In this document: in pieces, positions 1-64,000 of the stretch
Layout of the letters: each line of letters starts with the position of its first letter
Numbering within the stretch: the stretch's first letter is position 1
DNA from: Escherichia phage RB69
DNA: 64,000 nucleotides
Reading direction: 5' to 3' (one strand)
Sequence record: NC_004928.1
Position numbers and translations under genes: made by a program
The notes under the pieces: generated by a model
Database searches by the model: none
What the model was told of the DNA's origin: nothing
Seen by the model: only the letters and a program-made list of their open reading frames with translations

Positions 1-2214
1 TTATTTGGCCGCTTCCACGGCCTTCATGAATTTAACGATTTGAGCGACCTGTTCTTTGGAAAGAGTACCACGTCGTCCCATGTATTCTGACACAATATGA
101 TAATTGGTTTCAAATTCAATAACCATTTTATCATCATTATCGTAAGCATTATCTTTAAGCTTATCGAAAATTTTAGCACACAATTCTAACTTCCTGTTCA
201 GGTCTCTGTTATCAGCACCTGTGAATCGATTCCATCCCCAGCGATTATTTACTGTTGAGAGTTTTGCAAAGTCTTTACTGATTTCTTTGTTCTTAGAGCT
301 AAAATATTTACTAAGGAAATTAAGCTCTTCATTACGAGTAATATGATTCAAATAAGGCTGTGCTCTACGACTTGGTGATACATACTCATCATAATCCACT
401 TTATCAATTAGCGTAATATAGTCATTAATTGATTTTTCGAACAAACATTCTACTTCACCAAGTTTACGAACTTTCTTAACAATCTGCGGACGGACTACAG
501 TGAACTCTTTAATACCTGACAAATCGGCAATACGAGTCAAGAAATTAGAATCATAGTTCAACCAACCTTTATCTGCGTCAAGACATTCAGCGTTAGAACG
601 ATTACGAATTACAACATAACCTTGAATCTCATCAGCTTTACCGGCCGGAATAAAGAGATCTTCTGATACCCAAACATCGTTTTCATTCTTAAAGAACCGA
701 TGAGCACTTGGGGATTTAGGACGAGGCTGCGATGAACGTTCTTTAACTTCAATCCATGGTTTAACTAATGCAAGAATTTCAGAGGTCTTATAAAATTTAA
801 GGCTATCACCAGCGAAAATAACCTTTAATCGTTCCAGAAGTTTCATTGCAACTTCATCTTCCGGGTTAATGAATAATACGCTACTACCCCGTCCGGAAGG
901 AACCTTATCAACGAGTGTTGATGCATCTGTGGAAGTCAAAGCATCGTTCAGAGCACGCATCATTGGTACGCGGCCTTTCACATCGTCAATAACAATATCA
1001 ATATGCTTACGACTAATACCTAGCAGGCTATTAATTGAAATAGTTGCAGACGAGCTTCCGCTTTCACGAATACGACGAAGACGTGGGTCTGAAACGATAT
1101 CATATACAACGCCAAGGTTGCACCATTCAGGTCCCATTTTAAAACGTTTGTACAACTCAGAATAAGTTAGCTGTTCTTTAGAATATTTCAGTGATTCAAT
1201 ATTAGAACCAGCTTTTTCCATGTATTTACGAGCAGAGTAACCAAGAGAATCTATTTCACGGAATACATGACGTGGATATTCACAATCAATCCATTTCTTA
1301 GAATCTTCAGCAAATAATTTTGCATCAATTTCTGCAACACGTTTATGGATATTTGCTACTGTACGTTTATCAAATGACAATGCTTCACGAGACGGGGCTA
1401 CATCTAGTTCACCCATAGGGAATTTAATATAAGCTGTAGTGCATCGCGTCATCATCCATGTTTGTTCTTTAATAACACTTCCGATTGGATATACAATACC
1501 ACCATAAACAGCCATGATATTACCACGTTCACCCCATGGAGCTTCCTTGGCTAAATAAACATCATCGAATTCAGGGAAGTATTTGATATCTTTAACACCA
1601 CGAACTTCTGCAATATCGCCGAGAGGACGCATAACATAAGCAATTTCGGATGCGAACTTTTCAAAATCTTCTGGGTTAACAGGCACAACTACTTCAACGC
1701 CGGTCCGGTCATCAGGACCCATCTTATCTACAAAGGTCGGCTTAATTTGTGGACCTGTGTCATCTTGGTAGATTACGTAACCACGAACTTCACCATTATG
1801 ATAAGAAGTAATGTTAAACGTATCAGTATATGCTAATGGAGCTTTAGAACCGAGCCCGAATCCACCAATGAAATCGTTACTCGATGTTTTAGTTGAAGCA
1901 AAATATGAGTTATAAATTCCTGGCTCTTCGTCATTACCTCGAATGGTGAAATCGCTCATACCCGGTCCAAAATCACGAACTACAAAACGTGGGTCTAAAC
2001 GACCTGGAGCCTGAACAATAAACTTATCAGTGCAACCGTTAAGAATTTGTCCATCGATACAGTTTGTAATTAATTCACGTACACAAGCCAATTCTTTGTT
2101 TGTATAAAGGTCATTAGACAAAATCTTATAAACTTTGCTATTGCCTTGAATAGTGAATGCTGTGCTCTTACCGCCTGAACCAATAATCGTTTCTTTAGCC
2201 GTTTCGATAATCAT
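1..2214 (-). CDS. rIIA: rIIA membrane-associated rapid-lysis/exclusion-protection protein
   Basis: 737-aa ORF, stop TAA at 1-3; size and position as T4 rIIA; ATPase-like glycine-rich motifs near the N-terminus. Confidence 0.85.
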   Translation of the reverse strand: MIIETAKETIIGSGGKSTAFTIQGNSKVYKILSNDLYTNKELACVRELITNCIDGQILNGCTDKFIVQAPGRLDPRFVVRDFGPGMSDFTIRGNDEEPGIYNSYFASTKTSSNDFIGGFGLGSKAPLAYTDTFNITSYHNGEVRGYVIYQDDTGPQIKPTFVDKMGPDDRTGVEVVVPVNPEDFEKFASEIAYVMRPLGDIAEVRGVKDIKYFPEFDDVYLAKEAPWGERGNIMAVYGGIVYPIGSVIKEQTWMMTRCTTAYIKFPMGELDVAPSREALSFDKRTVANIHKRVAEIDAKLFAEDSKKWIDCEYPRHVFREIDSLGYSARKYMEKAGSNIESLKYSKEQLTYSELYKRFKMGPEWCNLGVVYDIVSDPRLRRIRESGSSSATISINSLLGISRKHIDIVIDDVKGRVPMMRALNDALTSTDASTLVDKVPSGRGSSVLFINPEDEVAMKLLERLKVIFAGDSLKFYKTSEILALVKPWIEVKERSSQPRPKSPSAHRFFKNENDVWVSEDLFIPAGKADEIQGYVVIRNRSNAECLDADKGWLNYDSNFLTRIADLSGIKEFTVVRPQIVKKVRKLGEVECLFEKSINDYITLIDKVDYDEYVSPSRRAQPYLNHITRNEELNFLSKYFSSKNKEISKDFAKLSTVNNRWGWNRFTGADNRDLNRKLELCAKIFDKLKDNAYDNDDKMVIEFETNYHIVSEYMGRRGTLSKEQVAQIVKFMKAVEAAK

Positions 2215-2226
2215 GTTTTTCTCTCA

Positions 2227-2427
2227 TCACAAGTTACGTTTAAAAATTTCTGCCACTTCGAGAAGTTCTTCTTTAGTAGCTGTGTCGGTTTGTATTTTAT
2301 ATCGAATTTCTTTAAAGCGTTCTTTAAAGGACTCTGCTGATTCGATATCAAAAAATCTTTGGATAAGCCGGAATTCCCGGAGCACTGCTTTATCAAAAAG
2401 TTCCAAGTCCACGTTATATGTTCTCAT
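2227..2427 (-). CDS. rIIA.1: rIIA.1-like small protein
   Basis: 66-aa ORF immediately upstream of rIIA, as in T4. Confidence 0.55.
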   Translation of the reverse strand: MRTYNVDLELFDKAVLREFRLIQRFFDIESAESFKERFKEIRYKIQTDTATKEELLEVAEIFKRNL

Positions 2428-2519
2428 AATATTCTCTTCAGTAGATTCCTAGGGCGCTATTACTAAAGACCATATAATCTATCATCTTATGTGTAATAGT
2501 GCCTCAGGCTATTCAGGAT

Positions 2520-3620
2520 TTACGCTGTGAAGATTTTATCCCACATCGCAACAACCGCATCTCGGTTATACTTCTTCCATACTGCTTCAGCACGTTTAAC
2601 TCGAGCTTCGTATGTGTCAGTGAATTCTAATACAGCTTTTATGTAAAGCGCAACTACTTCTTTTTTAGGAGTAGAGGAATCAATTTCTACACGCACAGTA
2701 TCTGGGTCGTATTCAAATGTCGCATGAGGATAATCCTTAAAAACTAACTGGATTACAGGGACACCTTTAGAGATGGCTTCAATAGAACTATTCTCTACCG
2801 TACCTGTGTCAGGACACGTATTAATAAGTGCTTTAGCTGTTTTAAGACGTTCCATAATTTCACTATGTGGAGCATCAATAATAACAGGATATTTAGCTGG
2901 TGGTGCCCATTTACTAGGACAGTATCCTGCACCATTTTCGCCTAGTGCTTTAATCGCTTCAAGAGCAACATCAGTACGACGCATTTTAGTGTCATAGCGT
3001 TGTGCACTAATAATCAGATCAGTCGCCGGAAGAACTTCAGGTTTCTCATTCAAACAAATAACCGGATAATCTTCGGCTTCAAACAACGGATTTGCTCGCC
3101 AATAATCATAATCGATTTTGTCAGTCAGACCTGAAGTCATATAACAATATTTGCGTTCAAATTCACGGAAGGCTTTAGTAGGAGCATAACTCTTACCACC
3201 ATTCTTATGAATTTGAATAGTCTGGTCCCAAATTTGAACAATGCCACGAGATACCGGTTCAAATGGTGTTGCCATAAAATTCTTATGAACTTTAGAGAGA
3301 CCTGCGTCTTTAATTGCCTGAACGGTTAGTTTAGTCGGTTCCATAGTAACAACAAAATCGTATTCATGGATGCCGGCTAGTTCAACAATCTTACGAGCCA
3401 TAGTATAACTCATACCTAGACTGAATTTAGTCAGATGACCAACAGGATGATGATTAACCTTCCAATCACCAAATGTGTCATTATCAAAGCCAATATAATC
3501 AATATCAGCACCGATGGACACAAGATATTTCAACACATTTAAATGTACTGCTTCAAGACCACCTTGTACACGGTCAGGGTTAAATGGGACTGCGCGAGAT
3601 GGGATAAACATAACTTTCAT
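2520..3620 (-). CDS. candidate sugar transferase for DNA modification (position of T4 mobA)
   Basis: 366-aa ORF between rIIA.1 and gene 39; no endonuclease motifs; transferase-sized; function inferred from context. Confidence 0.4.
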   Translation of the reverse strand: MKVMFIPSRAVPFNPDRVQGGLEAVHLNVLKYLVSIGADIDYIGFDNDTFGDWKVNHHPVGHLTKFSLGMSYTMARKIVELAGIHEYDFVVTMEPTKLTVQAIKDAGLSKVHKNFMATPFEPVSRGIVQIWDQTIQIHKNGGKSYAPTKAFREFERKYCYMTSGLTDKIDYDYWRANPLFEAEDYPVICLNEKPEVLPATDLIISAQRYDTKMRRTDVALEAIKALGENGAGYCPSKWAPPAKYPVIIDAPHSEIMERLKTAKALINTCPDTGTVENSSIEAISKGVPVIQLVFKDYPHATFEYDPDTVRVEIDSSTPKKEVVALYIKAVLEFTDTYEARVKRAEAVWKKYNRDAVVAMWDKIFTA

Positions 3621-3632
3621 AATTAAGCCTTA

Positions 3633-3664
3633 TTAAAATTAAAATGAAGCTCCCGAAGGAGCTT
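3633..3664 (-). terminator. Intrinsic terminator, UUCG-tetraloop hairpin followed by U-rich tract
   Basis: plus-strand aagctcc-cgaa-ggagctt; on the minus-strand RNA the loop is UUCG and is followed by a U-rich run; overlaps the gene 39 stop. Confidence 0.5.
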
Positions 3665-5483
3665 AGGACATCCATTCTTTACGAAGTTCTGAATCATCAC
3701 CCATCAACATTTCAAAGAGTTCTTTCCAATTTTCAGGAAGTTTAACTACGTCGTACACAGGGTTCTGAATCATTTTACGATATTCTGACTTTTCAAGGGA
3801 GCCTAATCCCTTGATGTATCGAATACTATGCTTAGGCAGTGTATCTTTAGCTTCTTCATACTCAGCTACAGTATAAAACCATTTTTGAGTTTTGCCAATT
3901 TGTGCAATAATTACAGGCGTTTTAACAAAGCGAATACGTCCTTGTTCAAACAATTCAGGCCAATTACTAAAGAAAGCAAGCAAAGCCGGATAAATACTTC
4001 CAAGGCCGTCATGATCGGCATCGGTCATAATTGCAATATTACGATAGTTCGTATTCTCTGCCTTTTCACCAAGAATAAGACCTGTGATAGCACAGATATC
4101 AAAGAGCTCTTTGTTCTTCATCATATCAGCATATGACATACCCCAGCTATTCATCACCTTACCACGTAATGGGAATCCGCCGTGTAGTTCACGGTCACGA
4201 ACATCAATGAGATATCCAATTGCCGAATCACCTTCTGTTAAGAACAATGTCGTATCTGCATCTTTACCGCATTGGTTAGCTTTAATATGCTTATGAACCT
4301 TAGCTTTAGTTGCCTTTTTAGCTGCTTTAGTTTCTGCAGCCTTTTCTGCTGCCAATTTACGAGCTAATGCTGCTTCAACAATAGGCATAATCAAGGCTTC
4401 GTTTTTAAGAAGTGCCTGAGCAATTTTCTTAGCATCTAATTGGATATGATTACGAATATCACCATACGTTGACGTTAAACGTTCTTTAGTCTGAGAATCA
4501 AAACGCATGTTGCTCATATCTCTAATAAACATCAACATTGTGAGACATTCTTTAACACGAGCTTTAGTGACTTCAATACCCTTATATTTCTTTTTAATAC
4601 CAGGCAAAAGATGTTCGCAGATATCATCCATTACACATTCAACATGATGACCACCATTTTTAGTATGGATGTTATTCACATAAGTTAAATGACGGAAGCC
4701 ATCTGGTGATGTTGTGAATGCTATAGAGACTTTATCATTTTCTTGAATGATGTTATCTTCGCCAAATTGTTTAGCAAATCGTTTAAAATTACCATCAACC
4801 TTTTTACCATTAAATGTGAACTTGATATCAGGATAAACGACTGCCAATGTTTGAAGTCGGTCTAAAGTAATATCTAAATAAATTTGAGATAAATTATGCT
4901 CTTCAAATGAAGTGAAATCAGGAGTGAAGATTACTTTAGTTCCTTTACCTTTAGATTTCTTAGAAGACCATGATTTGTTTTCCATTCCGTTTGAACAGTT
5001 AACAGTGATTTCATTTTCGCCATCTGACGTGATGCCTGTAAACAACGTAGAGAAGATATTAGTTAAACTACTCCCGACGCCGTTCATACCACCGGTCTTG
5101 CGTTCAGAGTCATCGCCAAAGTTACCACCAGCCTTTGGAATAGTCCAGGCTGCTACAGGCCCAGGAATTTGTTCACCCGTTTGGTCGGTAACTAAACCTT
5201 GAGGAATACCACGTCCGTTATCTTCCACCGAAACTTGATTATTTTTAATTTGCACATCAATTTTATTTGCAAACTTAAATGATGTACGAATAGCTTCATC
5301 AACCGAGTTGTCAATAATCTCATCGATTAATTTAACCAGACCAAGGAACATTTCAACTGGTGAATAATTACCAACCAAAAACGGCTCGTGGGCTTCTTTA
5401 GCAGAAAGAACCAATATACATACCATACGGTTTCTTAATAATGGTTCTACATCTGACAATACCCTAATTTCATTTTTAATCAT
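3663..5483 (-). CDS. 39: DNA topoisomerase II large (ATPase) subunit, genes 39 and 60 fused
   Basis: 606-aa ORF, GyrB-like ATPase; length equals T4 gp39 plus gp60, so no split gene 60. Confidence 0.85.
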   Translation of the reverse strand: MIKNEIRVLSDVEPLLRNRMVCILVLSAKEAHEPFLVGNYSPVEMFLGLVKLIDEIIDNSVDEAIRTSFKFANKIDVQIKNNQVSVEDNGRGIPQGLVTDQTGEQIPGPVAAWTIPKAGGNFGDDSERKTGGMNGVGSSLTNIFSTLFTGITSDGENEITVNCSNGMENKSWSSKKSKGKGTKVIFTPDFTSFEEHNLSQIYLDITLDRLQTLAVVYPDIKFTFNGKKVDGNFKRFAKQFGEDNIIQENDKVSIAFTTSPDGFRHLTYVNNIHTKNGGHHVECVMDDICEHLLPGIKKKYKGIEVTKARVKECLTMLMFIRDMSNMRFDSQTKERLTSTYGDIRNHIQLDAKKIAQALLKNEALIMPIVEAALARKLAAEKAAETKAAKKATKAKVHKHIKANQCGKDADTTLFLTEGDSAIGYLIDVRDRELHGGFPLRGKVMNSWGMSYADMMKNKELFDICAITGLILGEKAENTNYRNIAIMTDADHDGLGSIYPALLAFFSNWPELFEQGRIRFVKTPVIIAQIGKTQKWFYTVAEYEEAKDTLPKHSIRYIKGLGSLEKSEYRKMIQNPVYDVVKLPENWKELFEMLMGDDSELRKEWMS

Positions 5484-5505
5484 GTTGTCTCCTCGTTATG
5501 AAGGT

Positions 5506-5531
5506 ATTCTATCATCCGAAATCTAAAGCAA
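5506..5531 (-). promoter_or_regulatory. T4 middle-type promoter (MotA box TGCTTTA plus -10 TAGAAT)
   Basis: minus strand reads tttTGCTTTA, 12 nt, TAGAAT, then GAGGAG ribosome-binding site and the gene 39 ATG. Confidence 0.5.
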
Positions 5532-5548
5532 AAAGGGCCGAAGCCCTT
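5527..5548 (-). terminator. Intrinsic terminator with UUCG tetraloop
   Basis: agggc-cgaa-gccct hairpin followed by UUUUUGCUUU on the minus-strand RNA. Confidence 0.55.
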
Positions 5549-5969
5549 ATTTAAATTTAATTTTCTGAAGTGCATCAATTGCAGCCAAACGCCCTTGTTC
5601 ACTTTTAACTGTAATGACCACATCGCCTGATACGATCACCGAACCATCAACAAATTCTATAGAGCCTTTTTTGAAATCGACAGCTGTATCTGGTTCCGGA
5701 ACTTCTTCAAAGAATTTAAATTCTGCACCATAAAGCAGAATATCACCTTGCATACTAATGATTGTACGTCCAGGTCCATCGGTTTCAGCGGCAATCATTG
5801 AAACACCGTAACCAATCATCTCTTCTACAATAAAATCTCTTGATAATAAAACTGTATGCAGAGTAGTGTTAAGACGTTTACCAGTTGTATTAAGAATTCT
5901 CAAGAAATTATCTTCTTGACCTTTGATAATACGATATTTCTTACCAACTTCAAAACCTTTAAAAGCCAT
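5547..5969 (-). CDS. hypothetical protein (size and position compatible with T4 goF)
   Basis: 140-aa ORF upstream of gene 39. Confidence 0.45.
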   Translation of the reverse strand: MAFKGFEVGKKYRIIKGQEDNFLRILNTTGKRLNTTLHTVLLSRDFIVEEMIGYGVSMIAAETDGPGRTIISMQGDILLYGAEFKFFEEVPEPDTAVDFKKGSIEFVDGSVIVSGDVVITVKSEQGRLAAIDALQKIKFK

Positions 5970-5971
5970 AA

Positions 5972-6151
5972 TTAACCCTTCTTAAGTAAGTCGTAAAAAC
6001 CACCGTTCACATGTTTAGGAGCAGAAACCCGACGAGTAGACAGACGATGACATTCAGGGCAAACATCGTTTTCTCGTTCAGAAATTCTTTTAATTTTTTC
6101 ATATTCATGACCACAATCTTCAGATTGGCATTTATAGTCGTATAACGGCAT
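5972..6151 (-). CDS. FmdB-like zinc-ribbon protein
   Basis: 59-aa ORF translated by hand: MPLYDYKCQSEDCGHEYEKIKRISERENDVCPECH...; two CxxC pairs; fills the gap between neighbouring genes exactly. Confidence 0.5.
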   Translation of the reverse strand: MPLYDYKCQSEDCGHEYEKIKRISERENDVCPECHRLSTRRVSAPKHVNGGFYDLLKKG

Positions 6152-6153
6152 TA

Positions 6154-6582
6154 TTATTCCTTAAAATATGCTTTCAACATTCGATACAAAGACCACGCCT
6201 GGTCGTTATTTTCGATAGTAATCGTCATCACAGGAAATTCAGACAATTCGTCAAGTTCACCAGAATCTTGCTCTTCGGACGCTTGATATGGATTTCCAAC
6301 TTCGTCAAAGAACTCTGCTTCATTCGTGGAGAGCCAGATAAAGTTTTCATCAAGGATATCACCGCCTGTTGCGTATCCAACCATGCCAGTAGATGTCACA
6401 ATTTTAGTAGGACGTCCAAGATGGTCAACATCTAATACTTTAAATGGTTCCATGCCAAGACGTCGTGCGTAAATCCCATTATCAGTGTGGTCTTTAATAA
6501 ACTCTTCTTGGGCACGTTTATCTTTAAATTGGTACCATGAGTTAACGCTGAATTTATTAGCCATTAGTAAGTTTCCTTCCAA
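6154..6582 (-). CDS. hypothetical protein
   Basis: 142-aa ORF. Confidence 0.5.
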
Positions 6583-6791
6583 TAAGTTGTACCATTTTCA
6601 GTGATTTCACGGAAGATACCATAGATAGGCATTTCATCACCGAGTTTTTCGTAAACATAAACCACTTCAGTGTAGCATAAAAATTCAGTCCAGTTTTTCT
6701 GTACAACAACTAAATCAGGATTAAACAGAACATCTTCAAACTCGTCACGATTCGATTCAGTGGTTACATTTTTAATAATTTGACGTTTCAT
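6564..6791 (-). CDS. hypothetical protein
   Basis: ORF track 6564..6836; the first 15 codons are a read-through of the promoter/ribosome-binding cassette, so the likely start is Met16 after GAGGAG. Confidence 0.45.
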
Positions 6792-6819
6792 AATATTCTC
6801 CTCTTGTTTTGATAGGTCT

Positions 6820-6848
6820 ATAGTATCATAGACCATAGTTGTTGTACA
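6820..6848 (-). promoter_or_regulatory. early-type promoter cassette (TGTACA, 17 nt, TACTAT) with ggtctat/atagacc inverted repeat
   Basis: sigma70-like -35 and -10 on the minus strand upstream of the GAGGAG site. Confidence 0.4.
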
Positions 6849-7373
6849 TCATTTTAGCAAAATAAAATCAACTTGTTCTGCTAACGAACGTCTGAACATT
6901 AATTGACAACTTCCGAGTATGAAATCAAGTGCTTCATAGACCGCGATGTAGTATCCTTTAGCTTTGAAGAGTTCAACATCCACCTGGTCATCAAACCATG
7001 CATAAACCGCGTCAACACTTTCAAATCCAAAATAGAACTCTTGAGCCCAATCTTCGTTCAATTCAAATGTGTGCTCAATTCTATAGTATCTTAAGATATT
7101 TTGTTCAAGGAGTTTGTCTTCATTTACTGTAGGACGATTAGGGACATTATAGTTGTCGCCGTGATGGTAGAAGTTACCTGAGATTATTCCATGTTTATCA
7201 AGGAATTCCCATGTTTCTTCAGAGTTGTCAGTGCCAGACCAACCGTAAGGTGAGCGAGGTTCTTTATTCCAAGAGGTTTCCCAAATTCTGACGGCTTTAC
7301 CGTCTTCGATAGCAATTCCTGGTAATGATTCACGTTGAGTACAAAAACTACGTTCTACGCGGTAAACTAACAT
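6849..7373 (-). CDS. hypothetical protein
   Basis: 174-aa ORF. Confidence 0.5.
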   Translation of the reverse strand: MLVYRVERSFCTQRESLPGIAIEDGKAVRIWETSWNKEPRSPYGWSGTDNSEETWEFLDKHGIISGNFYHHGDNYNVPNRPTVNEDKLLEQNILRYYRIEHTFELNEDWAQEFYFGFESVDAVYAWFDDQVDVELFKAKGYYIAVYEALDFILGSCQLMFRRSLAEQVDFILLK

Positions 7374-7399
7374 ATTATTCTCCTCTGGTTGATATGGGT

Positions 7400-7428
7400 T
7401 ATAATATCAAAACCAGAGGAGAAGTAAA
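7400..7428 (-). promoter_or_regulatory. early promoter (GTTTAC, 17 nt, TATTAT); spacer complementary to the downstream ribosome-binding site
   Basis: cctctggtt (7381-7389) and aaccagagg (7411-7419) form an inverted repeat around the -10. Confidence 0.5.
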
Positions 7429-7433
7429 CAACT

Positions 7434-7853
7434 TTATGCGAAAGCAGCTGGGCTATATTTTTTAATTTGGAATTCAGGAACTACCATGAACTGTCCAGCG
7501 AAAACGATGTTATAAAGCTTAACACCATCTTCTACCCAACGGTCGCTAATAAAACCAGCAATTTGCTTAGTTTTCCATGGCGTTCCATCAGTTGCCGCAG
7601 CAATAGTGAATTCATGGTCTTTTTCAACAGAAACTGATCTGCATAGTCCCCATTTGAACGCTTTTTCTTCTGGTTCAATGAATTGGCTTTTAACGTAACC
7701 AATGTTACCATCGGCGTCACGAACTTTAACTTCATTACGTCCAAAAACCGGATCGCTCACAGAAAGAACTTCAACCAACTTCCCGGCAACTTTAGAGCGA
7801 GAAGCATCTGATACGTGTACATAATCACCAATAGAGAGATTTGCAATATTCAT
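7434..7853 (-). CDS. hypothetical protein, tandem paralogue A
   Basis: 139 aa; shares RSK.AG.LVEV and FISD.WVEDG.KLYNIVF motifs with the next ORF. Confidence 0.55.
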   Translation of the reverse strand: MNIANLSIGDYVHVSDASRSKVAGKLVEVLSVSDPVFGRNEVKVRDADGNIGYVKSQFIEPEEKAFKWGLCRSVSVEKDHEFTIAAATDGTPWKTKQIAGFISDRWVEDGVKLYNIVFAGQFMVVPEFQIKKYSPAAFA

Positions 7854-7862
7854 AATAATTCC

Positions 7863-8318
7863 TTAAGCTTTACGAGGAGACACATAGCGAGTGATTTCAG
7901 ATTCTTTAACAACTCGGAAGTCACCTAAGAATACGATATTGTATAACTTTTCACCATCTTCAACCCATTGGTCGCTAATGAAGCCACACATGGTATCAGT
8001 TGTGCTTGGATAACCGTATTCGTCGATGTAATCAAATTCTTTATCGGTAATAAATTCAACACCTTTGCAAAGGGCCCATTTAAACTGTACATTAGGTTCA
8101 GTAGAAGCAAAATGAGCGCTCACAGGAGTTTCCAAAAATTTAGGACTTACGTAAGCGTACCGAGTTTCAGTTTTCCCAGAACTAGGAATGATTCGAACTT
8201 TAACTTCTTTAACACGACCAGTACCATTAGTACGAAGTCCTACCACTTCAACTAGACGACCTGCAGCTTTAGAACGAGATGCAGTTGATACACGCTTAAT
8301 TTCACCAATAGTAATCAT
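7863..8318 (-). CDS. hypothetical protein, tandem paralogue B
   Basis: 151 aa; paralogous to 7434..7853. Confidence 0.55.
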   Translation of the reverse strand: MITIGEIKRVSTASRSKAAGRLVEVVGLRTNGTGRVKEVKVRIIPSSGKTETRYAYVSPKFLETPVSAHFASTEPNVQFKWALCKGVEFITDKEFDYIDEYGYPSTTDTMCGFISDQWVEDGEKLYNIVFLGDFRVVKESEITRYVSPRKA

Positions 8319-8344
8319 AATTTTTCTCTCTTTGTTGTTAAGAT

Positions 8345-8376
8345 TTATACTCCATCCGTCCTTGGATGTACAACAT
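8345..8376 (-). promoter_or_regulatory. early promoter cassette, degenerate copy of the tccaaccatccttgg family
   Basis: minus strand TTGTACA, 17 nt, TATAAAT. Confidence 0.4.
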
Positions 8377-8473
8377 TAATTAAGGATATTAACCACAGCA
8401 CTACGTGGAACTACACTAAAATCACCTGCATGAACAACGTTCAGAAGTTCAACAACCGTCTTCAATCCACTGA

Positions 8474-8872
8474 TCAGTTACCCATCCACTCACTGGACCT
8501 GCGAAACGGACGTCGAATTGAAACAGCTTTACACAACAAATCAGTAGGCTCAATAGGCTTAATCAGAGTACCGTATATACAAGCGATATCCATATCAATA
8601 CAGATGTCTTTAACGGGTTCTACTTCTTCAATCAACAGTTCAAAGTCTGTGCTTGGAAGGGCGGTAGTAGAAATTGTACCATATGAATTTTTAATTTCTA
8701 AGAATAACCAAGGGCCTTCAGCTTGTTTGATGAAGTTAACAATAGTGAAACTATTACCTTGAGTGGCGCCTAAAATTTCACAAAACTTTTCATAAGCTCG
8801 CACTGAAGCACCGTACCAGTTAATTTGTTTTTCGTCTTTCAGGATGTAAGTAGCCGTAGTATTGATATTCAT
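8474..8872 (-). CDS. hypothetical protein
   Basis: 132-aa ORF. Confidence 0.5.
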   Translation of the reverse strand: MNINTTATYILKDEKQINWYGASVRAYEKFCEILGATQGNSFTIVNFIKQAEGPWLFLEIKNSYGTISTTALPSTDFELLIEEVEPVKDICIDMDIACIYGTLIKPIEPTDLLCKAVSIRRPFRRSSEWMGN

Positions 8873-8890
8873 AATGTTTTCCTGTTTGGT

Positions 8891-8938
8891 ATAAGATAGA
8901 AAGATTATACTCCAACCATCCTTGGTTGTAAACTGTTT
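8891..8938. repeat. about 48-bp direct repeat, copy 1 (second copy at 50964..51010)
   Basis: taagatagaaagattatactccaaccatccttggttgtaaactgtttt read by eye at both sites. Confidence 0.6.
8904..8933 (-). promoter_or_regulatory. early promoter (GTTTACA, 17 nt, TATAAT) with spacer hairpin
   Basis: minus strand GTTTACAACCAAGGATGGTTGGAGTATAAT; spacer holds caacca-agga-tggttg. Confidence 0.55.
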
Positions 8939-9615
8939 TATCGCTGTTTTACACTTAACGGGTCAGGATTCTCAGGGACATCTTCAAGGCCAAGCGCATA
9001 ACGCTGAGCATATTTTAACATCAAAATATCTTTAGCACAATCATGAATACTATCATGGGCAACGAATCCTTTTAGCGTACCCATCGGTAATGGACACATA
9101 CTTAATCCTCGTGTCAACGAGTAAGCTTCGATTGCTGTACGAATATCGCGTTGAGCCCAGAATTTAACCGGTTCTAATTTATCGGTATCAATCTCTGGTT
9201 CAAGAACACCTTCATCACGATAGAGGTCACGAATCAAATCGACCAAGATCGGGAAGTCAAAGCTCATACCACGGCACCACATCTGTGATTTCCATTGGTC
9301 AACTTTATTAGCTCGACAATAATCTAAAAAGATTTTAATGCCTTCAAGCGTAGTGACATCGTCTTCAGACGGGGCCAAGTTTTTACGTGCTTCAGCCGAT
9401 TGTTCTTTCCACCATTTCATAGTGGATTTAGCGAAAACTCGCTTCCCTTTCTGAGAAGCTAAATTAAATTTAATTCGCTTACCTCGTTGAACAAGTTCTT
9501 CAAATGATTCAACAACTTCAGGGTCGGAATTATATGCAATAACCGCAAGGTCAATAACAGCCGCTTTTGATGTATTGCCGAATGTTTCAAAATCTATAAT
9601 AACATCAGTGCTCAT
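8938..9615 (-). CDS. dexA: exonuclease A (DnaQ-like 3-prime to 5-prime exonuclease)
   Basis: 225 aa; N-terminal IIDFETFG exonuclease motif; T4 dexA size and position. Confidence 0.8.
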   Translation of the reverse strand: MSTDVIIDFETFGNTSKAAVIDLAVIAYNSDPEVVESFEELVQRGKRIKFNLASQKGKRVFAKSTMKWWKEQSAEARKNLAPSEDDVTTLEGIKIFLDYCRANKVDQWKSQMWCRGMSFDFPILVDLIRDLYRDEGVLEPEIDTDKLEPVKFWAQRDIRTAIEAYSLTRGLSMCPLPMGTLKGFVAHDSIHDCAKDILMLKYAQRYALGLEDVPENPDPLSVKQR

Positions 9616-9624
9616 AATTTTCTC

Positions 9625-10938
9625 TCAAATAAAATGGACGTCAAAACGACCACGAGTTGTGCCGACATACAATAACTGTTTAGCTAATTCTGAATCAGCA
9701 TAATGGATACACGGTGTATAAACAAAGGCCGTGTCAACAGACATACCCTGGGCCTTATGGAAGGTTGATACTGGTAGTGCCTTCACCTTAGTGAACATAC
9801 GTTTAGCATCCCAGAATTCGCTCCATGGAGCTTTACCACCTTTATTCCAGAATTTGTATGTTTCTGCGGTCTTAGCCAAAAACAAATTGAATTTATAAAG
9901 CTCTTCTTCGGAAGAAATAACCTTTATATCCTCGCGGATGTATTCTTCATCATCCCCATATGTTTCTACTGTAAGATTCCAATATCGTATCATATACTCG
10001 CCCGAAACACCACGTGCTTTAACGAATGTAGACGTTTCTACAGCATCTCGAATACGAACGAATTGCCCGTTATTGAAAAGCATTTCGGTCATATTTTTAC
10101 CATCTAGCTTGTACGTCTTAGTAAATGGCTCTTGTAGAACAATGACTTCGTCTTTAATAAATGGTTTTTCTGTTTCAAGAAGTTTTCGGCGAATAATTGA
10201 ATTTAACTTGTCCACTGACTTATTTGTGAATGCCATCATCCGATTTTCGAAAAGGTCTTCAGGAGTTTTAACGACATTAAAATAATTCATCATATATGAT
10301 TTAAGGTCGGTATATCCATGAACACCATGCCCGTCAACTACTTTATCATAAATCCATTTGCCATTACGAATATCGGTCGCAACATCAATAATTGGTGCAT
10401 TGCTACGTTTAACTTCTGTAAGGTCGCATTGCACGAAGTCTTTGTGAGTGAAGAAAGGACTTAGATATGCAGTGGATTCGCCTGGGTCTACCGGTCGAAT
10501 CTGACATCGGTCGCCAATTCCAATTACTGTGCACCATTTAGGGATACTAGCTAACATTATTTTAAACAGAGAACGGTCGCACATTGACGCTTCATCAAAT
10601 AACAGTACACGACACAAGGCTAAGTCGGGAACCTTTTTCTGTTCAAACAATACGTTTTCTTCGTATGTAGTTGGGTTGATTTTAAGAATGCTATGAATAG
10701 TCGATGCTTCTTGACCAGCAAGTTTGCTTAGAACCTTTTTAGCGGCATGTGTTGGTGCTGCTAAAATAATACCTGATTCTCCAGAAGAAATAAGAGCTTC
10801 AACGATAAATCTAGTAAGGGTTGTTTTACCTGTACCGGCAGGCCCATTAATAGTTACGTGATGTTTCTTTTCTTTAATAGCTTTCATAACAACGTTGAAG
10901 GCGTTTTTCTGGCCTTCAGTCAAATCATCAAATGTCAT
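9625..10938 (-). CDS. dda: Dda DNA helicase (superfamily 1)
   Basis: 437 aa; Walker A GPAGTGKTT; near-colinear with the T4 Dda sequence as I recall it. Confidence 0.9.
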   Translation of the reverse strand: MTFDDLTEGQKNAFNVVMKAIKEKKHHVTINGPAGTGKTTLTRFIVEALISSGESGIILAAPTHAAKKVLSKLAGQEASTIHSILKINPTTYEENVLFEQKKVPDLALCRVLLFDEASMCDRSLFKIMLASIPKWCTVIGIGDRCQIRPVDPGESTAYLSPFFTHKDFVQCDLTEVKRSNAPIIDVATDIRNGKWIYDKVVDGHGVHGYTDLKSYMMNYFNVVKTPEDLFENRMMAFTNKSVDKLNSIIRRKLLETEKPFIKDEVIVLQEPFTKTYKLDGKNMTEMLFNNGQFVRIRDAVETSTFVKARGVSGEYMIRYWNLTVETYGDDEEYIREDIKVISSEEELYKFNLFLAKTAETYKFWNKGGKAPWSEFWDAKRMFTKVKALPVSTFHKAQGMSVDTAFVYTPCIHYADSELAKQLLYVGTTRGRFDVHFI

Positions 10939-11246
10939 CGTAAAGTCCCTGCAATTGGAATACTAACAATACGGCCTGTGTCCAGGATTCGTTGATACAA
11001 TCTTTGCGTCTCCGCATCTAGTTTAACGTGTTTCATTTCAAGCTTATTAAACCAGAACTTACGCGGAGTTTCGACCATTCTTAGAACTCCCATTTTTAAA
11101 TCTGTTTTATACTGTGTTTTCAAAGTATCGAAAACTTTATCTGCAATATCCTTTCTAAAAAATACTGCAGGACGATGCTCATCAAGAGGAACCGGGACAG
11201 TAAATCCTTCCATATCTCGATAAACTATTGCATATACATAAACCAT
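10935..11246 (-). CDS. hypothetical protein (dda.1 position)
   Basis: 103-aa ORF overlapping the dda start by 4 nt. Confidence 0.5.
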   Translation of the reverse strand: MVYVYAIVYRDMEGFTVPVPLDEHRPAVFFRKDIADKVFDTLKTQYKTDLKMGVLRMVETPRKFWFNKLEMKHVKLDAETQRLYQRILDTGRIVSIPIAGTLR

Positions 11247-11248
11247 AA

Positions 11249-11995
11249 TTAACCTTTAATCAGTTGGAATAATGATGCGCTAAGTGGTAAGCCACGTTTC
11301 AATTTTAATTTACCAATGAAACCAATCTTTTCAAAACGTTGCAGACCTTGGATAACTTTATCATATGTATCGAAAAGCGATTCAGCGTCAGTTAATTTAG
11401 TTTTAGTTTTCCAGTCAGAGCCTTTAAGAAGAACGTTGAGTTTAGTAAGTTCATGGCCTTCTGCTTGATGTGAGCCATTAATGCGTGCTTTCAAAGCAAC
11501 AATTCTAAGTTTAGATTCGTTAGATAAAGGTTGATTTTTCATCATGTTTGCCATATGCTTAACACGGTTTTCACGTTTTGCTCGGATTTTTAAAATAGTA
11601 CCATAAACCTTTTTAATTTGGGCCCATTTCTTCTCGTCGAGATTAAGTTTCTCTACTTTACGAGCAGAAGGATTAGCGATACGTCTTGCAATAGCATCAC
11701 GTTTCTCAATAAGTTCTTCTAATGTTAAATCAGAACGAGCCGTGTTATATTTTTTCTTAACTGGGATAACATTACCTTTAATGTAGCCTATATCATTATT
11801 AAAACGTTCTAAGGATAATTTCTCACCTTCAACAGAGTTATTGAAAGATTCACCTGAGTAAGCGCAGACCTTTTGATCAAGAATGTTTTTAAGGTAATTA
11901 AAGTCTAAGTTAAAATCCTTAGAGCGTCTCTTCGCAGAAGCTCTGGTGTGGTCAAGACGACGATTGATTTTGTTAATTTTATTATTTGATAACAT
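11249..11995 (-). CDS. srd: Srd-like protein (putative anti-sigma / sigma-mimic)
   Basis: 248-aa basic protein at the T4 srd position upstream of modA. Confidence 0.5.
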   Translation of the reverse strand: MLSNNKINKINRRLDHTRASAKRRSKDFNLDFNYLKNILDQKVCAYSGESFNNSVEGEKLSLERFNNDIGYIKGNVIPVKKKYNTARSDLTLEELIEKRDAIARRIANPSARKVEKLNLDEKKWAQIKKVYGTILKIRAKRENRVKHMANMMKNQPLSNESKLRIVALKARINGSHQAEGHELTKLNVLLKGSDWKTKTKLTDAESLFDTYDKVIQGLQRFEKIGFIGKLKLKRGLPLSASLFQLIKG

Positions 11996-12044
11996 AATAT
12001 TTTCCTCTGTCTTACGGACGTTAAGGTCATTTAGCTGATAAGTC

Positions 12045-12073
12045 TATAATATCATGCCCTCAGGTAGTGTACA
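12045..12073 (-). promoter_or_regulatory. early promoter (TGTACA, about 16 nt, TATTAT) upstream of srd
   Basis: minus strand GTGTACActacctgagggcatgaTATTATagac. Confidence 0.4.
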
Positions 12074-12086
12074 CTCTTTTTTCATA

Positions 12087-12115
12087 AAATGCTTTAATTT
12101 TTTATGTGTTATAAT
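12087..12115 (+). promoter_or_regulatory. plus-strand MotA-box promoter-like site (aaaTGCTTTA, 13 nt, TATAAT)
   Basis: perfect MotA box and -10 on the plus strand, pointing antisense into modA and modB. Confidence 0.35.
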
Positions 12116-12148
12116 GGTTCTGAGTTCCATCCGGTTATTCCAATTCAG

Positions 12149-12757
12149 TCAGTAACTGACAATAGACAGATTCCAGATTGTATAATGTCCATCTTGAATA
12201 ATAGAATCTACACGCAGTGTAGTCCCTATAGGGAGCATAAATTCACATTCGTCAGATATAAGTCTAGCGTTAGACCGTCTTGTCGCTTCAGGGAAAGCTC
12301 CATTGAACTCACAAGATGGCGCAGCCAGAATCATGTTAAGCATATGTTCACGGAAGTTGAAAGCAAATGGTGCATCTTTGATGCAGAACATATTAAATGT
12401 TCCGTAAAAATTATACGAAGCAAAGTTACGTGCTACACCGAACACTGGACTGAAGCTCATTACTCTGTCAAATTTAATAATACTACCAATGCCTTTATCA
12501 TCAAGTGTGGCCATAGTTTTCTTAGAGATTCCACGATACATTGTCTCAGGAACAGAAGACGACCAATTTCTACGAACAATTGCACTTAAATCTTGTTGGA
12601 TGCTATCAGGCTTGTTTTCCATACACTGCCATAGTACACTTTGTTCAATGTCACTGAATTGCTCATCGATTTTGTACTGAAGCATATCTTGATAATCCGG
12701 GCATTGAGCACGACGAACCATTTCTTCAATTTCACACTCGTTATACGGCATAAACAT
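12149..12757 (-). CDS. modA: ADP-ribosyltransferase ModA-like
   Basis: 202 aa; YRGI and SFS motifs; paralogous to the next ORF; T4 modA position. Confidence 0.6.
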   Translation of the reverse strand: MFMPYNECEIEEMVRRAQCPDYQDMLQYKIDEQFSDIEQSVLWQCMENKPDSIQQDLSAIVRRNWSSSVPETMYRGISKKTMATLDDKGIGSIIKFDRVMSFSPVFGVARNFASYNFYGTFNMFCIKDAPFAFNFREHMLNMILAAPSCEFNGAFPEATRRSNARLISDECEFMLPIGTTLRVDSIIQDGHYTIWNLSIVSY

Positions 12758-12814
12758 TTAGGTTTCTCCTATGGTTGATAAAGGTATAGTATCATCATCG
12801 GAAGAGTTTGTACA

Positions 12815-13396
12815 CTAAAAATTCAACATTTTCAAATGAATGATTTTGTATAATCTAGATAAAGGGTCATATTCTAAGTCTTCAATTTCCACAATCTCAA
12901 ATCTAGAGATACCTGAGACCATGTACTCTTGTTCAGATTCAATCATATCTAGGACATCAACACGTGTTTCTTCCATAACATGCTTAGGGTTCTTTCCGGC
13001 AAGTACAATGTTAATCATGTTTTGGTAGTAATCAAAAATGAATGGAGCATTCCTGAGACTAAGAATAGTGTACGTCTGATATTCCCATCTCCCGGAGAAT
13101 TGACGAGCTGTACTGAAATCAGTTGTGAACGATGTTACTCGTCCAGGAGACCAATGGCATCCAACAGAAAGAAGTGAAAGACGTTCTACTTCTTCTGGAG
13201 TTACACCACGGTAGAGTTCTACTGGTACTGTAGAAGTCATATGCTTACGAACAAGATGGTCTAATTCATAGTGGAAATCCGGGTCTTCCTTAGAATCGGT
13301 GCAAGCCCAGAGAATGTTTTGTTCTTGGCGGGTGAATTTGCTATCAATCAGATTTGTTAGGTATTCGCGTTCTTGAAGTTCAGATTGACATGTCAT
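12815..13396 (-). CDS. modB: ADP-ribosyltransferase ModB-like
   Basis: 193 aa; YRGV motif; paralogue of modA. Confidence 0.6.
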   Translation of the reverse strand: MTCQSELQEREYLTNLIDSKFTRQEQNILWACTDSKEDPDFHYELDHLVRKHMTSTVPVELYRGVTPEEVERLSLLSVGCHWSPGRVTSFTTDFSTARQFSGRWEYQTYTILSLRNAPFIFDYYQNMINIVLAGKNPKHVMEETRVDVLDMIESEQEYMVSGISRFEIVEIEDLEYDPLSRLYKIIHLKMLNF

Positions 13397-13423
13397 GATA
13401 GACCTCCATTTAAAGATAAGCCT

Positions 13424-13452
13424 ATCATAACATGAGAGGAGGGAATGTAAAC
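13424..13452 (-). promoter_or_regulatory. early promoter (GTTTAC, 17 nt, TATGAT) upstream of modB
   Basis: spacer cctcc is complementary to the downstream GGAGG site. Confidence 0.5.
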
Positions 13453-13612
13453 TACTTTTTAAGCTTTCCTACTAAAGGTCCATCAGGACCGGGTTGTTCT
13501 AACATGAATAAGGACGCTTTAAAAAGCAATGTCAACCCTTTCACCATTCGATACCATGTCTCAAAGTCTTTTTCCTTGATTTCCAGTAAGAATTTCTCTT
13601 TCAATTTCTCTT

Positions 13613-13801
13613 TCATTTCCAAGGACTCCATGGTGGAGGGTCGTCATAATAAGAGGCAAGGTCTTTCAGGGCTTCGACAGGCAAACTAAAGCCGTGTCGT
13701 TGTATAATACTATCTAGTTCATCAACAAGTTCACTACGATGCACTTTAGGAGCCTCAACTTCAGGCTCGTCAAACATACTCATAAGGTCCATATTATTCA
13801 C
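13613..13801 (-). CDS. hypothetical small protein
   Basis: 62-aa ORF. Confidence 0.35.
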   Translation of the reverse strand: MNNMDLMSMFDEPEVEAPKVHRSELVDELDSIIQRHGFSLPVEALKDLASYYDDPPPWSPWK

Positions 13802-13979
13802 CTAAATAAAAACTAGGCTGCTCGGAGAATGTTTCTAGCGCTACACCTTTTGTCTTAAAAAATTTCCAAATAGCTCGTTGCAAATGGATTAAATCTGCTA
13901 ATGATGTAATAAAGTATTTTTTGGCAAAATACTTATGGTCTCGCTTTTCAAACAAATCTAAACGCTTTTCTGGATTCAC
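13794..13979 (-). CDS. hypothetical small protein
   Basis: 61-aa ORF. Confidence 0.35.
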   Translation of the reverse strand: MNPEKRLDLFEKRDHKYFAKKYFITSLADLIHLQRAIWKFFKTKGVALETFSEQPSFYLGE

Positions 13980-14049
13980 ATAAACGGCATTTTCCGTAGA
14001 TTCATAACCTAAGTCCTTTATGCCTTCTTCAAGACTAAACGGAGAATTT

Positions 14050-14259
14050 TTAGAATGAGTAATAGCTCCAACTCGCTCTACACGAATTTTTGTAACCTTT
14101 AGGAATCTGCAATTTGCAGAATTCTTCTACGATATATTGCGGATTATTTAGACTTTTGTTAATGAGAATAGCTATTTCTAGTGGAGTCTTATCTTCCACT
14201 GGTATATGTTTAAATGACTTGGCTTCAAGCAAATACATTTTAAATAACATAGCATCCAT
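14050..14259 (-). CDS. hypothetical small protein
   Basis: 69-aa ORF. Confidence 0.35.
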   Translation of the reverse strand: MDAMLFKMYLLEAKSFKHIPVEDKTPLEIAILINKSLNNPQYIVEEFCKLQIPKGYKNSCRASWSYYSF

Positions 14260-14434
14260 TATAATTTCCTCGATGGTTCACCCATATAAAGTTTTACAAT
14301 ACGTTCGCCTTCATCTTCGACGAGCTTTTCTTCATGTTTCTGGAGTTCTTTGACCATTTTCTCTTCAAAAACATCTAACCAATCTTCTGGTCCGACTCCA
14401 TCATTCAAGCTTTTAAACCATTTTACTACTCTGT

Positions 14435-14683
14435 TCATTCACAGCTCCCTGAGCTTGAACCACAATCAGAATAACTTGACCCAGAATCACCGGACCAAGA
14501 CGATACGTAAGAATGATTATAACTTGAAGAGCTTGAAGCATTCGCCTGGTTTGTTTTTAGACGAACAACTTCTTCCATCATTCCATCACCAATATATTCC
14601 CAACTTTTTTGATGTGTATCAGGAATACGAATCATCCCTTCGCCGGGTTTAACAACAAACAACTTGTTGAGCATCGGAAGCAT
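14435..14683 (-). CDS. hypothetical small protein, Ser/Gly-rich C-terminus
   Basis: 82-aa ORF. Confidence 0.4.
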   Translation of the reverse strand: MLPMLNKLFVVKPGEGMIRIPDTHQKSWEYIGDGMMEEVVRLKTNQANASSSSSYNHSYVSSWSGDSGSSYSDCGSSSGSCE

Positions 14684-14716
14684 TAATTGTTGCGTCGAAC
14701 AAAACGAACACCACCA

Positions 14717-14878
14717 TCATCCCCAACGGATTTGGGCATTAAATTTGACGTCTTCACCATCCATCATGAATGAGTGTACGAGTACGTCATCATAATATCC
14801 AAGACCGTATTTCAACGAAACTTCTTGAGCAATCAAAGCACCTAATGTGTTATTAGGTTTAATCCAACGATTTAACAT
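14717..14878 (-). CDS. hypothetical small protein
   Basis: 53-aa ORF translated by hand (MLNRWIKPNNTLGALIAQEV...), preceded by AGAGGAG. Confidence 0.35.
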   Translation of the reverse strand: MLNRWIKPNNTLGALIAQEVSLKYGLGYYDDVLVHSFMMDGEDVKFNAQIRWG

Positions 14879-14943
14879 ATTGTTCTCCTCTTGAGTAAGT
14901 AAGAATATCTTAACATAGTTTTTAGTGGTTGTAAACTCTAGAA

Positions 14944-14972
14944 ACGAAAAAAGGAATCCCGAAGGATTCCTT
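14944..14972 (-). terminator. Intrinsic terminator with UUCG tetraloop downstream of soc
   Basis: aaggaatcc-cgaa-ggattcctt followed by UUUUUUCG on the minus-strand RNA. Confidence 0.6.
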
Positions 14973-14979
14973 AAATTAT

Positions 14980-15216
14980 TTAACCACTTACTGGTGTAGG
15001 GGTAAACATTGCAGCGTTCTTAGTACGCCAATCTGCTGCGTCAGTCACCACAGTAGTGTAAGCAGCTTTTTCAGATGGGAAAGTCTGATAATGAGCATCA
15101 GCAATCCGATGTTCGTTTGAATAAATCTCAAACGGTACAGAAACTTCCATACCTTTAACTTCTTTACCTTCACCAGCAGGATGCGTAAAGGTTTTGATGT
15201 TTACATAACCACCCAT
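14980..15216 (-). CDS. soc: small outer capsid protein Soc
   Basis: 78 aa; GYVNIKTF and AHYQTFPSEKAAY match T4 Soc. Confidence 0.85.
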   Translation of the reverse strand: MGGYVNIKTFTHPAGEGKEVKGMEVSVPFEIYSNEHRIADAHYQTFPSEKAAYTTVVTDAADWRTKNAAMFTPTPVSG

Positions 15217-15247
15217 AATTAACTCCTTTGTTGTTTAATTACAGGTG

Positions 15248-15255
15248 TATTTATA
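15248..15255 (-). promoter_or_regulatory. T4 late promoter TATAAATA upstream of soc
   Basis: exact TATAAATA on the minus strand about 30 nt upstream of the soc ATG. Confidence 0.6.
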
Positions 15256-15450
15256 TCAATAATCGTCGTAGAAATCACTCAAAACATCGTATAGCTCTTT
15301 CTCATTATTGCAGATTAGCGACTTAATTGCGTCAGGGTGAGACTCCAGTGCACAAAGCTATATTGGCCGCGTGATGAGAATGTTTCTCAGATTCATATCA
15401 TCATTAGGGATGGCAATAACCAATCGGGTCTTTCTCGTAAAGGTCGTTCA

Positions 15451-15972
15451 TTAGTAACCTCGGTCTTGGCGAGCGAAGTTTTCAGCATTCTTCAGGTAAT
15501 ACAGTTTGAAGATTTCTTCAGCAGTGAGTCCAAGACCCTGGAACATATTCAGAACAAAGTGCAGAATATCAATCATTTCGAATTTAATTTCGAGCTGGTC
15601 TTCAGGAGACAGTTCATCGATACGACGATTTCGATATTCAGCATGTTGTGCCTTCCACGGCTTCCACACAGAAGAGGCAGCTTTCTCGCCGTTGCTCATA
15701 CCGCCAAGTGAAGTCAGCAGTTCACGAAATTCATCATCAATATAATCTTTCTGATTACGCAACCAATCAACAACATCGCCAGCAGTAGCCAATTCATCAG
15801 GATGTTTGTTATGTTCAGGCTTGTCATTTGCTAAGCGAACCTGTAAAGATTTCTGCATATCAAGCATTACCTGCAGTGGGTCTTTATCTTCGTGAATCAG
15901 AGCATTAAAATAAGCTTCTTCTGCTTTATCAACACCAGAAATAAGTTGTGAACATTCGTTAAAGTGTGCCAT
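15451..15972 (-). CDS. 56: dCTP pyrophosphatase gp56 (MazG-like)
   Basis: ORF track extends to 15987 from a TTG; the ATG start at MAHFNEC matches the T4 gp56 N-terminus. Confidence 0.85.
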   Translation of the reverse strand: MAHFNECSQLISGVDKAEEAYFNALIHEDKDPLQVMLDMQKSLQVRLANDKPEHNKHPDELATAGDVVDWLRNQKDYIDDEFRELLTSLGGMSNGEKAASSVWKPWKAQHAEYRNRRIDELSPEDQLEIKFEMIDILHFVLNMFQGLGLTAEEIFKLYYLKNAENFARQDRGY

Positions 15973-16060
15973 TATTTTTCCTTTCAATTCAGTATAAGAG
16001 AGTTAATTCTAACATTAATTTTATAAAGCGTAATAAATAATAGGTAACTAAGGAGATATT

Positions 16061-16258
16061 ATGTTTAAACTTCCATCGTTAATCAACGCTATTAAAGGCA
16101 ATAAAAAGAAAACTGCTATCGCTGCAATAGTTGTAGGTGGTATTATTTCATGGAACTTCGGGATTGCACCATTGTTAGTTGCCCATGGTATTATAGTTCC
16201 TTCTGTTCCATTGGATACTGTTGTTGACCTAGCTTTTGCTGTTATAGGGCTTGTTTAA
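16061..16258 (+). CDS. small hydrophobic membrane protein, the only convincing plus-strand gene
   Basis: 65 aa; strong AAGGAG site 7 nt upstream; convergent with gene 61. Confidence 0.45.
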   Translation: MFKLPSLINAIKGNKKKTAIAAIVVGGIISWNFGIAPLLVAHGIIVPSVPLDTVVDLAFAVIGLV

Positions 16259-17277
16259 ATCTTCGAATAACGAGATAATCTCATTTTAGCATGCAACCCA
16301 CTTGAAATATTCTGTTTCATATATTCTAAAATTTCTTGTGGTGTTGCATTTTCTTTCATTACCATATCATTCACATCCTTTGAACTCCATGGAGCTCGGT
16401 CCCAGAACATGACACGTTCGCCTGCATCAACTAATCGCTTCATGCGAGCTATAGTATCCGGATGCCTAGGTTCATTATCCATTACCCATACCCGACGTTC
16501 TTTAAATGGTACCACATCTAAATCTATCGAGCCGCCTGTAATAGCGATTGCATTAGGTATGAATAAACTATCAATAGGGCCTTCCATTACCCAGACGTCT
16601 CCTTCCTTAACACGTTCAACACCATAAATTTTTGTTGCAGACTCAAACGCTTTAATAGTGATATATTTCTGAGGAGCATCTTTACGAAGTGCACGTCCTT
16701 GGAATGACTCGGCCTTCCCGTCTTTATTAAAAATAGGAATCACTAAACGTGGTTCGGGAATCTCTTTCTTATACGTACCAGGTTGAATCTTGTTGACCAA
16801 TTTGGGCCATTCTAATGTGAACCATAATCTGTTCCATGATTCTTTAGGAATACACCGAGACTTAACATATTTCACAATAGGATGCTCTTCAGGCAACTTG
16901 TCCAGACGAGAACAAGACGGCAAAGAATTTATAGTCTTTTTCTCTGGCTCTGGCTTAGCTTCAGGAACCTTTTCAATCTTTGGTTCCATTCTAGCTTTTT
17001 CTTTACGAACTTCCATTAGATATTCGCGATAAAGCTCTTCATCATACTCCTTTAAGTATCCGGAAATTGTATTGTGGTATTGACAGTTATAGCAATGTAC
17101 ATTACCAGGAGTACCGCCATAATACCAACCGCGAGCTTTCATTGCATCTGTCTGGGAGTCGCCACAAACTGGACAACGAAACGTTAATTTAAATGTGCTT
17201 GAATTATTGATTTGTCTAAAACGAGGGAGGTGAGAAAACGCACGATAAGCAAATTCATTATCTATCCATTCAGCCAT
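16255..17277 (-). CDS. 61: DNA primase gp61
   Basis: 340 aa; zinc ribbon CPVCGD...CYNC; matches T4 gp61. Confidence 0.9.
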   Translation of the reverse strand: MAEWIDNEFAYRAFSHLPRFRQINNSSTFKLTFRCPVCGDSQTDAMKARGWYYGGTPGNVHCYNCQYHNTISGYLKEYDEELYREYLMEVRKEKARMEPKIEKVPEAKPEPEKKTINSLPSCSRLDKLPEEHPIVKYVKSRCIPKESWNRLWFTLEWPKLVNKIQPGTYKKEIPEPRLVIPIFNKDGKAESFQGRALRKDAPQKYITIKAFESATKIYGVERVKEGDVWVMEGPIDSLFIPNAIAITGGSIDLDVVPFKERRVWVMDNEPRHPDTIARMKRLVDAGERVMFWDRAPWSSKDVNDMVMKENATPQEILEYMKQNISSGLHAKMRLSRYSKI

Positions 17278-17316
17278 AGTATTCTCCAGAGGCCTTATTA
17301 ATTTAAGGCCATCATA

Positions 17317-17595
17317 TCACAACTTATTAATATTTACTTTAATTCGCTTTCTTTTCTTGGAAGGAATTTGTTCTGGACCTTTATTTACGACTGCACCTGT
17401 AGTTGTTCCTGATGCAATAGCTTGAGGACTGCCGCCTGAATCACCAGCAACCATATCCTCAAATAAAGGGAGTTCTTTAAATATTTCTTTCTGTTGTTCT
17501 TCTGTAATGTTATAGCGTGAAGCTACAGCACTCCAGGCGGACATCATTGAGGCCATTCCATTAAGACCTGGAACAGTGCTCATCATTCGCTTCAT
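17317..17595 (-). CDS. hypothetical protein
   Basis: 92-aa ORF. Confidence 0.4.
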   Translation of the reverse strand: MKRMMSTVPGLNGMASMMSAWSAVASRYNITEEQQKEIFKELPLFEDMVAGDSGGSPQAIASGTTTGAVVNKGPEQIPSKKRKRIKVNINKL

Positions 17596-17810
17596 TGAAC
17601 GAACTGAAGCATGAAAAGGTGTATAAGCCGCTTCTCTTCAGGAGTGGAAGGACGTTTAAGAACACTTCCACGTTCATCGATGATTTTGGCTTCGTATGCT
17701 TTCCATTCGGTAAAAGGTTTTTGCATTAGTCGAATAAACTTATATGCATAAACAGAATCTATTGCAGTGTTAATAATACCCATAGGTACCTCCTGAGTAT
17801 ATTTAATCAA
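17592..17810 (-). CDS. hypothetical protein
   Basis: 72-aa ORF. Confidence 0.4.
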   Translation of the reverse strand: MIKYTQEVPMGIINTAIDSVYAYKFIRLMQKPFTEWKAYEAKIIDERGSVLKRPSTPEEKRLIHLFMLQFVQ

Positions 17811-18000
17811 TTACAAAGATTGCTTTGTCACCATTTATATCTGTGACTTCATATGTGGTGCCTTCATACTGTGGAATATTCCAAATTACACCGTCATTAG
17901 CTTTTACGCTAATATGGCATTGGTGTTTTGAAACAACTTCATAATCTTCAAAACTTGTAAAAACACTAATTTTAGAACCAGTGCAAATTGCAGTAGTCAT
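17803..18000 (-). CDS. hypothetical protein
   Basis: 65-aa ORF. Confidence 0.4.
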   Translation of the reverse strand: MTTAICTGSKISVFTSFEDYEVVSKHQCHISVKANDGVIWNIPQYEGTTYEVTDINGDKAIFVID

Positions 18001-18001
18001 T

Positions 18002-18661
18002 TTAACCTCGATTCATAAATGCATTAAATATTTGGTCATCAACAGAAATTTCTAATTCGACTTCAATTGCTTCAGCCTTTTCTTCAGGTGGTAATTCGTA
18101 TCCACACACTACAATTTTTTCATCGATATCAAAATATACAGAAGCAATACGATTAATGTTATTTTCAGTTAAGTCCAAATCAACATCAACATCTTTTTGG
18201 CTTACACTTAGAGGATAACTAATACGGGTTATTTTATTATCTTTAACAAAGAGTCCACCAACATACTCTGTACTACGTTTGAAGTTTACACGTTTCCGAA
18301 TTGAAAGATATGATGCATCTTTACCGTGAGCTCGGCTCATAGGACATAATGAATAGCTAGAATAAGAGATGTCAAATCCTACACCTTCAATATGAGCCAA
18401 CGTGTCATGATTAAACCAATTATAATCATATGCCAAATCCATTATATTGTAATATGTGAAAGGCACAGGATTAACATCATATGTTGTACCTTTAAAATCT
18501 GCCCAGGCAACGATTTCGTTATCTTTAACAATTACAAAAATTACACCGATATGGTATCCGTTATTATTTTCATTCGGCGTTATATTATAACATTGTGCAT
18601 TAGGAAATTTACCATATTTAAATGGCGCGTTTTTGTGCATGTAATAAATCATATTATTCAC
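18002..18661 (-). CDS. hypothetical protein
   Basis: 219-aa ORF. Confidence 0.5.
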   Translation of the reverse strand: MNNMIYYMHKNAPFKYGKFPNAQCYNITPNENNNGYHIGVIFVIVKDNEIVAWADFKGTTYDVNPVPFTYYNIMDLAYDYNWFNHDTLAHIEGVGFDISYSSYSLCPMSRAHGKDASYLSIRKRVNFKRSTEYVGGLFVKDNKITRISYPLSVSQKDVDVDLDLTENNINRIASVYFDIDEKIVVCGYELPPEEKAEAIEVELEISVDDQIFNAFMNRG

Positions 18662-18947
18662 CTGTGATTTCGGTTATGATATCTTTGTTATCGAAATTAG
18701 GGTCACAATACAAAACATAGTTGTACTGCATGATACCGCCAGACTTAAGTTGTTCAACAACTTTATTAACCATATTAGGACGGTCTCGTTTAGTGATGTT
18801 CATGATATCAGAGAAGATTTGTTGTTCAACATCTTCTTGATTTGCAGTCATTGACCACTCACAGAGGTCTTTATCATAACCTGCCGTAACTGGAGCCGGT
18901 GCACATGATACTGCAAGTAAGATTGCTGCCAATGATAACTTTTTCAT
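18654..18947 (-). CDS. predicted lipoprotein
   Basis: 97 aa; signal peptide ending in lipobox LAVSC. Confidence 0.5.
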   Translation of the reverse strand: MKKLSLAAILLAVSCAPAPVTAGYDKDLCEWSMTANQEDVEQQIFSDIMNITKRDRPNMVNKVVEQLKSGGIMQYNYVLYCDPNFDNKDIITEITGE

Positions 18948-18976
18948 TTTAACTCCTTAGTTGATTTGATAGGACT

Positions 18977-19006
18977 ACTATACTATAGTCCATCTATAAT
19001 GTAAAC
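18977..19006 (-). promoter_or_regulatory. early promoter (GTTTAC, 18 nt, TATAGT), ggactat-type cassette
   Basis: upstream of the AAGGAG site of the lipoprotein gene. Confidence 0.45.
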
Positions 19007-19010
19007 AAGT

Positions 19011-19259
19011 TTATTCTTTTTCGCGAATAATAATTACTTGTTGAGGCTGCTGAGCCGATTTCTTTTCGGCAACGATAGACCAAATTAAAGTTCCAATCCA
19101 ACCAACCATCGTCCAGTTAAAGAGTAAAGATACAAAGAAGATTGCTGTTGTGCTTTTTGTGCCACGAATAAGTGCGATTACCCAAGGCAACATGTAAATG
19201 ATGATTGAACCAATACCTGCGATTAAAACTGCTACTGAACTAGCTACGAATAATTCCAT
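19011..19259 (-). CDS. small integral membrane protein
   Basis: 82 aa; two hydrophobic helices. Confidence 0.5.
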   Translation of the reverse strand: MELFVASSVAVLIAGIGSIIIYMLPWVIALIRGTKSTTAIFFVSLLFNWTMVGWIGTLIWSIVAEKKSAQQPQQVIIIREKE

Positions 19260-19320
19260 GTTAATTTCCTCTTGATTTGTTATGTTTATAGTATCTTGTT
19301 TTAACTTTGGTGTAAACCAA

Positions 19321-19689
19321 TTAATTAAATTTGTTTAAACGTTCAATACACTGGACGTAGTTATTCGCGATTTGTTTCTGGGTAGGCTCTTTACCAGTTG
19401 TTTCAACATAGCGAATGAACGCGATTTCAGTAGCCTGTAAGCAATGTTCTTTAACGCGTTGTTCTTTTGACAATGCTACAGTATCAGAATCACGATAACG
19501 TTGAGCATGGGCATCAGCTTGAATCATTCGATTACCTACAGTAACCGGGTCTTCCACTTCAACTTTAGGTTGGTTGTACTGTTTAACATTCGGATTGTAA
19601 ATCAGTTGGCCAACGTTATTAGGGATAAAGCCATGGGCACCACATCCAGTTAATCCGAATACCATTGCTAAAGCGATTAATTTTTTCAT
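19321..19689 (-). CDS. predicted lipoprotein
   Basis: 122 aa; signal peptide with lipobox LTGC. Confidence 0.5.
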   Translation of the reverse strand: MKKLIALAMVFGLTGCGAHGFIPNNVGQLIYNPNVKQYNQPKVEVEDPVTVGNRMIQADAHAQRYRDSDTVALSKEQRVKEHCLQATEIAFIRYVETTGKEPTQKQIANNYVQCIERLNKFN

Positions 19690-19749
19690 TTCAATTTCCT
19701 CTGTAGTTGATAGAAAGATAGTAACACAGTATGTGGTGCTTGTAAACAG

Positions 19750-19962
19750 CTATTTTAAACTTTTGCGAAATTTGCGTTTTTCTTGACGAATCTGTCGTTT
19801 AGTCGGACGTACAGCAAATTTAACGAAGTCCACTTTGCCGTGTGGAAACTTTTCAGATGCTTCACAGTCCATCATTAGTTCCCATCCTTCCAGAATAAGA
19901 GCTTTCCATTGTGTAGTTGATGCAAATTCGTATGTTGATGGTTTAAACACAGTTGAATACAT
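19750..19962 (-). CDS. small basic-tail protein (C-terminal VRPTKRQIR motif)
   Basis: ORF track 19750..20001; likely start Met14 after GAGGA; C-terminus resembles the two small ORFs near gene 49. Confidence 0.45.
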   Translation of the reverse strand: MYSTVFKPSTYEFASTTQWKALILEGWELMMDCEASEKFPHGKVDFVKFAVRPTKRQIRQEKRKFRKSLK

Positions 19963-19963
19963 A

Positions 19964-20176
19964 TTATCCTCTGAAATCAGCTTCAAAAACTTTCTCGTCA
20001 TTAATAAATGCTTTAACTAATGCATTGTTCACTTCAGCAAGTTGTACCGTAACCCACTCGATTTCTTCGCGATCACCTGATAACATGATATCTTTAGTGA
20101 ACATCTCACCGCTTTTAAACCAACCGATAAAAGTAACTTTAGTTAATTTGCTCATATTTCCTCGCAAAATGCCCAT
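19964..20176 (-). CDS. hypothetical protein
   Basis: 70-aa ORF. Confidence 0.4.
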   Translation of the reverse strand: MGILRGNMSKLTKVTFIGWFKSGEMFTKDIMLSGDREEIEWVTVQLAEVNNALVKAFINDEKVFEADFRG

Positions 20177-20469
20177 TCAGCGTGATAAACTGTAGCACCT
20201 TTAGTATTATTCATTTGAACTACGTCTACCGGAGAAATTACTCGATAGAGACGTGGTTCACCTCCATAAGAGCGTGCTGCTCGTCCTGCATAAATCTTTG
20301 CTAAACCGATATCTTCAGTAAAGAATACACGATCCAAGTTTTTCTTACGTCCAGTTTCAGACAGAACTCCTGTTTCCTCAGGAGGACAAAGCATGTTTTC
20401 GATGTTAGCTGAACTACTTGAACCGTGATAAAAAATCTTAAATTCTGCTTTACAATCGATGGTTTTCAT
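20152..20469 (-). CDS. hypothetical protein
   Basis: 105-aa ORF with its own early promoter. Confidence 0.45.
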   Translation of the reverse strand: MKTIDCKAEFKIFYHGSSSSANIENMLCPPEETGVLSETGRKKNLDRVFFTEDIGLAKIYAGRAARSYGGEPRLYRVISPVDVVQMNNTKGATVYHAEWAFCEEI

Positions 20470-20495
20470 TTTGTTCTCCAGTAGGTGATAGGTCT

Positions 20496-20523
20496 ATAAT
20501 ACACAACTACTGGAGAAGTAAAC
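20496..20523 (-). promoter_or_regulatory. early promoter (GTTTAC, 16 nt, TATTAT); spacer complementary to downstream ribosome-binding site
   Basis: ctccagtag (20476-20484) and ctactggag (20508-20516) form a 9-bp inverted repeat that includes the GGAG site. Confidence 0.5.
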
Positions 20524-20898
20524 TTAAAAACGTAATTTAGATATATCTGCGTTGATTTCGTTTTGGTTTGCGTCGTATGCAATTAAACGAACCGCTTTAG
20601 ATGGGTCATTCAATGCATAGAAATGATGGAACATTGCTCGAACGATATCACCATTTACGAGTTCTACCTGGATAGGAGAACCTTTTTCGAGTTGGAAATG
20701 TTCATAAGCTTTGATGGTTCGCAGATAATCAAGTTTTTGATTTCCGGCTCCAACAATTTGTACGATACGTTTGCCCATGTTTTCCATACGAGATACAATA
20801 GTTTTAGGAGCAAGAATAACGTAGGTTGCCAGCGGAGAAACTACTTCAACAGTTGTGTTTTCGGTGATTGCAGTAAAAATTGCTTGAGACATATTCAT
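20524..20898 (-). CDS. hypothetical protein
   Basis: 124-aa ORF. Confidence 0.5.
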   Translation of the reverse strand: MNMSQAIFTAITENTTVEVVSPLATYVILAPKTIVSRMENMGKRIVQIVGAGNQKLDYLRTIKAYEHFQLEKGSPIQVELVNGDIVRAMFHHFYALNDPSKAVRLIAYDANQNEINADISKLRF

Positions 20899-20927
20899 AA
20901 TGTTTTCCTCTTGGTTGGTGTAAGTAC

Positions 20928-20957
20928 ATCATATCATGTCTAGAGGAAGATGTAAAC
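20928..20957 (-). promoter_or_regulatory. early promoter (GTTTAC, 18 nt, TATGAT)
   Basis: minus strand GTTTACatcttcctctagacatgaTATGAT. Confidence 0.4.
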
Positions 20958-20963
20958 CCCGAA

Positions 20964-20988
20964 AGGAGACCGAAGTCTCCTTTTTATT
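20964..20988 (+). terminator. hairpin aggagac-cgaa-gtctcct with T-tract on the plus strand
   Basis: the U-tract follows the stem only on the plus strand; on the minus strand it is a UUCG hairpin just after the gene 41 stop. Confidence 0.4.
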
Positions 20989-22429
20989 AAAATTTTAACT
21001 CATTGGCTAAGCTATCTAGGTCAGCACGTGTTGCTTTGGCTTTACCTACGCGTTCCGTACGATTCACCTCTGCCTGACGCATCTGAGCACCTGCGTTTTC
21101 ATTTACTGTGTTAGGTGTGTTCATGCCTTCTTGCTCAATCTCAACCCATTTCTGATTGCCTTTACGTACACCCATCAGGAATTTATTCCACTTATTCTTA
21201 TCGCCGTATCGTGATTTGATTTGCTTGATAAGTTGTTGTTCAGCTTGTGCAAGTTCTTCGGTTTCAATTACAGCCAACATGAAATCTGCCGTTGCTGGTA
21301 AACCTGCTGATTCTGCGATATCACTCATGTTCATGTCTGAAGCATCCCATGCTGCACGTCCTACTTGAGCTGCAGTCCATAGAACTGTTTCAGATTCTAC
21401 TGCTAATGCACGAAGTTCTTCTGCGATAGCTTTAACTAATGTGTAGCTATTTTCAGTGTAAACTCTGATACGACAAGACCCACAAATACCTAAGTAATCA
21501 ACCATGATTACAGATGGCACAAAGTTCTTCTTAAGTTTTAACTCATTAAGCAATGCACGGAATGTATTAGCATTAGCTCCACCAGTAGGATACTGTTTAA
21601 CTACTAAACGTCCTAATGTTGTTTTTGAACGCCATTTTTCCATCTTGGCTTTATATTCAGCATAAGATACGTTACCATCATCAATATCATCAAGTGATAC
21701 GTCAAGCATGTTTGCATCTATACGCTTAGCGCAAACTTCTTCAGCCATTTCCATAGAAATATAAAGAACGTTATGACCTGTTTGAAGATAATCTGCAGCA
21801 AGTGAACAAAGGCCTAAAGATTTACCGACGTTAACACCAGCCATTAAAACGTTTAGTGTACCGGTTTCAGCACCACCTTTGGTTATTTTATTCAAAATGT
21901 TTAATTTGAACGGGACCTTACGTGCTTTATTTAGATAAGAAAGCCAGCGTGCTTCGTAGTCTTCCATCCAGTCATGTCCAACATAACTATCGAACGAAAT
22001 TGAAAGTGCTTGACGCATAATATCAGGAATAGCTCCTACGTCAGGCATTTTCTTGTTACGTTGTTCTGGAGGTAGTTCAGCATTAGACTGAATTTCAATG
22101 ATTTTGGACGTAGCATTATACATCGCTTTTTGCTGGACATATTTCTCAGTTTCTTTAACCAACCATTCGTGGTCTTCAGGAGTATCAGCCAATTTTTCAA
22201 TTAGGTCTGAAGTTCCTTTATATTCGGCTTCAGTTAAAGAACTGTTATCTAAAGCCACCTTTAATGCATTGATAGATGGCATTGCATTATATTCGTTAAC
22301 GTGGCTCTTTATAATTTTAAAGACGTTTTTTGCCGGTCCACGCTCAAAGTAATCAGAATCCATATAAGGCCAGACCTTAGAAAAATAAGCCTGGTCATAT
22401 ACTAGATGAGACAAAATAATTTCTACCAC
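20987..22429 (-). CDS. 41: replicative DNA helicase gp41 (DnaB-like)
   Basis: 480 aa; colinear with the T4 gp41 sequence as I recall it. Confidence 0.9.
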   Translation of the reverse strand: MVEIILSHLVYDQAYFSKVWPYMDSDYFERGPAKNVFKIIKSHVNEYNAMPSINALKVALDNSSLTEAEYKGTSDLIEKLADTPEDHEWLVKETEKYVQQKAMYNATSKIIEIQSNAELPPEQRNKKMPDVGAIPDIMRQALSISFDSYVGHDWMEDYEARWLSYLNKARKVPFKLNILNKITKGGAETGTLNVLMAGVNVGKSLGLCSLAADYLQTGHNVLYISMEMAEEVCAKRIDANMLDVSLDDIDDGNVSYAEYKAKMEKWRSKTTLGRLVVKQYPTGGANANTFRALLNELKLKKNFVPSVIMVDYLGICGSCRIRVYTENSYTLVKAIAEELRALAVESETVLWTAAQVGRAAWDASDMNMSDIAESAGLPATADFMLAVIETEELAQAEQQLIKQIKSRYGDKNKWNKFLMGVRKGNQKWVEIEQEGMNTPNTVNENAGAQMRQAEVNRTERVGKAKATRADLDSLANELKF

Positions 22430-22438
22430 GATAACTCC

Positions 22439-22783
22439 TTAAAAGAATTTAAATTTTTTCTTGGCCCGTTCATTAAAAGCTTGTTGTACTTGCATTGTAA
22501 CACATTTTTCAACATGTGGTGCAAGTTCTGCCTTTTCTGTCCTGGTCAAGAACTGCAAAGTCCATTTCGATTTTACCATCAACCCAGTGCTAGTTTTGTA
22601 ATATAGACTTATATGATGGGAACCGTCTTCAAGTGTAATCAGAATCTCTTGAATGACATTTTCCATTGCCGAACGGATAATTTTAAGAGATTCATTAAAC
22701 ACTCGTTCTTTGCGAATGTCTTCCCCTTCCGAAGAAGGGGATTCATCAACGATTTCTAGATTTAAATCATCGAGATTATTCAT
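22439..22783 (-). CDS. 40: gp40-like head vertex assembly chaperone
   Basis: ORF track 22439..22804; start at Met8 gives 114 aa as in T4 gp40 and avoids overlap with uvsX. Confidence 0.5.
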   Translation of the reverse strand: MNNLDDLNLEIVDESPSSEGEDIRKERVFNESLKIIRSAMENVIQEILITLEDGSHHISLYYKTSTGLMVKSKWTLQFLTRTEKAELAPHVEKCVTMQVQQAFNERAKKKFKFF

Positions 22784-23948
22784 CGAAATCTTCCATTTCG
22801 TCAAGGTCGTTTTCTATATCTGCTGCAGACGGAGCATCAGAAGTTTTAACCGGAACTTTAGTTGTTGCTTTGCAATTAATAAGGTCGTTAACAGCGTCAT
22901 CAACTTCTTTAATAGAAGAGATAGCACCTAGTTTATATTTAGTTTCAATTGCATCTCGGAAAGGTTTGTGTTTAAACAACGGTCCCCAGAATTCTACACA
23001 ATCAGTAGCTTTAGCACGCCACGATTTCTCTTCACGAATCATTTCACCTGTTTCTTCGTCAAGGAATTCACGAGCATACCACCCGGCTTTAGGCTTAACC
23101 ACAAAACCGATTTCAGTTGCCATTTCTAACAAGCCACTGAATGGGTCGATACCACCATCAAAATTAACCGTGATTGGGAAAGTAGATTTTTCTTTAACGG
23201 TGCGAGATTTTTCTGCTTTCAACGTGAAGTCATAACCGGTCAATTCTGTACCTTCTTTAACCTGACGTTTAGAGATAAAAAATACCGTGTTGGCAGAATA
23301 AAGAATACCTGTACCACCACCCATAATCTCTTTAGGATACAATCCGCCAATTTCCATTGCTGTATGGTTGATTGCAACACATGGAATATCTTTAATAGTC
23401 AGATAAGGAGTCACAATGCGGAACAGAGATTTAAGTGCCTTAGCACGAGACATATCACCTACAACTTTCTCGTTCAATGCATCTTCAGTTTCTTTCTTAG
23501 ACGCAGTATTACCAATCGAGTCAATAAAGATAATAACTTTATCACCGCGTTCAATAGCGTCAAGCTGATTAGTCATATCAACTTTAAGTTGTTCGACAGA
23601 TTGAATCGGAGTATGAACTACACGGTCTAAATCAACACCCATTGAACGAAAATAAGATTCTGAAGCACCGAATTCTGAGTCATAAAACAAACAGATTGCA
23701 TCTTTATATTTCTTCATATACGCTGCAACCATAGTTAGTCCAAACAACGTTTTAAAGTGTTTAGAAGGAGCAGCAAAAATAGTTAAGCCTGATTGCAACC
23801 CTGCATTCAGTGCACCACCTAATGCAATATTCAACATCGGAATACGAGTAGGGACTTCATCGCGATTATTAAACAGCTTAGACTTAGTCAAGTCTGCAGT
23901 CATTTTAGAAGTAGAAGCTTTAATCAGACGAGATTTTAAATCAGACAT
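22776..23948 (-). CDS. uvsX: UvsX recombinase (RecA-like)
   Basis: 390 aa; matches T4 UvsX throughout. Confidence 0.9.
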   Translation of the reverse strand: MSDLKSRLIKASTSKMTADLTKSKLFNNRDEVPTRIPMLNIALGGALNAGLQSGLTIFAAPSKHFKTLFGLTMVAAYMKKYKDAICLFYDSEFGASESYFRSMGVDLDRVVHTPIQSVEQLKVDMTNQLDAIERGDKVIIFIDSIGNTASKKETEDALNEKVVGDMSRAKALKSLFRIVTPYLTIKDIPCVAINHTAMEIGGLYPKEIMGGGTGILYSANTVFFISKRQVKEGTELTGYDFTLKAEKSRTVKEKSTFPITVNFDGGIDPFSGLLEMATEIGFVVKPKAGWYAREFLDEETGEMIREEKSWRAKATDCVEFWGPLFKHKPFRDAIETKYKLGAISSIKEVDDAVNDLINCKATTKVPVKTSDAPSAADIENDLDEMEDFDE

Positions 23949-24046
23949 TGTATTTTTCCATAGGCATCATTATATTTTACTCATGTTTAAAAGATAAGAT
24001 GATTATATACTAAGGGTTATACAGCATTTAAAACTTTAAATGGCTC

Positions 24047-24595
24047 TTAACGAGCCCATTTGATGATTTCTGTAATCAAATCATTACGTTCGCTTGCATT
24101 AAATCCTATAACTTTGTTAGCACCATCATGATTAAGTAATTGATACGTTTGGATTTCGTTATGAATTGCAAACTCTTCAAAATGTGAAATGACTGTATTA
24201 AAACCGAATGAAGACAAAGTAATAAGGTCGTCTTCAAAACTTTCAGTCATTTCGTTACGTGTTAAAATAATTGTGAACACATCATGGTTTTGGCAAAGAC
24301 GAACATAATCCTGTTCATAAACGTCAAGAACCGAGTCCGCATCTTGTCGAATACGTCCATAAACCCAGTTACTAATATATCCACGATCTAACAGATAAAT
24401 CTTAGTAGGGTCTAAATAATTCAACATCGTTTCGAAACAGCCAACTTCATTTCGAGACTTAACATCAAAACGTCCATCAACTGTTCGTTTAGGGAAATCA
24501 ATCTTTACATATCTTTCACTAATTTCCATTATGTCATTAATGAAAGTTGTTTTACCAGCATTATCCGGGCCATCTACTAAAATAATTTTAGCCAT
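24047..24595 (-). CDS. P-loop NTPase, small kinase-like protein
   Basis: 182 aa; Walker A GPDNAGKTT at the N-terminus; sits where T4 has beta-glucosyltransferase. Confidence 0.5.
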   Translation of the reverse strand: MAKIILVDGPDNAGKTTFINDIMEISERYVKIDFPKRTVDGRFDVKSRNEVGCFETMLNYLDPTKIYLLDRGYISNWVYGRIRQDADSVLDVYEQDYVRLCQNHDVFTIILTRNEMTESFEDDLITLSSFGFNTVISHFEEFAIHNEIQTYQLLNHDGANKVIGFNASERNDLITEIIKWAR

Positions 24596-24596
24596 T

Positions 24597-24947
24597 TTAT
24601 TCCTCGATTACGACATCTTCATATTTAGGTATATTATACGGCGAAGAAATTAAAGCGTTAAAGTAGATGAACTCACCAAGACCTGGATGGAATACTTCTT
24701 CAGGATTTTCGAAATATTGAATCTTCGGACGTCCTTTAAGAATTTGATAGTACTCAGTTTTAGTTGGTTTAAAAATTCGAATCAGCGCTTCTTCAGGATA
24801 CTTATTTCTGTCGAAGCTATTATTTGGATCGGTTATATAAAGCGGTTGGCCTAATTGAATTGCACATTCAACCACTTGTTCAAAACGATAGCACGGGTCA
24901 CTAATTCGAAATGGATGAAAAATACCATCTAGATGAATAGGAGCCAA
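24597..24947 (-). CDS. hypothetical protein
   Basis: 116-aa ORF. Confidence 0.45.
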   Translation of the reverse strand: MAPIHLDGIFHPFRISDPCYRFEQVVECAIQLGQPLYITDPNNSFDRNKYPEEALIRIFKPTKTEYYQILKGRPKIQYFENPEEVFHPGLGEFIYFNALISSPYNIPKYEDVVIEE

Positions 24948-24948
24948 A

Positions 24949-25497
24949 TCACACTACAAGACGCTGCATGATGGAAGGACGTATAACTTTCTGCGTTACG
25001 ATAATCTTATTACCATCTGCACCTGCGTTAACCAGCACTTCTTTTTGACGTTCATTCAACACAGTAGTTTGAAGTGAACGATTAACCGACAACATATCGG
25101 TTTTTAAGAATTCGTCAATATAAAAACGTGGTTTATTAGGGTCTGCAGTGATATTGAAAATGAATTCCACATCAAAAGCGCCGTCATATCCAGTGATATC
25201 TGTGATTAGAAAATCACAATCATAATAAGCAATTAATGAATCAACCACAAATTCATTTTCAGACCAGAAATATTTACGAGTGTTATACGCGTTATCTTTA
25301 TACCATAATGGAACAAACTTAAATTCCGGGAAAAGACGTTCGCATTCTTTAATATCAGATGCATTACGTGGATATGTAATCACATCACCTGGATTAGCAC
25401 GGTGCAAATGAAGTTGGAAGTTGCCATCCTTAAGGATAGAATACTGTCCAGTTTCATAAGACCGCATACTCAAGATAGGTACGCGGAAAATAGCCAT
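24949..25497 (-). CDS. hypothetical protein
   Basis: 182-aa ORF. Confidence 0.45.
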   Translation of the reverse strand: MAIFRVPILSMRSYETGQYSILKDGNFQLHLHRANPGDVITYPRNASDIKECERLFPEFKFVPLWYKDNAYNTRKYFWSENEFVVDSLIAYYDCDFLITDITGYDGAFDVEFIFNITADPNKPRFYIDEFLKTDMLSVNRSLQTTVLNERQKEVLVNAGADGNKIIVTQKVIRPSIMQRLVV

Positions 25498-26213
25498 TAG
25501 TCAAGGAATCCTTTAACATAATCAAAATCACGTTCAAACACATGGGCACTTACCATGGTATGAGTATAATCACCAACTTCTACACCACATTCGTTAGCGA
25601 TATAATGAAGTAATTTTCCTTGGAGATAAAAATCCAACTGCATAACAACAGCACAGTTCTGGGAACGCATATGGCAGTGGGTATAAAGCTTACCATCACG
25701 AATATAATAAGTCACTGAGTCAGTACATGGATATTCAAGCGTTTCGTCCGAATCAAGCAAAGCCTGATCAGAACTTTCTAGAATTTGGAACACAACTCTT
25801 CGGGAGTTAGGCTTCTCTTTAAGTTCTTTTAGAAGAGCTGGTAATTGGGCCGCAATGCGAGGACCGTAGAAAGTGTTGAAGTTTGCAGGCAAAGCGTCTG
25901 ATTTAGGTTTAGAAATAAATTTAGCAACGTTAGGATATGCCTTAAACGCTTCTTCTGCATCAGTACCACCAGAAATCATAAACTTCCAGAAGTCTTCGGC
26001 ATATTCATAAGAGATGCGGTTAATACGTGGGTCGGTCATTTTGAATGATGATGGAGTGTCAACAACTACTGTCATAGACCCAATTTCATTACAACGTCCA
26101 ATACGAGAATCAGTTACGAATTCCGGGTTTTCTAAAATTTCACGATTGACTGCTTTAAATGCGGTTTGAAAATCTGCGGCTTTGATATATTTCATTGTGT
26201 TATGTTTTCCCAT
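25497..26213 (-). CDS. 42: deoxypyrimidine-nucleotide hydroxymethylase (gp42-like, thymidylate-synthase fold), divergent
   Basis: 238 aa; catalytic region EYPCTDSVTYYIRDGKLYTHCHMRSQN aligns with T4 gp42 FMCTNTVQYLIRD...MRSND. Confidence 0.6.
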   Translation of the reverse strand: MGKHNTMKYIKAADFQTAFKAVNREILENPEFVTDSRIGRCNEIGSMTVVVDTPSSFKMTDPRINRISYEYAEDFWKFMISGGTDAEEAFKAYPNVAKFISKPKSDALPANFNTFYGPRIAAQLPALLKELKEKPNSRRVVFQILESSDQALLDSDETLEYPCTDSVTYYIRDGKLYTHCHMRSQNCAVVMQLDFYLQGKLLHYIANECGVEVGDYTHTMVSAHVFERDFDYVKGFLD

Positions 26214-26255
26214 GTTTACCTCAATACAATTTATTATATACTCAATTCATAAAGC

Positions 26256-26495
26256 TTATTTGAATTTCTTAGCGATGTTGATATAACGTAAAGCTTCAGC
26301 ATCGATATTTCCAAGAACACTATGAAGAAATGCATCAGCGTAGTATTCCAATTGAACAGGTTCTTTAATCACTTTAGCCGCTTTAGTTTCAAACAGGCCC
26401 ATCAGGGCCTTTTTAAGAATTTGTTCGTTGCTGTTAATTTTCATAGTCAAAATCTCTTCATTAAGTTGGTGGTTAAAAGTTTTTCTAGAAATCAT
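26256..26495 (-). CDS. hypothetical protein
   Basis: 79-aa ORF. Confidence 0.4.
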   Translation of the reverse strand: MISRKTFNHQLNEEILTMKINSNEQILKKALMGLFETKAAKVIKEPVQLEYYADAFLHSVLGNIDAEALRYINIAKKFK

Positions 26496-27661
26496 TCTGG
26501 GTACCTCAAAGCGTCATCAGAGTTAGTTACATCAATAATAGATATAGAATTTTCTGATAACCCATTTTTAGATAACTGACGTTTATAATATCTTTCACAA
26601 TATGTACACGTCGTCCCGCAGATTTCATTAGCACAATCGAAATCTGGATGTCTGAACCACCTTTTTTCTAAAAAGCCATCTAACAAAGAGGTTTCAATAT
26701 TTACTGTATGTGAAAACTCAGTTTCGTTTTCAAGAGTGAAAATAGTCTCTAAAGGCTTCCACAGTTCTAACAAATTACCTTCAAACTTTTCAGAAGCGTA
26801 TGCTTCAAGAACTTTCAAAATGTAGTCTGTGCTACCTGTACGTCCTGAAACTTTGAATTGAGTGATACCAATATCATTATAAAGTTTCAAATCTTGAGGA
26901 CGAACAAAACGAGTTCTCAACCAGTTAAATGGGTCTGTATCACGAGCTTTAATACAGTGCTGCATAGGATATCCGTTTAAGGATTTAGCATCATCAGCTG
27001 TAACATCAGTACTATGGAAAATATAGCAAGAGTCACGATAGCTACAATGTGTTGTATACCCTTTACCAGCATTAGAACAGAACTCATTTACAAGAACTTC
27101 AAATATTATATTGTTCTTATTGCAAAACTCTGCTGCACGCTTCAGGAAAGAAACTGAACGGTTTTTATGAATTCCACAGCAGACCTTTTTGATATTATAT
27201 TGGTCATGCAAGTATTTGATTTGAGTTACAGCATCGACATGTAGAATTGTTGAAACTTCAATCTCAATGTCTTTATTGACTTCACGAACAATTTCCATAA
27301 CAACAGGGTTAGCGATAGTAATACGCCATACGCCTATTGACCAAAGATACTGAACATAATCCTGAATAGCTTTCTTCTTCCACTCAACTAGTTCTCTTTT
27401 TGAACCAGGATTTATCGTGTTGAGTGTATAGTTAAAGCAAATACCTAATTCGTTACAACGTTTAACGTAATCTTCTAACATCTTTTTGTCAACGTCAGGA
27501 AGCCTAAAATCAGGTCTGGCTGCTACAAAAGCCATTTCTCTTGTAGAGCCGTATACTTCGTTTATCAAGCTATTAGGATAAGTTTTATTGAGCTCTACGA
27601 TTTTATCAAGAAGAGCTAAATCAAAATTCGTTCCGATTTTAAAAGTATTCATTTTTTGCAT
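26492..27661 (-). CDS. U32-family-like protein with C-terminal Cys cluster
   Basis: 389 aa; N-terminal pattern EVYGS...FVAARPDF...LNT and cysteine-rich segments; weak, motif-level only. Confidence 0.4.
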   Translation of the reverse strand: MQKMNTFKIGTNFDLALLDKIVELNKTYPNSLINEVYGSTREMAFVAARPDFRLPDVDKKMLEDYVKRCNELGICFNYTLNTINPGSKRELVEWKKKAIQDYVQYLWSIGVWRITIANPVVMEIVREVNKDIEIEVSTILHVDAVTQIKYLHDQYNIKKVCCGIHKNRSVSFLKRAAEFCNKNNIIFEVLVNEFCSNAGKGYTTHCSYRDSCYIFHSTDVTADDAKSLNGYPMQHCIKARDTDPFNWLRTRFVRPQDLKLYNDIGITQFKVSGRTGSTDYILKVLEAYASEKFEGNLLELWKPLETIFTLENETEFSHTVNIETSLLDGFLEKRWFRHPDFDCANEICGTTCTYCERYYKRQLSKNGLSENSISIIDVTNSDDALRYPE

Positions 27662-27707
27662 CTCGCGTTAATTGATGCGATGGTTTTTGCAGGTCTTACT
27701 TAAATTA

Positions 27708-28109
27708 TTATAGATTCGGTTTATATGATTTAAATGTTTCGAATTCGCCTTTATTCATAAGAGCTTTGAATTCGTCAGGACGCATAGCTTTGTCGTCGAT
27801 AATCCAATCATATACTGGTTTATGTGTTAGCAAATTATGGTACTTCAAGCCAATGTTTGCCAAGTTCTGAATCAGACTTGGGAGAATGTCAATTGCTATA
27901 CGTCCAGGACCTACTGACTTCATACCGCGAGCAGTGTAAAGCGTTATGGTATGCCCTGCATCATACAGAGCATTAATGGCAGACACCATTTCGACGTCTG
28001 GTTTGAAGTTCACGTAATCACGATTGTTATTCCACTCTGTTATACAATCATCGACATCAAAACAAAGATTAAGCATGTTTTCTACATGGTGCATTAGATT
28101 CGTTCCCAT
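27708..28109 (-). CDS. HAD-superfamily phosphatase (small, KdsC-like)
   Basis: 133 aa; HAD motif I FDVDDCIT; true start may be Met12 near 28076. Confidence 0.55.
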   Translation of the reverse strand: MGTNLMHHVENMLNLCFDVDDCITEWNNNRDYVNFKPDVEMVSAINALYDAGHTITLYTARGMKSVGPGRIAIDILPSLIQNLANIGLKYHNLLTHKPVYDWIIDDKAMRPDEFKALMNKGEFETFKSYKPNL

Positions 28110-29134
28110 TGATGAGTGATATCGCCACCGATTGGACGATAAGAAACACCAGTTTCTTTATCGGTTAGTACCCATTTACCAGGATTTTTTGTAATCAGAG
28201 TAGCCGTTACAGGTTCTGCTACGTCATAACTAATAGAGCCGTCTTGAAGTACACGGCCCATGTTACGTAATTGCTTAGTCAGAAGTTCCATACCTTTATA
28301 ATACGCGGCTACCGCTTTAAGTGGATTATTCTTGAAATAACCACCTAATGCAATCCAGATAATTGCTACAGCCAAATGATGATACTCGTTAAACGAACTC
28401 ATCTTTCCATATTTGTAAACTAATGGATTGATGTTAATAGTCACATTACAAGTTGTTTCGTCAATAGTAAACTGTCCCCAGGTCGGATTAGCGTTGAATT
28501 CATCATAACCTGAAACGGCATAAAGCACTTTAGCTTCATCGTACAATTTTGGTCCGTAAATCTTGGTTTCGCCAAAATATCCACGAGGGTCGATAAACTT
28601 GACTTCGCCGTTATCAGTAATCATAGTATTACTGAAGTTCGGGTCACCGTGAATAACAGAGTACTGTCCCTGAGAACGGTTATGATAACGAATAAGGTGT
28701 TCTAAAGCTTGTTTCAGCATTGGCTTCAGACGTCCAATCTTAGTGTAGTTCACATGTGTGATTTTACCAAATGAATCAATCAATGGTTGAATGCTTTCAC
28801 AACGATCAATAACTTTCGTATAGAATTCTTTAGTGAAATCACGACGAACAGTTTCAGGACTTACAAAATAAGTGTCTGTGCTGAATTTCAGTGCATCTAA
28901 AATTGCATCAACAATTTGTGGACGAGCAAGACTTGATTTGGATTTAATATATTCAAATGCCGGCTTACCTTTAATGCGTTCCATTTCAAAGTTATTTTCA
29001 TTAACAGAAACTAACTGAGGAACTGAATCTGATTTCACTTTAAGATACCATGAAATCTCATCTTTCTGAAGAGCTCGACCATGTTCGGTTAATGCGAATT
29101 TAGTTACAGTTTCTTCACCAATTTCGAACTGCAT
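28094..29134 (-). CDS. sugar kinase of the aminoglycoside-phosphotransferase / choline-kinase fold
   Basis: catalytic loop HGDPNFSN; ORF track begins at a GTG (29191); ATG at Met20 used here; start uncertain. Confidence 0.55.
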   Translation of the reverse strand: MQFEIGEETVTKFALTEHGRALQKDEISWYLKVKSDSVPQLVSVNENNFEMERIKGKPAFEYIKSKSSLARPQIVDAILDALKFSTDTYFVSPETVRRDFTKEFYTKVIDRCESIQPLIDSFGKITHVNYTKIGRLKPMLKQALEHLIRYHNRSQGQYSVIHGDPNFSNTMITDNGEVKFIDPRGYFGETKIYGPKLYDEAKVLYAVSGYDEFNANPTWGQFTIDETTCNVTININPLVYKYGKMSSFNEYHHLAVAIIWIALGGYFKNNPLKAVAAYYKGMELLTKQLRNMGRVLQDGSISYDVAEPVTATLITKNPGKWVLTDKETGVSYRPIGGDITHQWERI

Positions 29135-29780
29135 TAAAACTACGATTAAGTTCACGAACTTCATGAGCTTTTTCAAGTTTAGGCATATCACCTAAATCAA
29201 TTAGATTCATAAGCTCTGATTTATTGAATGCACTGCCGTAAAGGAATTCTACGAAATCACGTCCTTTGCAGTATTCGTGAATTTCCTCATCAGTAGAACC
29301 CATGTAGAATTCCCAGTCTTTGAACTGATAAATTCCTACAACGTTACCGCCTGTTGAACCTACGTTAGTGATATTTTCACCATCGAAATTATATCGACAT
29401 TCATCACCCTTAACATAGATTGCGTTAACATTCCAAGACCATGAACCAAAATCAGGAATAATATCACACCAGTTAACAATTACGTTATGGCCATCTAAAT
29501 CTTTGTATAATTTAGCAAGAGCATAAGCAGAACCATACGCTTCATCAACTGTACGAATAGTCACATTGAACCCTTCTTGCTCACAATAAGCTCGAACAGT
29601 TTCAGCAAATTTTGAATGAACTACTACAATAATTTCATCTGCGCCAAGGTCAGAATAAATTGTATACAAATTGCTCAGAATAGTGTCTTGTTTATAGTTA
29701 ACAAGCACCTTAGGAATATGATGCGTTATTGGATACAAACGAGTTGCTAATCCAGCACCAAGAATAACAGCTTTTTTCAT
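29115..29780 (-). CDS. sugar-1-phosphate nucleotidyltransferase
   Basis: N-terminal AVILGAGLATRL motif; start at Met6 after GAGGA. Confidence 0.65.
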   Translation of the reverse strand: MKKAVILGAGLATRLYPITHHIPKVLVNYKQDTILSNLYTIYSDLGADEIIVVVHSKFAETVRAYCEQEGFNVTIRTVDEAYGSAYALAKLYKDLDGHNVIVNWCDIIPDFGSWSWNVNAIYVKGDECRYNFDGENITNVGSTGGNVVGIYQFKDWEFYMGSTDEEIHEYCKGRDFVEFLYGSAFNKSELMNLIDLGDMPKLEKAHEVRELNRSFNAVRNW

Positions 29781-29822
29781 GTTGAAGATCCTCATTGGTA
29801 AGTAGGTGTATTGTACACTATT

Positions 29823-29966
29823 CTAGTTAAAGCATTCATACTTTGCTTGTAGTCCAATCATAATCCATCCAATTACAAGTGTTGGAATCATTACTGGAGC
29901 CGTTAAGCTCCAGTAGATAGTCATGACAAGCATCAATAGTAAAAGTCCTATTGTTATTGCTTTCAT
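29823..29966 (-). CDS. small hydrophobic membrane protein
   Basis: 47 aa translated by hand (MKAITIGLLLLMLVMTIYWSL...); ATG overlaps the upstream TGA as ATGA. Confidence 0.35.
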   Translation of the reverse strand: MKAITIGLLLLMLVMTIYWSLTAPVMIPTLVIGWIMIGLQAKYECFN

Positions 29967-30598
29967 TGTTCGCCTCGTAACATAGCACCTAGTGCACCGC
30001 CTGGATGGAACTTAAGGAAGTCATTAGAGGTAAATCCACGTTCAGACGAAAGGTTGATAGCAAACGTATCGATAAGCGCTAACAACAATGTAGTGGACAT
30101 AGTCGGAGCCAGAGAATTCTCATCAACCTCTACCGCGATGCCTGTACAGAAAGAGTAATCAAAAAGGGCTTCATTTTCTTGTGGAATGTCTGGGTTACAA
30201 TGCAACAGAATCTGTTTGACGTTCGGTCGAATCATTTTAAGATGCTTAGCCACGCCTATCATTTCTTCAGTTTTACCAGAACGACTAATATGAATCAACA
30301 CGTCATTAGGCGCAATAAATCCTGCATCACCGTGAGAATAATGCCCAGTGTTCAAGTACATACTCGGGATACCGAGTGAAGCAAATGTCTCAGAAGCTTT
30401 AGTTGCAATATTAGCATTCTTACCAACACCTGTAATAATTACTCGGCTTTCATAATTACTAAGTCCCGGGCGTCGAAGAGTTTCTAGAATAGCATTATAA
30501 CGAGCAGGGTTTTGACTAATTACTTTGGCCATAGCGGCCAAAGAAGAAGCTTGTTTTATGATTGCGTCAATAGCGATAGTAATAGGAGTAGTTTTCAT
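29963..30598 (-). CDS. SIS-domain sugar-phosphate isomerase (arabinose-5-phosphate isomerase-like)
   Basis: 211 aa; SIS motifs VIITGVGKNANIATKASETF and HISRSGKTEE. Confidence 0.7.
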   Translation of the reverse strand: MKTTPITIAIDAIIKQASSLAAMAKVISQNPARYNAILETLRRPGLSNYESRVIITGVGKNANIATKASETFASLGIPSMYLNTGHYSHGDAGFIAPNDVLIHISRSGKTEEMIGVAKHLKMIRPNVKQILLHCNPDIPQENEALFDYSFCTGIAVEVDENSLAPTMSTTLLLALIDTFAINLSSERGFTSNDFLKFHPGGALGAMLRGEQ

Positions 30599-30638
30599 AT
30601 TTCTCTCATTTAATTAGTTTACCGTCCATGACATTATA

Positions 30639-33350
30639 TCAAAAATCGAACATATCGAACAGAGATGCTTTCTTCTCGTAATCGAGTTTCGCTGCTGATG
30701 TGAATCCTTCAAGTGGTTTAATAAATGTCTTCTCAAGGAGAACAGTGTAGTCCATCCAATGAAGTACGTCGTCTTTAATTAAATCTGTGATTTCAGTACC
30801 AGAAGGCCATGCGATACATTTATCACCGAATGGGTTTCCTTCACGTAAAGGCAGAACATATACTTTTTCACCTTCTACAACTTGTGGTGCATCAATATTA
30901 CCTTTGATAGCTCGGTTATATGTCAGAATTCCACGAATATGGAACGGGCATTTGGGACCAGGGAATCCACCTACGTCATATTTAGCAATGTTATTCGCAG
31001 AAGATACCGACGCGATGCTAATATAATTCAATTGACGGAATTCTTTTTCAAACTCTTTAAAATATTCTTGTAATGATTCTTCACCTTCTTGAAGCATACG
31101 ACGAATACATTCTTTAAGAGCTTTCTGTACTGCTTTAGGAGTCGAAGATTTCTGAGTCTCTAGACCCATGATTTTGAGTTTAGGCTCAGCGTAACGAGTA
31201 CCTTCCATATCCCACACGTTTAATGCATAACGTTTCTTACCAGTCCAAAATCCGCCAATACCTTTAGAACCAAGCGGAGGCCCAGCGATAGCTTCTCGGT
31301 CCATGAACATTAAGTGTTGTTTATTGTTCATGTATTCACACATTTCACGGAAACCTCTATCAATAGCTGGTTCCATACGTTCACGTGCAAACTTATCTAA
31401 GAAGTCTACCCAATGGTTGGTATCACGGAATTTAGATTCACCAACCTTATCGATAATTTTATCAGCAGATACGTAAATAGAGTCTGTATCACCATAAAGA
31501 ACGAAAGCTTCACCTTCTGTACCACAAACTTCATTCAGATATTCATTAACTTTACGTTCAATCCACTGTAAAGCCATTTGCCCGAATGTTGTGATTGCAG
31601 TAGCATTACGCAAATCATAATAACGGAACCAAACGTTGCCAAGTGCACCATAAAGTGAGTTGATAAGCAATTTACGGTTAATTTGTGCAGTCATACCTGC
31701 AACTTCAGTACGTTGAGCTCTAAACAACATTTCATTAAGAGATTTAGCAGACAACTTTTTAATCTTTTCTTTAATCTCATCGCTGAAGTCGAAACGATAA
31801 TCAACATCTAATGGTTCGTCAACAGAAAGATTAGGATTATGCAATGCCTCTTTAATTATTTCACCATTACGTTGAGCTGCAAGCATGTAACCTTTATGTT
31901 CTTTACGTTGATTAAAGACCTTAGTGATTTCAGTTGGAACTACACCATCACGGTCTTTATAATACATCATGCCGTTAGGAGAACAACTGTACACATCAGA
32001 AGGACGTTCAGCAACAGCGTTAATATAATCATGCAATGGAGCTACTTTAAACGTTCCTGCTATTGTTTCTGGGCTAATATTCACTTGGCGAATAATACTT
32101 GGATATAGAGATGTAAGGTCGAAACTCATTACATATTTGTATCGATTTGGAATAGGTTCCTTAACAAAAGCGCCGGGATAAGGTTGAACCGGGTGAGAAC
32201 GACCTTGTGGAATCACCTTGTTCTGCTCTTTAAGGCTATTAAAAATAATAGCATCCCATGTTTTAATTGGGCTAAACACAGATTGAATCTGTATCTTAGC
32301 ATAATAACCCATGTCCAAACTCAAGTTGATGAACTGACGCTTAGCATCAATTTGCAATACACGATACACGTCGATAATGTTATAAGAAATATATCGTTGG
32401 TGATTGCTTTCACGAAGCTTAGAAATAGGGCCGTCATATTTCAGTTTACCAACGTTCAATTCAAATTCTGAAATGTAATCCAGAGAATACGACGGTTGAT
32501 TGGTAAAAGAGAATTTTTTGTAAAGGTCAATGTAATCAAGAACAGAGATACCGAACAATGTAATGATTTCACGAGAACCATACATGTTTTCGATAACTTT
32601 AACACGAGTTTTACGATGTGGTGATAAACGTTTCGCAGTTGATTCGCCAAAAATATTCTTGATTCGGTTATACACGTACGGAATATCAAATGACTCAACG
32701 TTCCATCCAGTCAAAATGACAGGAGTTTTCTGTTGCCAGAAGTTGAGATATTCCATCAACAATTCTTTTTCGTTATCGAACGGCATATAAATGATTTTAT
32801 CAATAATTTCAGATGGAACTTCATCACCACCTTGTTCTTGAAGCTTAGCAGCGATTTCAATAGACCATTCTTCTACATTACCATATGGAGAATTCAATAG
32901 ATCAAATACGTAGAACCTGTCGTCAATTGAGTCATAATGGGTGATAGCATCAATCGGATGTTTTGCTTGTGACGGCTCAGGGAACCCATCCGGAGATGTT
33001 ACTTCGATGTCGAAGTTAGCCACACGAATTTTTGTATGGTCGTATTTGATTTCATAGTTATAAGTGTCAGACAAATACGCCAATTTGAAATCGTCCATGC
33101 CAAGTGCTTCAAGTCCGATATCTTCCATGCGTTTAATCCATTGGGAGGCATCACGCATATTAGCGAACAACTTACGAGTACACGGTTTACCGTAGATATC
33201 GAAATATTTCGTAGCCTGACTTTCTGGACAATGAGCAAACAGTGATGGTTTATATTCTACTTCACGAGTACGTTCACGGCCATTAGAATCGATGTAACGT
33301 TCAAAAATTGAATCACCAATCTGTTCAACCGTTAAGTAAAATTCTTTCAT
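30639..33350 (-). CDS. 43: DNA polymerase gp43 (family B)
   Basis: 903 aa; exonuclease motif FDIEV, polymerase motifs DxxSLYPS and YGDTDS. Confidence 0.95.
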   Translation of the reverse strand: MKEFYLTVEQIGDSIFERYIDSNGRERTREVEYKPSLFAHCPESQATKYFDIYGKPCTRKLFANMRDASQWIKRMEDIGLEALGMDDFKLAYLSDTYNYEIKYDHTKIRVANFDIEVTSPDGFPEPSQAKHPIDAITHYDSIDDRFYVFDLLNSPYGNVEEWSIEIAAKLQEQGGDEVPSEIIDKIIYMPFDNEKELLMEYLNFWQQKTPVILTGWNVESFDIPYVYNRIKNIFGESTAKRLSPHRKTRVKVIENMYGSREIITLFGISVLDYIDLYKKFSFTNQPSYSLDYISEFELNVGKLKYDGPISKLRESNHQRYISYNIIDVYRVLQIDAKRQFINLSLDMGYYAKIQIQSVFSPIKTWDAIIFNSLKEQNKVIPQGRSHPVQPYPGAFVKEPIPNRYKYVMSFDLTSLYPSIIRQVNISPETIAGTFKVAPLHDYINAVAERPSDVYSCSPNGMMYYKDRDGVVPTEITKVFNQRKEHKGYMLAAQRNGEIIKEALHNPNLSVDEPLDVDYRFDFSDEIKEKIKKLSAKSLNEMLFRAQRTEVAGMTAQINRKLLINSLYGALGNVWFRYYDLRNATAITTFGQMALQWIERKVNEYLNEVCGTEGEAFVLYGDTDSIYVSADKIIDKVGESKFRDTNHWVDFLDKFARERMEPAIDRGFREMCEYMNNKQHLMFMDREAIAGPPLGSKGIGGFWTGKKRYALNVWDMEGTRYAEPKLKIMGLETQKSSTPKAVQKALKECIRRMLQEGEESLQEYFKEFEKEFRQLNYISIASVSSANNIAKYDVGGFPGPKCPFHIRGILTYNRAIKGNIDAPQVVEGEKVYVLPLREGNPFGDKCIAWPSGTEITDLIKDDVLHWMDYTVLLEKTFIKPLEGFTSAAKLDYEKKASLFDMFDF

Positions 33351-33410
33351 TTAATTTCCTTTAGACGAGTTATTGTCTTTTGTTTGTTGATGAACTTATT
33401 ATACTCCAAA

Positions 33411-33426
33411 TGGGACCGAAGTCCCA
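33411..33426 (-). promoter_or_regulatory. UUCG-tetraloop hairpin between regA and gene 43
   Basis: tgggac-cgaa-gtccca; only a short U run follows; a TATAAT sits just downstream on the minus strand. Confidence 0.4.
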
Positions 33427-33431
33427 TTGCT

Positions 33432-33800
33432 TTAATTACCAATTGTATATTTTGCTTTCAAAGTCCAGTCATCTTTCTGTTTAAAAGAGATAACACGGAA
33501 GTTATTAGTCAGGCCAAACAGATCTTCACGAGCAGAGTCTTCAATAACAATCAATCCCCAGTCTTCAAGCAACTGAGCAATCGAATCACGTCGCTGATAG
33601 TCTTCACCATCAATATCAACCTGACGTCCGTCCATACGCAGCATTTCTTTAAAGTGGACGATGTAATATTTACCTTGCTTTTGGAGGATATGACAGGACT
33701 GATAAAGAACTTTATCCTTGTTATTAGCGATGCCCATACGGGTCAGAGTCTCTTTGACTTTCAGAAAATCTTCAGGGTTCTTCAATTTAATTTCAATCAT
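33432..33800 (-). CDS. regA: translational repressor RegA
   Basis: matches T4 RegA from MIEI onward; ORF track starts three codons earlier at 33809. Confidence 0.85.
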   Translation of the reverse strand: MIEIKLKNPEDFLKVKETLTRMGIANNKDKVLYQSCHILQKQGKYYIVHFKEMLRMDGRQVDIDGEDYQRRDSIAQLLEDWGLIVIEDSAREDLFGLTNNFRVISFKQKDDWTLKAKYTIGN

Positions 33801-33802
33801 TT

Positions 33803-34366
33803 TTACCATTCCAATGCTAATTTTTTAAATTGTTTTTGTTCTTTCACATTTTTTGTAACTTCTTTGAGAAACTCATCAGTGACCATGGCCTTCAGTTCTT
33901 TAAGGACTATTGGCAACTTGTTATTTTTTTCAAGGAGCCGTTTATACTCGGTGGCATCATTCATGTTGATTGTGTAATGTTTCATCAACAATTTGATAAC
34001 TAGTAACTCTGAAGTGTCTTCGACTAGTTTAGCCCATTTAGAGAATCGACGACCACGCGGAATTGCCGCCATCATATAGTTGAAGTGCGCTTCATCACTT
34101 AATTCAGAACCGACTAAGTTCATCATGTAAACGGCTGGCATACATTCTGGGAACTGGGATAATGAGTTCTCAACCATAAATTTTGAGTAGTCGACCTGAG
34201 CAATTGACATAGATTTCTTTTCATTAATAGCATTAATGATTTTAAAGAATTCATTCTCAGGTTTTTCTTTAAACATATCAGCACATTTTTGAATCGCATC
34301 AGCGTCATTAGACTTCCATGCAATTTGATGCTCGTTAAGTTGGACGTCATCATCAAATAAGTTCAT
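33803..34366 (-). CDS. 62: clamp-loader subunit gp62
   Basis: 187-aa ORF upstream of regA and downstream of 44. Confidence 0.8.
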
Positions 34367-34367
34367 A

Positions 34368-35330
34368 TTATTTCCAAGTCAGTTCGCAGGTCAGTTGAAG
34401 AAGCATATACATAACATGTAATTCAATATTACTTGCTAGTCCATGAAACTTATTATTTTCGCCTGCAATTTCGTAAAGCGAAATAATACTTTTACCAGGT
34501 GCAACTTGGTCATAACATTCTGAAACTAATTTATCGATGAACCATGAATAATCTGCAGCATATTTTGGAGCTAATGCACGAAGTTGTTTGATATCTTTGT
34601 TCTTCATTGCTTCGATAACATCAGAGACTGTGCCACGGTCATTAGTTACGATAGACAGAATACCTGCATCAAGAACACCTTTAGACGAGTACTGGTCTAA
34701 TTGGCCAATTGTACGACGAAAGTCCGGGAAGTTCTTTTTAACCAGAGCTGCAACAACTTTCATATCAGCGATTTCGATATTTTCATTCTTACAGATTTCA
34801 ACCATACGATGAATCATTTTCTTCATCATCGAGATTTTATCTTCTTCGGTTGGACGTCCGAATTCGATAACTCGACAACGACTACGTAACGGTTCAATAA
34901 TTCCATCGATGTTGTTAGCAGTAATAATAATAGAACAGTTACTAGAGAATTCTTCCATAAACGTACGAAGGTGACGTTGTGATTCGGCGAGGCCACTACG
35001 GTCAAATTCATCAATAACAATAACTTTCGGCTTGCCTTCCATTGAGACTGAACGAGCAAATGCAGTTAACGGACCGCGTACAAAATCAATTTTACAATCA
35101 GAACCGTTGACGAACATCATTTCAGCGTTGATATCGTTACATAATGCTTTTGCCACGGTTGTTTTACCGGTACCAGGAGATGGAGAGTGTAAAATAATAT
35201 GAGGAAGTTTTCCTTTAGATACTAAAGACTTGAATGTTTCATGGTCATACGCAGGCAGAATACATTCGTCAATGGAAGAAGGACGATATTTCTGTTCTAG
35301 AATGTGTTCTTTGGAATTGATAGTAATCAT
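34368..35330 (-). CDS. 44: clamp-loader ATPase gp44 (AAA+)
   Basis: 320 aa; Walker [11 protein letters not shown]. Confidence 0.9.
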
Positions 35331-35356
35331 GTAATTTTCCTCATTATCATTAAACT

Positions 35357-35372
35357 GGAGGATTTCTCCTCC
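35357..35372 (-). promoter_or_regulatory. hairpin with GAAA tetraloop in the 45-44 intergenic region
   Basis: ggagga-gaaa-tcctcc on the minus-strand RNA, about 25 nt upstream of the gene 44 ATG; no U-tract. Confidence 0.35.
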
Positions 35373-35405
35373 ATAATCGTACTACATTAAACGTAAAGCT
35401 TTGAC

Positions 35406-36092
35406 TTAGAAGTCGTGGGTAGAATCGGCTTCCATCGCAATAACATAACTTACTTGAGAGCTTTCAAACTTAGCTGCAACTTTATCACCAGCTCCCCACA
35501 ACATTACTTTATAGTTACCTGGCTGAATTTTCATATTAGCCATATTGATTACGAAGTTAAAGTTGTTAGAACCATCATAATCGGTAAGAGTCAAAGAATA
35601 CTTAGGACGAGTTAGTCCGGAATCTTCAACTTTATTATAGCCATTGATAACAATTTTACCATCTTTATTTGTAATAGCAATTGTATCAATCTGAAGACCA
35701 CGTGAAACTCGAAGCAATTGTTGAAGGTCTTCGGCTTTAATTTCAGTAATCACAGAAGCCACTGGGAATTGAATTGGCTTATTAGGAAAAACAATGGTGC
35801 TCTTGTCAGCGGCAGGCCAATAAACTGTGGAACGTGTATCTGCAATTTTAATATTACCATCAGTGTGCATTGAAATTTCAGCATCGTCAGACACTAGACT
35901 CAAAATGCTTAAGAAGCTATTCAAATCATAAAGTGCTACGTCAAAATCAATTTCATCAGAGATATTTGCTTCCGCATAAGTGGTGCCATTAACTGCACGA
36001 GTCATAATAAATTTACCTTGACTCAGCAGAATGCCTGAGTTAATAGAGGCAAAGTTTTTCAGAATAGCGATAGTATCTTTAGACAGTTTCAT
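35406..36092 (-). CDS. 45: sliding clamp gp45
   Basis: matches T4 gp45 from MKLSKDT; ORF track extends five codons upstream from a TTG. Confidence 0.9.
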   Translation of the reverse strand: MKLSKDTIAILKNFASINSGILLSQGKFIMTRAVNGTTYAEANISDEIDFDVALYDLNSFLSILSLVSDDAEISMHTDGNIKIADTRSTVYWPAADKSTIVFPNKPIQFPVASVITEIKAEDLQQLLRVSRGLQIDTIAITNKDGKIVINGYNKVEDSGLTRPKYSLTLTDYDGSNNFNFVINMANMKIQPGNYKVMLWGAGDKVAAKFESSQVSYVIAMEADSTHDF

Positions 36093-36134
36093 TTTATTTC
36101 CTTTCAAGACAATTCAAAGTTTATAACAAATTTA

Positions 36135-36551
36135 TTATGCAGCAACCATCTGCTTTTTAATAGCTTCAGGCAGTGATTCAATATATTCTGGAATTTTAGA
36201 AGCAACAATTTCGCCAGCTGCAATTAGTTGTTCGTCGGCATCAACACAATAGAAATCTTCTAGACGCTCAGAACCGTCTTTATCAAGAACGATTTTTCCG
36301 CCAGCTTCAATAGAATCTTTATAGTGCTTACGCATCAGATGAATCCACATATCAGATACATCGTTATCAATAAAACCATAAATCATAAAACGAGTTTCTT
36401 GTGGCAAAGATTGAAGTTTTTTAGCACTTGCGTCATCACAATGCAGGACCCATGCTTTACGAACACGATTATGGTTATGTGGGTTAGCGTCAGTACGGAT
36501 AGAAGTAACTTTCAGATCAGCAGCAGTGAAACCTTTAGCAGTAGTAAACAT
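36135..36551 (-). CDS. rpbA: RpbA-like RNA polymerase-binding protein
   Basis: 138-aa ORF at the T4 rpbA position. Confidence 0.5.
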   Translation of the reverse strand: MFTTAKGFTAADLKVTSIRTDANPHNHNRVRKAWVLHCDDASAKKLQSLPQETRFMIYGFIDNDVSDMWIHLMRKHYKDSIEAGGKIVLDKDGSERLEDFYCVDADEQLIAAGEIVASKIPEYIESLPEAIKKQMVAA

Positions 36552-36563
36552 ATTATTTCTCTC

Positions 36564-36764
36564 TTATTCGTAGAAGTCGGTAACTGTCCATGCGGAATTG
36601 CGATTAGACATTATTTTATTATACTCATCTTTAAAAGCAGATTTGAGCATTTGTTCAGTAACAATATGTTCTTCACCTGAAAACGTATTGGTCAGAACAT
36701 ATTTTTTAATTTCAGGGACAACAAGAAGATGTTGACCGGTTGAATACTCCATGTTGTTCTCCAT
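36564..36764 (-). CDS. hypothetical small protein (45.2 position)
   Basis: 66-aa ORF. Confidence 0.4.
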   Translation of the reverse strand: MENNMEYSTGQHLLVVPEIKKYVLTNTFSGEEHIVTEQMLKSAFKDEYNKIMSNRNSAWTVTDFYE

Positions 36765-36806
36765 TTAATTTGATGTGGTCATTATAACCACATCGTGTTA
36801 AAGCGT

Positions 36807-38495
36807 TTATGAAACAGTCATTACAGTAAATCGTCCAACTTTGCTCATTTGAAGATGTTGTCCATAAGCTTGTGGGTCATGGTCTCTGTGACTAATTATA
36901 AACACGTTTGCATCGGTTAGAGAGTTAAGAATTGTTGAAATAGCTTTAATACCTTCAGAATCAGTCGCTGAATCCATGACTTCGTCCATAATTAATGTAT
37001 TGATTCTAACACCAGAGACCTTTTCGGCAATATCTCGCCATGTAAACAACAATGCGATATCGATACGTGCCTTTTCACCTTGACTAAATGAAGCATAACT
37101 AAACTCTTCACGGCCACGTGATTTTATAGATTCATTGAATTCTTCATCAATAGAAAACACGTAATCAGCTTCCATGATTTTAAGGTAATGGTTAATCTGC
37201 TTGTTGAACAGAGGCACATATTTTTTAATGATAGCACCTTTAATACCAGAATCTTTTAACATATCTGTGATAATACCACGATGGTATTTTTCAAGAACGA
37301 TATCCGATTTTGTTTTAATGATTTTATCAAGTTCTTTTTGAAGCAAAGCTATCTCATCGGCATGGTCGATAAATTCCGCCGAGGCTTGTTCTATTGCAGC
37401 TTTAACTTTCTTAGCTTTATCAATAGTGGCAATCATTGCTTGTTTCTTGGTACGAATATCAGATGCAAGGTCCTGTTTAGTCTTAACATTAGCTCTATAT
37501 TCGTCCACTAGGACACTCAGATTATCTCTGTGACAGGTAAGTTGCTCGAATGAGTGATTACATTCATGAAGCTTATCGGTAATCTTAGAGACAATAGGAT
37601 CACCCTGGTGCAACTGTGATGCACAAGTAGGACATGTACCACCATCATGATACATCTTAATAACTTTGTTATATGAGTCAATTTTAGATTTAATCAAGAA
37701 TGCTTCTTGTCCGATCTTGTTGAATGCCTCAGTAGGGTCTTCATCAAGAACGATATTAAGTAGTCGCTCATTAGCTTCTTCGATTTCTGCTTTTAATGAA
37801 CGAGCTTCTTTGGCTAGGTCGTCATACATATTCTGTAGACGCGCTACATTATCACCAGATAATTTCTTTTGACGTTCGATATTCTCATTATAAATCTTAA
37901 TTTGTTGGATAACACCATCTTTCTTGGCATCGAGAACTTGTCCCTGGGAATTAAGTTCTCGAACTTGAGACTTATTGATTTTATCCATTTCAGCGAGTGT
38001 GCCAACTTCTAAAAGGTCTTCGACAAGTTTTCTACGAGCAGGGGTGCTAAGAGCCATGAAAGGGGTATACCCTGCCGTCCCAAGCACAACGATTTGTTTA
38101 AAAGACGCGTATGACATTCCGATGCTACGTTCAAATTCTTCTTGGAAGTCACGACTGCTGGCAGATTCATCAAGACGAACACCGTCAACGGAGATTTCGA
38201 AAATATTGGGCTTTTGGCCACGTTTAATGAAGTATTTTTTATCATCGAATTCCATCCAAAGCTCAACTAAGAGCTCTTTCTTGTTCGTGCTATTAATGAT
38301 TTGTCCTTTCTTAACATCACGAAATGGTTTACCGAAAAGTCCGAAAGTAATGGCTTCTAACATCGTAGATTTACCACCGCCATTTTTACCAGTGATTAAT
38401 GTCTTTTGGACTTTATCTAATTGGATATCAATAGGATTCCCACCTACCGACATGATGTTTTGATAACGAACACGATTTAATTTAAATGATTTCAT
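36807..38495 (-). CDS. 46: recombination endonuclease subunit gp46 (Rad50/SbcC-like ATPase)
   Basis: 562 aa; Walker A GKNGGGKST, coiled-coil middle with CPTC hook, C-terminal signature. Confidence 0.9.
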   Translation of the reverse strand: MKSFKLNRVRYQNIMSVGGNPIDIQLDKVQKTLITGKNGGGKSTMLEAITFGLFGKPFRDVKKGQIINSTNKKELLVELWMEFDDKKYFIKRGQKPNIFEISVDGVRLDESASSRDFQEEFERSIGMSYASFKQIVVLGTAGYTPFMALSTPARRKLVEDLLEVGTLAEMDKINKSQVRELNSQGQVLDAKKDGVIQQIKIYNENIERQKKLSGDNVARLQNMYDDLAKEARSLKAEIEEANERLLNIVLDEDPTEAFNKIGQEAFLIKSKIDSYNKVIKMYHDGGTCPTCASQLHQGDPIVSKITDKLHECNHSFEQLTCHRDNLSVLVDEYRANVKTKQDLASDIRTKKQAMIATIDKAKKVKAAIEQASAEFIDHADEIALLQKELDKIIKTKSDIVLEKYHRGIITDMLKDSGIKGAIIKKYVPLFNKQINHYLKIMEADYVFSIDEEFNESIKSRGREEFSYASFSQGEKARIDIALLFTWRDIAEKVSGVRINTLIMDEVMDSATDSEGIKAISTILNSLTDANVFIISHRDHDPQAYGQHLQMSKVGRFTVMTVS

Positions 38496-38740
38496 ATGTA
38501 TTCTCTTCGAATGAAGTCCTCTACATATTTTAACATGTCATCTCTATCAGCAAAATACTCGTCTAGTTCTGCATACATAACAACACCCGGTGCGTACTCA
38601 CAGGTAACATACATTGTTCCAAAGAAACGAGGAGTTGTCTCCTCGTAATTCTCAGTCCATTCAACGATACCAATATAACCGTCACCAATACTAAATTCAT
38701 GACGATGGATTTCATAATCAGTCTTCGTCATTATACGCAT
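38492..38740 (-). CDS. hypothetical small protein (46.1 position)
   Basis: 82-aa ORF. Confidence 0.4.
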   Translation of the reverse strand: MRIMTKTDYEIHRHEFSIGDGYIGIVEWTENYEETTPRFFGTMYVTCEYAPGVVMYAELDEYFADRDDMLKYVEDFIRREYI

Positions 38741-38975
38741 CCTTGATACATGCTTCAGCCATTTTAAGAATAGAGCCAGGAGTATCGTTGTCCATTATAT
38801 TAAAGCTAAATTCAATAGCCCAGTCGGTGCAGACATGAACTGCTTTAACTTCATCGCCTTCAACGCGTAATGGCTCAATCCAATACTTGATAGTGTTCTC
38901 GAATCCATCATCATCTTTAACGTCCATTTCAACTTCAAGCCTGAGTCCAGCATTGTTAAATTCATCTAAAGTCAT
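38718..38975 (-). CDS. hypothetical small protein (46.2 position)
   Basis: 85-aa ORF. Confidence 0.4.
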   Translation of the reverse strand: MTLDEFNNAGLRLEVEMDVKDDDGFENTIKYWIEPLRVEGDEVKAVHVCTDWAIEFSFNIMDNDTPGSILKMAEACIKDAYNDED

Positions 38976-39991
38976 TGTGTTGCCTCAATATAAAGTTCGT
39001 TGGAATATTTGACCAGCGCTTCTCTGTCTTCGTCTGAGATATCTGGAATCGCGTCAATATATTCTTTAATGATATCTTGAAGTGATTTAATCTCGATTTC
39101 CTGGTCGTCATCAGATTCAACACTGTTATCAACTTTAGAAACCATACGAAGAGAGTGAACTACTTTTTCAAGTTCAGATTCAAACTTAGTCAACTCTGAA
39201 TCAATTTCTGATACTATAACACGTACGGCTAGATTGGTATAATCAGAATAATTGATTTTGCCTTTAAACGGATAAGTGATTCGTCGATGCCATGTTGTTT
39301 CATTAGGAATAAATTCCATACGTTCAACATCAGTGTCAAATACCCAGAATCCGCGCGGGTCGTTCTCATCACCTGCAGTAAGAGTCCATGGTGTCCCAAT
39401 ATATTTGACGTTAGCAGCTTCAGAGATTGTGTGGAAGTGGCCGGACCAGACTTGTTTATAAGTCTTTAAGAAATCAGGTTCAAGCCCATGAGACTTCATC
39501 CCTTTATAGAAATAAAAGCCATTCAGTTCCCAATGACCAACACAATACGCGGCAGAAGAAGTCTTGATGTGCTCTAAGATTTCACCTGTATTTTCTTCAC
39601 ACATCCATGGAACGATATCAATCAGACATCCGTCAAAATCTACAGTAGTTGGATGCTCGTAAATAGTAAAGTTTTCAAATTGAGTTAACAATTCAGAAAC
39701 AGTGTTAGGTGTTATTGTATTCTTAAACGCCATGTCATGGTTTCCTATCGTGACATGAACGTGAATACCTGCTTTAGAAATCATATCAACGATTTCACGA
39801 TTGAATTCCATTGTACGATGTGTTATTGCTTTACGGACATCAAACCAATCGCCGTACTGAATCCAAGTTTTAATCCCGTGTTTCTTAGAGTATTCAATTG
39901 CTTGACGAATACCATCACGTTGAATATCTTGAACCCATGGGTCGTCTTGTTTGACTCCGATATGGAAGTCGCCTAAGTGCAAAATTTTCAT
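38972..39991 (-). CDS. 47: recombination nuclease gp47 (Mre11/SbcD-like)
   Basis: 339 aa; phosphoesterase motifs LHLGDFH and GNHD. Confidence 0.9.
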   Translation of the reverse strand: MKILHLGDFHIGVKQDDPWVQDIQRDGIRQAIEYSKKHGIKTWIQYGDWFDVRKAITHRTMEFNREIVDMISKAGIHVHVTIGNHDMAFKNTITPNTVSELLTQFENFTIYEHPTTVDFDGCLIDIVPWMCEENTGEILEHIKTSSAAYCVGHWELNGFYFYKGMKSHGLEPDFLKTYKQVWSGHFHTISEAANVKYIGTPWTLTAGDENDPRGFWVFDTDVERMEFIPNETTWHRRITYPFKGKINYSDYTNLAVRVIVSEIDSELTKFESELEKVVHSLRMVSKVDNSVESDDDQEIEIKSLQDIIKEYIDAIPDISDEDREALVKYSNELYIEATQ

Positions 39992-40014
39992 ATTATTTCC
40001 TCATTAGTTAATTC

Positions 40015-40039
40015 ATTTTATCATCCGTTTATAAAGCAA
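40015..40039 (-). promoter_or_regulatory. T4 middle-type promoter (MotA box TGCTTTA, 11 nt, TAAAAT) upstream of gene 47
   Basis: minus strand tttttGCTTTAtaaacggatgaTAAAAT then GAGGA and ATG. Confidence 0.5.
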
Positions 40040-40062
40040 AAAAGGAACTCCGAAGAGTTCCT
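40035..40062 (-). terminator. Intrinsic terminator with UUCG tetraloop
   Basis: aggaactc-cgaa-gagttcct followed by UUUUUGCUUU on the minus-strand RNA. Confidence 0.6.
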
Positions 40063-40234
40063 ATCCACATAGTACACCGTACAGAGGCTCATTTGAACTT
40101 TTAAATCGAATGGGCTTGTATGTAATAGTTCCTTCGGCTTTAGCTTTATCATAAGACTCTTTAAAACGTCTCGTTCTTTCTGCTTTGCCTTTACGGATTT
40201 TATCGAAATTTTCAGAGGTCAGGTCGTTCGTCAT
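40061..40234 (-). CDS. hypothetical small protein
   Basis: 57 aa translated by hand (MTNDLTSENFDKIRKGKAERTRRFKESYDKAKAEG...); its stop lies inside the terminator stem. Confidence 0.35.
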   Translation of the reverse strand: MTNDLTSENFDKIRKGKAERTRRFKESYDKAKAEGTITYKPIRFKSSNEPLYGVLCG

Positions 40235-40273
40235 GCATAATTATCTCTCAGAAAATACCTAAACCGATTTCTC

Positions 40274-40495
40274 TCATCGTTTCCACCATTTCTTAACTTG
40301 AAATGAATCAACCCACACGAGTTGTTTTGGGTCTGCCTTTACAATAGGCGGACAAATTTCTGTAATAGAACCGTCGTGATATTCCTTTTCAGAAATTTTA
40401 ACACAAAGAGGACCTCCCAATTTAAGGGTGAACCCTGCGTTCAGCTTCAGACGTTTAAACTTTGTTTGAACTAGCGCCATTAATGATGTCCTCAA
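40274..40495 (-). CDS. hypothetical small protein
   Basis: 73-aa ORF. Confidence 0.4.
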   Translation of the reverse strand: MRTSLMALVQTKFKRLKLNAGFTLKLGGPLCVKISEKEYHDGSITEICPPIVKADPKQLVWVDSFQVKKWWKR

Positions 40496-40778
40496 TAGCT
40501 TGACGAGTAGTAACCCACTGGATTTTAATTAACTTGTCATTGTATGGTTGTCGTAGAATATCCCGAGATTTCTTAATAGCATATTCGTAAGCTTCGAAGT
40601 TGTTTTGAATTGCTGCTTCTTGAGCATGAGCATAAAGACGGTTTAGTTCAAAACGATTCTTTTTAAGAATCTTTTCGGATTTTTTACGTGCTTCAGCTTC
40701 ATTTTTCTTTTGGATTTCTTGTAGCATTTTAGCTACTGCATCTTCTGCTTCTTTATTTTCAATAATCTCGGTAGTCAT
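40455..40778 (-). CDS. hypothetical protein
   Basis: 107-aa ORF. Confidence 0.4.
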   Translation of the reverse strand: MTTEIIENKEAEDAVAKMLQEIQKKNEAEARKKSEKILKKNRFELNRLYAHAQEAAIQNNFEAYEYAIKKSRDILRQPYNDKLIKIQWVTTRQAIEDIINGASSNKV

Positions 40779-40779
40779 A

Positions 40780-40995
40780 TTATCTCATTAAATTAAAATA
40801 AAAACGTCCATCCTCTTCAATACAGAACTCGTACTCAACTGGAGTCCCATTTATTGAAAATGACACGTCATGCGGGTTCAAAGGGTCGATGTCAAAATTA
40901 ATTTTAAATTCACGACCCAACAGTTTTACCAAATAAGGGATTGCTTCGTCAAAAGGTTCTTCTAAGTAGTTAGAGATGTCAATTGTCATCCTCAT
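40780..40995 (-). CDS. hypothetical small protein
   Basis: ORF track extends to 41073 and overlaps gene 55; internal Met27 start assumed. Confidence 0.35.
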
Positions 40996-41554
40996 ATAAA
41001 AAATCCAAACTAGGCGAATCGCTAACAACTTCCTTCTTTTCAGCCCCAGGAGCTTTATAAGCGGATTCTTCATAATGCGTCATTTTATCGTAGATGTCTT
41101 GAATAAACGTTTCATCTACCAACGCTACCATATCATCGTCATGACTGTCGTAGACATTATGAACGAAGTAACTATATTTCTTTGCAACTTCCTTACGTTC
41201 TTTTTTGATACGTTGGACAAAAGCATTAAAACAAGCTCGAGTTATGTATGCATGTGGGTTATTGTACTTAGTTTCGTCGAAATTATGAAGTCCCTTAATA
41301 GAGGCTTCAATCCCATCTGCAATCATCTCCTGCTTCCAAGACTGGGTATATCCTGAAAAGTTGAAACGTTTGGACAGGCCTTCGGCGATAAGCATAATTG
41401 CTAAACCGATGGTATCATTCTGACGAATAATTTTGTTTGGGTCTTTATTATTTAAGAGCTCCTTTTTCCACTCGATTATCCCGGCGAGAAGCTCTTTATT
41501 ATTCACATAGTTATTTTTAGGTTTTTGTTCAGTCATAAGTACCTCTTGGCTCAA
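40979..41554 (-). CDS. 55: late-transcription sigma factor gp55
   Basis: 191 aa; near-colinear with T4 gp55 (NYVNNKELL...[30 protein letters not shown]). Confidence 0.9.
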
Positions 41555-41608
41555 TTCATAGGTCTATTATATCATAATATTTAGAGACCTATCTTAAAGC
41601 ACGAGATA

Positions 41609-41878
41609 CTATCGGAGCAAACAATAAGCCCGAAACACTTTTTCCATTGAACGTTTGAACTCATTGATATCGATATAAAGCTCAGTAAGACCGGCATTAT
41701 AAAGAAAATCTAAAAAGTTCTCATGTGTTTCGTTATAGTCGCCTTCGTTTAATTGAGATACATGAGTTTCCCAAAAACCAACACCTTTAACGAATGGAAA
41801 ATACGTGACTTTCATGTATTCGTCAACATAAAATTCGCCCAGCTTTTCTTCAGTTATACTGATTCGAGTTAATTTCAT
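41609..41878 (-). CDS. hypothetical protein
   Basis: 89-aa ORF. Confidence 0.4.
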   Translation of the reverse strand: MKLTRISITEEKLGEFYVDEYMKVTYFPFVKGVGFWETHVSQLNEGDYNETHENFLDFLYNAGLTELYIDINEFKRSMEKVFRAYCLLR

Positions 41879-42102
41879 TCTATTTCCTTTGCTGCTTCAA
41901 GAGCAGCATCCAGCGAATCAAATTGGTCGACGAAATCAATATTCAACGCATCGTCAACCGTAGCATATAACCACCATTGTTTGAATTCATATTCTAGGAT
42001 AAATCCAGGCCCTTCAATCTGAGGAAGACCTAGGCTATTTGTACCAACTTCGTAACCAGCTAGACGCAGGTCATTAATCAAAGTTTCTGTTAATACGCTC
42101 AT
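41875..42102 (-). CDS. hypothetical protein
   Basis: 75-aa ORF. Confidence 0.4.
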   Translation of the reverse strand: MSVLTETLINDLRLAGYEVGTNSLGLPQIEGPGFILEYEFKQWWLYATVDDALNIDFVDQFDSLDAALEAAKEIE

Positions 42103-42482
42103 TTTACCGCCTTAACAATTTTCAAGTCAGCGAATTTTTTCTTACGTTGATTTTTCATACTACGGATAGTCTTTTCAGAGATTTCATGTTTCTGATAAGC
42201 TTTAGATTCAACACCAAATGCAGCACCGTCAAATTCAGAAAGAATATATTGTACTCGAATTTCACGAATAGAATTACGTCCAATTTTCTGGTCCGTGTTT
42301 TTGCATGATTTCCATAAAGACGGAAATTCCCACGCGTCAAGAACTTGAGGAGTAACAATATTGCCAGATTCCAGAAGAGCAACAACTTTATCGAAAGCGA
42401 AAGAATTAACTACGCTTTTGATTTTAGTAGACATATTATTTTCCTCGGTTATTTTATTATCCAACGAGAGAATTATACTCAT
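42099..42482 (-). CDS. hypothetical protein
   Basis: 127-aa ORF. Confidence 0.45.
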   Translation of the reverse strand: MSIILSLDNKITEENNMSTKIKSVVNSFAFDKVVALLESGNIVTPQVLDAWEFPSLWKSCKNTDQKIGRNSIREIRVQYILSEFDGAAFGVESKAYQKHEISEKTIRSMKNQRKKKFADLKIVKAVK

Positions 42483-42500
42483 CTCTCGAGAGTTTGTATA

Positions 42501-42740
42501 CTATTTTTGAAGCATGGAAAGTAAGTAATTTGTATCACGTGGAGTAATATCAACACCCATATCAAAGATGCCTTTATAGATTGGGTATTTGTTTTCGGTT
42601 GTATGGAAGCTGAAACTATTTCCATCACAACTAACAGTAATAGCATCTGTTAAAATGTCATACTCAATCCTAACAATTGAATCCCCAATTTTAACGTCGA
42701 GGTGTTTTTTGAATTTGATAAAATCTAATTCTTGGGCCAT
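42501..42740 (-). CDS. hypothetical protein
   Basis: 79-aa ORF. Confidence 0.4.
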   Translation of the reverse strand: MAQELDFIKFKKHLDVKIGDSIVRIEYDILTDAITVSCDGNSFSFHTTENKYPIYKGIFDMGVDITPRDTNYLLSMLQK

Positions 42741-43018
42741 GATATTTTCCTCATTTTAAGACGATAGGAAGATAATAACATGTCTTCCCTATCGTTGTAC
42801 ATTATTAACCGAACTTTTTTGGCGCCTTTCCAGCCTTCGTACATAACTGCACAAGTCAGTAGTACAGCGTGCTGGCATTCTTTGTATTTGTAAATCCAGA
42901 ACCAGCGTAAGAAGTCTTCATCCTCAACGCCGGTGGATTTCATATTGGCAAAGAATTCGGCACGTTCTTCACGAAGCTTTTGCGATAACATAGATTCAGG
43001 ATTCATTTTGTGTTCCAC
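42725..43018 (-). CDS. hypothetical protein
   Basis: 97-aa ORF. Confidence 0.4.
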   Translation of the reverse strand: MEHKMNPESMLSQKLREERAEFFANMKSTGVEDEDFLRWFWIYKYKECQHAVLLTCAVMYEGWKGAKKVRLIMYNDREDMLLSSYRLKMRKISWPKN

Positions 43019-43137
43019 ACCCCATTTTCATCGATGAACTTAATCCAGTCATTTACAGACCATTTAGTTGTATCACCCTTTGGATTAACATTTAAAGTAT
43101 ATAATCCCTGCTTAAAAAGCATTCGTTTGATATTCAT
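43003..43137 (-). CDS. hypothetical small protein
   Basis: ORF track 43003..43230; internal Met32 start preceded by GAGGA avoids overlap with the upstream gene. Confidence 0.3.
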   Translation of the reverse strand: MNIKRMLFKQGLYTLNVNPKGDTTKWSVNDWIKFIDENGVWNTK

Positions 43138-43144
43138 AATTTCC

Positions 43145-43438
43145 TCAACTGTAACGATAACATTCGTTAGCTTTACGTTTGGCTTCAGTATGAGAAGTAT
43201 TATAATCATAATCTTCTTTACTGTAAACATCTTTTTTCAACTTACGAACTTCTTTGCGGAGTTGTCGATTCATTTCATTCTTGACTTCAGAATCAACGCC
43301 TTTCATACGTTTCCATTTATCTGAGCGGAAAATGTTTTCAACCATGTCTTTGTGGCTAACACCGTCAGGAGCTTTACGTTTACCAATGTAATAAAAATCT
43401 TTAGAAGACAAATCTTTACGACGATACGTTTTACCCAT
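43145..43438 (-). CDS. hypothetical basic protein
   Basis: ORF track 43145..43489; internal start Met18 assumed. Confidence 0.4.
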   Translation of the reverse strand: MGKTYRRKDLSSKDFYYIGKRKAPDGVSHKDMVENIFRSDKWKRMKGVDSEVKNEMNRQLRKEVRKLKKDVYSKEDYDYNTSHTEAKRKANECYRYS

Positions 43439-43445
43439 AAGTACC

Positions 43446-43694
43446 TCAGAGATTGATTTCAATGATACGTTTGATATACTGCACATCACTTACTGAAAGG
43501 TCTTTAAGACCAATTGATTCTAAACGTTGTGCAAATGTTAACATATGGGTGAAGTCCAATTGCGTTTTAGTCATTTGATAAGTGTGAATGCCATTAGCAA
43601 ATTCAACCTTCAAATCGTTAATGGTGACGAAAATCATTCGTTCATCATTCATGTTAAGAACTAGAACAACTTTCTTTGAGTCTAAACTAATCAT
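43446..43694 (-). CDS. hypothetical protein
   Basis: 82-aa ORF. Confidence 0.4.
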   Translation of the reverse strand: MISLDSKKVVLVLNMNDERMIFVTINDLKVEFANGIHTYQMTKTQLDFTHMLTFAQRLESIGLKDLSVSDVQYIKRIIEINL

Positions 43695-43873
43695 AGTTTA
43701 ATTTCCTTCGCAATTGAACAGAAGATGCCACGGTCACAAATCATTTCACCGATTCCAGGATACTTGATTGAGCGATACCAAACATCTAGAGTTGAAACTT
43801 TGGTTATTATAATAACATTGCCGTTAACGGAATAATACTGATCAACCTTAATTTCTTTATCTTCAATTGTCAT
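43691..43873 (-). CDS. hypothetical small protein
   Basis: ORF track 43691..44035; likely start Met55 after AGGAGAA. Confidence 0.35.
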   Translation of the reverse strand: MTIEDKEIKVDQYYSVNGNVIIITKVSTLDVWYRSIKYPGIGEMICDRGIFCSIAKEIKL

Positions 43874-44088
43874 TTTGTTTTCCTCTGTGGTAGATGATGC
43901 TAATCTTAACATATCTATCGAGGATGTAAACTGTTTTATGAAAATATTTTTGATTTGAGAGGGGCACAAGGAGATAGTGAAGTGAAGATTCCAATGGATT
44001 ATATTAGAAATGAGATAAAGAAGACCAGGCGGCACCTGGTCAATCTTCTATGATATCAGAGTCGTATCCTAATGAAATCAAGGACTTT

Positions 44089-44361
44089 TTAAACTCTGCA
44101 ATATCTTTGTTTCTTATCATTTAAAAATATGACAGGATAACGAATATTAAGTGAAGTGAATCCTGCACGTTTAGCAAGAGATACGATTAAAGGACGGTCA
44201 TATTCAATCTTACCATTATTAGTGAGGACTTTATAAAATGTATAAGGAGCATTGAGCTCCTTTAAAAGTTTTGTAACAGTATAACATCCTGGACAACGTC
44301 CAACTTCTTCAGGGATGCCATATATTTCAATCTTGTTCTTTAAGTTCGAGTTTTGTTCCAC
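44089..44361 (-). CDS. nrdH: thioredoxin-fold glutaredoxin-like protein (NrdH-like)
   Basis: CPGC active site after a short beta-strand (KIEIYGIP); no in-frame ATG, so GTG start at 44361 assumed. Confidence 0.45.
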   Translation of the reverse strand: MEQNSNLKNKIEIYGIPEEVGRCPGCYTVTKLLKELNAPYTFYKVLTNNGKIEYDRPLIVSLAKRAGFTSLNIRYPVIFLNDKKQRYCRV

Positions 44362-44644
44362 GAGAAATAATTCCTTGGTAAGCCCAATAAGGAGGATTAA
44401 CAGAATCCTCACCAGAGTTTTCTTCAGGAAAATAAACCTGGATAACAAATCCAGATGCATCAAAGGTAAAATAAACCGTAGGCAGTTCACCTAACAATTC
44501 GGCACGAGCATTAATTTCTTCGAGATCCCGTTCACGTCCAGCCCAAAAACTAGGATTTAGATTACATTCGTAAAAATAATAGTCATTACCGAACATATCA
44601 AACCCCTTCCAACTCTCTACCACATACCGCTCAAAACTAATCAT
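44327..44644 (-). CDS. hypothetical protein
   Basis: 105-aa ORF. Confidence 0.4.
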   Translation of the reverse strand: MISFERYVVESWKGFDMFGNDYYFYECNLNPSFWAGRERDLEEINARAELLGELPTVYFTFDASGFVIQVYFPEENSGEDSVNPPYWAYQGIISRGTKLELKEQD

Positions 44645-44646
44645 AA

Positions 44647-44862
44647 TTAAGCCTTTTTATCAAGAACAGAATTCAGTTTATTAGTAATTTTGTCCAAACG
44701 TTCATTGAATTCGCTGGAGGATAAACCCTTTTCCGGAGAAATTAAACTAATCACGAAAAATACACCAGTAAAAGGAATAAGAAAAATAGCTCCAACTGCC
44801 ATAAACAGAAAGAATGTTACAGTTGTAAGAAAATCAGCTAAACCTTTACGAAATTTATACAT
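44647..44862 (-). CDS. small membrane protein
   Basis: 71 aa, hydrophobic. Confidence 0.4.
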   Translation of the reverse strand: MYKFRKGLADFLTTVTFFLFMAVGAIFLIPFTGVFFVISLISPEKGLSSSEFNERLDKITNKLNSVLDKKA

Positions 44863-44976
44863 ATTTACCCTTAATTAATTAACCAAACATTGATAAGCAC
44901 TAAACTATATTGCGAATAAAATTCTGGGCCAAAATGAAAAATCATATCATTTATAGTGTCCATAATGTAATTCAAT

Positions 44977-45447
44977 TTAATCATGTTTCCACACCCCATC
45001 GGTATTTGACCAAAGTCGCTGATTATCTGATCCTCGCCATAGCTTTTTGGTCGGAAGATTTTTCTCATACTTCCCATCAATAATAACATCAACATATTTA
45101 AGCATTTCTAGTTGTTTAATATCTTCAAACTTGTATCCTGTCCACAACCAAATGCTTTTATTGGGATAAAGATTTTTTACTGTTTGAGCAATGCAATGAA
45201 TAACATCTCGATTGTCAGGATAGAGAGGGTCACCTCCGGTTATAGTCAATCCTTCTATATAATCGTTATTCAAACATTCAATTAATTGTTCTAGTGTTTC
45301 ACCAGTGAATGGAACACCATTTCTAGCATTCCATGTTGATTTATTATAACACCCTTCACATTTATGCAAACAACCTGTAACGAAAAGAACGACCCTACAA
45401 CCAGGGCCATTCACAAAATCGCAAGGATAAAATCTATCATAATTCAT
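44977..45447 (-). CDS. nrdG: anaerobic ribonucleotide reductase activating protein NrdG (radical SAM)
   Basis: 156 aa; CLHKCEGC cluster. Confidence 0.85.
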   Translation of the reverse strand: MNYDRFYPCDFVNGPGCRVVLFVTGCLHKCEGCYNKSTWNARNGVPFTGETLEQLIECLNNDYIEGLTITGGDPLYPDNRDVIHCIAQTVKNLYPNKSIWLWTGYKFEDIKQLEMLKYVDVIIDGKYEKNLPTKKLWRGSDNQRLWSNTDGVWKHD

Positions 45448-47261
45448 TGGTGTTTAACCCTATGCATGATTTCTTTATTTTTACCGAGATTAAATCCGCG
45501 TTCGTTCGGATTTCCCAAATAACCGCATGTTCTTCTTATGGTGTTCATCTTTTTAGGATCAGTTTCTCCACAAATAGAACAAACAAATCCGGTTTCAGTA
45601 GGAGTCATTTCATGGGTACTTCCGCATGTAAAACATTTATCTACTGGCATATTAACACCAAAATAATCTAAATGTTGTGCAGCATAATCCCACACGGCCT
45701 CAAGACCTTTTAAGTTATTTTTCATATCAGGAAGTTCAACATAAGAAATGTGACCACCTGTCGCAATGAAATGATATGGCGCTTCACGAGAAATCTTTTC
45801 AAACGGAGTAATATTTTCTTCTACTGAAACATGGAAACTATTAGTGTACCAGCCTTTATCAGTAACATCCTTTACACTTCCATATTTTTCTGTATCAAGT
45901 TTACAGAAGCGATAACAAAGGTTTTCAGCAGGTGTAGAATACAAGCTAAAAGCAAACCCAGTTCTTTCAGTCCATTGTTTAAGAAGAGCATTCATTTTAG
46001 TTAAAATTTCTTGTCCAATATCACGACCGACAAGAATATTCAATTCGTGAATACCAATGTATCCTAGGGACACTGAACTTCTACCATTTTTAAATAACTC
46101 AATTATGTCATCATCAGGTTTAAGACGAACCCCGAATGCACCTTCTTGGTAAAGAATAGGAGCAACAGTAGCTTTAACTCCTTTTAAGGAACTAATTCTA
46201 CACATCAAAGCTTCAAAACACAGGTCCATTCGCTCATCGAACAATTCAGTAAATTTCTGTTCATTGAACTGTGTTCCAATATAAGAATCTAACGCAATAC
46301 GAGGAAGATTCAGTGTTACAACGCCAAGATTATTGCGTCCATCAAGAATTTCATTGCCAGTTGAATCTTTCCATATGCTCAAGAAACTACGGCAACCCAT
46401 TGGAGAAACAGGAACTGAAGAACCGGTAATAGCTTTATTATTCTTAACCGAAATAATGTCAGGATACATTCTTTTGCTTGCGCACTCTAACGCAAGTTGT
46501 TTAATATCATAGTTCGGATCATCTTTATAAAGATTAACACCTTCTTCAACAAACATAACAAGTTTAGGAAAAATAGGAGTTATTCCATCACGACCAAGAC
46601 CTTTAATGCGGTTTTTAAGAATTGCTTTCTGAATCATTCGTTCAGTCCAGTCAGTTCCCGTACCAAATGTAATTGTTACAAAAGGCGTTTGTCCGTTTGA
46701 ACTAAAGAGAGTATTTACTTCATATTCATAAGCTTGGAATGCATCGTATACGTCTTTTTCTGTTTTAGACTGGGCATAATTCAACGCATCAGCGATTTGC
46801 CATTTTTCTGCATCCTCAATATGTTTTGCATAGGTGCGTTTAACATAAGGAGAAAGTACTTTATCTACATTAGCAAAAGTCGTTCCGCCGTATTGATGGG
46901 AAGCAACCTGTGCAGTAATTTGTGCCATAATTGCAGTAGCAACGCCAATAGATTTAGGCGTTTCAATTTGAGCATTGCCTAATTTAAATCCATTCTCAAG
47001 CATCCCCTTTAAATCGACTAAACAGCAATTGGTAAACGGAAGAGCAGGAGAATAATCAATATCATGCATGTGAATGATTCCGCTTTCATGCGCATGCATA
47101 ATAAAAGACGGGACCATATTTTTGGCAATGTGCTTAGACACAATACCAGCCATAAGGTCCCGTTGAGTTGGAAAAACACGAGAATCTTTATTAGCATTCT
47201 CGTTCAAAAGATCTTTATTAGTTTTATAAATTAATCCTTCAATTTCTTTTTCAATTTTCAT
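45444..47261 (-). CDS. nrdD: anaerobic ribonucleoside-triphosphate reductase NrdD, uninterrupted
   Basis: 605 aa; glycyl-radical motif RRTCGYLG near the C-terminus; continuous ORF, no intron. Confidence 0.9.
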   Translation of the reverse strand: MKIEKEIEGLIYKTNKDLLNENANKDSRVFPTQRDLMAGIVSKHIAKNMVPSFIMHAHESGIIHMHDIDYSPALPFTNCCLVDLKGMLENGFKLGNAQIETPKSIGVATAIMAQITAQVASHQYGGTTFANVDKVLSPYVKRTYAKHIEDAEKWQIADALNYAQSKTEKDVYDAFQAYEYEVNTLFSSNGQTPFVTITFGTGTDWTERMIQKAILKNRIKGLGRDGITPIFPKLVMFVEEGVNLYKDDPNYDIKQLALECASKRMYPDIISVKNNKAITGSSVPVSPMGCRSFLSIWKDSTGNEILDGRNNLGVVTLNLPRIALDSYIGTQFNEQKFTELFDERMDLCFEALMCRISSLKGVKATVAPILYQEGAFGVRLKPDDDIIELFKNGRSSVSLGYIGIHELNILVGRDIGQEILTKMNALLKQWTERTGFAFSLYSTPAENLCYRFCKLDTEKYGSVKDVTDKGWYTNSFHVSVEENITPFEKISREAPYHFIATGGHISYVELPDMKNNLKGLEAVWDYAAQHLDYFGVNMPVDKCFTCGSTHEMTPTETGFVCSICGETDPKKMNTIRRTCGYLGNPNERGFNLGKNKEIMHRVKHQ

Positions 47262-47731
47262 TTTAAACTCTTTCTAAGCTGCTTTTTGAATGAAGCTATT
47301 AATTGTGTTTTAGTATCAGATTCATTATATTCAAATCCTCTTTGAAGCATCTCAGCCATCATTTCCTCTTTACCTAGTCTTGAGAACTCTTTAGTTTTGT
47401 CTGGAACAAAATTAGGATGGATATTATTATCAGAATAATCTTGTTTCAAATAAGCAAGAAGAGCTTCAAGCCATTCTAAGTAGTCAACGTTTTGTCCTTT
47501 CAAACCGGAACGGTTGAACTTATGCTTCATTTGACCTTCTGCTGCGTTGCACAGATTACAGAGTAATCCACGAACTCTACCGGCTTTTGGCCCGTTTAAT
47601 TCATGGTCGTGGTCAAGATGGTTACCTTGAACATCAGGGTCTAATTCACGGTGGCAAATAGGACACTTACCGTTCTGTGCATCATAAAATTTTTGTTTTT
47701 CTTCTTTATATTTTGCGCCTGATAATAACAT
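47258..47731 (-). CDS. 49: endonuclease VII (Holliday-junction resolvase) gp49
   Basis: 157 aa; near-identical to T4 endo VII as I recall it. Confidence 0.9.
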   Translation of the reverse strand: MLLSGAKYKEEKQKFYDAQNGKCPICHRELDPDVQGNHLDHDHELNGPKAGRVRGLLCNLCNAAEGQMKHKFNRSGLKGQNVDYLEWLEALLAYLKQDYSDNNIHPNFVPDKTKEFSRLGKEEMMAEMLQRGFEYNESDTKTQLIASFKKQLRKSLK

Positions 47732-47737
47732 GATAAA

Positions 47738-47768
47738 CCCTTACCTTAAATAGATAAGGGTATTTATA
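47738..47768 (-). promoter_or_regulatory. late promoter TATAAATA (47761-47768) with hairpin (47738-47760) covering the gene 49 ribosome-binding site
   Basis: minus strand TATAAATAcccttatctatttaaggtaagggtttatcATG; ccctta/taaggg stem includes the AAGG site. Confidence 0.55.
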
Positions 47769-47770
47769 AT

Positions 47771-47950
47771 TTAGTAAACGTTATAAAAGTCTCGATGAAA
47801 ACGTTTATATTGACGAATCATTTTCTTAGTAGGACGTGTTACTGAAATAATTGAAGTAGTCATAGTCGGATTGTTTGGAGCGCCAGTCATAACAAATTTC
47901 CAGGATTTTTGGCCATTTTTTCTTTCACCATAAAATAATTCAGTTTTCAT
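47771..47950 (-). CDS. small basic-tail protein, family member 1
   Basis: 59 aa translated by hand (MKTELFYGERKNGQKSWKFVMTGAPNNPTMTTSIISVTRPTKKMIRQYKRFHRDFYNVY). Confidence 0.4.
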   Translation of the reverse strand: MKTELFYGERKNGQKSWKFVMTGAPNNPTMTTSIISVTRPTKKMIRQYKRFHRDFYNVY

Positions 47951-47959
47951 AATAAACCT

Positions 47960-48373
47960 TTAACTTAAACGTCTTTCTAAATATTCAATGTATTCCGCTG
48001 CGGCTTGCATCAGATTACCTTCATAACCGTCATTATTTTCTTGGGCGGCTAATTTAGCTAAAGCATAAGAAATACGTTCACCTTCGAATTCGCCAAGTCC
48101 ACCATCACAAACTACTTGGTCAATTTCTTCGAGTTCATCTATTGAATGGGATTCCCAGAAGCACCAAAGAGAAGTATCACGGTCATAGATGCAAAGTTTC
48201 TCACCTGTGTTCAACATCACTTCGATAATGCCATGGTCGCCATAACCATCTTCGGTAGTAGTACCAATTACCTTGATGATTGTTCCTTTCTTTAATTCAG
48301 GAAACTTGACTTGTAGTTCTTCATCTTCTTTAACAATCTTGAACCATTTACCGCGAGTTTCAGAAATATTCAT
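47960..48373 (-). CDS. hypothetical acidic protein
   Basis: ORF track extends to 48511; likely start Met47 (MNISETRGKW). Confidence 0.45.
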   Translation of the reverse strand: MNISETRGKWFKIVKEDEELQVKFPELKKGTIIKVIGTTTEDGYGDHGIIEVMLNTGEKLCIYDRDTSLWCFWESHSIDELEEIDQVVCDGGLGEFEGERISYALAKLAAQENNDGYEGNLMQAAAEYIEYLERRLS

Positions 48374-48374
48374 A

Positions 48375-48546
48375 TCAATATTCTCTATAAAAGTTACGAT
48401 GAGAACGTTTAGCTTTGCGAAGCTGACGTTTAGTAGGACGAACTGTAAATGGTTGTCCAGAGAAAAAATTCGGATCGGTTTTAATAAGCAAATACCAATC
48501 ATGTTTGCCATTTTTTTAATAAACGGTACAATAATTTAACTTGCAT
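48375..48546 (-). pseudogene. frameshifted paralogue of 47771..47950, broken at an A7 tract (48511-48517)
   Basis: frame 1 gives MQVKLLYRLLKKWQT then stop; the -1 frame continues KNGKHDWYLLIKTDPNFFSGQPFTVRPTKRQLRKAKRSHRNFYREY; removing one A restores a single ORF. Confidence 0.4.
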
Positions 48547-49028
48547 AATAATCTCTTCCCATTTCCATATCAATTAATTCATTTATTGAAGGTTCATCAT
48601 AACATGGTTCTTCGTCGTTGTAAACCGTTTCGACGTCTGGCTCGACAGTCTCCCATCGAGCAGAATACCACGGTTTAACCCCGGAGTTTATTGAGCTCTT
48701 CATAATCAATCCAGGATTCTAGCCCTGACGGCAGGTCACATTCAATGTTCCACAGAAGCTCTTCAATGGCTTGCAGGCGATTATATTCTTCAACGGTAAT
48801 GGTAACCATTGGTGCAACCGGTTCTGCCTTTTTAACCATCATATCGTTCATCAGGACGTAAAGGTCATCACGAACGACAGTGTCCGTTCCAACCCCATGA
48901 TTTGGCTTCGTAAGCTAATGATGAAGGGAGCACATTTAAAACTTCAAAAATAGTTGGAGCATCAGGACCAAGTTCATTGGCACAAACTTCGTATACATCT
49001 TGGAAATCTTTAAGATTTAATGAATATG

Positions 49029-49292
49029 TCATTTAAAATATTCTCGCAGTTGGTCAAATCCACCAATGTGACTTCCGTCAGGAGCAAACACTTGAGGCAT
49101 AGTCAATCCGACTTGTGATTCACGTCCAAGCTTAACCAGAAGCTCAGCAATTTTCTCATCATCAAAAACACCTTTTTCTGGCATAACATTAATGAATTCG
49201 AACGGCTGTTTCTTAACAGTCAGCAATCGTTTCGCATTATCACAATAAATGCATTTATGAATAGTAGAGTCATACCCGTACACTTTAAACAT
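49029..49292 (-). CDS. nrdC: phage thioredoxin/glutaredoxin NrdC
   Basis: matches T4 NrdC from MFKVYGYDS..CIYCDNAKRLL; ORF track adds five codons upstream. Confidence 0.85.
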   Translation of the reverse strand: MFKVYGYDSTIHKCIYCDNAKRLLTVKKQPFEFINVMPEKGVFDDEKIAELLVKLGRESQVGLTMPQVFAPDGSHIGGFDQLREYFK

Positions 49293-49698
49293 TATTTTTC
49301 CTTTCATCGATTAAATATGCAATGCCAAATACAATACATGTAATAAAACCTGTGATACAGATAGAAACCAACAACACTGTACCAAAGAACCAAATCAAGT
49401 TATCTTTAGTAGTTTGTTTGATATCCATCTCACGAATTTCTATAGCTATCGTATCACCTTTATTCAGAAGCGTATAAAACGATGGTGATACACGCCTGTC
49501 AAAAACTCGTCCTTGCTCATCTTTATAGACTGCAATAAATTCTAATTTAGAATATTTTCCTGTAGATTGGCCTGAGATTAATTCCACTACCTCCACAGGA
49601 ATTACTTTAGTTTCCATGTAAGTATTCTGGCTGTTCCAAATGAATGGAATAATAGCAAAAACTAAAGCTGCGATAAAACAACGAAGGCTATATCTCAT
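49285..49698 (-). CDS. membrane protein
   Basis: 137 aa; N- and C-terminal hydrophobic helices. Confidence 0.45.
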   Translation of the reverse strand: MRYSLRCFIAALVFAIIPFIWNSQNTYMETKVIPVEVVELISGQSTGKYSKLEFIAVYKDEQGRVFDRRVSPSFYTLLNKGDTIAIEIREMDIKQTTKDNLIWFFGTVLLVSICITGFITCIVFGIAYLIDERKNNV

Positions 49699-50003
49699 TA
49701 TAATGTTCTCTCAAATTTGTGGAAGCATTTACGGCATTTCAATTTCAAGTTATCAGTGGTCCAGTTAACCAGTTGGACTTGGATAGTTCCACATTCCGGA
49801 TATGGATGGTTTGATGCCGATTTGGCAGCATTTTCACGTCGTTCAACCATTTTCATTATTTCGTTCCATGCTGGAGGAACGAACTCTTCTTCACCATGAA
49901 TTTTATCTCGCTGAACAAATTCAATCTTTGAACTATCGTCAATAAACTTAACCAAGCCATGATTAGTGCTCATATCAATATCCTCTAAAAGACGTAGTTT
50001 CAT
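49698..50003 (-). CDS. hypothetical protein, possible zinc-binding C-terminus
   Basis: 101 aa; C-terminal Cys/His pairs. Confidence 0.4.
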   Translation of the reverse strand: MKLRLLEDIDMSTNHGLVKFIDDSSKIEFVQRDKIHGEEEFVPPAWNEIMKMVERRENAAKSASNHPYPECGTIQVQLVNWTTDNLKLKCRKCFHKFERTL

Positions 50004-50947
50004 TATAACACCTCAATGGCATTTCGTAAACCATCCGCTTTCGCATTCAGAGCTTTTAACGATTTAGTTTGTTCTGCAATCTGGGCTTCGACTTCTTTCA
50101 GACGAGATTTGAGATATTCGCGTTCTTCTCTTAAGTTATCAACCTTTTCTGCTTTAGGTTCTTTAATAGGCTTAAACACATTAGGGTTCTTCAGTTTAAT
50201 TTTAATTCGAGAACTGAATAACATTGAACCGTTATCTTCGGTTTCACTGTGCATTTCTACCACGTCCATGATTCTTAACATCATGCGAAGTTTATAAGAC
50301 AGCGAACGAACGGTTTTATTGTGCTTCTTAATTTCTTCAGCTTTCATGGTGCCGAGATTACGTGAGTAATAATAAGGAACCTGAATATCAATTGATAATG
50401 ATGCGGTACCATTACCGGTTGGTTTGAACACTGCAGTAACCCAATCTTTAACATGAACTTTATTTGTACGATCATCGCCGCCAGTGAATAATTTACAAGA
50501 ATGTTTAAAAAGCATATTCACTTGGTTATTGAATTCACAAGCAAATTTATCAGCAAATTTAGTTTCAGGAATGGTAGAGAACCAATCAGCTAAATGAGTC
50601 TTTTTAACATCATTAACAATAGTGAATTCAACCAAATCGGTTTTAGATGTCACAGATTTAATAAAGCTCGGCTTCATAAAGTTTTTGATGTTATCACGAG
50701 CTACAGTAGAAGATAATAAACGAGAACGTTTGAACCATTGAAGCAGTGTCCCTAATGAATGAGAATACGCATTCTGAGTATCTTTACAGATATGATTTTC
50801 TTGGCCCGTGTATGTACCAAAATCGCGAAGAATACCACTTACTACATCTCGGTGTGGAACATCAAATCCTAGTGCACCAACAGCGCGCTGGGCATGAACG
50901 TTAGCGATAAGACCGGCAAAGTATTCAATGTAATGTGAACGTGTCAT
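50003..50947 (-). CDS. hypothetical protein
   Basis: 314-aa ORF, coiled-coil C-terminus. Confidence 0.5.
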   Translation of the reverse strand: MTRSHYIEYFAGLIANVHAQRAVGALGFDVPHRDVVSGILRDFGTYTGQENHICKDTQNAYSHSLGTLLQWFKRSRLLSSTVARDNIKNFMKPSFIKSVTSKTDLVEFTIVNDVKKTHLADWFSTIPETKFADKFACEFNNQVNMLFKHSCKLFTGGDDRTNKVHVKDWVTAVFKPTGNGTASLSIDIQVPYYYSRNLGTMKAEEIKKHNKTVRSLSYKLRMMLRIMDVVEMHSETEDNGSMLFSSRIKIKLKNPNVFKPIKEPKAEKVDNLREEREYLKSRLKEVEAQIAEQTKSLKALNAKADGLRNAIEVL

Positions 50948-50963
50948 AATGTTTTCCTCTCGT

Positions 50964-51010
50964 TAAGATAGAAAGATTATACTCCAACCATCCTTGGTTG
51001 TAAACTGTTT
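50964..51010. repeat. about 48-bp direct repeat, copy 2 (first copy at 8891..8938)
   Basis: same sequence as copy 1 read by eye. Confidence 0.6.
50976..51005 (-). promoter_or_regulatory. early promoter (GTTTACA, 17 nt, TATAAT) within the repeat
   Basis: identical to the 8904..8933 cassette. Confidence 0.55.
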
Positions 51011-51069
51011 TTATGATTTTAATGCATTCATTGCGTTAAAAAGTTTAGAATACTGCAACTGGAGATTCG

Positions 51070-51972
51070 TTACAACACTTTGAGCATCACGGAGCTTAGC
51101 TTGTGCCTTGTCCAGTTCAACAGACAGTTGGTCCACGGGGGCTTTGATTTGGTTGTAATGGTAATCTTCGGCCGGAAGAAGGCATTAGAACATTTAGTTT
51201 TACTGCCGACAGTTTGCACACATTTGGCAACCTTTAACATACCAGGTTGTGCCGGAGCTGGAGAATATGCACCTAAGACTTCGGCATTACCAACTGGTGT
51301 TGCAGTAATTGACGCTTCGAACGTTGCATTTTCCTTTTTAAGATTTTGATAGTATTCAGAGTCTTTGTGCCACCATGGCGCAGGAACCTTTTTACCAATA
51401 GATACACGAGCCTGGATAGCAATATGACCCTTATTCTTGATGGGGTCGATAATATTAAGCTCACGAGAATAAATTGCTTTAATCTGGTGGATATTATCAC
51501 CTAACACTTCCAACGCTTGGTGGAATACACGAGCAACGTTATCATTCTTAGGTTTATACGTAAGAGTGAACTCATTCTCACTGATAACCATGATTTCCAA
51601 CTTATCGTAAGTATATTTCAAATGTTTCATGTTAATTGCTTGAGGACGAATACGAGAAGCAATGGCCAACAGATTGTTAAGGTTATTTCTGAACTGTTTA
51701 GCAAAATATTGTCCGTAGCCGCCGATACAAAAATTACGAAGTTTCTGTTTGGCTAATAAACGGCTGAACTCACCATTTTTAATGAACTCTTTAACGGGTG
51801 TGTTAGTAACGCATTCAAATTGAGTAAACTTACGAGAATTAATCCCATAATATGAACAGATTTCCTCAATCTCTTCAGGAGTCTTTACAGGCATACGGAT
51901 AGGATTAGGTCCTGGAGTATATGCGTTCGAGGTAAATTCTTTGATAAGTTCTCTACGTGTAATAGAAGCCAT
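51070..51972 (-). CDS. hypothetical protein
   Basis: 300-aa ORF. Confidence 0.5.
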   Translation of the reverse strand: MASITRRELIKEFTSNAYTPGPNPIRMPVKTPEEIEEICSYYGINSRKFTQFECVTNTPVKEFIKNGEFSRLLAKQKLRNFCIGGYGQYFAKQFRNNLNNLLAIASRIRPQAINMKHLKYTYDKLEIMVISENEFTLTYKPKNDNVARVFHQALEVLGDNIHQIKAIYSRELNIIDPIKNKGHIAIQARVSIGKKVPAPWWHKDSEYYQNLKKENATFEASITATPVGNAEVLGAYSPAPAQPGMLKVAKCVQTVGSKTKCSNAFFRPKITITTKSKPPWTNCLLNWTRHKLSSVMLKVL

Positions 51973-51997
51973 TTTATATTCCTCATGTTGAAAAATT

Positions 51998-52028
51998 TAT
52001 TATACTCCAACCATCCTTGGTTGTACAT
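51998..52028 (-). promoter_or_regulatory. early promoter cassette, third copy of the tccaaccatccttgg family
   Basis: minus strand TGTACAACCAAGGATGGTTGGAGTATAAT. Confidence 0.5.
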
Positions 52029-53023
52029 CATTCCTTAAGAAGTTTTACTACTTGAATAAGATTAGCTCGTTCTGTTTTATTTTTACCGTTTAAGCCTGCT
52101 AATCGTGAGATTTCATCGTCAGTCTGTTGAATAGTTACATTAAGTTCGTTAATCAAAGCTTCAAAGTATTTGATTTGCTCAGCATGTTTTGATTCAAATT
52201 TCTGAACCGGAATAACGTCTTGGTTTAGTTCGTCAATAAGGTCTTTAAGAGCATCTTCTTGGTTGATATCATATTCAACTTCTTTTATTTCTTCAACGAG
52301 CTCGTCTTTATATCTAACGTCTTTTAGTCCTGGTGCTGGTCCTGAAATCTCTTCTTTAAGAGTACAAACATACCCAATACGGTATCCAATGCCGTCTCGC
52401 TTGATATCAACTTCGTCGATAAATCCACAATGTTTAAGACCAGAGCCGATTAGGTTAAAATATCCTTGACGTCGTCCTTCAAACGTTACACGAACTACTA
52501 AGACGGTTTTGCCACCGACCTTTTGAAGCTCACATTTATAAAAGTCAGTTGAACCTGAATAACGTGGATGAGTTTTAAAGTTCATCTGACGATCTAGGCC
52601 CATTTGTAAACGTGCTGATACGGCCAGAAAACGTGTTTGGTTCTCGTTAAGATGAGCAACAATCTGTTTCAAAGGCATTTTACCCTGTTCACGTCCGAAC
52701 AAATCAGTACGTCCTAGATTACGCAGGATGTTGTTAGAGTTAATCATCGACAGAACGTTAAGTTTATTCAGCGCGCTGAAGATTCCATCAGCCATTGATT
52801 TTCCATAACCTTTACACGCTTTAATAAGTGCTCGCGGCAGATTAGTATAGATTTCAGACGGCATATGAAAATCAAATTTACTAGTCAGTAATTGATGAAC
52901 TTGGATAGCAATTTGCTCATAATTAAGTGCTCTGCGATCGTTATGGTCTTTAAACCACACTTTAATCTGTGAAGCACATAAACCGTTAATTTCATGTTTT
53001 ACCGCATCAGATGTAATGCTCAT
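52028..53023 (-). CDS. hypothetical protein
   Basis: 331-aa ORF. Confidence 0.5.
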   Translation of the reverse strand: MSITSDAVKHEINGLCASQIKVWFKDHNDRRALNYEQIAIQVHQLLTSKFDFHMPSEIYTNLPRALIKACKGYGKSMADGIFSALNKLNVLSMINSNNILRNLGRTDLFGREQGKMPLKQIVAHLNENQTRFLAVSARLQMGLDRQMNFKTHPRYSGSTDFYKCELQKVGGKTVLVVRVTFEGRRQGYFNLIGSGLKHCGFIDEVDIKRDGIGYRIGYVCTLKEEISGPAPGLKDVRYKDELVEEIKEVEYDINQEDALKDLIDELNQDVIPVQKFESKHAEQIKYFEALINELNVTIQQTDDEISRLAGLNGKNKTERANLIQVVKLLKE

Positions 53024-53085
53024 AACTATTTCCTCAGATTGAATTGGAACTCAAAACCATTATAACCCGTCCTTGGGTAAAGCGT

Positions 53086-53613
53086 TTATGCGTGAACCGT
53101 CTTTAAACGTTCTTCAAATTTCCGAAGAGTACTAATACGTTCTGCTTTCTGTTTTGTATAGTTTGCAATACGTTCTGAAGTGAGAGCGTATCGTTCGTTT
53201 ACTGTTTCTTTCATGAAGTCAGGGATTTCACGAGAATCTCCAATTTCATCAAACTTATCGAGTACTGCCTGGTCTTCAGCAATTAAATTTTCGTACATCT
53301 CGATATCTTTCTTAATAAACTCGATATCTTCCTGGGTTACTTTGGATAAACGAGATGCTTTATCCTTTTTGTGCTGTTCGTTAGTTTCACGAGACCAGAA
53401 TAATGTACGTTTTTTGTTAGTGTTTTTGTAGACTTCCACAATTCCAACTGAATCGATGATAACAATCCAATTCCAGCGAGATTTGAAAATCTGACCTCCG
53501 TCCACGGTAATCTCGTTACCATAAGCAACGTCATTAAAGAACTTGCTTTGTGCTTCAGATTTAAATTTACCGTCGTTATAATTTACCAGGTTGAAAATAT
53601 CTTTAGCGTTCAT
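53086..53613 (-). CDS. hypothetical protein
   Basis: 175-aa ORF. Confidence 0.5.
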   Translation of the reverse strand: MNAKDIFNLVNYNDGKFKSEAQSKFFNDVAYGNEITVDGGQIFKSRWNWIVIIDSVGIVEVYKNTNKKRTLFWSRETNEQHKKDKASRLSKVTQEDIEFIKKDIEMYENLIAEDQAVLDKFDEIGDSREIPDFMKETVNERYALTSERIANYTKQKAERISTLRKFEERLKTVHA

Positions 53614-53640
53614 GTTTTACCTCCAGTAGTTGATAGGTCT

Positions 53641-53669
53641 ATAATAACATAACCATAGACCTTGTAAAC
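53641..53669 (-). promoter_or_regulatory. early promoter (GTTTAC, 17 nt, TATTAT), ggtctat cassette
   Basis: minus strand GTTTACaaggtctatggttatgtTATTATagacc. Confidence 0.5.
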
Positions 53670-53671
53670 AA

Positions 53672-53947
53672 CTAAAAGAAACTTTTTTCGGTATTTTTTC
53701 CACTGAACCAAACTGACTTCGGGATTTTTTGTAATTTTTCAGATTTAAGTTTCTCTTCCTGTTCTTTCTTATATACACCCTTGTCGTACTGGAGCATCTC
53801 TAGGGCATTCTTTTGCAAACGATCTAAGGTAATTAAGGCTTTAGTTTTTCCTTTCAAGGAAGAGTCTTGGCGAACCTCCTCGCTATATTGTTCTGTTGCA
53901 CTAATCATACGATGGGCATATAATTCACGACGGGCTTGGATATTCAT
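53672..53947 (-). CDS. hypothetical protein
   Basis: 91-aa ORF. Confidence 0.4.
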   Translation of the reverse strand: MNIQARRELYAHRMISATEQYSEEVRQDSSLKGKTKALITLDRLQKNALEMLQYDKGVYKKEQEEKLKSEKLQKIPKSVWFSGKNTEKSFF

Positions 53948-53997
53948 AATTTCCTCATTTCAGTAAAGTAACTTCCGAGATTTCCTCCCAACCATCT

Positions 53998-54948
53998 TTA
54001 TCCAGTTGAAATAAAATCTGCTACATAAAGAGCCGTACGTAATGATACATTGCGAAGACGAGATACGTTAGCCTTCATCCAGGACAATGCTTTGTACGTT
54101 TCTGCATCCGTCAGGCCACGTTTCTGCATCATGTCAGTAGATAATATTACATCTTCAACTCTGACCATAATCTCTTCATTAGAGTGTACTCCAAGGTCCA
54201 AATACACTGAACGAGATACTAAAGCTTGAAGGTGTGGAGCAAGTTTCGAACCGCGTTCTAACTCTTTATCGATATCAACGTTTGTAATGAAAACGATAGT
54301 ACCTTCAAACTCAAATTCTTTATCGATACCCTTATCATCAAGATAAGATGATGCAGTGCTCCAGCAAACTTTGCGTTTATCACCAGTATCTAATGCGGCT
54401 TTAAGAAGGTTCAAGATATCCATATCTGAGAATACGTCAACGTCGTCGATTAAGAGAACACTGTCTGCATCACGGTTGAGCCAAAGTTGTTCGTAAAGGC
54501 CAATACCAGAGATTTTGCCATTAATGCTTTTGTATTTGATGAAACCATTATCATTAGCATTATTAAGCGCTTTATCCAGAGAATACGTCTTACCAATACC
54601 TGCTGCACCTGAAATAATGAGTGAACGAATTTTGCCATCAATAATGCCATTCGTCATCATGTTCATTACTTTAAAGCGTTTGTTGATACGAGTTTTCATA
54701 TCTTCAGCGCTTTCAACAACTGCAACTGGTGATGTCTCAACTCCTTCCATTACGATGTCTGATTTGAAGACCCATACTCCACGTTCAGAACCATCAATCA
54801 TACCGAAAATTTTACCGTCACCTAAGTGGGAACATTCAGGATTAAGCTTTGCCGGGAACCATGTCTTTGTGGCAACATAAGAACCAGAGATTTCGTTATT
54901 ACGATAGATACCTTTTTTGATTTGAACGTTGAACATTTTATTCTCCAA
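53998..54948 (-). CDS. P-loop ATPase (AAA-like)
   Basis: 316 aa; Walker A SGAAGIGKT and Walker B VLLIDDVD. Confidence 0.55.
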   Translation of the reverse strand: MENKMFNVQIKKGIYRNNEISGSYVATKTWFPAKLNPECSHLGDGKIFGMIDGSERGVWVFKSDIVMEGVETSPVAVVESAEDMKTRINKRFKVMNMMTNGIIDGKIRSLIISGAAGIGKTYSLDKALNNANDNGFIKYKSINGKISGIGLYEQLWLNRDADSVLLIDDVDVFSDMDILNLLKAALDTGDKRKVCWSTASSYLDDKGIDKEFEFEGTIVFITNVDIDKELERGSKLAPHLQALVSRSVYLDLGVHSNEEIMVRVEDVILSTDMMQKRGLTDAETYKALSWMKANVSRLRNVSLRTALYVADFISTG

Positions 54949-54975
54949 ATTTACTCATTTCGTTTCGATAGGTCT

Positions 54976-55004
54976 ATAATAACATGTTTAAAGCAAAAGT
55001 AAAC
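54976..55004 (-). promoter_or_regulatory. early promoter (GTTTAC, 17 nt, TATTAT)
   Basis: minus strand GTTTACttttgctttaaacatgtTATTATagacc. Confidence 0.5.
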
Positions 55005-55006
55005 AA

Positions 55007-55225
55007 TTATTTGCGACGAGATTTTTTGGTAAGAGGTTGAAAGAACACTGCTTTACCAGCAGGAGTCAAAGTGACTCGTAATGCATTACCGATTCCCAAG
55101 GATGCTTTAACCAGACCTTTAGATTTCAGTTCACCGAATGCTTGACGTTGGTCTGCATCACGAGTGTTAACCATAAGACCTTTATCACCAGCTTCACGAA
55201 TCATTTCTAACATTTTGGTTTTCAT
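55007..55225 (-). CDS. small helix-turn-helix-like protein
   Basis: ORF track extends to 55282 through the promoter cassette; likely start Met20 (MKTKMLEMIREAGDKGL) after GAGGAG. Confidence 0.4.
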   Translation of the reverse strand: MKTKMLEMIREAGDKGLMVNTRDADQRQAFGELKSKGLVKASLGIGNALRVTLTPAGKAVFFQPLTKKSRRK

Positions 55226-55253
55226 TTTGTTCTCCTCTTGTTTTGATAGGTCT

Positions 55254-55281
55254 ATAATAACATATCCTAAAAGCATGTACA
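55254..55281 (-). promoter_or_regulatory. early promoter (TGTACA, 16 nt, TATTAT)
   Basis: ctcctcttgttttgataggtctataataa cassette, same as at 6795-6830. Confidence 0.45.
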
Positions 55282-55310
55282 CTACTTTTTAAAAATATTT
55301 TGACCCCCTA

Positions 55311-55328
55311 AAGGGCCCGAAGGCCCTT
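55311..55328 (-). promoter_or_regulatory. stable UUCG-tetraloop hairpin just after the 55330..56319 stop
   Basis: aagggcc-cgaa-ggccctt; no clear U-tract. Confidence 0.4.
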
Positions 55329-55329
55329 A

Positions 55330-56319
55330 TCATTTATAGTACGAATTGTGGTTTTCTAAGTAGACTTGTTCAAGGAAGTCGTCCCAGAAACTCATATCTA
55401 CTTTTTGCTGCATACCGTTCTTAGCAGCTTGTTCTGCCGCATGTTCAACTTGGTCAACGATATCTTCTAAGAATTCCTGTACGGTTTTAAACGTATGTTT
55501 ACCAAGCTTAACATCGAGAATAAATGGAGCATCCTGAAGCGGGTAAACCAGGTCGCCGGTTTTGTAAATTTCTAAGAGCTGAAGTCCACCACGGCATGCA
55601 TGACTCAATGCTTTCCAGTCAATACCTTCGTTAGCTTCTGCCTTACGAGCACGTTCACCATAGTTCTCTTCCAGTTTAACCAGGATGGCATTGAACTCTT
55701 TATTGGTTAACGTATCTTGGAATTTACGGTCTAACAGATTATAGAATGTTTGCTTACCTGTTTTCTCGTTTTCAGTTTCAACCCACGAAGCAAATTCACC
55801 TACAGGCAGAACATTCTTCATATGTGATAAACGAATTACTGCACCATTATCAAAGTATTGTCCCCATTCATTAGAACGTTTAAGGGCTTGACGAAGAACA
55901 GCCAGTCGAGAACCCTTGACACCGTATTTAGAAGCTTGCTTACGGACATACCCTAAATAAGATTTCATGTTAGTGGTATAGAAACGAGACCTGTTATCTT
56001 GAATATACTTCCATACATCAGGCAAATCAGATTTAACTACTAGACTTTGTGGAGTGTGAAGCATATCTAATGCGACGGTTTCACCATCTGCAGCTAGTTT
56101 AAAGAAATATTTGAGACTATACAGCTCATGGTCCACGTCGTCTTTTGTGTTCTTAGAAGCAGTGTTATTCGTGTTCTTGCTCATGTGTTCTTTAACGTTA
56201 CCGGTCAAGATATCACGAGCATGAGGGACATAAATTTCTTTAAAATCAACGTCAGATTCAGGAGTAGACGTTCCATAAAGGTGGCTACCAAAGTAGCCTT
56301 TCATAATTGTTTTCATCAT
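55330..56319 (-). CDS. polymerase-beta-superfamily nucleotidyltransferase-fold protein
   Basis: 329 aa; N-terminal GSHLYGTSTPESDVDF fits the minimal nucleotidyltransferase motif. Confidence 0.5.
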   Translation of the reverse strand: MMKTIMKGYFGSHLYGTSTPESDVDFKEIYVPHARDILTGNVKEHMSKNTNNTASKNTKDDVDHELYSLKYFFKLAADGETVALDMLHTPQSLVVKSDLPDVWKYIQDNRSRFYTTNMKSYLGYVRKQASKYGVKGSRLAVLRQALKRSNEWGQYFDNGAVIRLSHMKNVLPVGEFASWVETENEKTGKQTFYNLLDRKFQDTLTNKEFNAILVKLEENYGERARKAEANEGIDWKALSHACRGGLQLLEIYKTGDLVYPLQDAPFILDVKLGKHTFKTVQEFLEDIVDQVEHAAEQAAKNGMQQKVDMSFWDDFLEQVYLENHNSYYK

Positions 56320-56789
56320 TTAGCCTTATATTCAAGAGTAGGACAGACTTTTTCTTTACGAGCTTTAAGGTATTCACCTATTAATGATTTCTTACGTTCA
56401 ATAGGCTCAAGTCCATTTTTAATTCGTTCTTGGTTTTGTGCAATGAGCTCAATTTCTTTATAATATTTTCTGTCGTTATATTTGTCTAACAACCAAGACG
56501 GACCAATTACCAACCCGGTAGAAATAAAAGCCATGACTGCTACAATTAAAACGCCTACACCAATTGAGGCTGGAACTAATGTCCATAGACTGCTAAAAAC
56601 AAAGAATTTAGTTAAAATTTCATGGCCAATGATTGTGACTGCTGCTAAAATCGCAAATCCAATAATCGAAACAGCCAATACCGGGAGAAATGTTTTCCAA
56701 AAATAAGAACACAACGTTTTCGGGCGATTCCATGTACTATTGAATGCGGCATAAATTTTATAGTGCCAAGAGTTTTCATTGATAATCAT
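56316..56789 (-). CDS. integral membrane protein
   Basis: 157 aa; three hydrophobic helices. Confidence 0.5.
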   Translation of the reverse strand: MIINENSWHYKIYAAFNSTWNRPKTLCSYFWKTFLPVLAVSIIGFAILAAVTIIGHEILTKFFVFSSLWTLVPASIGVGVLIVAVMAFISTGLVIGPSWLLDKYNDRKYYKEIELIAQNQERIKNGLEPIERKKSLIGEYLKARKEKVCPTLEYKAK

Positions 56790-56798
56790 AATAATTCC

Positions 56799-57329
56799 TT
56801 ATTTCAAAGTCGGGATAATAGAATCAAGATAAGCTTTAAGAGCAACTGCTTCATCTTTGTCTAATGTAATGATATGTTGACGAAGGTCATCAATTTGGCG
56901 AATAACTACGACATCACCGTCTTCATAAGAAGGATTAACGCCTAAGACTGTTGTATAGTCAGGGCGGTCCTGATTTGTAATAAAAGCATTACGGCATTTA
57001 GCCCATTGAAGTTTGGCTTTTTTGACTGTTTCAGATTCCATGAATTCTTTCACCTTAGTGACGAATGTTTTCCAATTATTAATAGAAAAACATTCGTCTT
57101 CAGTTTCGATATTAACCCCACTATAAAGTCCGTGATAAAAACGAACTTGAAGGTCTTCGTCAATGTTAATTACAGATGCATGGCCTGGTGGATTGAGTTT
57201 CAAAATCTTGTCCAGTTCCATAGGAAGAATAGTAACAGCATCATCTTCTTGTGTCAGAACGTAAGCATAACCACGTTTTTCGATACATAAATCGCCAAAC
57301 AACTCGGTTGTTTCAATTACAGTTTTCAT
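56799..57329 (-). CDS. hypothetical protein
   Basis: ORF track starts at a TTG (57341); ATG start at MKTVIETTELF. Confidence 0.5.
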   Translation of the reverse strand: MKTVIETTELFGDLCIEKRGYAYVLTQEDDAVTILPMELDKILKLNPPGHASVINIDEDLQVRFYHGLYSGVNIETEDECFSINNWKTFVTKVKEFMESETVKKAKLQWAKCRNAFITNQDRPDYTTVLGVNPSYEDGDVVVIRQIDDLRQHIITLDKDEAVALKAYLDSIIPTLK

Positions 57330-57330
57330 A

Positions 57331-57510
57331 TTATTCACCAATTAAAGTTTCAACAAAATTCACCAAATCATTCAGACAAGCATCAACCTGATTTTCATAA
57401 AAGTCTTCGTTATCATTTACTGCATGATAAGCTACATCATTCAAATCTGATTCGGCCTCACGTAAGTGAGGGATAAGTTCCATCAATTTATTAGCTTGTT
57501 CACGGGTCAT
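57331..57510 (-). CDS. hypothetical small acidic protein
   Basis: 59 aa translated by hand (MTREQANKLMELIPHLREAESDLNDVAYHAV...); start overlaps an upstream 38-aa ORF as ATGA. Confidence 0.3.
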   Translation of the reverse strand: MTREQANKLMELIPHLREAESDLNDVAYHAVNDNEDFYENQVDACLNDLVNFVETLIGE

Positions 57511-57646
57511 TTTACCATACTCGCTTCAATAAGATTAATTACACCATTTACCATGTTATACGTAAACATCGGATAATTGTATTGTACTATAACATAAGCG
57601 ATAAGCAAAAGTTTCATTTTGTTCTCCATTTGTTTTGATAGGACTA

Positions 57647-57675
57647 CTATAACATAGTCCTACCAAGATGTAAAC
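57647..57675 (-). promoter_or_regulatory. early promoter (GTTTAC, 17 nt, TTATAG), ggactat cassette
   Basis: minus strand GTTTACatcttggtaggactatgTTATAGtagtcc. Confidence 0.45.
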
Positions 57676-57908
57676 TACCGATTGTGTTTTAAATGTTGAT
57701 AAAGTTCTTCAACTTGTTTAGGGTCCAAAACAATTAAGTCATTTTCTTGGCGAAGATAATTCCATCCCTTATCCCCAGGGCCATTTTTACAAAACATCAC
57801 CGTCGTCATATCATCATCAGCGCTTTCAGGTAAAAGTTTAAGTACACCGTCTTCAGATTTTCCAGTATAATCGTAAAGCATAATGTCCTCACATAATCTC
57901 GTTAACAT
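57675..57908 (-). CDS. hypothetical protein
   Basis: 77-aa ORF. Confidence 0.4.
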   Translation of the reverse strand: MLTRLCEDIMLYDYTGKSEDGVLKLLPESADDDMTTVMFCKNGPGDKGWNYLRQENDLIVLDPKQVEELYQHLKHNR

Positions 57909-58068
57909 ACATTTGCAATTCGGTGTGGGCGTCGGCCATCTTTTTCATAGCTCTGTTAATGTCGATGTCTCCATCTTCGCAACCATGAGCATTTTCCCAA
58001 TCGGATACAGAATTAGCATACTCTTCAATCAAAAACATCAACTTAGAAATCTTTTCTTTACGTGTCAT
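57889..58068 (-). CDS. hypothetical small protein
   Basis: ORF track extends to 58137 through the cassette; likely start Met24 (MTRKEKISKLMF). Confidence 0.4.
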   Translation of the reverse strand: MTRKEKISKLMFLIEEYANSVSDWENAHGCEDGDIDINRAMKKMADAHTELQMYVNEIM

Positions 58069-58096
58069 AACGTTCTCCTCTAGTAAGTAAGGACTA

Positions 58097-58124
58097 CTAT
58101 AACACAACCTGAGGAGAAGTAAAC
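58097..58124 (-). promoter_or_regulatory. early promoter (GTTTAC, 16 nt, TTATAG)
   Basis: spacer ctcctc is complementary to the downstream GAGGAG. Confidence 0.45.
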
Positions 58125-58169
58125 TGATAGATGCCAAAAAGCCCCAACCTTTCGGAAGGGGCTAGTAAA

Positions 58170-58472
58170 TTAGATAGATGTAGGCTCTAATTTTATTTTC
58201 ATGAACTCAGCAAATTTTCTGGCAGTTTTTATGCCTTGTTCATGACATTCAAATGCATCATCACAGGGGCTATTTTTGTAATGCTTTGCCATATACTTAT
58301 AAAATTTTTCAGAATTCTCAACATTTTGAATTTCGAACAAAGTATATACGTTTTTAATCCCTGATTCCATAAAGTTATCAAAGTACGGGTCAACATATGC
58401 AGTGCCAACAATAGGAGTCGTTGCTGCAAAAAACCCCAGCATCGCCACAATGGCTATCGCTCTTAAGGCCAT
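58170..58472 (-). CDS. secreted or periplasmic small protein
   Basis: 100 aa; N-terminal signal-like hydrophobic segment. Confidence 0.45.
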   Translation of the reverse strand: MALRAIAIVAMLGFFAATTPIVGTAYVDPYFDNFMESGIKNVYTLFEIQNVENSEKFYKYMAKHYKNSPCDDAFECHEQGIKTARKFAEFMKIKLEPTSI

Positions 58473-58484
58473 ATAGGCCTCCTG

Positions 58485-58697
58485 TTAATTTTGGCCAGTA
58501 TTTATTTTTCGCCTTTGGACGGCCTTAACATCTGCGAGGTATTTTTCCAGCTTACGCTTACGAGTATAATCTGCTTTAGAACCAGTTTGACGGATATCCT
58601 CATTTAAATGAGAAATAGAATGTCCTAATTCTCTTCGGATTTCATCCAATTGGGTTACAGTAAGATTACGAAGTTGTCTTTCGTTTAATTGCTGCAT
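58485..58697 (-). CDS. hypothetical protein
   Basis: 70-aa ORF. Confidence 0.4.
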
Positions 58698-58724
58698 ATA
58701 TACCTCTTGGTTAGATATTAGTAT

Positions 58725-59306
58725 TTATAACAACCCTGTCAAATCGTTCCAATGCTTCCGGCATAATGACACGTATCTATCGGTATCACCAATTTCAATT
58801 TGACTGCCATCTGTAATTGGAAGTCCGTCTTCCGTGACTCTAGCTACCATTGTGGCCTTTTTACCGCAATGACAGACACCTTTAAGTTCAACAAGCTTAT
58901 CGGCAATAGCCATTAATGCTTGAGAACCTTCAAATAGATTACCTTTAAAATCTGTTCGTAGTCCGTATGCCATTACCGGCACATTGTATACGTCAACAAT
59001 ACGACTAAGTTGATACACCTTTTCAGTAGTTAAGAACTGAGCTTCGTCAACAAATACACAGTGAATATCCTTTTGTGCTGCAGCCCATTTATAGAATTCA
59101 AAGATATCCATGTCTTTTGTAATTATATTGGCGTCCTGACGAATACCAATACGAGAGACTATTTCACCTTTTGAATCGCGAGTATCAATAGCCGGTTTAA
59201 GAACTAATACACCCATGCCACGTTCTTTATAGTTATGTGCGGCAGTAAGTAATGAAGCAGACTTACCAGCGTTCATAGCGGCATATGTAAAAATTAAACT
59301 AGCCAT
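58725..59306 (-). CDS. tk: thymidine kinase
   Basis: 193 aa; P-loop AMNAGKS and C-terminal zinc-ribbon cysteines. Confidence 0.9.
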   Translation of the reverse strand: MASLIFTYAAMNAGKSASLLTAAHNYKERGMGVLVLKPAIDTRDSKGEIVSRIGIRQDANIITKDMDIFEFYKWAAAQKDIHCVFVDEAQFLTTEKVYQLSRIVDVYNVPVMAYGLRTDFKGNLFEGSQALMAIADKLVELKGVCHCGKKATMVARVTEDGLPITDGSQIEIGDTDRYVSLCRKHWNDLTGLL

Positions 59307-59315
59307 AAGAGTCCC

Positions 59316-59498
59316 TTATAGTGAATTCACGTAGTCAATGAGTTCTTGTTCTTTCCTGTCAAATGATTCCATCAATGCGTGATATTCTTCATCTGTTAAA
59401 GGAGCATATTCATCGTACGCATTGGTGGCTGCTTGTTCATCCAATAGGTCATGGATAAGTTCGAACAGTTTAGCTTTCTCTTCTTTAGTTAATTTCAT
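59316..59498 (-). CDS. hypothetical small acidic protein
   Basis: 60-aa ORF. Confidence 0.4.
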   Translation of the reverse strand: MKLTKEEKAKLFELIHDLLDEQAATNAYDEYAPLTDEEYHALMESFDRKEQELIDYVNSL

Positions 59499-59989
59499 TT
59501 AGGTTCCCAATCAACAATCACAATTTCTAGTTTAGTGGAATACGTATCTAAAATCTCTTCGATGACATCCCAGTTTCCGCCACCGATACCTGCACCAATT
59601 CTTGGCATATAAATTACAGGCTTTGTTATCTTATTCTTTCCGAATTCATTTAATTCTATTATACAATTCATTAAAGCAGAGTACTCAAAATTAGGTCCCG
59701 GCTCAAACTGCGTATAAAGATTAAAGCAATAAGCTTTATGGGTCTTAAAATATTTTTCATAAACCGAATAAGTCCCGAGTTTAGACTCGTCTCCAAATTC
59801 GGTTTGAAGTTTATCGGCTTCCAGAATTTTTGGATAAGCCTTTGCTAATTGTCCTGCCACACCACCGCCCATTGTATGAAAACAATTACATCCATGAGCA
59901 ATATTATTACCTTTAGAAAACAGGGCGACAATATCGCCCTTGATATAGTTTTTAATCACTTGCTGCAAGTCCTCTAGTATAAGAGTCAA
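59495..59989 (-). CDS. macro-domain protein (ADP-ribose binding or processing)
   Basis: 164 aa; glycine-rich loops HGCNCFHTMGGGVAGQL and IGAGIGGG. Confidence 0.55.
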   Translation of the reverse strand: MTLILEDLQQVIKNYIKGDIVALFSKGNNIAHGCNCFHTMGGGVAGQLAKAYPKILEADKLQTEFGDESKLGTYSVYEKYFKTHKAYCFNLYTQFEPGPNFEYSALMNCIIELNEFGKNKITKPVIYMPRIGAGIGGGNWDVIEEILDTYSTKLEIVIVDWEPK

Positions 59990-60299
59990 CTAGACGGTCC
60001 ACCATAGAATTGCATGCTGCCTTATCTTTAGGTTCCGCCACCGAGCATTCTAATATTTGCCATTTTTTATAGTATCTTTTAATTAAGGTAGACGCCTTGA
60101 ACCTACTAGACGCCCCATCTTTTTCTCCGTCTTTATACGCATATAACAATTTTTGTGAAAAATCTACTTTACACTCTTGACTTTTACCGCAATAATCAGA
60201 CGCCGTTCTGTTTGTATACTCCGTTACATCAGTATATGTAGTATTAGCAAGAGCGTTAAATGAAACCAAGCCAACTATTAAAGCCAACATTTTGGTCAT
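59952..60299 (-). CDS. secreted or periplasmic protein
   Basis: 115 aa; signal peptide MTKMLALIVGLVSFNALA; four cysteines. Confidence 0.45.
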   Translation of the reverse strand: MTKMLALIVGLVSFNALANTTYTDVTEYTNRTASDYCGKSQECKVDFSQKLLYAYKDGEKDGASSRFKASTLIKRYYKKWQILECSVAEPKDKAACNSMVDRLVDSYTRGLAASD

Positions 60300-60838
60300 T
60301 CTTTTATTTCCAGTAGTTTATTTGATTTAAGGTAATTAGCCTTTTCTAGGACTTCAGAAGCATATTTACTTCCAGCACTTGTCTTCCATCCCGCATTATA
60401 TGAGGATATAGCTTTTCTTATATCCCCGTTATGTATATTTAACCAATAAGAAAATTCGATATAAGCCCATCTGGCTGAATTAGACCGCTTAGATAGCATT
60501 TTCTTAATTTGGGCGTCAGTCATATTATAACCAAGCTGGTTAATTCTTGCCCTCATTGTCGGTAGATAATTTTGGAACATTCCATACGCATGGTGACCTT
60601 TCTTATCTTTAAGATTAATACCGGCAGATGATTCCTGCCATAGTATTGCGGCCATTATGTATCCAAGTCCTTTCTTATGCATATTTTCATGCGTTTTAAA
60701 TTTTCCGTCCTTAGAAAACTGTTCCCCAAACTGATAAGCATAATTCAAGTTATCGAGTTGGACATTACTAAAAGTATGCTCGGAGCTATGTGCTGATAAC
60801 GAAAGAGCAAATAGACCAGCGAGTAGTGCTTTTCTCAT
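60296..60838 (-). CDS. periplasmic lytic-transglycosylase-like protein
   Basis: 180 aa; signal peptide; ILWQESS...AYGMFQ resembles the soluble lytic transglycosylase catalytic motif. Confidence 0.5.
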   Translation of the reverse strand: MRKALLAGLFALSLSAHSSEHTFSNVQLDNLNYAYQFGEQFSKDGKFKTHENMHKKGLGYIMAAILWQESSAGINLKDKKGHHAYGMFQNYLPTMRARINQLGYNMTDAQIKKMLSKRSNSARWAYIEFSYWLNIHNGDIRKAISSYNAGWKTSAGSKYASEVLEKANYLKSNKLLEIKE

Positions 60839-60846
60839 GTTTACCT

Positions 60847-61305
60847 CTAGATTTTAATCACTGCTTTAGAAGCTTTTCCTGGTAGTCGTTTACTGTTAAT
60901 AATAGCCATTCTGCATTGAAGAGTCTTCATTTTGAATGCTGGATTTTCGCGACAAACTGTAAGTCCTAACCAAAGATTTCCATCAGTTATTTCTAAACGG
61001 CCCGGGCGATATTCGACACCTTCGACAAAATCTTCATCAACATCTGGACGTGCCGGCATTGATAAAAATTCTGCAACTTCTTTAACATGATTTTTTACTT
61101 TATGAAATAATTCAAAAACGTAATTCTCATCTATTTCTCTCTGGATGGCACGATCTAAGAGATGTTGAGAATACTTGATATGAAAGCCTGGTAGTCCAAG
61201 AGACTTTGCAGCATCTTTTATACTGGCATTTATTTTGCGGAACTCCGTTTCAAAGATTCGACGGAGTTTATTACGGCGGATAAAAACGTCTGAATTGATA
61301 GTCAT
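60847..61305 (-). CDS. regB: RegB site-specific endoribonuclease
   Basis: matches T4 RegB from MTINSDVFIRRNKLRR; ORF track extends upstream into the promoter cassette. Confidence 0.85.
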   Translation of the reverse strand: MTINSDVFIRRNKLRRIFETEFRKINASIKDAAKSLGLPGFHIKYSQHLLDRAIQREIDENYVFELFHKVKNHVKEVAEFLSMPARPDVDEDFVEGVEYRPGRLEITDGNLWLGLTVCRENPAFKMKTLQCRMAIINSKRLPGKASKAVIKI

Positions 61306-61333
61306 TTTGATTTCTCCTCTAGTTGACAGGTCT

Positions 61334-61362
61334 ATAGTAACACAACTAGAGGAGAAGTAAAC
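61334..61362 (-). promoter_or_regulatory. early promoter (GTTTAC, 17 nt, TACTAT); spacer forms a 13-bp inverted repeat with the regB ribosome-binding site
   Basis: tctcctctagttg (61313-61325) and caactagaggaga (61343-61355). Confidence 0.55.
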
Positions 61363-61583
61363 TACTTTATTGATAAAATGAGAGTTAAGGCCCAAGATTC
61401 TTTAGATACTATATTGGCGAAGTGCCTCATCTCTTCGATTTGGCGACGACGCTGGTCAGCATAGTCTTCTTCGCCTTCTTCCTTACAATCTTCAAGGTCT
61501 TCTTCAAGATACTTTAAGTATTCACTACAAATTTTGTTGACCTTTTCCTGGAAGTCCAACAACCCAGTAATAGTAGAAGCCAT
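61362..61583 (-). CDS. hypothetical acidic protein
   Basis: 73-aa ORF. Confidence 0.4.
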   Translation of the reverse strand: MASTITGLLDFQEKVNKICSEYLKYLEEDLEDCKEEGEEDYADQRRRQIEEMRHFANIVSKESWALTLILSIK

Positions 61584-61849
61584 TAGTATTTTTCCTCAGG
61601 TCGAAATACTGCACGACATGCCCACATGCTGGCTTCTTTTAGATGTTGCTTAGCATACTTAAGAGCCTGCACTGCATCCATATCTTCTTTGGTTTGTTGC
61701 TCTGTTTCATTTTCTTTCAAGATATATGCTTCTTCAATCAGAGCATCAAACATCAATCCAAGACGGACTTCTGCATCTTTAATAGCGTTCACTTTACCGA
61801 TTTTATCATCGGTATGCGGCTTGTAGCCTTTGATGTCTTCAATCGACAT
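61583..61849 (-). CDS. hypothetical protein
   Basis: ORF track extends to 62017; likely start Met57 after GAGGA. Confidence 0.4.
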   Translation of the reverse strand: MSIEDIKGYKPHTDDKIGKVNAIKDAEVRLGLMFDALIEEAYILKENETEQQTKEDMDAVQALKYAKQHLKEASMWACRAVFRPEEKY

Positions 61850-62063
61850 AAGGAATTTCCTCATCGGTGGCAAGGTCATATTCGACCAATTGGATAGGCT
61901 CGTTAATACCATATCCACGTACAGTGATATCGGTTGTCGGATATTTTCCAGTAATATCACCCATTCTAAATGCTTCAGTGAATGATTGCTCGCCTGAGCA
62001 ACTAAACCAGGCGGCAAAACATTTTAAAACATCTTCAGACCCTTCTATAATCAATTTAGCCAT
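61839..62063 (-). CDS. hypothetical protein
   Basis: 74-aa ORF. Confidence 0.4.
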   Translation of the reverse strand: MAKLIIEGSEDVLKCFAAWFSCSGEQSFTEAFRMGDITGKYPTTDITVRGYGINEPIQLVEYDLATDEEIPYVD

Positions 62064-62425
62064 TATAGACTCTCAGTAAAGGTACGAGCGATAACGTCGC
62101 GCTGCTGTTCCGGAGTCAGAGAGTTAAAGCGAACTGCATAACCGGATACACGGATGGTCAGCTGCGGATATTTTTCCGGATGCTTAACTGCATCTTCCAG
62201 AGTTTCGCGACGCAGAATGTTAACGTTCAGGTGTTGACCACCTTCAATTTTAACTTTAGGTTGATGTTCAATTTCAATTTCACGGGCATTCAAACCGTAG
62301 AAAATTTCCGGGTCTACAATAGAGTCTTCTTTAAAAGTCTTAGAGACAATAATCCGGGCTTGAGTACCGTCTTCAAAATAAATAGTGCCTTTATGTGCAC
62401 CTTCAAGAATTTGATATGCTTTCAT
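62063..62425 (-). CDS. hypothetical protein
   Basis: 120-aa ORF. Confidence 0.45.
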
Positions 62426-62431
62426 ATAACC

Positions 62432-62740
62432 TCAATTAGAAAATAAATTTATCCAAGTTTTTTCTTTAATCAAAAATGGGTCGGAATTAAACGCCATTAA
62501 ACTTTGAGTGATTAATCCCTTAAATGGCCCATCAATAAATTCCATTTTGAAATGCGGAATACTAGTCATCAACCGTGCATTAGGAGCAGTACAAAGAACC
62601 TGCTGCCCTGCGAACGGACCTTTAGTCAAACGGTATCGTTTAGGTTTAAAATGGTAAATCTCGTAATTTTCTACAAGAGCCCTTTTATTGCATACTGGGC
62701 TGTTATAACAATATTCAAAAACTTCAATAGTGGTCATCAT
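62432..62740 (-). CDS. hypothetical Cys-rich protein
   Basis: ORF track extends to 62803; Met22 start overlaps the upstream stop as ATGA. Confidence 0.4.
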   Translation of the reverse strand: MMTTIEVFEYCYNSPVCNKRALVENYEIYHFKPKRYRLTKGPFAGQQVLCTAPNARLMTSIPHFKMEFIDGPFKGLITQSLMAFNSDPFLIKEKTWINLFSN

Positions 62741-63312
62741 TGCATTCCAATCACAAAAAATTGAGGACGAGCAATACCGCCGATGCAATATTTGCTTTTG
62801 CAACAGTGTTGGACTGTTTTAATATGTATGTCGTAAATCTTATCCATATCAGGAGCTTTAATAGGCTCGTCAATTATATACAGAATACGAGAAAGCGTTA
62901 ATCCACGGAATTTAGAACCTTCATTGCCAATAAAACTACGAACAGAATCAGTAAATAAACGGAATCGAATATCGTCGCTAGAATAACGAGAAAATTCTTT
63001 TTCAATGTTGCCAGCAGAAATTTTAGCATAAGCTGAAGTATTAGAAAGAACAATAACTGTTCCACCATCATACAGCCAATTAGCAGCAAAGTTAGTCACA
63101 GCAATTGATTTACCTGATTGTCGGCCGCCGTCTAAACGAAGTGTACAGTACTGCTTGAGTACGTCTTCAAATGGTGGGACATAACCGTTCTTACAAATTT
63201 CTTCTACTCTAGCATCAGAATGGTGTGTAAAAGCATTCATCAGGGATAGATAAGGTCCAGTTAAAAATGTTCTCATATTATTTCTCTTAAGGTTTTGGCC
63301 ATTCCGTGGCAC
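62737..63312 (-). CDS. P-loop NTPase-like protein
   Basis: 191 aa; Walker-A-like GGRQSGKS. Confidence 0.45.
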   Translation of the reverse strand: MPRNGQNLKRNNMRTFLTGPYLSLMNAFTHHSDARVEEICKNGYVPPFEDVLKQYCTLRLDGGRQSGKSIAVTNFAANWLYDGGTVIVLSNTSAYAKISAGNIEKEFSRYSSDDIRFRLFTDSVRSFIGNEGSKFRGLTLSRILYIIDEPIKAPDMDKIYDIHIKTVQHCCKSKYCIGGIARPQFFVIGMQ

Positions 63313-63448
63313 ATGTTAGGTCCTTAGACTCGCTATGTAAACCCATTACCGCATTGCGCTCGACCTTATTACAGGTTGGAAAAGGTACATCACTCAGAGG
63401 ACTCGACGTTCATAAGGAGAGGTTGCGTTTCCCTTTATTAGGCAAGAA

Positions 63449-63778
63449 TTATACTCTAGGCTTTTGAGCTTGTTTGGTATTGGATTCCCATGCGGCTTTG
63501 GTAATTTTGTTAGCGGCATAACCAAAGGCATTAGATAGAACACCTTTAGAGTTGAATACATCCAATCCAATAAGTACACCGGCTGTGTTAAATTTAGGAG
63601 CAAAGTACGCATTAGTTTTAGAAAGAGCTTTTTTCAATTCAGGGTCTTGAACCAAGCCATCAAAAACGCCTTTACTATTTACTTTGTATGTTACTTTGGG
63701 ATTTTTACCTTCTTCGATAGCAGCTTTCTGTTCCGCAGATAATGTAACTGCAGCGATAAACTCCTGATATGTTTTCAT
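63449..63778 (-). CDS. capsid internal protein with N-terminal capsid-targeting sequence
   Basis: 109 aa; N-terminus MKTYQEFIAA matches the conserved T4 internal-protein targeting sequence. Confidence 0.7.
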   Translation of the reverse strand: MKTYQEFIAAVTLSAEQKAAIEEGKNPKVTYKVNSKGVFDGLVQDPELKKALSKTNAYFAPKFNTAGVLIGLDVFNSKGVLSNAFGYAANKITKAAWESNTKQAQKPRV

Positions 63779-63847
63779 TTTGTTCCTATTGTTTTAATTT
63801 ATGTTATTCTTTAGGGAAGTTTTTAGAGTATGCATCATAAAGTTTAT

Positions 63848-64000
63848 TACCAATACGACGGAAGACTTTCAGCTGCAAAACGGTTTTCAGGGTTTTTAAT
63901 CATGATTTGCATCATGTAAGTTCCTGCATCCGAAAGAGCTTCTTCATAGTACCCATTAATTTCTTTAAGAGTCCTACGTTTACCGCCAGGACCGTCAACA
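63848..64000 (-). CDS. C-terminal fragment of a gene that starts beyond the window
   Basis: open minus-strand frame from the window edge to a TAA near 63848 (VDGPGGKRRTLKEINGYYEE...); absent from the ORF track because it is partial. Confidence 0.35.

What the first reader, a model, noticed from the sequence alone, without database searches (positions are those of the whole stretch)
16061..16258. Single plus-strand membrane-protein gene convergent with the primase gene
This 65-aa hydrophobic ORF is the only plus-strand frame with a strong ribosome-binding site (AAGGAG) and a clean intergenic position. Its 3-prime end abuts the 3-prime end of gene 61. The upstream sequence has late-promoter-like motifs (TATAAAG and TAATAAATA) but no exact TATAAATA.
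Basis: seen in the sequence. Interest (0 to 1): 0.35.

Follow-up and report, generated by a model that had tools for sequence, protein, structure and literature searches.

The report
Small late membrane-protein gene beside primase
This is a real, already catalogued but uncharacterised 65-residue membrane-protein gene (identical to RB69ORF029w), apparently read late in infection from the opposite strand to its neighbours; it is kept next to the primase gene in T4-like phages yet missing from phage T4's reference annotation.

Summary
ORF 16061..16258 (+) has a strong ribosome-binding site. It is the only plus-strand ORF with such a site in DNA not covered by minus-strand ORFs, and its stop overlaps the stop of primase gene 61.

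It is a genuine gene:
- The protein is identical to RB69ORF029w and matches PHROG 2024 over its full length (E 3e-27).
- It is under purifying selection (dN/dS about 0.1-0.3).
- It keeps the same convergent position beside gene 61 in eight Tevenvirinae genera. It is absent from four outgroup genera, where no convergent ORF follows gene 61.

Phage T4 has a 66-aa ortholog that its reference annotation omits.

AATAAATA at 16032-16039 is the recognised A(-13) variant of the T4 late promoter. A [A/C/G]ATAAATA or ATTAAATA element sits 12-22 nt before the start codon in every lineage examined. ATAAATA itself is four-fold depleted in the window.

The protein is predicted to be a single-pass inner-membrane protein with a basic N-terminus inside the cell. 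It has an invariant W-N-[F/Y] plus Pro motif and a conserved loop facing the periplasm.

Its function is unknown, and the "holin" labels in databases are unsupported. This is an ordinary gene, already known as a hypothetical protein, and of modest interest.

The parts
16032..16039 (+). Predicted gp55-type late promoter, AATAAATA (A at -13 instead of T). The predicted transcript start is near 16045-16046.
   Evidence: Sequence. In T4, 9 of the 50 listed late promoters have A(-13) (PMC2988020), and T(-13) is poorly conserved in RB69 and relatives (PMC1524935). ATAAATA occurs 7 times in the window against 28.7 +/- 5.2 expected. Five of those 7 lie 21-31 nt before an SD plus ATG. The element is conserved as [A/C/G]ATAAATA or ATTAAATA 12-22 nt before the ATG in all lineages, within otherwise unalignable upstream DNA.
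16050..16055 (+). Shine-Dalgarno sequence AAGGAG, 5 nt before the ATG
   Evidence: AGGAGG or AAGGAG is present before the ATG in nearly every ortholog examined; Kanagawavirus has GGAGG and Dhakavirus NC-G only GGAG.
16061..16258 (+). Coding sequence for a 65-aa small membrane protein, identical to RB69ORF029w and a member of PHROG 2024. The end coordinate includes the stop codon.
   Evidence: phrog_2024, E 2.9e-27, profile 1-65 of 65; identical to NP_861719.1; dN/dS 0.10-0.16 within Mosigvirus; AF2 pLDDT 84.8; helices 3-11, 15-41, 51-62; hydropathy and charge.
16255..16258 (.). Four-nucleotide tail-to-tail overlap (TTAA) of the ORF stop and the gene 61 stop. There is no spacer or terminator between the convergent genes.
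   Evidence: no terminator-like site in 15300-18000. The same overlap occurs in T4, Karamvirus, Kanagawavirus, Gelderlandvirus, and Gaprivervirus through its second paralog.
16255..17277 (-). Gene 61 DNA primase. It is the convergent neighbour and would be covered in antisense by read-through of the late transcript.
   Evidence: (phrog_47, E 3e-102).
15451..15972 (-). Gene 56 dCTPase, the divergent upstream neighbour
16006..16030 (-). Context: putative MotA-type middle promoter for gene 56. It has a MotA-box-like CGCTTTA (16030..16024), a 12-nt spacer and a -10 TAGAAT (16011..16006). It lies back to back with the late promoter.
   Evidence: Sequence. The match to the MotA-box consensus is from my own knowledge and was not tested.

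Best explanation
The ORF is a bona fide protein-coding gene, RB69ORF029w, of a small family confined to the subfamily Tevenvirinae.

Expression (inferred). The gene lies on the strand opposite to all early and middle genes. It is therefore expressed late, by gp55-programmed RNA polymerase starting at the A(-13) variant late promoter AATAAATA (16032-16039). The 5' leader is about 15 nt and carries a strong Shine-Dalgarno sequence.

Product (predicted). The 65-aa protein is a bitopic inner-membrane protein.
- An N-terminal amphipathic helix and a Lys cluster (KGNKKK) stay in the cytoplasm.
- One transmembrane helix spans about residues 15-41. It carries an invariant mid-membrane W-N-[F/Y] and a Pro five residues after the Asn.
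- A conserved [H/N]-G...P...[D/E] loop and a short amphipathic or hydrophobic C-terminal helix face the periplasmic side.

Mechanism (inferred, low confidence). Conservation is concentrated in the outer half of the transmembrane helix and in the periplasmic loop. I therefore infer that the protein self-associates or docks onto another membrane protein through the polar Asn/Pro face, and so adjusts an envelope process late in infection. Candidates are lysis timing, superinfection exclusion or membrane integrity.

Side effect (inferred). In this phage there is no terminator after the stop codon. The late transcript must therefore run antisense into primase gene 61, which may help shut down primase synthesis late.

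Status of each step. Shown: the gene is real, conserved, syntenic and under purifying selection. Shown in sequence only: promoter and ribosome-binding-site motifs and their conservation. Inferred: late timing, topology, partner binding and the antisense effect.
For: Gene reality.
- phrog_2024 matches over the full length, and the protein is 100% identical to RB69ORF029w.
- tblastn finds 691 phage records.
- dN/dS is 0.10-0.16 in Mosigvirus, about 0.12-0.30 in most Tequatrovirus pairs and 0.25-0.47 in most Gaprivervirus pairs; a few near-identical pairs fall outside these ranges. pN is 0.35 against pS 0.78 for RB69 versus T4.
- No RNA family or unusual RNA fold is present.

Synteny.
- The gene is always convergent with gene 61, while the upstream neighbour varies: gene 56, dam, a mazG-like gene or a hypothetical gene.
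- It is absent where no convergent ORF follows gene 61: in Slopekvirus and Krischvirus, where 61 directly abuts the dCTPase/dUTPase gene (56), and in Biquartavirus and Lazarusvirus, where other co-directional genes follow 61.

Late expression.
- AATAAATA is a documented late-promoter variant, and all early and middle T4 transcripts are counterclockwise (PMC2988020; PMC1524935).
- ATAAATA is depleted four-fold in the window, and 5 of its 7 copies precede genes.
- The element is conserved across lineages.
- No sigma-70-like plus-strand promoter lies in 15973-16060.

Membrane topology.
- AF2 gives pLDDT 84.8 with a helix at 15-41.
- The N-terminal flank carries a net charge of +2 to +7 and the C-terminal flank -1 to -3.
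- The second hydrophobic segment is weak in distant members.
- Invariant W, N, F/Y and P are seen in the alignments.

Read-through. No terminator-like site lies in 15300-18000.
Against: - No transcript, protein or phenotype data exist for any family member. No paper mentions it.
- In RB69, T4 and Gaprivervirus the segment 44-62 is as hydrophobic as the first one. A two-span hairpin topology is therefore not excluded.
- The promoter never has the consensus T at -13 in any lineage. The in vivo strength of such variants is unknown.
- Jiaodavirus and Dhakavirus have a stable hairpin between the ORF and primase. Antisense read-through is therefore not a conserved feature.
- Frameshifted or truncated copies exist. 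The gene is thus probably dispensable in the laboratory, or these are sequencing errors.
- The proposed functional role has no direct support.
Confidence: 0.6

Rival explanations
1. The conserved function is an RNA, not the protein. A late antisense transcript silences primase gene 61 (and the early read-through mRNA), and the ORF is incidental or merely protects the RNA from Rho.
For: The stop codons overlap with no terminator in RB69, T4, Karamvirus, Kanagawavirus, Gelderlandvirus and Gaprivervirus. T4 is known to transcribe both strands at several sites at different times (PMC2988020).
Against: Substitutions are strongly biased towards synonymous changes, and protein motifs are invariant across genera where the DNA is saturated. 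Jiaodavirus and Dhakavirus place a stable hairpin between the ORF and primase. Gaprivervirus CJ20 has a spacer of about 120 nt. Tandem protein paralogs exist.
Confidence: 0.1
2. It is a holin or other lysis protein, as a few database records label it.
For: It is small, hydrophobic and probably late-expressed. UniProt names the OE5505 ortholog 'Holin', and the EAWsc9 record says 'holin family protein'.
Against: No Pfam or NCBIfam holin model matches any of the 10 family members tested. The charged region is N-terminal and the C-terminus is hydrophobic, which is the reverse of typical holins. The neighbours are replication and nucleotide-metabolism genes, not an endolysin. T-even phages already have the holin gp t with antiholin RI (established knowledge).
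Confidence: 0.07
3. It is a chance ORF or an annotation artefact in a non-coding spacer between genes 56 and 61 that holds only promoters.
For: An ORF of this length arises by chance in about 2% of random 286-nt stretches. The curated T4 and SP18 reference annotations do not call it.
Against: The full-length family is conserved across eight genera with a retained frame, SD and start. dN/dS is well below 1. AF2 gives a confident helical model.
Confidence: 0.02
4. It is an early or middle gene expressed from a host-type promoter on the plus strand.
For: None specific. The intergenic region is AT-rich.
Against: No sigma-70-like plus-strand site lies in 15973-16060. [quoted passage not shown] The only conserved upstream element is the late-promoter core.
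Confidence: 0.05

Closest known systems
RB69ORF029w (NP_861719.1) / PHROG 2024, 'hypothetical protein' of Mosigvirus, Tequatrovirus and related phages
   Same: The sequence is identical to RB69ORF029w. The profile match is full-length. Size, motif and position beside gene 61 are the same.
   Different: Nothing differs; this is that gene. The family has no assigned function, and the T4 member is missing from NC_000866 and AF158101.
T4 late genes embedded in early regions and driven by variant TATAAATA promoters (for example soc and gene 49)
   Same: A short late-promoter core lies 21-31 nt before a strong SD and ATG. The A(-13) variant is documented.
   Different: This gene is on the opposite strand to its neighbours, and in all lineages examined it never has the consensus T(-13). 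Its transcription has not been mapped.
Small T-even envelope proteins (Imm, Sp, RI)
   Same: They are small proteins acting at the inner membrane or periplasm. Imm and Sp are encoded 2-3 kb away in the same window region.
   Different: There is no sequence similarity: tblastn finds no paralog in the window. Imm and Sp are early, minus-strand genes, and the architectures differ.
Class II holins / pinholins
   Same: Length is about 65 aa, with one or two hydrophobic segments and late expression.
   Different: No holin model matches. The charge distribution is reversed. The gene is not in a lysis cassette.

Membership tests
PHROG 2024 / RB69ORF029w-like small membrane proteins | Significant full-length match to the family profile | tested here: met
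   phrog_2024, E 2.9e-27, residues 1-65 on profile 1-65 of 65. 100% identity to RB69ORF029w.
PHROG 2024 / RB69ORF029w-like small membrane proteins | Conserved motif W-N-[F/Y]-x4-P ... [H/N]-G ... P ... [D/E], after a basic N-terminus and within or after a hydrophobic helix | tested here: met
   Alignments. W31, N32, F33, P37, G43, P47 and D56 are invariant or nearly so.
PHROG 2024 / RB69ORF029w-like small membrane proteins | Position immediately downstream of, and convergent with, primase gene 61 | tested here: met
   Window. The same holds in Tequatro-, Gapriver-, Dhaka-, Karam-, Jiaoda-, Kanagawa- and Gelderlandvirus.
T4-type late gene (gp55/gp33/gp45-dependent) | TATAAATA-type element at -13 to -6, with no -35 element needed | tested here: met
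   AATAAATA at 16032-16039 is the A(-13) variant found at 9 of 50 T4 sites. It is conserved in position across lineages. The core heptamer is four-fold depleted elsewhere in the window.
T4-type late gene (gp55/gp33/gp45-dependent) | Transcript 5' end about 6 nt after the element, appearing after replication starts and dependent on gene 55 | not testable with these tools
   No transcriptome data are available, and no paper was found.
Holins | Match to a curated holin family model | tested here: not met
   Pfam and NCBIfam give no holin hit for 10 family members even at E up to 10. BFVD fold search returns only family members.
Holins | Hydrophilic, highly charged C-terminal tail after the last transmembrane domain | tested here: not met
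   The C-terminus is hydrophobic (…LAFAVIGLV). The charge cluster is N-terminal.
Holins | Encoded with an endolysin or other lysis genes | tested here: not met
   The neighbours are dCTPase (56) and primase (61).
Cis-antisense RNA regulator of gene 61 | Transcript reads through into the convergent target gene in all family members | tested here: inconclusive
   No terminator is present in the window, and the stops overlap in six genera. However, hairpins separate the genes in Jiaodavirus and Dhakavirus.

The most novel reading that the evidence does not exclude
A late-expressed small inner-membrane protein present in all eight Tevenvirinae genera sampled, overlooked in the T4 reference annotation and hence probably left out of annotation-based T4 screens, has a dedicated role at the periplasmic face of the membrane. 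That role could be a missing component of lysis-inhibition or lysis timing, late superinfection exclusion, or membrane-bound assembly. Its deliberately sub-consensus late promoter (never T at -13) would tune its dose and would also couple it to antisense shut-off of primase.
Probability: 0.2. Interest if true: 0.55.

Novelty: already known. Interest (0 to 1): 0.3.

Why it matters
The gene exists in hundreds of annotated genomes as a hypothetical protein, so its existence is not new.

What is worth knowing is that the best-studied phage, T4, carries a conserved, selected 66-aa gene (17738..17938, plus strand) that its reference record omits. Screens designed on annotated coding sequences may never have tested it. 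CRISPRi-ART, for example, targeted 'all annotated CDSs' (PMC11879866).

The gene is specific to the subfamily. It is always placed tail to tail with the primase gene and always sits behind a non-consensus late promoter. That makes it a cheap and well-defined candidate for a knockout and localisation experiment.

Tried and rejected
Searches that found nothing further.
- Pfam and NCBIfam gave no family for the ORF or for nine relatives.
- PDB sequence search gave nothing below E = 1.
- BFVD fold search returned only family members.
- An exhaustive profile search of 1.84 billion representative proteins gave only 8 hits at E < 1e-3, all 45-68 aa. They comprise known family members, truncated or error-ridden copies, and four distant relatives; two of those were traced by tblastn to T-even-type phages. 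There are no distant informative relatives.
- Rfam and RNA folding of the predicted transcript found no family and gave z = +0.64. A structured-RNA reading was rejected.
- The terminator scan of 15300-18000 found none.
- tblastn for paralogs inside the window found none.

Literature.
- Searches for T4 ribosome profiling, unannotated ORFs, transcription-start mapping, gene names such as 61.-1 or dam.-1, RB69ORF029w and phrog_2024 found nothing about this gene.
- The HIDEN-SEQ and CRISPRi-ART papers do not mention it.
- Miller et al. 2003 (PMC150520) and the RB69 RefSeq record NC_004928 are not held. I therefore could not check whether the T4 late-promoter list includes the GATAAATA site.

Readings rejected. 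The 'holin' label fails three defining features. The chance-ORF reading is refuted by conservation and dN/dS.

Full report
**What is in the sequence**

The window is an RB69-like T-even phage of the genus Mosigvirus. The 1.9 kb around the finding is 97% identical to phages mobillu, AV110 and phage 55.

The ORF at 16061..16258 (+) starts at ATG and ends at TAA. It encodes MFKLPSLINAIKGNKKKTAIAAIVVGGIISWNFGIAPLLVAHGIIVPSVPLDTVVDLAFAVIGLV, 65 aa. That protein is 100% identical to RB69ORF029w, NP_861719.1.

The flanking genes are both on the minus strand. Gene 56 dCTPase lies at 15451..15972 and gene 61 primase at 16255..17277.

AAGGAG lies at 16050-16055, 5 nt before the ATG.

The ORF stop (16256-16258) and the primase stop (16257..16255) share the palindrome TTAA. 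The two genes therefore overlap tail to tail by 4 nt.

The ORF is the only plus-strand ORF of at least 50 aa not mostly overlapped by a minus-strand ORF. It is also the only plus-strand ATG-ORF of at least 20 aa with a Shine-Dalgarno sequence in DNA not covered by minus-strand ORFs. A random ORF of this length in 286 nt of this composition has P of about 0.02.

**It is a real gene**

- The protein matches PHROG 2024 end to end, at E 2.9e-27.
- tblastn finds it in 691 phage records.
- Nei-Gojobori comparisons give dN/dS of 0.10-0.16 within Mosigvirus, about 0.12-0.30 for most pairs within Tequatrovirus and 0.25-0.47 for most pairs within Gaprivervirus; a few near-identical pairs fall outside these ranges.
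- Between RB69 and T4, synonymous sites are saturated (pS 0.78) while pN is 0.35.
- The predicted transcript has no unusual RNA fold (z +0.64) and no Rfam match.

**Distribution and synteny**

Orthologs sit immediately downstream of, and convergent with, gene 61 in eight Tevenvirinae genera.

| Genus | Example |
|---|---|
| Mosigvirus | the window |
| Tequatrovirus | T4 |
| Gaprivervirus | CJ20, TH41, SP18 |
| Dhakavirus | NC-G |
| Karamvirus | CkP1 |
| Jiaodavirus | PKO111, KP179 |
| Kanagawavirus | KLB31 |
| Gelderlandvirus | Melville |

The upstream neighbour varies: gene 56, dam, a mazG-like gene or a hypothetical gene. The linkage is therefore to the 3' end of gene 61.

Four genera outside Tevenvirinae have no convergent ORF. 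In Slopekvirus (Miro) and Krischvirus (GEC-3S), gene 61 runs directly into the dCTPase/dUTPase gene (56). In Biquartavirus (Aeromonas 31) and Lazarusvirus (Acinetobacter Kimel), other co-directional genes follow gene 61.

An exhaustive profile search of 1.84 billion representative proteins found only 8 hits at E < 1e-3, all 45-68 aa. They are known family members, truncated or error-ridden copies, and four distant relatives. tblastn traced two of those four to T-even-type phages. The gene thus appears to be an invention of the Tevenvirinae subfamily.

Some Gaprivervirus genomes carry two tandem paralogs, here called a and b. Dhakavirus NC-G has them in the order b-a, with b frameshifted.

T4 has a 66-aa ortholog that is 54% identical, at 17738..17938 (+) with AAGGAGG before its ATG. 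Neither NC_000866 nor AF158101 annotates anything between dam and gene 61. A Pyrodigal re-annotation of T4 does call it.

**Expression**

Geiduschek and Kassavetis state that all T4 early and middle transcripts have one polarity, whereas late transcripts have either. They also report that of 50 listed late promoters, 32 are perfect TATAAATA and nine have A at -13 (PMC2988020). Nolan et al. found that T(-13) is poorly conserved in RB69 and other relatives (PMC1524935).

AATAAATA at 16032-16039 is therefore a recognised variant. It lies 21 nt before the ATG, which predicts a start near 16045 and a leader of about 15 nt.

Three observations make this more than a chance match.

- The heptamer ATAAATA occurs only 7 times on both strands of the 64-kb window, against 28.7 +/- 5.2 expected.
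- Five of those seven lie 21-31 nt before a Shine-Dalgarno sequence and ATG. They include the genes for soc and a gp49-like protein.
- The upstream regions cannot be aligned between genera, yet each keeps the element.

| Lineage | Element | Distance to ATG |
|---|---|---|
| T4 | GATAAATA | 21 nt |
| dam-less Tequatrovirus | AATAAATA | 22 nt |
| Gaprivervirus | CATAAATA | 16 nt |
| Jiaodavirus PKO111 | AATAAATA | 18 nt |
| Jiaodavirus KP179 | CATAAATA | 12 nt |
| Kanagawavirus | CATAAATA | 15 nt |
| Dhakavirus | CATAAATA | before the b-a pair |
| Karamvirus, Gelderlandvirus | ATTAAATA | about 14-15 nt |

The first base is never the consensus T, which suggests a deliberately weak promoter. The review notes that the in vivo strength of variant promoters is unknown.

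No sigma-70-like plus-strand promoter lies in the intergenic region. Late transcription is thus well supported in silico, but it is not shown.

**After the stop codon**

No terminator-like site exists on either strand between 15300 and 18000. A late transcript should therefore continue antisense through gene 61.

This is not universal. Jiaodavirus has a GGGGC-TTCG-GCCCC hairpin between the two genes, and Dhakavirus has an AGGGAG-GAAA-CTCCCT hairpin. CJ20 has a spacer of about 120 nt. I therefore treat antisense to primase as a likely side effect in RB69 and T4, not as the conserved function.

**The protein**

AlphaFold2 with an 18-sequence alignment gives pLDDT 84.8. It predicts helices at 3-11, 15-41 and 51-62, and a loop at 42-50.

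The N-terminal flank is basic in every member, with a net charge of +2 to +7. The C-terminal part is neutral to acidic. By the positive-inside rule, the N-terminus is cytoplasmic.

Segment 44-62 is as hydrophobic as the first segment in RB69, T4 and Gaprivervirus paralog a. It is weak (Kyte-Doolittle 0.6-1.1) in most of the distant members and in paralog b. The conserved architecture is therefore one span plus an amphipathic C-terminal helix. A hairpin topology in the RB69/T4 clade is not excluded.

The invariant positions are a mid-membrane W-N-[F/Y], a Pro five residues after the Asn, [H/N]-G at the end of the helix, and P...[D/E] in the loop. These lie in the outer leaflet and on the periplasmic side. 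This is the basis for my inference that the protein binds itself or a partner there. That step is inference only.

**Comparison with known families**

No Pfam or NCBIfam model matches. There is no PDB relative. BFVD fold search finds only family members.

Two records call an ortholog 'holin'. The protein fails three defining features of holins:

- no holin model matches;
- the charge layout is reversed;
- the gene is not in a lysis cassette.

No paper mentions the gene. CRISPRi-ART libraries targeted annotated coding sequences only, so the T4 copy may not have been screened.

**Verdict**

The object is an already catalogued hypothetical gene of unknown function.

The added value is fourfold: the evidence that it is a late gene; its strict association with the 3' end of the primase gene across Tevenvirinae; its sub-consensus promoter; and its absence from the T4 reference annotation. 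Interest is modest.

Noticed in passing
L002 (T4 NC_000866) 3739..3939 = record 17738..17938 (+): The T4 reference records NC_000866 and AF158101 annotate nothing between dam and gene 61. A 66-aa ortholog with SD AAGGAGG and an upstream GATAAATA lies there. The SP18 RefSeq record has the same omission (L021 1459..1656).
   Followed up: yes
L005 (TH41) 2001..2198 and 2207..2407; L024 (NC-G) about 1288..1490 and 1483..1680: Gaprivervirus carries two tandem paralogs, a then b (45% identity over 42 aa), and the stop of b overlaps the primase stop. Dhakavirus has the order b then a, with b frameshifted in a T-run, CATAAATA in front of b, and the stop of b overlapping the ATG of a.
   Followed up: partly
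window 16006..16030 (-): A MotA-box-like CGCTTTA, a 12-nt spacer and TAGAAT lie about 27 nt upstream of the gene 56 ATG. They sit back to back with the plus-strand late promoter, so this is probably the middle promoter of gene 56. In T4 the gene 56 transcript primes oriA, according to the record's note.
   Followed up: no
window 15248..15255 (-), 47761..47768 (-), 58722..58729 (-), 58499..58506 (-): Late-promoter cores lie 24-31 nt before minus-strand genes: soc, a gp49-like endonuclease, a 70-aa ORF and a 100-aa ORF (the last with AATAAATA). Overall ATAAATA is four-fold depleted in the window. Two stray plus-strand copies, at 3990 and 62378, precede no SD-led ORF.
   Followed up: partly
window 17290..17311: A stable hairpin (AGGCCTTA...TAAGGCC; -12.3 kcal/mol, z -3.9) lies between the gene 61 start and the upstream gene, with no T-run on either side. 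It could be an RNA-stability or processing element, or the stop for antisense read-through. It gave a sub-threshold Rfam 'Histone3' hit, which is surely spurious.
   Followed up: partly
L017 (PKO111) about 2193..2212; L024 (NC-G) about 1681..1700: Jiaodavirus has a GGGGC-TTCG-GCCCC hairpin and Dhakavirus an AGGGAG-GAAA-CTCCCT hairpin inserted between the small ORF and the primase stop. Other genera have overlapping stops at this position.
   Followed up: partly
L020 (T4_ev240) 1411..1465: A 1-nt deletion in the A-run that encodes the KKK cluster frameshifts the ortholog in this T4-like record. Truncated or frameshifted copies also occur in metagenomic proteins P0068, P0071 and P0073. These reflect either dispensability or homopolymer sequencing errors.
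   Followed up: no
window 15217..15450: A 234-nt stretch between soc and gene 56 has no minus-strand ORF of at least 45 aa. Close relatives such as phage 55 carry two small minus-strand genes there, and megablast similarity to those relatives starts only at about 15449. The segment therefore appears specific to this phage.
   Followed up: no

What the first reader, a model, noticed from the sequence alone, without database searches (positions are those of the whole stretch)
18654..19689. Two lipoproteins and a small membrane protein in the early region between 61 and 41
T4 has little between genes 61 and 41. This phage has about 3.7 kb of extra genes there, including two ORFs with signal peptides and lipoboxes (LAVSC and LTGC) and a two-helix membrane protein. 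Early-expressed lipoproteins and inner-membrane proteins are the usual form of superinfection-exclusion and receptor-masking functions. These are candidates for that role.
Basis: inference. Interest (0 to 1): 0.45.

Follow-up and report, generated by a model that had tools for sequence, protein, structure and literature searches.

The report
Known T-even exclusion genes sp, imm, imm.1
The three small genes are this RB69-like phage's copies of the T4 genes sp, imm and imm.1; sp and imm are the well-studied genes that stop a second phage from entering an infected cell, so the finding is real but already known.

Summary
The window is a Mosigvirus (RB69/JS09-like T-even phage). The three minus-strand ORFs at 18654-19689 are real genes. 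Each has its own T4-type early promoter motif and a Shine-Dalgarno sequence.

- 18654-18947 is sp (Spackle, gp61.3), 67% identical to T4. It is the periplasmic inhibitor of the incoming tail lysozyme gp5.
- 19011-19259 is imm, 64% identical to T4. It is the inner-membrane protein that binds the tape measure protein and blocks genome entry.
- 19321-19689 is a 32%-identical homologue of T4 imm.1 (DUF5481). It is a predicted lipoprotein of unknown function.

The only lineage-specific feature is that the imm.1-imm pair, which lies between genes 43 and 42 in T4, sits next to sp here.

Calling Sp a lipoprotein conflicts with N-terminal sequencing of T4 Sp, which shows cleavage after residue 22. However, the signal-peptide Ser14-Cys15 is invariant in the family.

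An imm.1-like lipoprotein gene accompanies imm in at least five Tevenvirinae genera, which suggests an untested partnership.

Novelty: already known. Interest: low.

The parts
19718..19747 (-). T4 early-promoter-like motif (GTTTACA-N17-TACTAT) upstream of imm.1
   Evidence: The motif occurs 19 times on the minus strand and once on the plus strand of the window; shuffles give 2.4. T4 has the same motif in front of its imm.1.
19321..19689 (-). imm.1 homologue (DUF5481), 122 aa. Predicted lipoprotein: signal peptide plus lipobox LTGC with Cys16 and Gly at +2. A disordered tether is followed by a helical C-terminal domain with conserved Cys83 and Cys114. Function unknown.
   Evidence: Pfam PF17578 at 3.8e-9, 37.3 bits against a cut-off of 27. 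phrog_1754 at 2.5e-29. 32% identity to T4 imm.1, E 1e-18. Lipobox patterns. AF2 model with pLDDT 62, helices 75-120 at about 90 and residues 1-44 below 50.
19288..19317 (-). Early-promoter-like motif (GTTTACA-N17-TACTAT) upstream of imm
   Evidence: T4 lacks this motif in front of imm, which there lies 11 nt after imm.1.
19011..19259 (-). imm, the immunity-to-superinfection inner-membrane protein, 82 aa
   Evidence: Pfam PF14373 at 1.8e-15. phrog_1039 at 1.2e-30. 64% identity to T4 Imm, E 4e-37. Two hydrophobic stretches. Residues equivalent to T4 R33 and W50 are conserved as R32 and W49. Single copy in the window.
18977..19006 (-). Early-promoter-like motif (GTTTACA-N17-TATAGT) upstream of sp
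   Evidence: The same motif lies directly before sp in T4, EcS1 and two metagenomic T4-like contigs.
18654..18947 (-). sp (Spackle, gp61.3/rIV), 97 aa. Secreted periplasmic inhibitor of the gp5 tail lysozyme. Signal peptide 1-22 (VTA|GYD) contains a conserved lipobox-like Ser14-Cys15.
   Evidence: Pfam PF25676 at 1.5e-42. PDB 6x6o at 9.7e-40 and 7cn6 at 7.7e-34. 67% identity to T4. Cys29, Cys81, Ser32-Ala35, Gln37 and Asn76 are conserved. Same syntenic position between 41 and 61 as in T4.

Best explanation
The three ORFs are the immediate-early envelope-protection and superinfection-exclusion genes of a Mosigvirus (RB69-like T-even phage). They are orthologues of T4 sp, imm and imm.1, each transcribed on the minus strand from its own early promoter.

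Sp is exported by a Sec signal peptide. It folds into a small disulfide-containing helical bundle in the periplasm and binds the lysozyme domain of gp5 on the tail tip of a later-arriving phage. This prevents cell-wall digestion, lysis from without and tube penetration.

Imm sits in the inner membrane. It binds the tape measure protein (gp29) of the incoming phage, so no channel forms and the DNA is not translocated.

Imm.1 is a predicted lipoprotein, probably sorted to the outer membrane because it has no Asp at +2. It has a flexible tether and a disulfide-stapled helical hairpin. By inference only, it assists Imm or envelope protection, because it travels with imm across genera.

Shown here: identity, anatomy, synteny and promoter motifs. 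Taken from T4 experiments: the mechanisms of Sp and Imm. Inferred: the role of imm.1.
For: Identity of the phage and genes. The region is 98.8% identical to Mosigvirus mar005P1 records, which annotate sp, imm and dmd there. Pfam, PHROGs and PDB hits are far above cut-off. Identities to T4 are 67%, 64% and 32%.

Functional residues are kept. Sp retains Cys29/Cys81, Ser32-Ala35, Gln37 and Asn76, which contact gp5. Imm retains R32 and W49, equivalent to T4 R33 and W50; the R33A and W50A mutants of T4 Imm lose exclusion.

T4 experiments. Sp loses its first 22 residues, is released from the periplasm, forms a 1:1 complex with gp5 lysozyme and inhibits it (PMC7650644; PMC7677548). Imm co-purifies with gp29 and excludes T4 when expressed from a plasmid (10.64898/2026.03.06.709160). 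imm and sp mutants have additive defects (PMC6832632).

Early expression. The promoter motif lies in each roughly 60-bp spacer and is strongly strand-biased in the window.

The imm/imm.1 link.
- In T4 the two genes are 11 nt apart behind one promoter.
- They moved together in Mosigvirus.
- An imm-adjacent lipoprotein exists in Gaprivervirus, Dhakavirus, Jiaodavirus and Gelderlandvirus, on either side of imm.
- Mature-sequence homology to imm.1 is supported for the first three of these genera: hhalign probability 92%, and blastp E 3.5e-8 to 3e-5.
Against: Nothing contradicts the identity of sp and imm. No function was tested for this phage's alleles. The targets gp5 and gp29 were not identified in the window, so co-variation could not be checked.

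For imm.1:
- Imm alone on a plasmid already excludes T4, so imm.1 is not required.
- One homologue (P0002) has Phe in place of the lipobox Cys.
- The family is tiny and fast-evolving, with 8 representatives among 1.84 billion proteins.
- There is no fold or family lead.
- Adjacency within one subfamily is partly inherited synteny.
Confidence: 0.9

Rival explanations
1. A lineage-specific insertion of two lipoproteins and a membrane protein acts by masking receptors at the outer membrane, as the T5 Llp and T1/phi80 Cor lipoproteins do.
For: Both outer ORFs match a PROSITE-type lipoprotein rule and are the only such ORFs in 64 kb. Neither has Asp at +2, so outer-membrane sorting would be expected. 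All three are expressed early.
Against: sp is at its ancestral position in T4, EcS1 and other T4-like phages, so it is not an insertion. The mechanisms of Sp and Imm are known and act after adsorption. None of the three ORFs hit anything in the PADLOC or NCBIfam libraries, and their only Pfam hits are the T4 families, so no Llp or Cor family match turned up. T4-infected cells still adsorb secondary phage (PMC6832632).
Confidence: 0.05
2. Sp is natively a lipoprotein, or is made in two forms. Lgt and LspA would process it at the invariant Ser14-Cys15, giving a membrane-tethered inhibitor with an 8-residue linker. The soluble Gly23 form seen on overexpression would come from signal peptidase I cleavage at the downstream AXA site.
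For: Ser14, Cys15, Pro19 and Ala22 are the only invariant positions in residues 4-22 across 19 homologues down to 38% identity, and there are no indels between Cys15 and Asp25. Their codons vary synonymously, so the constraint is on the protein. T4 (LASC) and most homologues ([VL][AS]SC) fit even the strict lipobox. The published N-terminus comes only from overexpressed protein released by freeze-thaw, a procedure that would not recover a lipidated form. No paper found in the searches discusses Cys15.
Against: The N-terminal sequence of T4 gp61.3 starts at residue 23, and the soluble form was a major released species. Residues 23-97 alone bind and inhibit gp5. The window's own variant, AVSC, fails the strict lipobox.
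Confidence: 0.3
3. imm.1 has nothing to do with exclusion. It is a dispensable early envelope lipoprotein with another role, such as host-range or fitness under particular conditions, or no role. It merely shares a transcription unit with imm.
For: Imm alone suffices for exclusion from a plasmid. imm.1 is only 32% identical to the T4 protein, while its neighbours are 64-67% identical. Some homologues lack the lipid anchor. No similarity to any characterised protein was found. The literature searches here found no paper on it.
Against: The imm plus lipoprotein pairing persists through at least two rearrangements: an order flip in Gaprivervirus and Dhakavirus, and a joint move next to sp in Mosigvirus. 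In T4 the two genes are co-transcribed.
Confidence: 0.5

Closest known systems
Bacteriophage T4 Spackle (gp61.3, sp/rIV; Pfam PF25676; PDB 6X6O, 6XC1, 7CN6)
   Same: Same length (97 aa) and 67% identity. Same signal peptide layout, disulfide pair and gp5-contact residues. Same position between genes 41 and 61, behind an early promoter.
   Different: The lipobox-like motif is AVSC rather than LASC. The upstream neighbour is imm rather than 61.4. Inhibition of this phage's own gp5 has not been tested.
Bacteriophage T4 Imm (Pfam PF14373 Imm_superinfect)
   Same: 64% identity over the full length. Two hydrophobic stretches. R33 and W50 equivalents and the C-terminal QVIIIREKE are conserved.
   Different: Located next to sp instead of between genes 43 and 42. 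It has its own promoter motif, whereas T4 imm follows imm.1 by 11 nt without one.
T4 imm.1 (Pfam DUF5481, phrog_1754), uncharacterised
   Same: Signal peptide plus canonical lipobox. The YNPNVK.Y and YR.SD motifs and two C-terminal Cys are shared. It lies immediately upstream of imm.
   Different: Only 32% identity. It lacks the post-Cys motif QG.VV..S.VGK that is present in T4 and in the imm-adjacent lipoproteins of other genera.
Receptor-blocking phage lipoproteins (T5 Llp, T1/phi80 Cor)
   Same: Small lipoproteins made by the phage that act in the cell envelope to exclude other phages. This is a resemblance in kind only, and applies to imm.1.
   Different: No Llp or Cor family match appeared in the Pfam, NCBIfam or PADLOC scans. 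There is no evidence that adsorption is blocked. T-even exclusion acts after adsorption.
HK97 gp15 and other inner-membrane exclusion proteins that target the tape measure protein
   Same: Works like Imm. The T4 preprint explicitly compares this mechanism with Imm.
   Different: Family membership was not tested here, and no sequence relation is claimed.

Membership tests
T4_Spackle (PF25676) | Profile match above the curated cut-off over the full length | tested here: met
   144.6 bits against a cut-off of 27, covering residues 1-96 of 96. PDB 6x6o at E 9.7e-40.
T4_Spackle (PF25676) | Sec signal peptide with an AXA-type cleavage site before G/N-[YL]-D-K | tested here: met
   MKK plus a hydrophobic stretch, then P-V-T-A|GYDK. 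Pro19 and Ala22 are invariant in the family. This is pattern inspection only; no SignalP run was possible.
T4_Spackle (PF25676) | Cys29-Cys81 pair and gp5-contact residues (Ser32-Ala35, Gln37, Asn76, C-terminal helix) | tested here: met
   All are conserved in the window protein. The residue list is from PMC7677548.
T4_Spackle (PF25676) | Binds and inhibits the gp5 tail lysozyme | not testable with these tools
   Needs biochemistry with the cognate gp5.
Imm_superinfect (PF14373) / T4 Imm | Profile match above the cut-off and full-length similarity to T4 Imm | tested here: met
   56.9 bits against a cut-off of 27.9. 64% identity, E 4e-37.
Imm_superinfect (PF14373) / T4 Imm | Small integral membrane protein with hydrophobic helices, and functional residues R33 and W50 | tested here: met
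   Kyte-Doolittle stretches at residues 1-34 and 37-62. R32 and W49 are conserved.
Imm_superinfect (PF14373) / T4 Imm | Binds the tape measure protein and blocks genome translocation | not testable with these tools
   Shown only for T4 (bioRxiv 10.64898/2026.03.06.709160).
DUF5481 / T4 imm.1 | Profile match above the cut-off | tested here: met
   37.3 bits against a cut-off of 27. phrog_1754 at 2.5e-29. tblastn and BLASTP to T4 imm.1 at E 1e-18.
DUF5481 / T4 imm.1 | Gene adjacent to imm | tested here: met
   It lies 61 bp upstream of imm on the same strand, the same order as in T4.
Bacterial lipoprotein (signal peptidase II substrate), for imm.1 | n-region Lys/Arg, short h-region, lipobox [LVI][ASTVI][GAS]C with Cys at positions 15-35 | tested here: met
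   MKKLIALAMVFGLTGC passes the strict, PROSITE-type and G+LPP patterns. The lipobox is present in 5 of 6 full-length relatives.
Bacterial lipoprotein (signal peptidase II substrate), for Sp | Lipobox pattern | tested here: inconclusive
   The window's AVSC passes the PROSITE-type rule but fails the strict pattern. T4 and most homologues pass both. Ser14-Cys15 is invariant.
Bacterial lipoprotein (signal peptidase II substrate), for Sp | Mature N-terminus is the acylated Cys | not testable with these tools
   The published N-terminal sequencing of overexpressed, periplasm-released T4 gp61.3 starts at residue 23 (PMC7650644). This argues against lipidation but does not examine the membrane-bound fraction.
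Receptor-masking lipoproteins (Llp, Cor) | Sequence or family similarity | tested here: not met
   No hit in NCBIfam or PADLOC, and no Pfam hit other than the T4 families. No fold match.

The most novel reading that the evidence does not exclude
T-even exclusion may have an unrecognised lipid-anchored layer. (a) imm.1 and its relatives may be a third, membrane-tethered component that works with Imm; these lipoprotein genes stay next to imm in at least five Tevenvirinae genera despite rearrangements. (b) Spackle itself may be lipid-anchored, or made in both anchored and soluble forms, through its invariant Ser14-Cys15. That would place the gp5 inhibitor at the membrane where the tail tip emerges. 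Neither idea appears in the literature searched.
Probability: 0.3. Interest if true: 0.45.

Novelty: already known. Interest (0 to 1): 0.15.

Why it matters
As filed, it matters little. sp and imm are among the oldest known phage exclusion genes, their structures and targets are published, and public Mosigvirus records already annotate these ORFs as such.

The value of the check is corrective. The 41-61 interval is not empty in T4. Sp should not be called a lipoprotein without experiment. The RefSeq name 'iduronate sulfatase' for imm.1 found no support here.

Two small, testable leads remain:
- A conserved imm plus lipoprotein gene pair.
- An invariant lipobox-like Cys in the Spackle signal peptide.

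Either could refine the picture of how T-even phages seal an infected cell. Because Sp and Imm act on gp5 and gp29 of the incoming phage, these alleles may also influence which related phages this one excludes, which is relevant to cocktail design.

Tried and rejected
- imm.1 homologue searches. The word-indexed search found only 3 proteins. The exhaustive profile search found 8 representatives, all phage-type. There is therefore no bacterial or functional lead.
- AF2 model of imm.1. Overall confidence is low (pLDDT 62), and only the C-terminal helical hairpin is confident. Foldseek against the PDB gave no hit with E below 2.9. Foldseek against BFVD returned only imm.1 itself and the T4-type imm.1.
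- Other libraries. PDB sequence searches with the imm.1 profile and with Imm found nothing. NCBIfam and PADLOC found nothing for any of the three.
- hhalign with the window protein as master lost the shared N-terminal motif and gave no match. It was repeated with P0023 as master.
- RNA folding of the three spacers. No structure was significantly more stable than the shuffled controls; the best z-score was -1.76, for a small hairpin in the imm-sp spacer. The only terminator-like site in 17200-21100 lies inside the 105-aa ORF.
- Literature. Searches for 'imm.1' returned only noise or nothing. 'DUF5481' returned no paper. The T4 genome review PMC150520 is not held. RB69 under accession NC_004928 is not in the phage collection.
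- Rejected idea: a second imm copy at the T4 position. tblastn finds single copies only.
- Rejected idea: the Ser14-Cys15 conservation reflects a DNA-level constraint. Synonymous codon variation at those sites argues against it.
Full report
**What the window is.**
The stretch 17300-21000 is 98.8% identical over its full length to Escherichia virus vB_Eco_mar005P1. It is 98.2-98.7% identical to the other listed top hits among the 154 records in the 95-99% band, including JS09, HX01 and moha, whose records are classified as Mosigvirus (the RB69-like T-even phages). All genes in this part of the window are on the minus strand, in this order: uvsX (22776-23948), 40, 41 (20987-22429), ten small ORFs, then primase 61 (16255-17277).

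**The observation.**
Each begins at the first start codon after a stop.
- Each is preceded, in a spacer of about 60 bp, by GTTTACA-N17-TA(C/T)(T/A)(A/G)T and a GAGG/AGGAG ribosome site.
- That promoter motif occurs 19 times on the minus strand and once on the plus strand of the window. Shuffled sequence gives 2.4 in total. The three genes therefore look like separately promoted early genes.
- The two outer ORFs start MKK, then a hydrophobic stretch, then Cys (LAVSC with Cys15; LTGC with Cys16). They are the only two ORFs of at least 60 aa in the 64 kb that satisfy a PROSITE PS51257-type lipoprotein rule; shuffles give 0.23.
- The middle ORF has two hydrophobic stretches.

So the sequence features are real and not chance.

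**The premise is wrong.**
T4 does not have 'little' between 41 and 61. It has dmd, 61.4, sp, 61.2 and 61.1 there, in 1648 bp. The window's interval is 3709 bp in total. It holds homologues of all five in the same order:
- Dmd, PF17587, at 19964-20176.
- A 61.4-like DUF7279 protein at 19750-20001.
- sp.
- 61.2, which is AdfA, the anti-DarT factor, at 18002-18661.
- A 61.1-like gene.

Added to these are imm.1 and imm, two unknown ORFs (124 aa and 105 aa) and a 65-aa ORF.

**Identity of the three ORFs.**

*ORF 18654-18947 is sp (Spackle, gp61.3).*
- Pfam T4_Spackle gives 1.5e-42 over the whole profile, and phrog_1586 'spackle periplasmic' gives 4.4e-42.
- It matches the solved T4 structures 6X6O and 7CN6 at E 1e-39 and 8e-34, with 67% identity to T4.
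- Cys29 and Cys81 are conserved, as are the residues reported to contact gp5: Ser32-Ala35, Gln37 and Asn76.

*ORF 19011-19259 is imm.*
- Pfam Imm_superinfect gives 1.8e-15 and phrog_1039 gives 1.2e-30.
- It is 64% identical to T4 Imm over the full length.

*ORF 19321-19689 is a homologue of T4 imm.1.*
- Pfam DUF5481 gives 3.8e-9, above the cut-off, and phrog_1754 (unknown function) gives 2.5e-29.
- It is 32% identical to T4 imm.1, E 1e-18.

Public records of close relatives already annotate the first two as spackle and immunity to superinfection.

**How Sp and Imm work, taken from T4 experiments.**

Sp:
- It is exported. When overexpressed it is released from the periplasm, and N-terminal sequencing shows that the first 22 residues are removed (PMC7650644).
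- This explains resistance to lysis from without and part of superinfection exclusion.

Imm:
- It is a small inner-membrane protein that blocks genome translocation.
- A 2026 preprint shows that it co-purifies with a fragment of the tape measure protein gp29, and that R33A and W50A weaken exclusion (10.64898/2026.03.06.709160).
- Both residues are conserved in the window protein as R32 and W49.
- imm and sp mutations are additive (PMC6832632).

Both proteins act after adsorption, so receptor masking is not the mechanism.

**Is Sp a lipoprotein?**
The experimental N-terminus of T4 Sp at Gly23 argues for signal peptidase I cleavage at the AXA site. That site is P-V-T-A|G in the window.

- In 19 homologues down to 38% identity, the only invariant positions within residues 4-22 are Ser14, Cys15, Pro19 and Ala22.
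- There are no indels between Cys15 and Asp25.
- Codons at these sites vary synonymously, so the constraint is on the protein.
- T4 (LASC) and most homologues fit even the strict lipobox. The window's AVSC fits only the looser PROSITE-type rule.

The published evidence comes from overexpressed protein released by freeze-thaw, which would not recover a lipidated species. No paper found in the searches mentions Cys15. I therefore keep 'Sp is partly or natively lipid-anchored' as a live minority hypothesis, at about 0.3. No signal-peptide predictor was available here.

**imm.1.**
This is the only uncharacterised member.
- *Sequence features.* It has a canonical lipoprotein signal (MKKLIALAMVFGLTGC, with Gly at +2) and two conserved C-terminal Cys at positions 83 and 114.
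- *Model.* The AF2 model has a disordered residue 17-47 segment and a confident helical hairpin at 75-120.
- *Family size.* The family is tiny: 8 representatives at E up to 0.001 among 1.84 billion proteins.
- *No similarity elsewhere.* There is no fold, PDB, NCBIfam or PADLOC similarity. The literature searches here found no paper on it.
- *Exception.* One 46%-identical homologue has Phe in place of the lipobox Cys, followed by an AHA|S site.

The informative evidence for imm.1 is its gene context.
- In T4, imm.1 and imm are 11 nt apart behind a single early-promoter motif, between genes 43 and 42.
- In the window the pair has moved together, to lie next to sp, and is single-copy.
- In Jiaodavirus a lipoprotein gene lies between 43 and imm.
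- In Gaprivervirus (VR20, UPEC01) and Dhakavirus (Bp7) a lipoprotein gene lies just downstream of imm.
- In a Gelderlandvirus a lipoprotein gene again lies between 43 and imm.
- With signal peptides removed, the imm.1 group and these lipoproteins align with hhalign probability 92% (E about 6e-7). The match is driven by a shared post-Cys motif, C..QG.VV.AS.VGK, and the two C-terminal Cys line up.
- Mature P0023 hits VR20, Bp7 and Jiaodavirus at blastp E 3.5e-8, 8e-7 and 3e-5. The Gelderlandvirus protein resembles the others only in architecture.

This pairing through at least two rearrangements suggests a functional link with Imm. Against that, Imm alone excludes T4 from a plasmid, so any role for imm.1 is accessory and untested.

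**What is lineage-specific.**
sp lies between 41 and 61 in T4, in EcS1 and in two metagenomic T4-like contigs. In the other Tevenvirinae genera examined, imm follows gene 43, either directly or after an imm.1-like lipoprotein gene. Among the T4-like genomes examined, only the Mosigvirus group has imm.1-imm next to sp. That arrangement gives a contiguous imm.1-imm-sp block flanked by the counter-defence genes dmd and adfA.

The T4 position of imm is occupied here by other genes: a divergent thymidylate-synthase homologue, and U32-, nucleotidyl-transferase- and SIS-domain genes. These correspond to the RB69 arabinosyl-5-hydroxycytosine pathway described in PMC6024577 and PMC13326640.

**Verdict.**
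Novelty is 'already known' and interest is low. Two modest leads deserve a bench test: the conserved imm plus lipoprotein pair, and the invariant lipobox-like Cys of Spackle.

Noticed in passing
window 17317-17810 (deletion at about 17633/17634): The 61.1-like gene is split into two ORFs (17592-17810 and 17317-17595) by a 1-nt deletion in an A-run, relative to phages moha and HX01, which have one intact 468-nt CDS. This is either a sequencing error or a real frameshift or pseudogene.
   Followed up: partly
window 24047-30598: Between uvsX and DNA polymerase 43, T4 has segA, beta-gt, 42, imm and imm.1. This phage instead has a divergent thymidylate-synthase homologue (25497-26213, 25% identical to T4 gp42), a U32-peptidase-like protein, a nucleotidyl-transferase and a SIS-domain protein. 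This is most likely the RB69-type arabosyl-5-hydroxycytosine DNA modification cluster, i.e. the arabinosyl-5-hydroxycytosine pathway.
   Followed up: partly
window 18002-18661 and 19964-20176: The exclusion genes are flanked by known counter-defence genes: 61.2/AdfA (anti-DarT factor A, Pfam 4.8e-120) and Dmd (antitoxin-like discriminator of mRNA degradation). The 41-61 interval is therefore an early island of exclusion and anti-defence genes.
   Followed up: no
window 20152-20469 and 20524-20898: These are two early ORFs (105 aa and 124 aa). The T4 41-61 interval annotates only dmd, 61.4, sp, 61.2 and 61.1, so they have no counterpart there. They match only PHROGs families of unknown function. 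RefSeq calls the 105-aa protein 'ADP-ribosyl transferase', but Pfam gives no hit.
   Followed up: no
L013 (Escherichia phage TanjaMuster_Bas81) 1190-1710: A 47-kb phage (tail morphotype not checked here) carries an Imm homologue as an opposite-strand insert between the major tail protein and tape measure genes. It is preceded by a 97-aa secreted (non-lipoprotein) ORF. This is a suggestive placement, given that Imm targets the tape measure protein.
   Followed up: no
window 19259-19320; T4 locus L003 9626-9636: The window's imm cannot be extended upstream, because its start is the first start codon after a stop. The 94-residue upstream-start form of T4 Imm used for cryo-EM in the 2026 preprint is therefore not conserved in this lineage.
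   Followed up: no
L004 4001-4324 (phage EcS1); proteins P0018, P0019, P0027: Several database Sp proteins of 107-108 aa carry an N-terminal extension. In EcS1 the called start overlaps the early-promoter motif, so the true start there is probably the internal MK(K/R), giving 97 aa. The promoter overlap was checked only for EcS1.
   Followed up: partly
window 16061-16258 (+): A 65-aa hydrophobic ORF lies on the plus strand between primase 61 and the dCTPase gene, inside an otherwise minus-strand early region. Relatives annotate it as hypothetical.
   Followed up: no

Follow-up and report, generated by a model that had tools for sequence, protein, structure and literature searches.

TifA (ToxN inhibitory factor A) belongs to a small number of phage counter-defence proteins whose mechanism has been worked out; this mechanism, the RNA-dependent trapping of a toxin RNase, is unusual. 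It is encoded by tifA (61.4) and acts as a protein, as a recoded gene works and deletion of the start codon fails; it rescues cells from the endoribonuclease ToxN, which belongs to the type III toxin-antitoxin defence toxIN, and it co-precipitates with ToxN during infection (PMC10853763 / bioRxiv 10.1101/2022.04.14.488369). AlphaFold models of TifA show a basic helix at the C-terminus, against which a three-stranded beta-sheet packs (Guegler et al., NAR 2024, PMC10853763). Synthetic TifA-RB69 binds RNA with a KD of 0.36-2.3 uM, and the substitutions P53A/T54A and K55A/R56A/R59A in this protein abolished RNA binding/co-purification as well as ToxN neutralisation (PMC10853763). The sheet and loop region determines which ToxN variants TifA acts on, and Guegler et al. 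describe this specificity region as variable and the helix as conserved; in the published model, ToxN is trapped by TifA on abundant RNA, notably 16S rRNA (PMC10853763). Note that the enterococcal "TifA" papers concern a different, unrelated protein.

We analysed a stretch of 64,000 nucleotides from Escherichia phage RB69 (NC_004928.1), hereafter the window. This is DNA of a T4-like Mosigvirus, and by exact protein look-ups its products at the three loci compared could not be told apart from those of RB69. In a preliminary description of this DNA, three small minus-strand ORFs had been singled out for their related basic C-terminal tails, and all three were located where they had been placed. 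Their positions, and that of the homopolymer that interrupts the third, are as follows:

19750..19962, minus strand: ORF1, tifA (formerly 61.4), 70 aa; assigned by PF23945 and an exact protein match
47771..47950, minus strand: ORF2 (RB69ORF087c), TifA paralogue, 59 aa, between pin and gene 49
48375..48546, minus strand: ORF3 (RB69ORF089c), TifA paralogue, frameshifted; 56 aa if the A run is A6
48511..48517, minus strand: A7 homopolymer, source of the ORF3 frameshift

ORF1 starts with an ATG at 19962 that has GAGG ahead of it, and its product ends FAVRPTKRQIRQEKRKFRKSLK. In a protein look-up, its sequence matched the RB69 protein AAP75940.1 exactly, and in relatives it is annotated as the homologue of T4 gp61.4. 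Identity to T4 gp61.4 was 57% as computed here; the published value for RB69 and T4 TifA is 56% (PMC10853763). ORF1 has no C-terminal extension, as described for RB69 TifA (PMC10853763 / bioRxiv 10.1101/2022.04.14.488369), and its residues P53, T54, K55, R56 and R59 fall exactly on RPTKRQIR, such that R52-P53-T54-K55-R56-x-x-R59 opens the RNA-binding helix. The TifA specificity region (the sheet and the loop around residue 41) of ORF1 is identical to that of the RB69 allele; ORF2 and ORF3 have little in common with TifA in this region apart from the Trp. Given the exact match to AAP75940.1, the ~56-57% identity with T4, the lack of an extension and the P53-R59 numbering, ORF1 is, as read from its sequence, the RB69 allele of TifA, a protein whose function is published by others. 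At a few positions, ORF1 does not agree with the machine-read sequence of the published Table S2; we ascribe this to text extraction since the database look-up of ORF1 was exact.

An AF2 model of ORF1, with strands at residues 2-6, 27-33 and 43-49 and a helix at 55-69 (pLDDT 80), agrees with the published architecture of a three-stranded sheet and a basic helix. The basic tail corresponds to the TifA helix, and the original puzzle is thereby removed. The earlier guess that such a tail binds nucleic acid was right, since RNA binding is published for ORF1's own protein (PMC10853763), and it is confirmed that the three ORFs are a real feature of an already known kind. The other guess, a targeting signal, was wrong, as the tail is predicted to form a Pro-Thr-capped amphipathic alpha-helix packed on the three-stranded beta-sheet. 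The C-terminal position of the shared element holds for ORF1, ORF2 and ORF3 and does not hold for the family at large, because T4 TifA and other members extend beyond the helix.

The surroundings of ORF1 also correspond to those known for TifA, and contain the following features:

19964..20155, minus strand: dmd (61.5), antitoxin-like inhibitor of RnlA/LsoA; PF17587 Dmd, E 1.3e-21
20152..20469, minus strand: 105-aa ORF (MKTIDCKAEFKIFYHGSSS...), its stop overlapping the dmd start (ATGA)
20495..20523, minus strand: T4-early-type promoter-like site, GTTTAC, 16 or 17 nt, TATTAT or ATTATA; consensus match only

The dmd gene, annotated as such in a relative, is the upstream operon partner of tifA, with its stop 1 nt ahead of the ORF1 ATG; a dmd-tifA operon has been described (PMC10853763 / bioRxiv 10.1101/2022.04.14.488369). 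The dmd-adjacent position in the gene 41-61 interval, within one early operon, is found for ORF1 and not for ORF2 or ORF3. The 105-aa ORF had no match in Pfam or PADLOC, and its annotation in a relative is hypothetical protein. A single operon, ORF105-dmd-tifA, is likely, in which this ORF comes first and is followed by two genes that each neutralise a host RNase toxin; on the grounds of this shared operon, the ORF is a candidate third counter-defence gene.

The preliminary description had also stated that each of the three ORFs follows a promoter cassette, and this was borne out in part. For ORF3 it holds loosely, a promoter-like GTTTACA-N17-TATGAT site being present ~50 nt upstream. For ORF1 it holds only indirectly: the site at 20523..20495, which was read from the sequence and is not listed by the automated promoter scan, lies ~560 nt upstream, ahead of ORF105-dmd-tifA, in which ORF1 is the last gene. 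Its spacing of 16 or 17 nt depends on the -10 hexamer chosen. No comparable promoter-like site was found upstream of ORF2, and the generic promoter scans were not above shuffle expectation, for which reason we place no weight on them. Further sites of this type were seen in the same region. Specifically, a GTTTACA-N17-TACTAT site directly follows the tifA stop (19718..19746, minus strand), and after gene 41 (~20925..20990, minus strand) there is a GC-rich hairpin, GGAGACttcgGTCTCC, with GTTTACA-N17-TATGAT immediately behind it. These units of terminator and early promoter presumably resemble the mobile promoter/stem-loop cassettes of T4-type phages. In addition, the ending RKSLK is common to TifA-RB69 (19750..19770) and endonuclease VII (47258..47275); this is probably chance, as the DNA match is just 10 nt, AGTTTAAAAT.

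The three ORFs form a genuine paralogous family, as had been proposed from their tails. Each matches Pfam DUF7279 (PF23945), with 72.1 bits for ORF1 (E 3.5e-20), 58.1 bits for ORF2 (E 8.5e-16) and 54.5 bits for ORF3 repaired by the removal of one A (E 1.1e-14), all above the gathering score of 24.5 bits. They have in common the motif RPTK[KR]x[IL]R (RPTKRQIR in ORF1, RPTKKMIR in ORF2 and RPTKRQLR in ORF3) and additional basic residues. The motif occurs three times in the six-frame translation of the window, as compared with a mean of 0 over 200 shuffles. When the window was searched with a family HMM, ORF1, ORF2 and ORF3 were the only members found (E 1e-29, 9e-24 and 1.5e-19, respectively), the next best match having an E-value of 0.3. 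The likeness reaches past the tail, as the Trp of strand 2 is invariant and overall length and pattern also align. Among 14 diverse members, P, T, K55, R59, K62 and R66 (TifA numbering) are invariant and R63 is nearly so; the family-invariant basic residues at i, i+4, i+7, (i+8) and i+11 make up one face of a helix.

The preliminary description had named commonness of the motif in unrelated proteins as something that would speak against it, and the motif is not common in such proteins. A profile search of 1.84 billion representative proteins with a cut-off of E<=1e-3 gave 11 matches, that is, 11 representative clusters, so that there are no distant annotated relatives to lend a function; word-indexed homology searches gave 7 and 2 matches. 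The family, which had not been recognised at that stage, is already catalogued as Pfam DUF7279 and as the TifA family. Furthermore, an ORF3-type protein is present in the published TifA alignment (PMC10853763), and the pin-flanking type is therefore already counted in the TifA family. A PADLOC search found no match, and a literature search on "DUF7279" found nothing relevant. Several NCBI entries named "DUF7279 family protein [Shigella sonnei / Escherichia coli]" lie on contigs of ~168-172 kb; evidently, the contigs are genomes of T4-like phages within bacterial assemblies, and the genes are not bacterial.

ORF2 and ORF3 lie on either side of pin, in a region with these further features:

47258..47731, minus strand: gene 49, endonuclease VII, downstream neighbour of ORF2
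47737..47761, minus strand: hairpin ACCCTTA...TAAGGGT, between the ORF2 stop and the gene 49 start
47960..48373, minus strand: pin (PinA, inhibitor of host Lon protease), 137 aa; PF10465, E 9.8e-49

The ORF2 product ends VTRPTKKMIRQYKRFHRDFYNVY, and its sequence matched NP_861777.1 exactly in a protein look-up. Its AF2 model has strands at residues 2-9, 15-22 and 31-36 and a helix at 42-58 (pLDDT 90), and the helix opens with P40-T41-K42-K43-x-x-R46; the predicted fold is thus the TifA-like three-stranded sheet and basic helix with shorter connections. Foldseek searches with this model found no match at E<=1e-3 in BFVD, where the best were small uncharacterised proteins of T4-like phages, and none at E<=1e-3 in the PDB, where PAS/LOV, Pur-alpha and dsRBD matches all had E>0.3 and were treated as noise. 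Orthologues of ORF2 are found immediately upstream of gene 49 in three phage groups (Mosigvirus, Tequatrovirus PP01 and loci L008-L015). The hairpin between the two genes is conserved in the window, T4, PP01 and FL18. It is probably the structure that controls gene 49 translation in T4.

ORF2 is under purifying selection. Although pS among its orthologues reaches 0.68, their amino-acid divergence is low, with dN/dS of 0.04-0.31 in 11 pairs. The pN/pS ratio is 0.17 in the cap and helix, as compared with 0.40 in the N-terminal part, a profile that mirrors the published one for TifA, where the helix is conserved and the specificity region varies (PMC10853763). Purifying selection together with this TifA-like pattern argues that ORF2 is translated and functional. 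These data also bear on the notion that conservation acts on the DNA of the shared element, for example a recombination or regulatory cassette, with ORF2 and ORF3 untranslated. The two pin-flanking copies do serve as recombination substrates (see below) and promoter-like sites are nearby; however, such conservation is hard to reconcile with orthologues that differ at so many synonymous sites and so little in protein. Nor are the tails alike enough as DNA, their identity among the copies being only 67-71%. When the ORF1 tail is compared with those of ORF2 and ORF3, third codon positions are 53-60% conserved as compared with 70-77% for first and second positions, and this lower conservation of third positions points to selection on the protein. 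In addition, ORF2 and ORF3 both have a Shine-Dalgarno-like sequence and an ATG, the fold prediction for ORF2 is confident, and ORF1, their homologue, has been proven to work at the protein level, its recoded gene still being functional. Conservation of a DNA element without translation is accordingly very improbable, and a DNA repeat or promoter cassette as the source of the tail likeness was rejected on the codon-position and dN/dS evidence.

The third copy had been described as frameshifted, and we found the same: one additional base in the A7 run, a +1 frameshift, breaks the reading frame of ORF3. Its ATG at 48546 overlaps the end of gene 49.1, and its stop (48375..48377) lies two bases before the pin ATG. 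With one A removed, ORF3 encodes a 56-aa protein, MQVKLLYRLLKNGKHDWYLLIKTDPNFFSGQPFTVRPTKRQLRKAKRSHRNFYREY, that ends TVRPTKRQLRKAKRSHRNFYREY. The RB69 reference annotates only the 38-aa remnant, which in the window is identical to NP_861779.1. An intact ORF3 CDS of 171 bp is annotated in p000y, UGJNEcP1 and TU01, all with A6, and in all four relatives that were read directly the run is A6 and the ORF is uninterrupted. The identical intact 56-aa protein was found on 261 contigs. Moreover, none of 129 matching phage records (Mosigvirus) contains an exact copy of the window's 71-nt stretch with A7, the matches listed all spanning 70 nt, one base fewer; the ORF3 frameshift is therefore found in RB69 alone, and its additional A is either a sequencing error in a homopolymer of the reference or the mark of a strain-specific pseudogene. 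Programmed frameshifting at this run is unlikely, because the matching records are one base shorter and the four relatives with A6 have an intact ORF.

The arrangement around pin, which is annotated in relatives, suggests that the two paralogues recombine with each other. ORF3 and ORF2 are direct repeats that flank pin (window 47771..48546). In FL18, phiE142, ST0, Shf125875 and others, pin is absent and a single DUF7279 gene lies between 49.1 and gene 49; this single-piece junction was present in FL18, phiE142 and at least 25 more phage records, hence in at least 27 altogether. The gene (in FL18, locus L018, 1301..1515) is a chimera in which the body of ORF3 is followed by the last three codons of ORF2 (NVY), the stop and the hairpin, and the junction falls within the shared ACTTTTATA. 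On the simplest reading, pin was lost together with most of ORF2 through homologous recombination between the helix-coding ends of the paralogues. A gain of pin by insertion of a cassette would be the less parsimonious direction, since other genera also have an ORF2-type gene upstream of gene 49. The paralogues, as direct repeats, thereby account for the presence and absence of pin among Mosigviruses.

A different rearrangement was found in T4 and T2, for which the following gene was compared:

L016 6686..7171: T4 pin, compared with L017 (PP01) and window 47725..48060

Pin of T4 and T2 has 161 aa and ends RMIQQYKRLHQMFYNT, which represents the last 16 residues of an ORF2-type protein and derives from its helix. 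Relative to PP01, a 137-bp deletion in T4 and T2 that covers the stop codon of pin and codons 1-42 of the paralogue has fused the two genes; as a result, there is no intact pin-side paralogue in these phages, whereas RB69 has one. The Pfam PinA profile ends at about residue 136, which is consistent with a foreign origin of the extra tail. Canonical T4 PinA thus carries a relic of a TifA-like helix.

The repeated losses (the ORF3 frameshift, the deletion of ORF2 and pin, and the relic in T4 and T2) fit the behaviour of an accessory, host-dependent gene, which is typical of counter-defence genes. They also weigh on another view of ORF2 and ORF3, namely that they are general RNA-binding housekeeping proteins that act in mRNA stability, translation control or ribosome association and not in counter-defence. 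The conserved part of the family is indeed the nucleic-acid-binding helix and not a target-contact surface, TifA itself associates with 16S rRNA, and the position of ORF2 just upstream of gene 49 is fixed across genera. However, these genes are dispensable in nature, as ORF2 is deleted with pin in at least 27 records, T4 and T2 retain only a relic of the ORF2 type, and the RB69 copy of ORF3 carries a frameshift; the family is also narrow, with its 11 representative clusters, unlike core functions. We consider a housekeeping role unlikely.

RB69 is much less restricted by toxIN than T2, T4 and T6 (PMC10853763 / bioRxiv 10.1101/2022.04.14.488369), and an intact ORF2-type gene is present in RB69 and in neither T4 nor T2. 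ORF2 and ORF3 might accordingly be redundant ToxN inhibitors that raise the TifA-like dose and add to the toxIN insensitivity of RB69. Dose does matter, since T4 escapes toxIN by amplification of tifA (PMC10853763 / bioRxiv 10.1101/2022.04.14.488369), and the RNA-binding helix is conserved in both paralogues. Yet plasmid-borne TifA-RB69 by itself outperforms TifA-T4 (PMC10853763 / bioRxiv 10.1101/2022.04.14.488369), ORF3 is inactive in RB69, and the N-terminal region of both paralogues differs strongly from that of TifA. TifA homologues are, furthermore, specific: the six homologues from other phages in the published panel neutralised no tested ToxN or TenpN (PMC10853763), and the inactivity of such divergent homologues on the tested toxins means that membership in the family does not predict ToxN inhibition. 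Redundancy with TifA is, in our judgement, improbable.

We therefore return to the reading of ORF2 and ORF3 as accessory counter-defence genes. In the explanation that we propose, members of the TifA family are small phage proteins in which a three-stranded beta-sheet is combined with a basic alpha-helix capped by Pro-Thr. TifA (ORF1) is an early protein, co-transcribed with dmd, whose helix binds RNA through K55, R56, R59 and more basic residues on the same face. The helix and contacts made by the sheet and loop trap ToxN in an inert ribonucleoprotein complex, enriched in 16S rRNA according to the published finding, and phage transcripts are spared. ORF2 and ORF3 are old paralogues that have retained the cap, the basic stripe and the predicted fold and that have a different N-terminal specificity part; most likely, they too bind RNA via the helix, and their putative accessory counter-defence role is probably directed at a target other than the ToxN variants handled by TifA. 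We hold it highly probable, overall, that ORF1 is TifA and that ORF2 and ORF3 are TifA-family paralogues, likely RNA-binding accessory counter-defence factors.

A more specific version can be offered tentatively. ORF2 and intact ORF3 could perhaps be second and third specificity classes of TifA-like "RNA-glue" inhibitors, each using the same helix to tether a target of its own, be it a host RNase or some other defence effector associated with RNA, such as the type III toxins TenpN or CptN. If this were true, the TifA paralogues of T4-like phages would make up a small, recombining arsenal, and their gain, loss and chimerisation, including the RB69 frameshift, the FL18/phiE142 chimera and the T4 pin fusion, would track host defence repertoires. 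The point of use here is that RB69 has two more TifA-family genes outside the panel of the functional papers: the ten-homologue neutralisation panel included none (0 of 10) of the 56-59-aa pin-flanking type (PMC10853763), and these paralogues turned up neither in the TifA functional papers nor in a literature search on the RB69 ORF names. RB69ORF087c is intact, RB69ORF089c is inactivated in RB69 only, and T4 and T2 have lost the intact counterpart. This raises the questions of whether the paralogues act against other defence RNases and whether they contribute to the low toxIN sensitivity of RB69. The pin-flanking paralogues are a modest, testable lead and not a new kind of system.

Among known systems, the closest is TifA itself (T4 gp61.4 / RB69 Q7Y5A0; Srikant et al. 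2022, Guegler et al. 2024), and ORF1, judged by its match and by the dmd gene upstream, is the same protein. ORF2 and ORF3 are like TifA in the Pro-Thr cap, the basic stripe (equivalents of K55, R59, K62, R63 and R66) and the Trp of strand 2, and ORF2 also in its predicted sheet-plus-helix fold. They are unlike TifA in size (59 and 56 aa as compared with 70 and 85) and in location, lying ~28 kb away, beside pin and near gene 49, and not beside dmd. Pairwise identity among ORF2, ORF3 and TifA is ~25-37%, and the N-terminal half of both paralogues is ~11-14 residues shorter and barely alignable with TifA beyond the Trp. Catalogues divide the family differently. PHROGs separates the TifA type (PHROG 2375; ORF1 is in phrog_2375) from the pin-flanking type (PHROG 3272; ORF2 and ORF3 are in phrog_3272), both annotated as of unknown function, whereas Pfam DUF7279, in which all three ORFs score well above threshold and from which the NCBI name "DUF7279 family protein" is already taken, unites them; no function is attached to any of these entries. 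Dmd (T4 gp61.5), a phage antitoxin against RnlA/LsoA, resembles TifA in being small, early and active against an RNase toxin of the host, and the two share an operon. It belongs, however, to an unrelated family (PF17587), and the inhibition of ToxN by TifA involves both protein and RNA, in contrast with Dmd.
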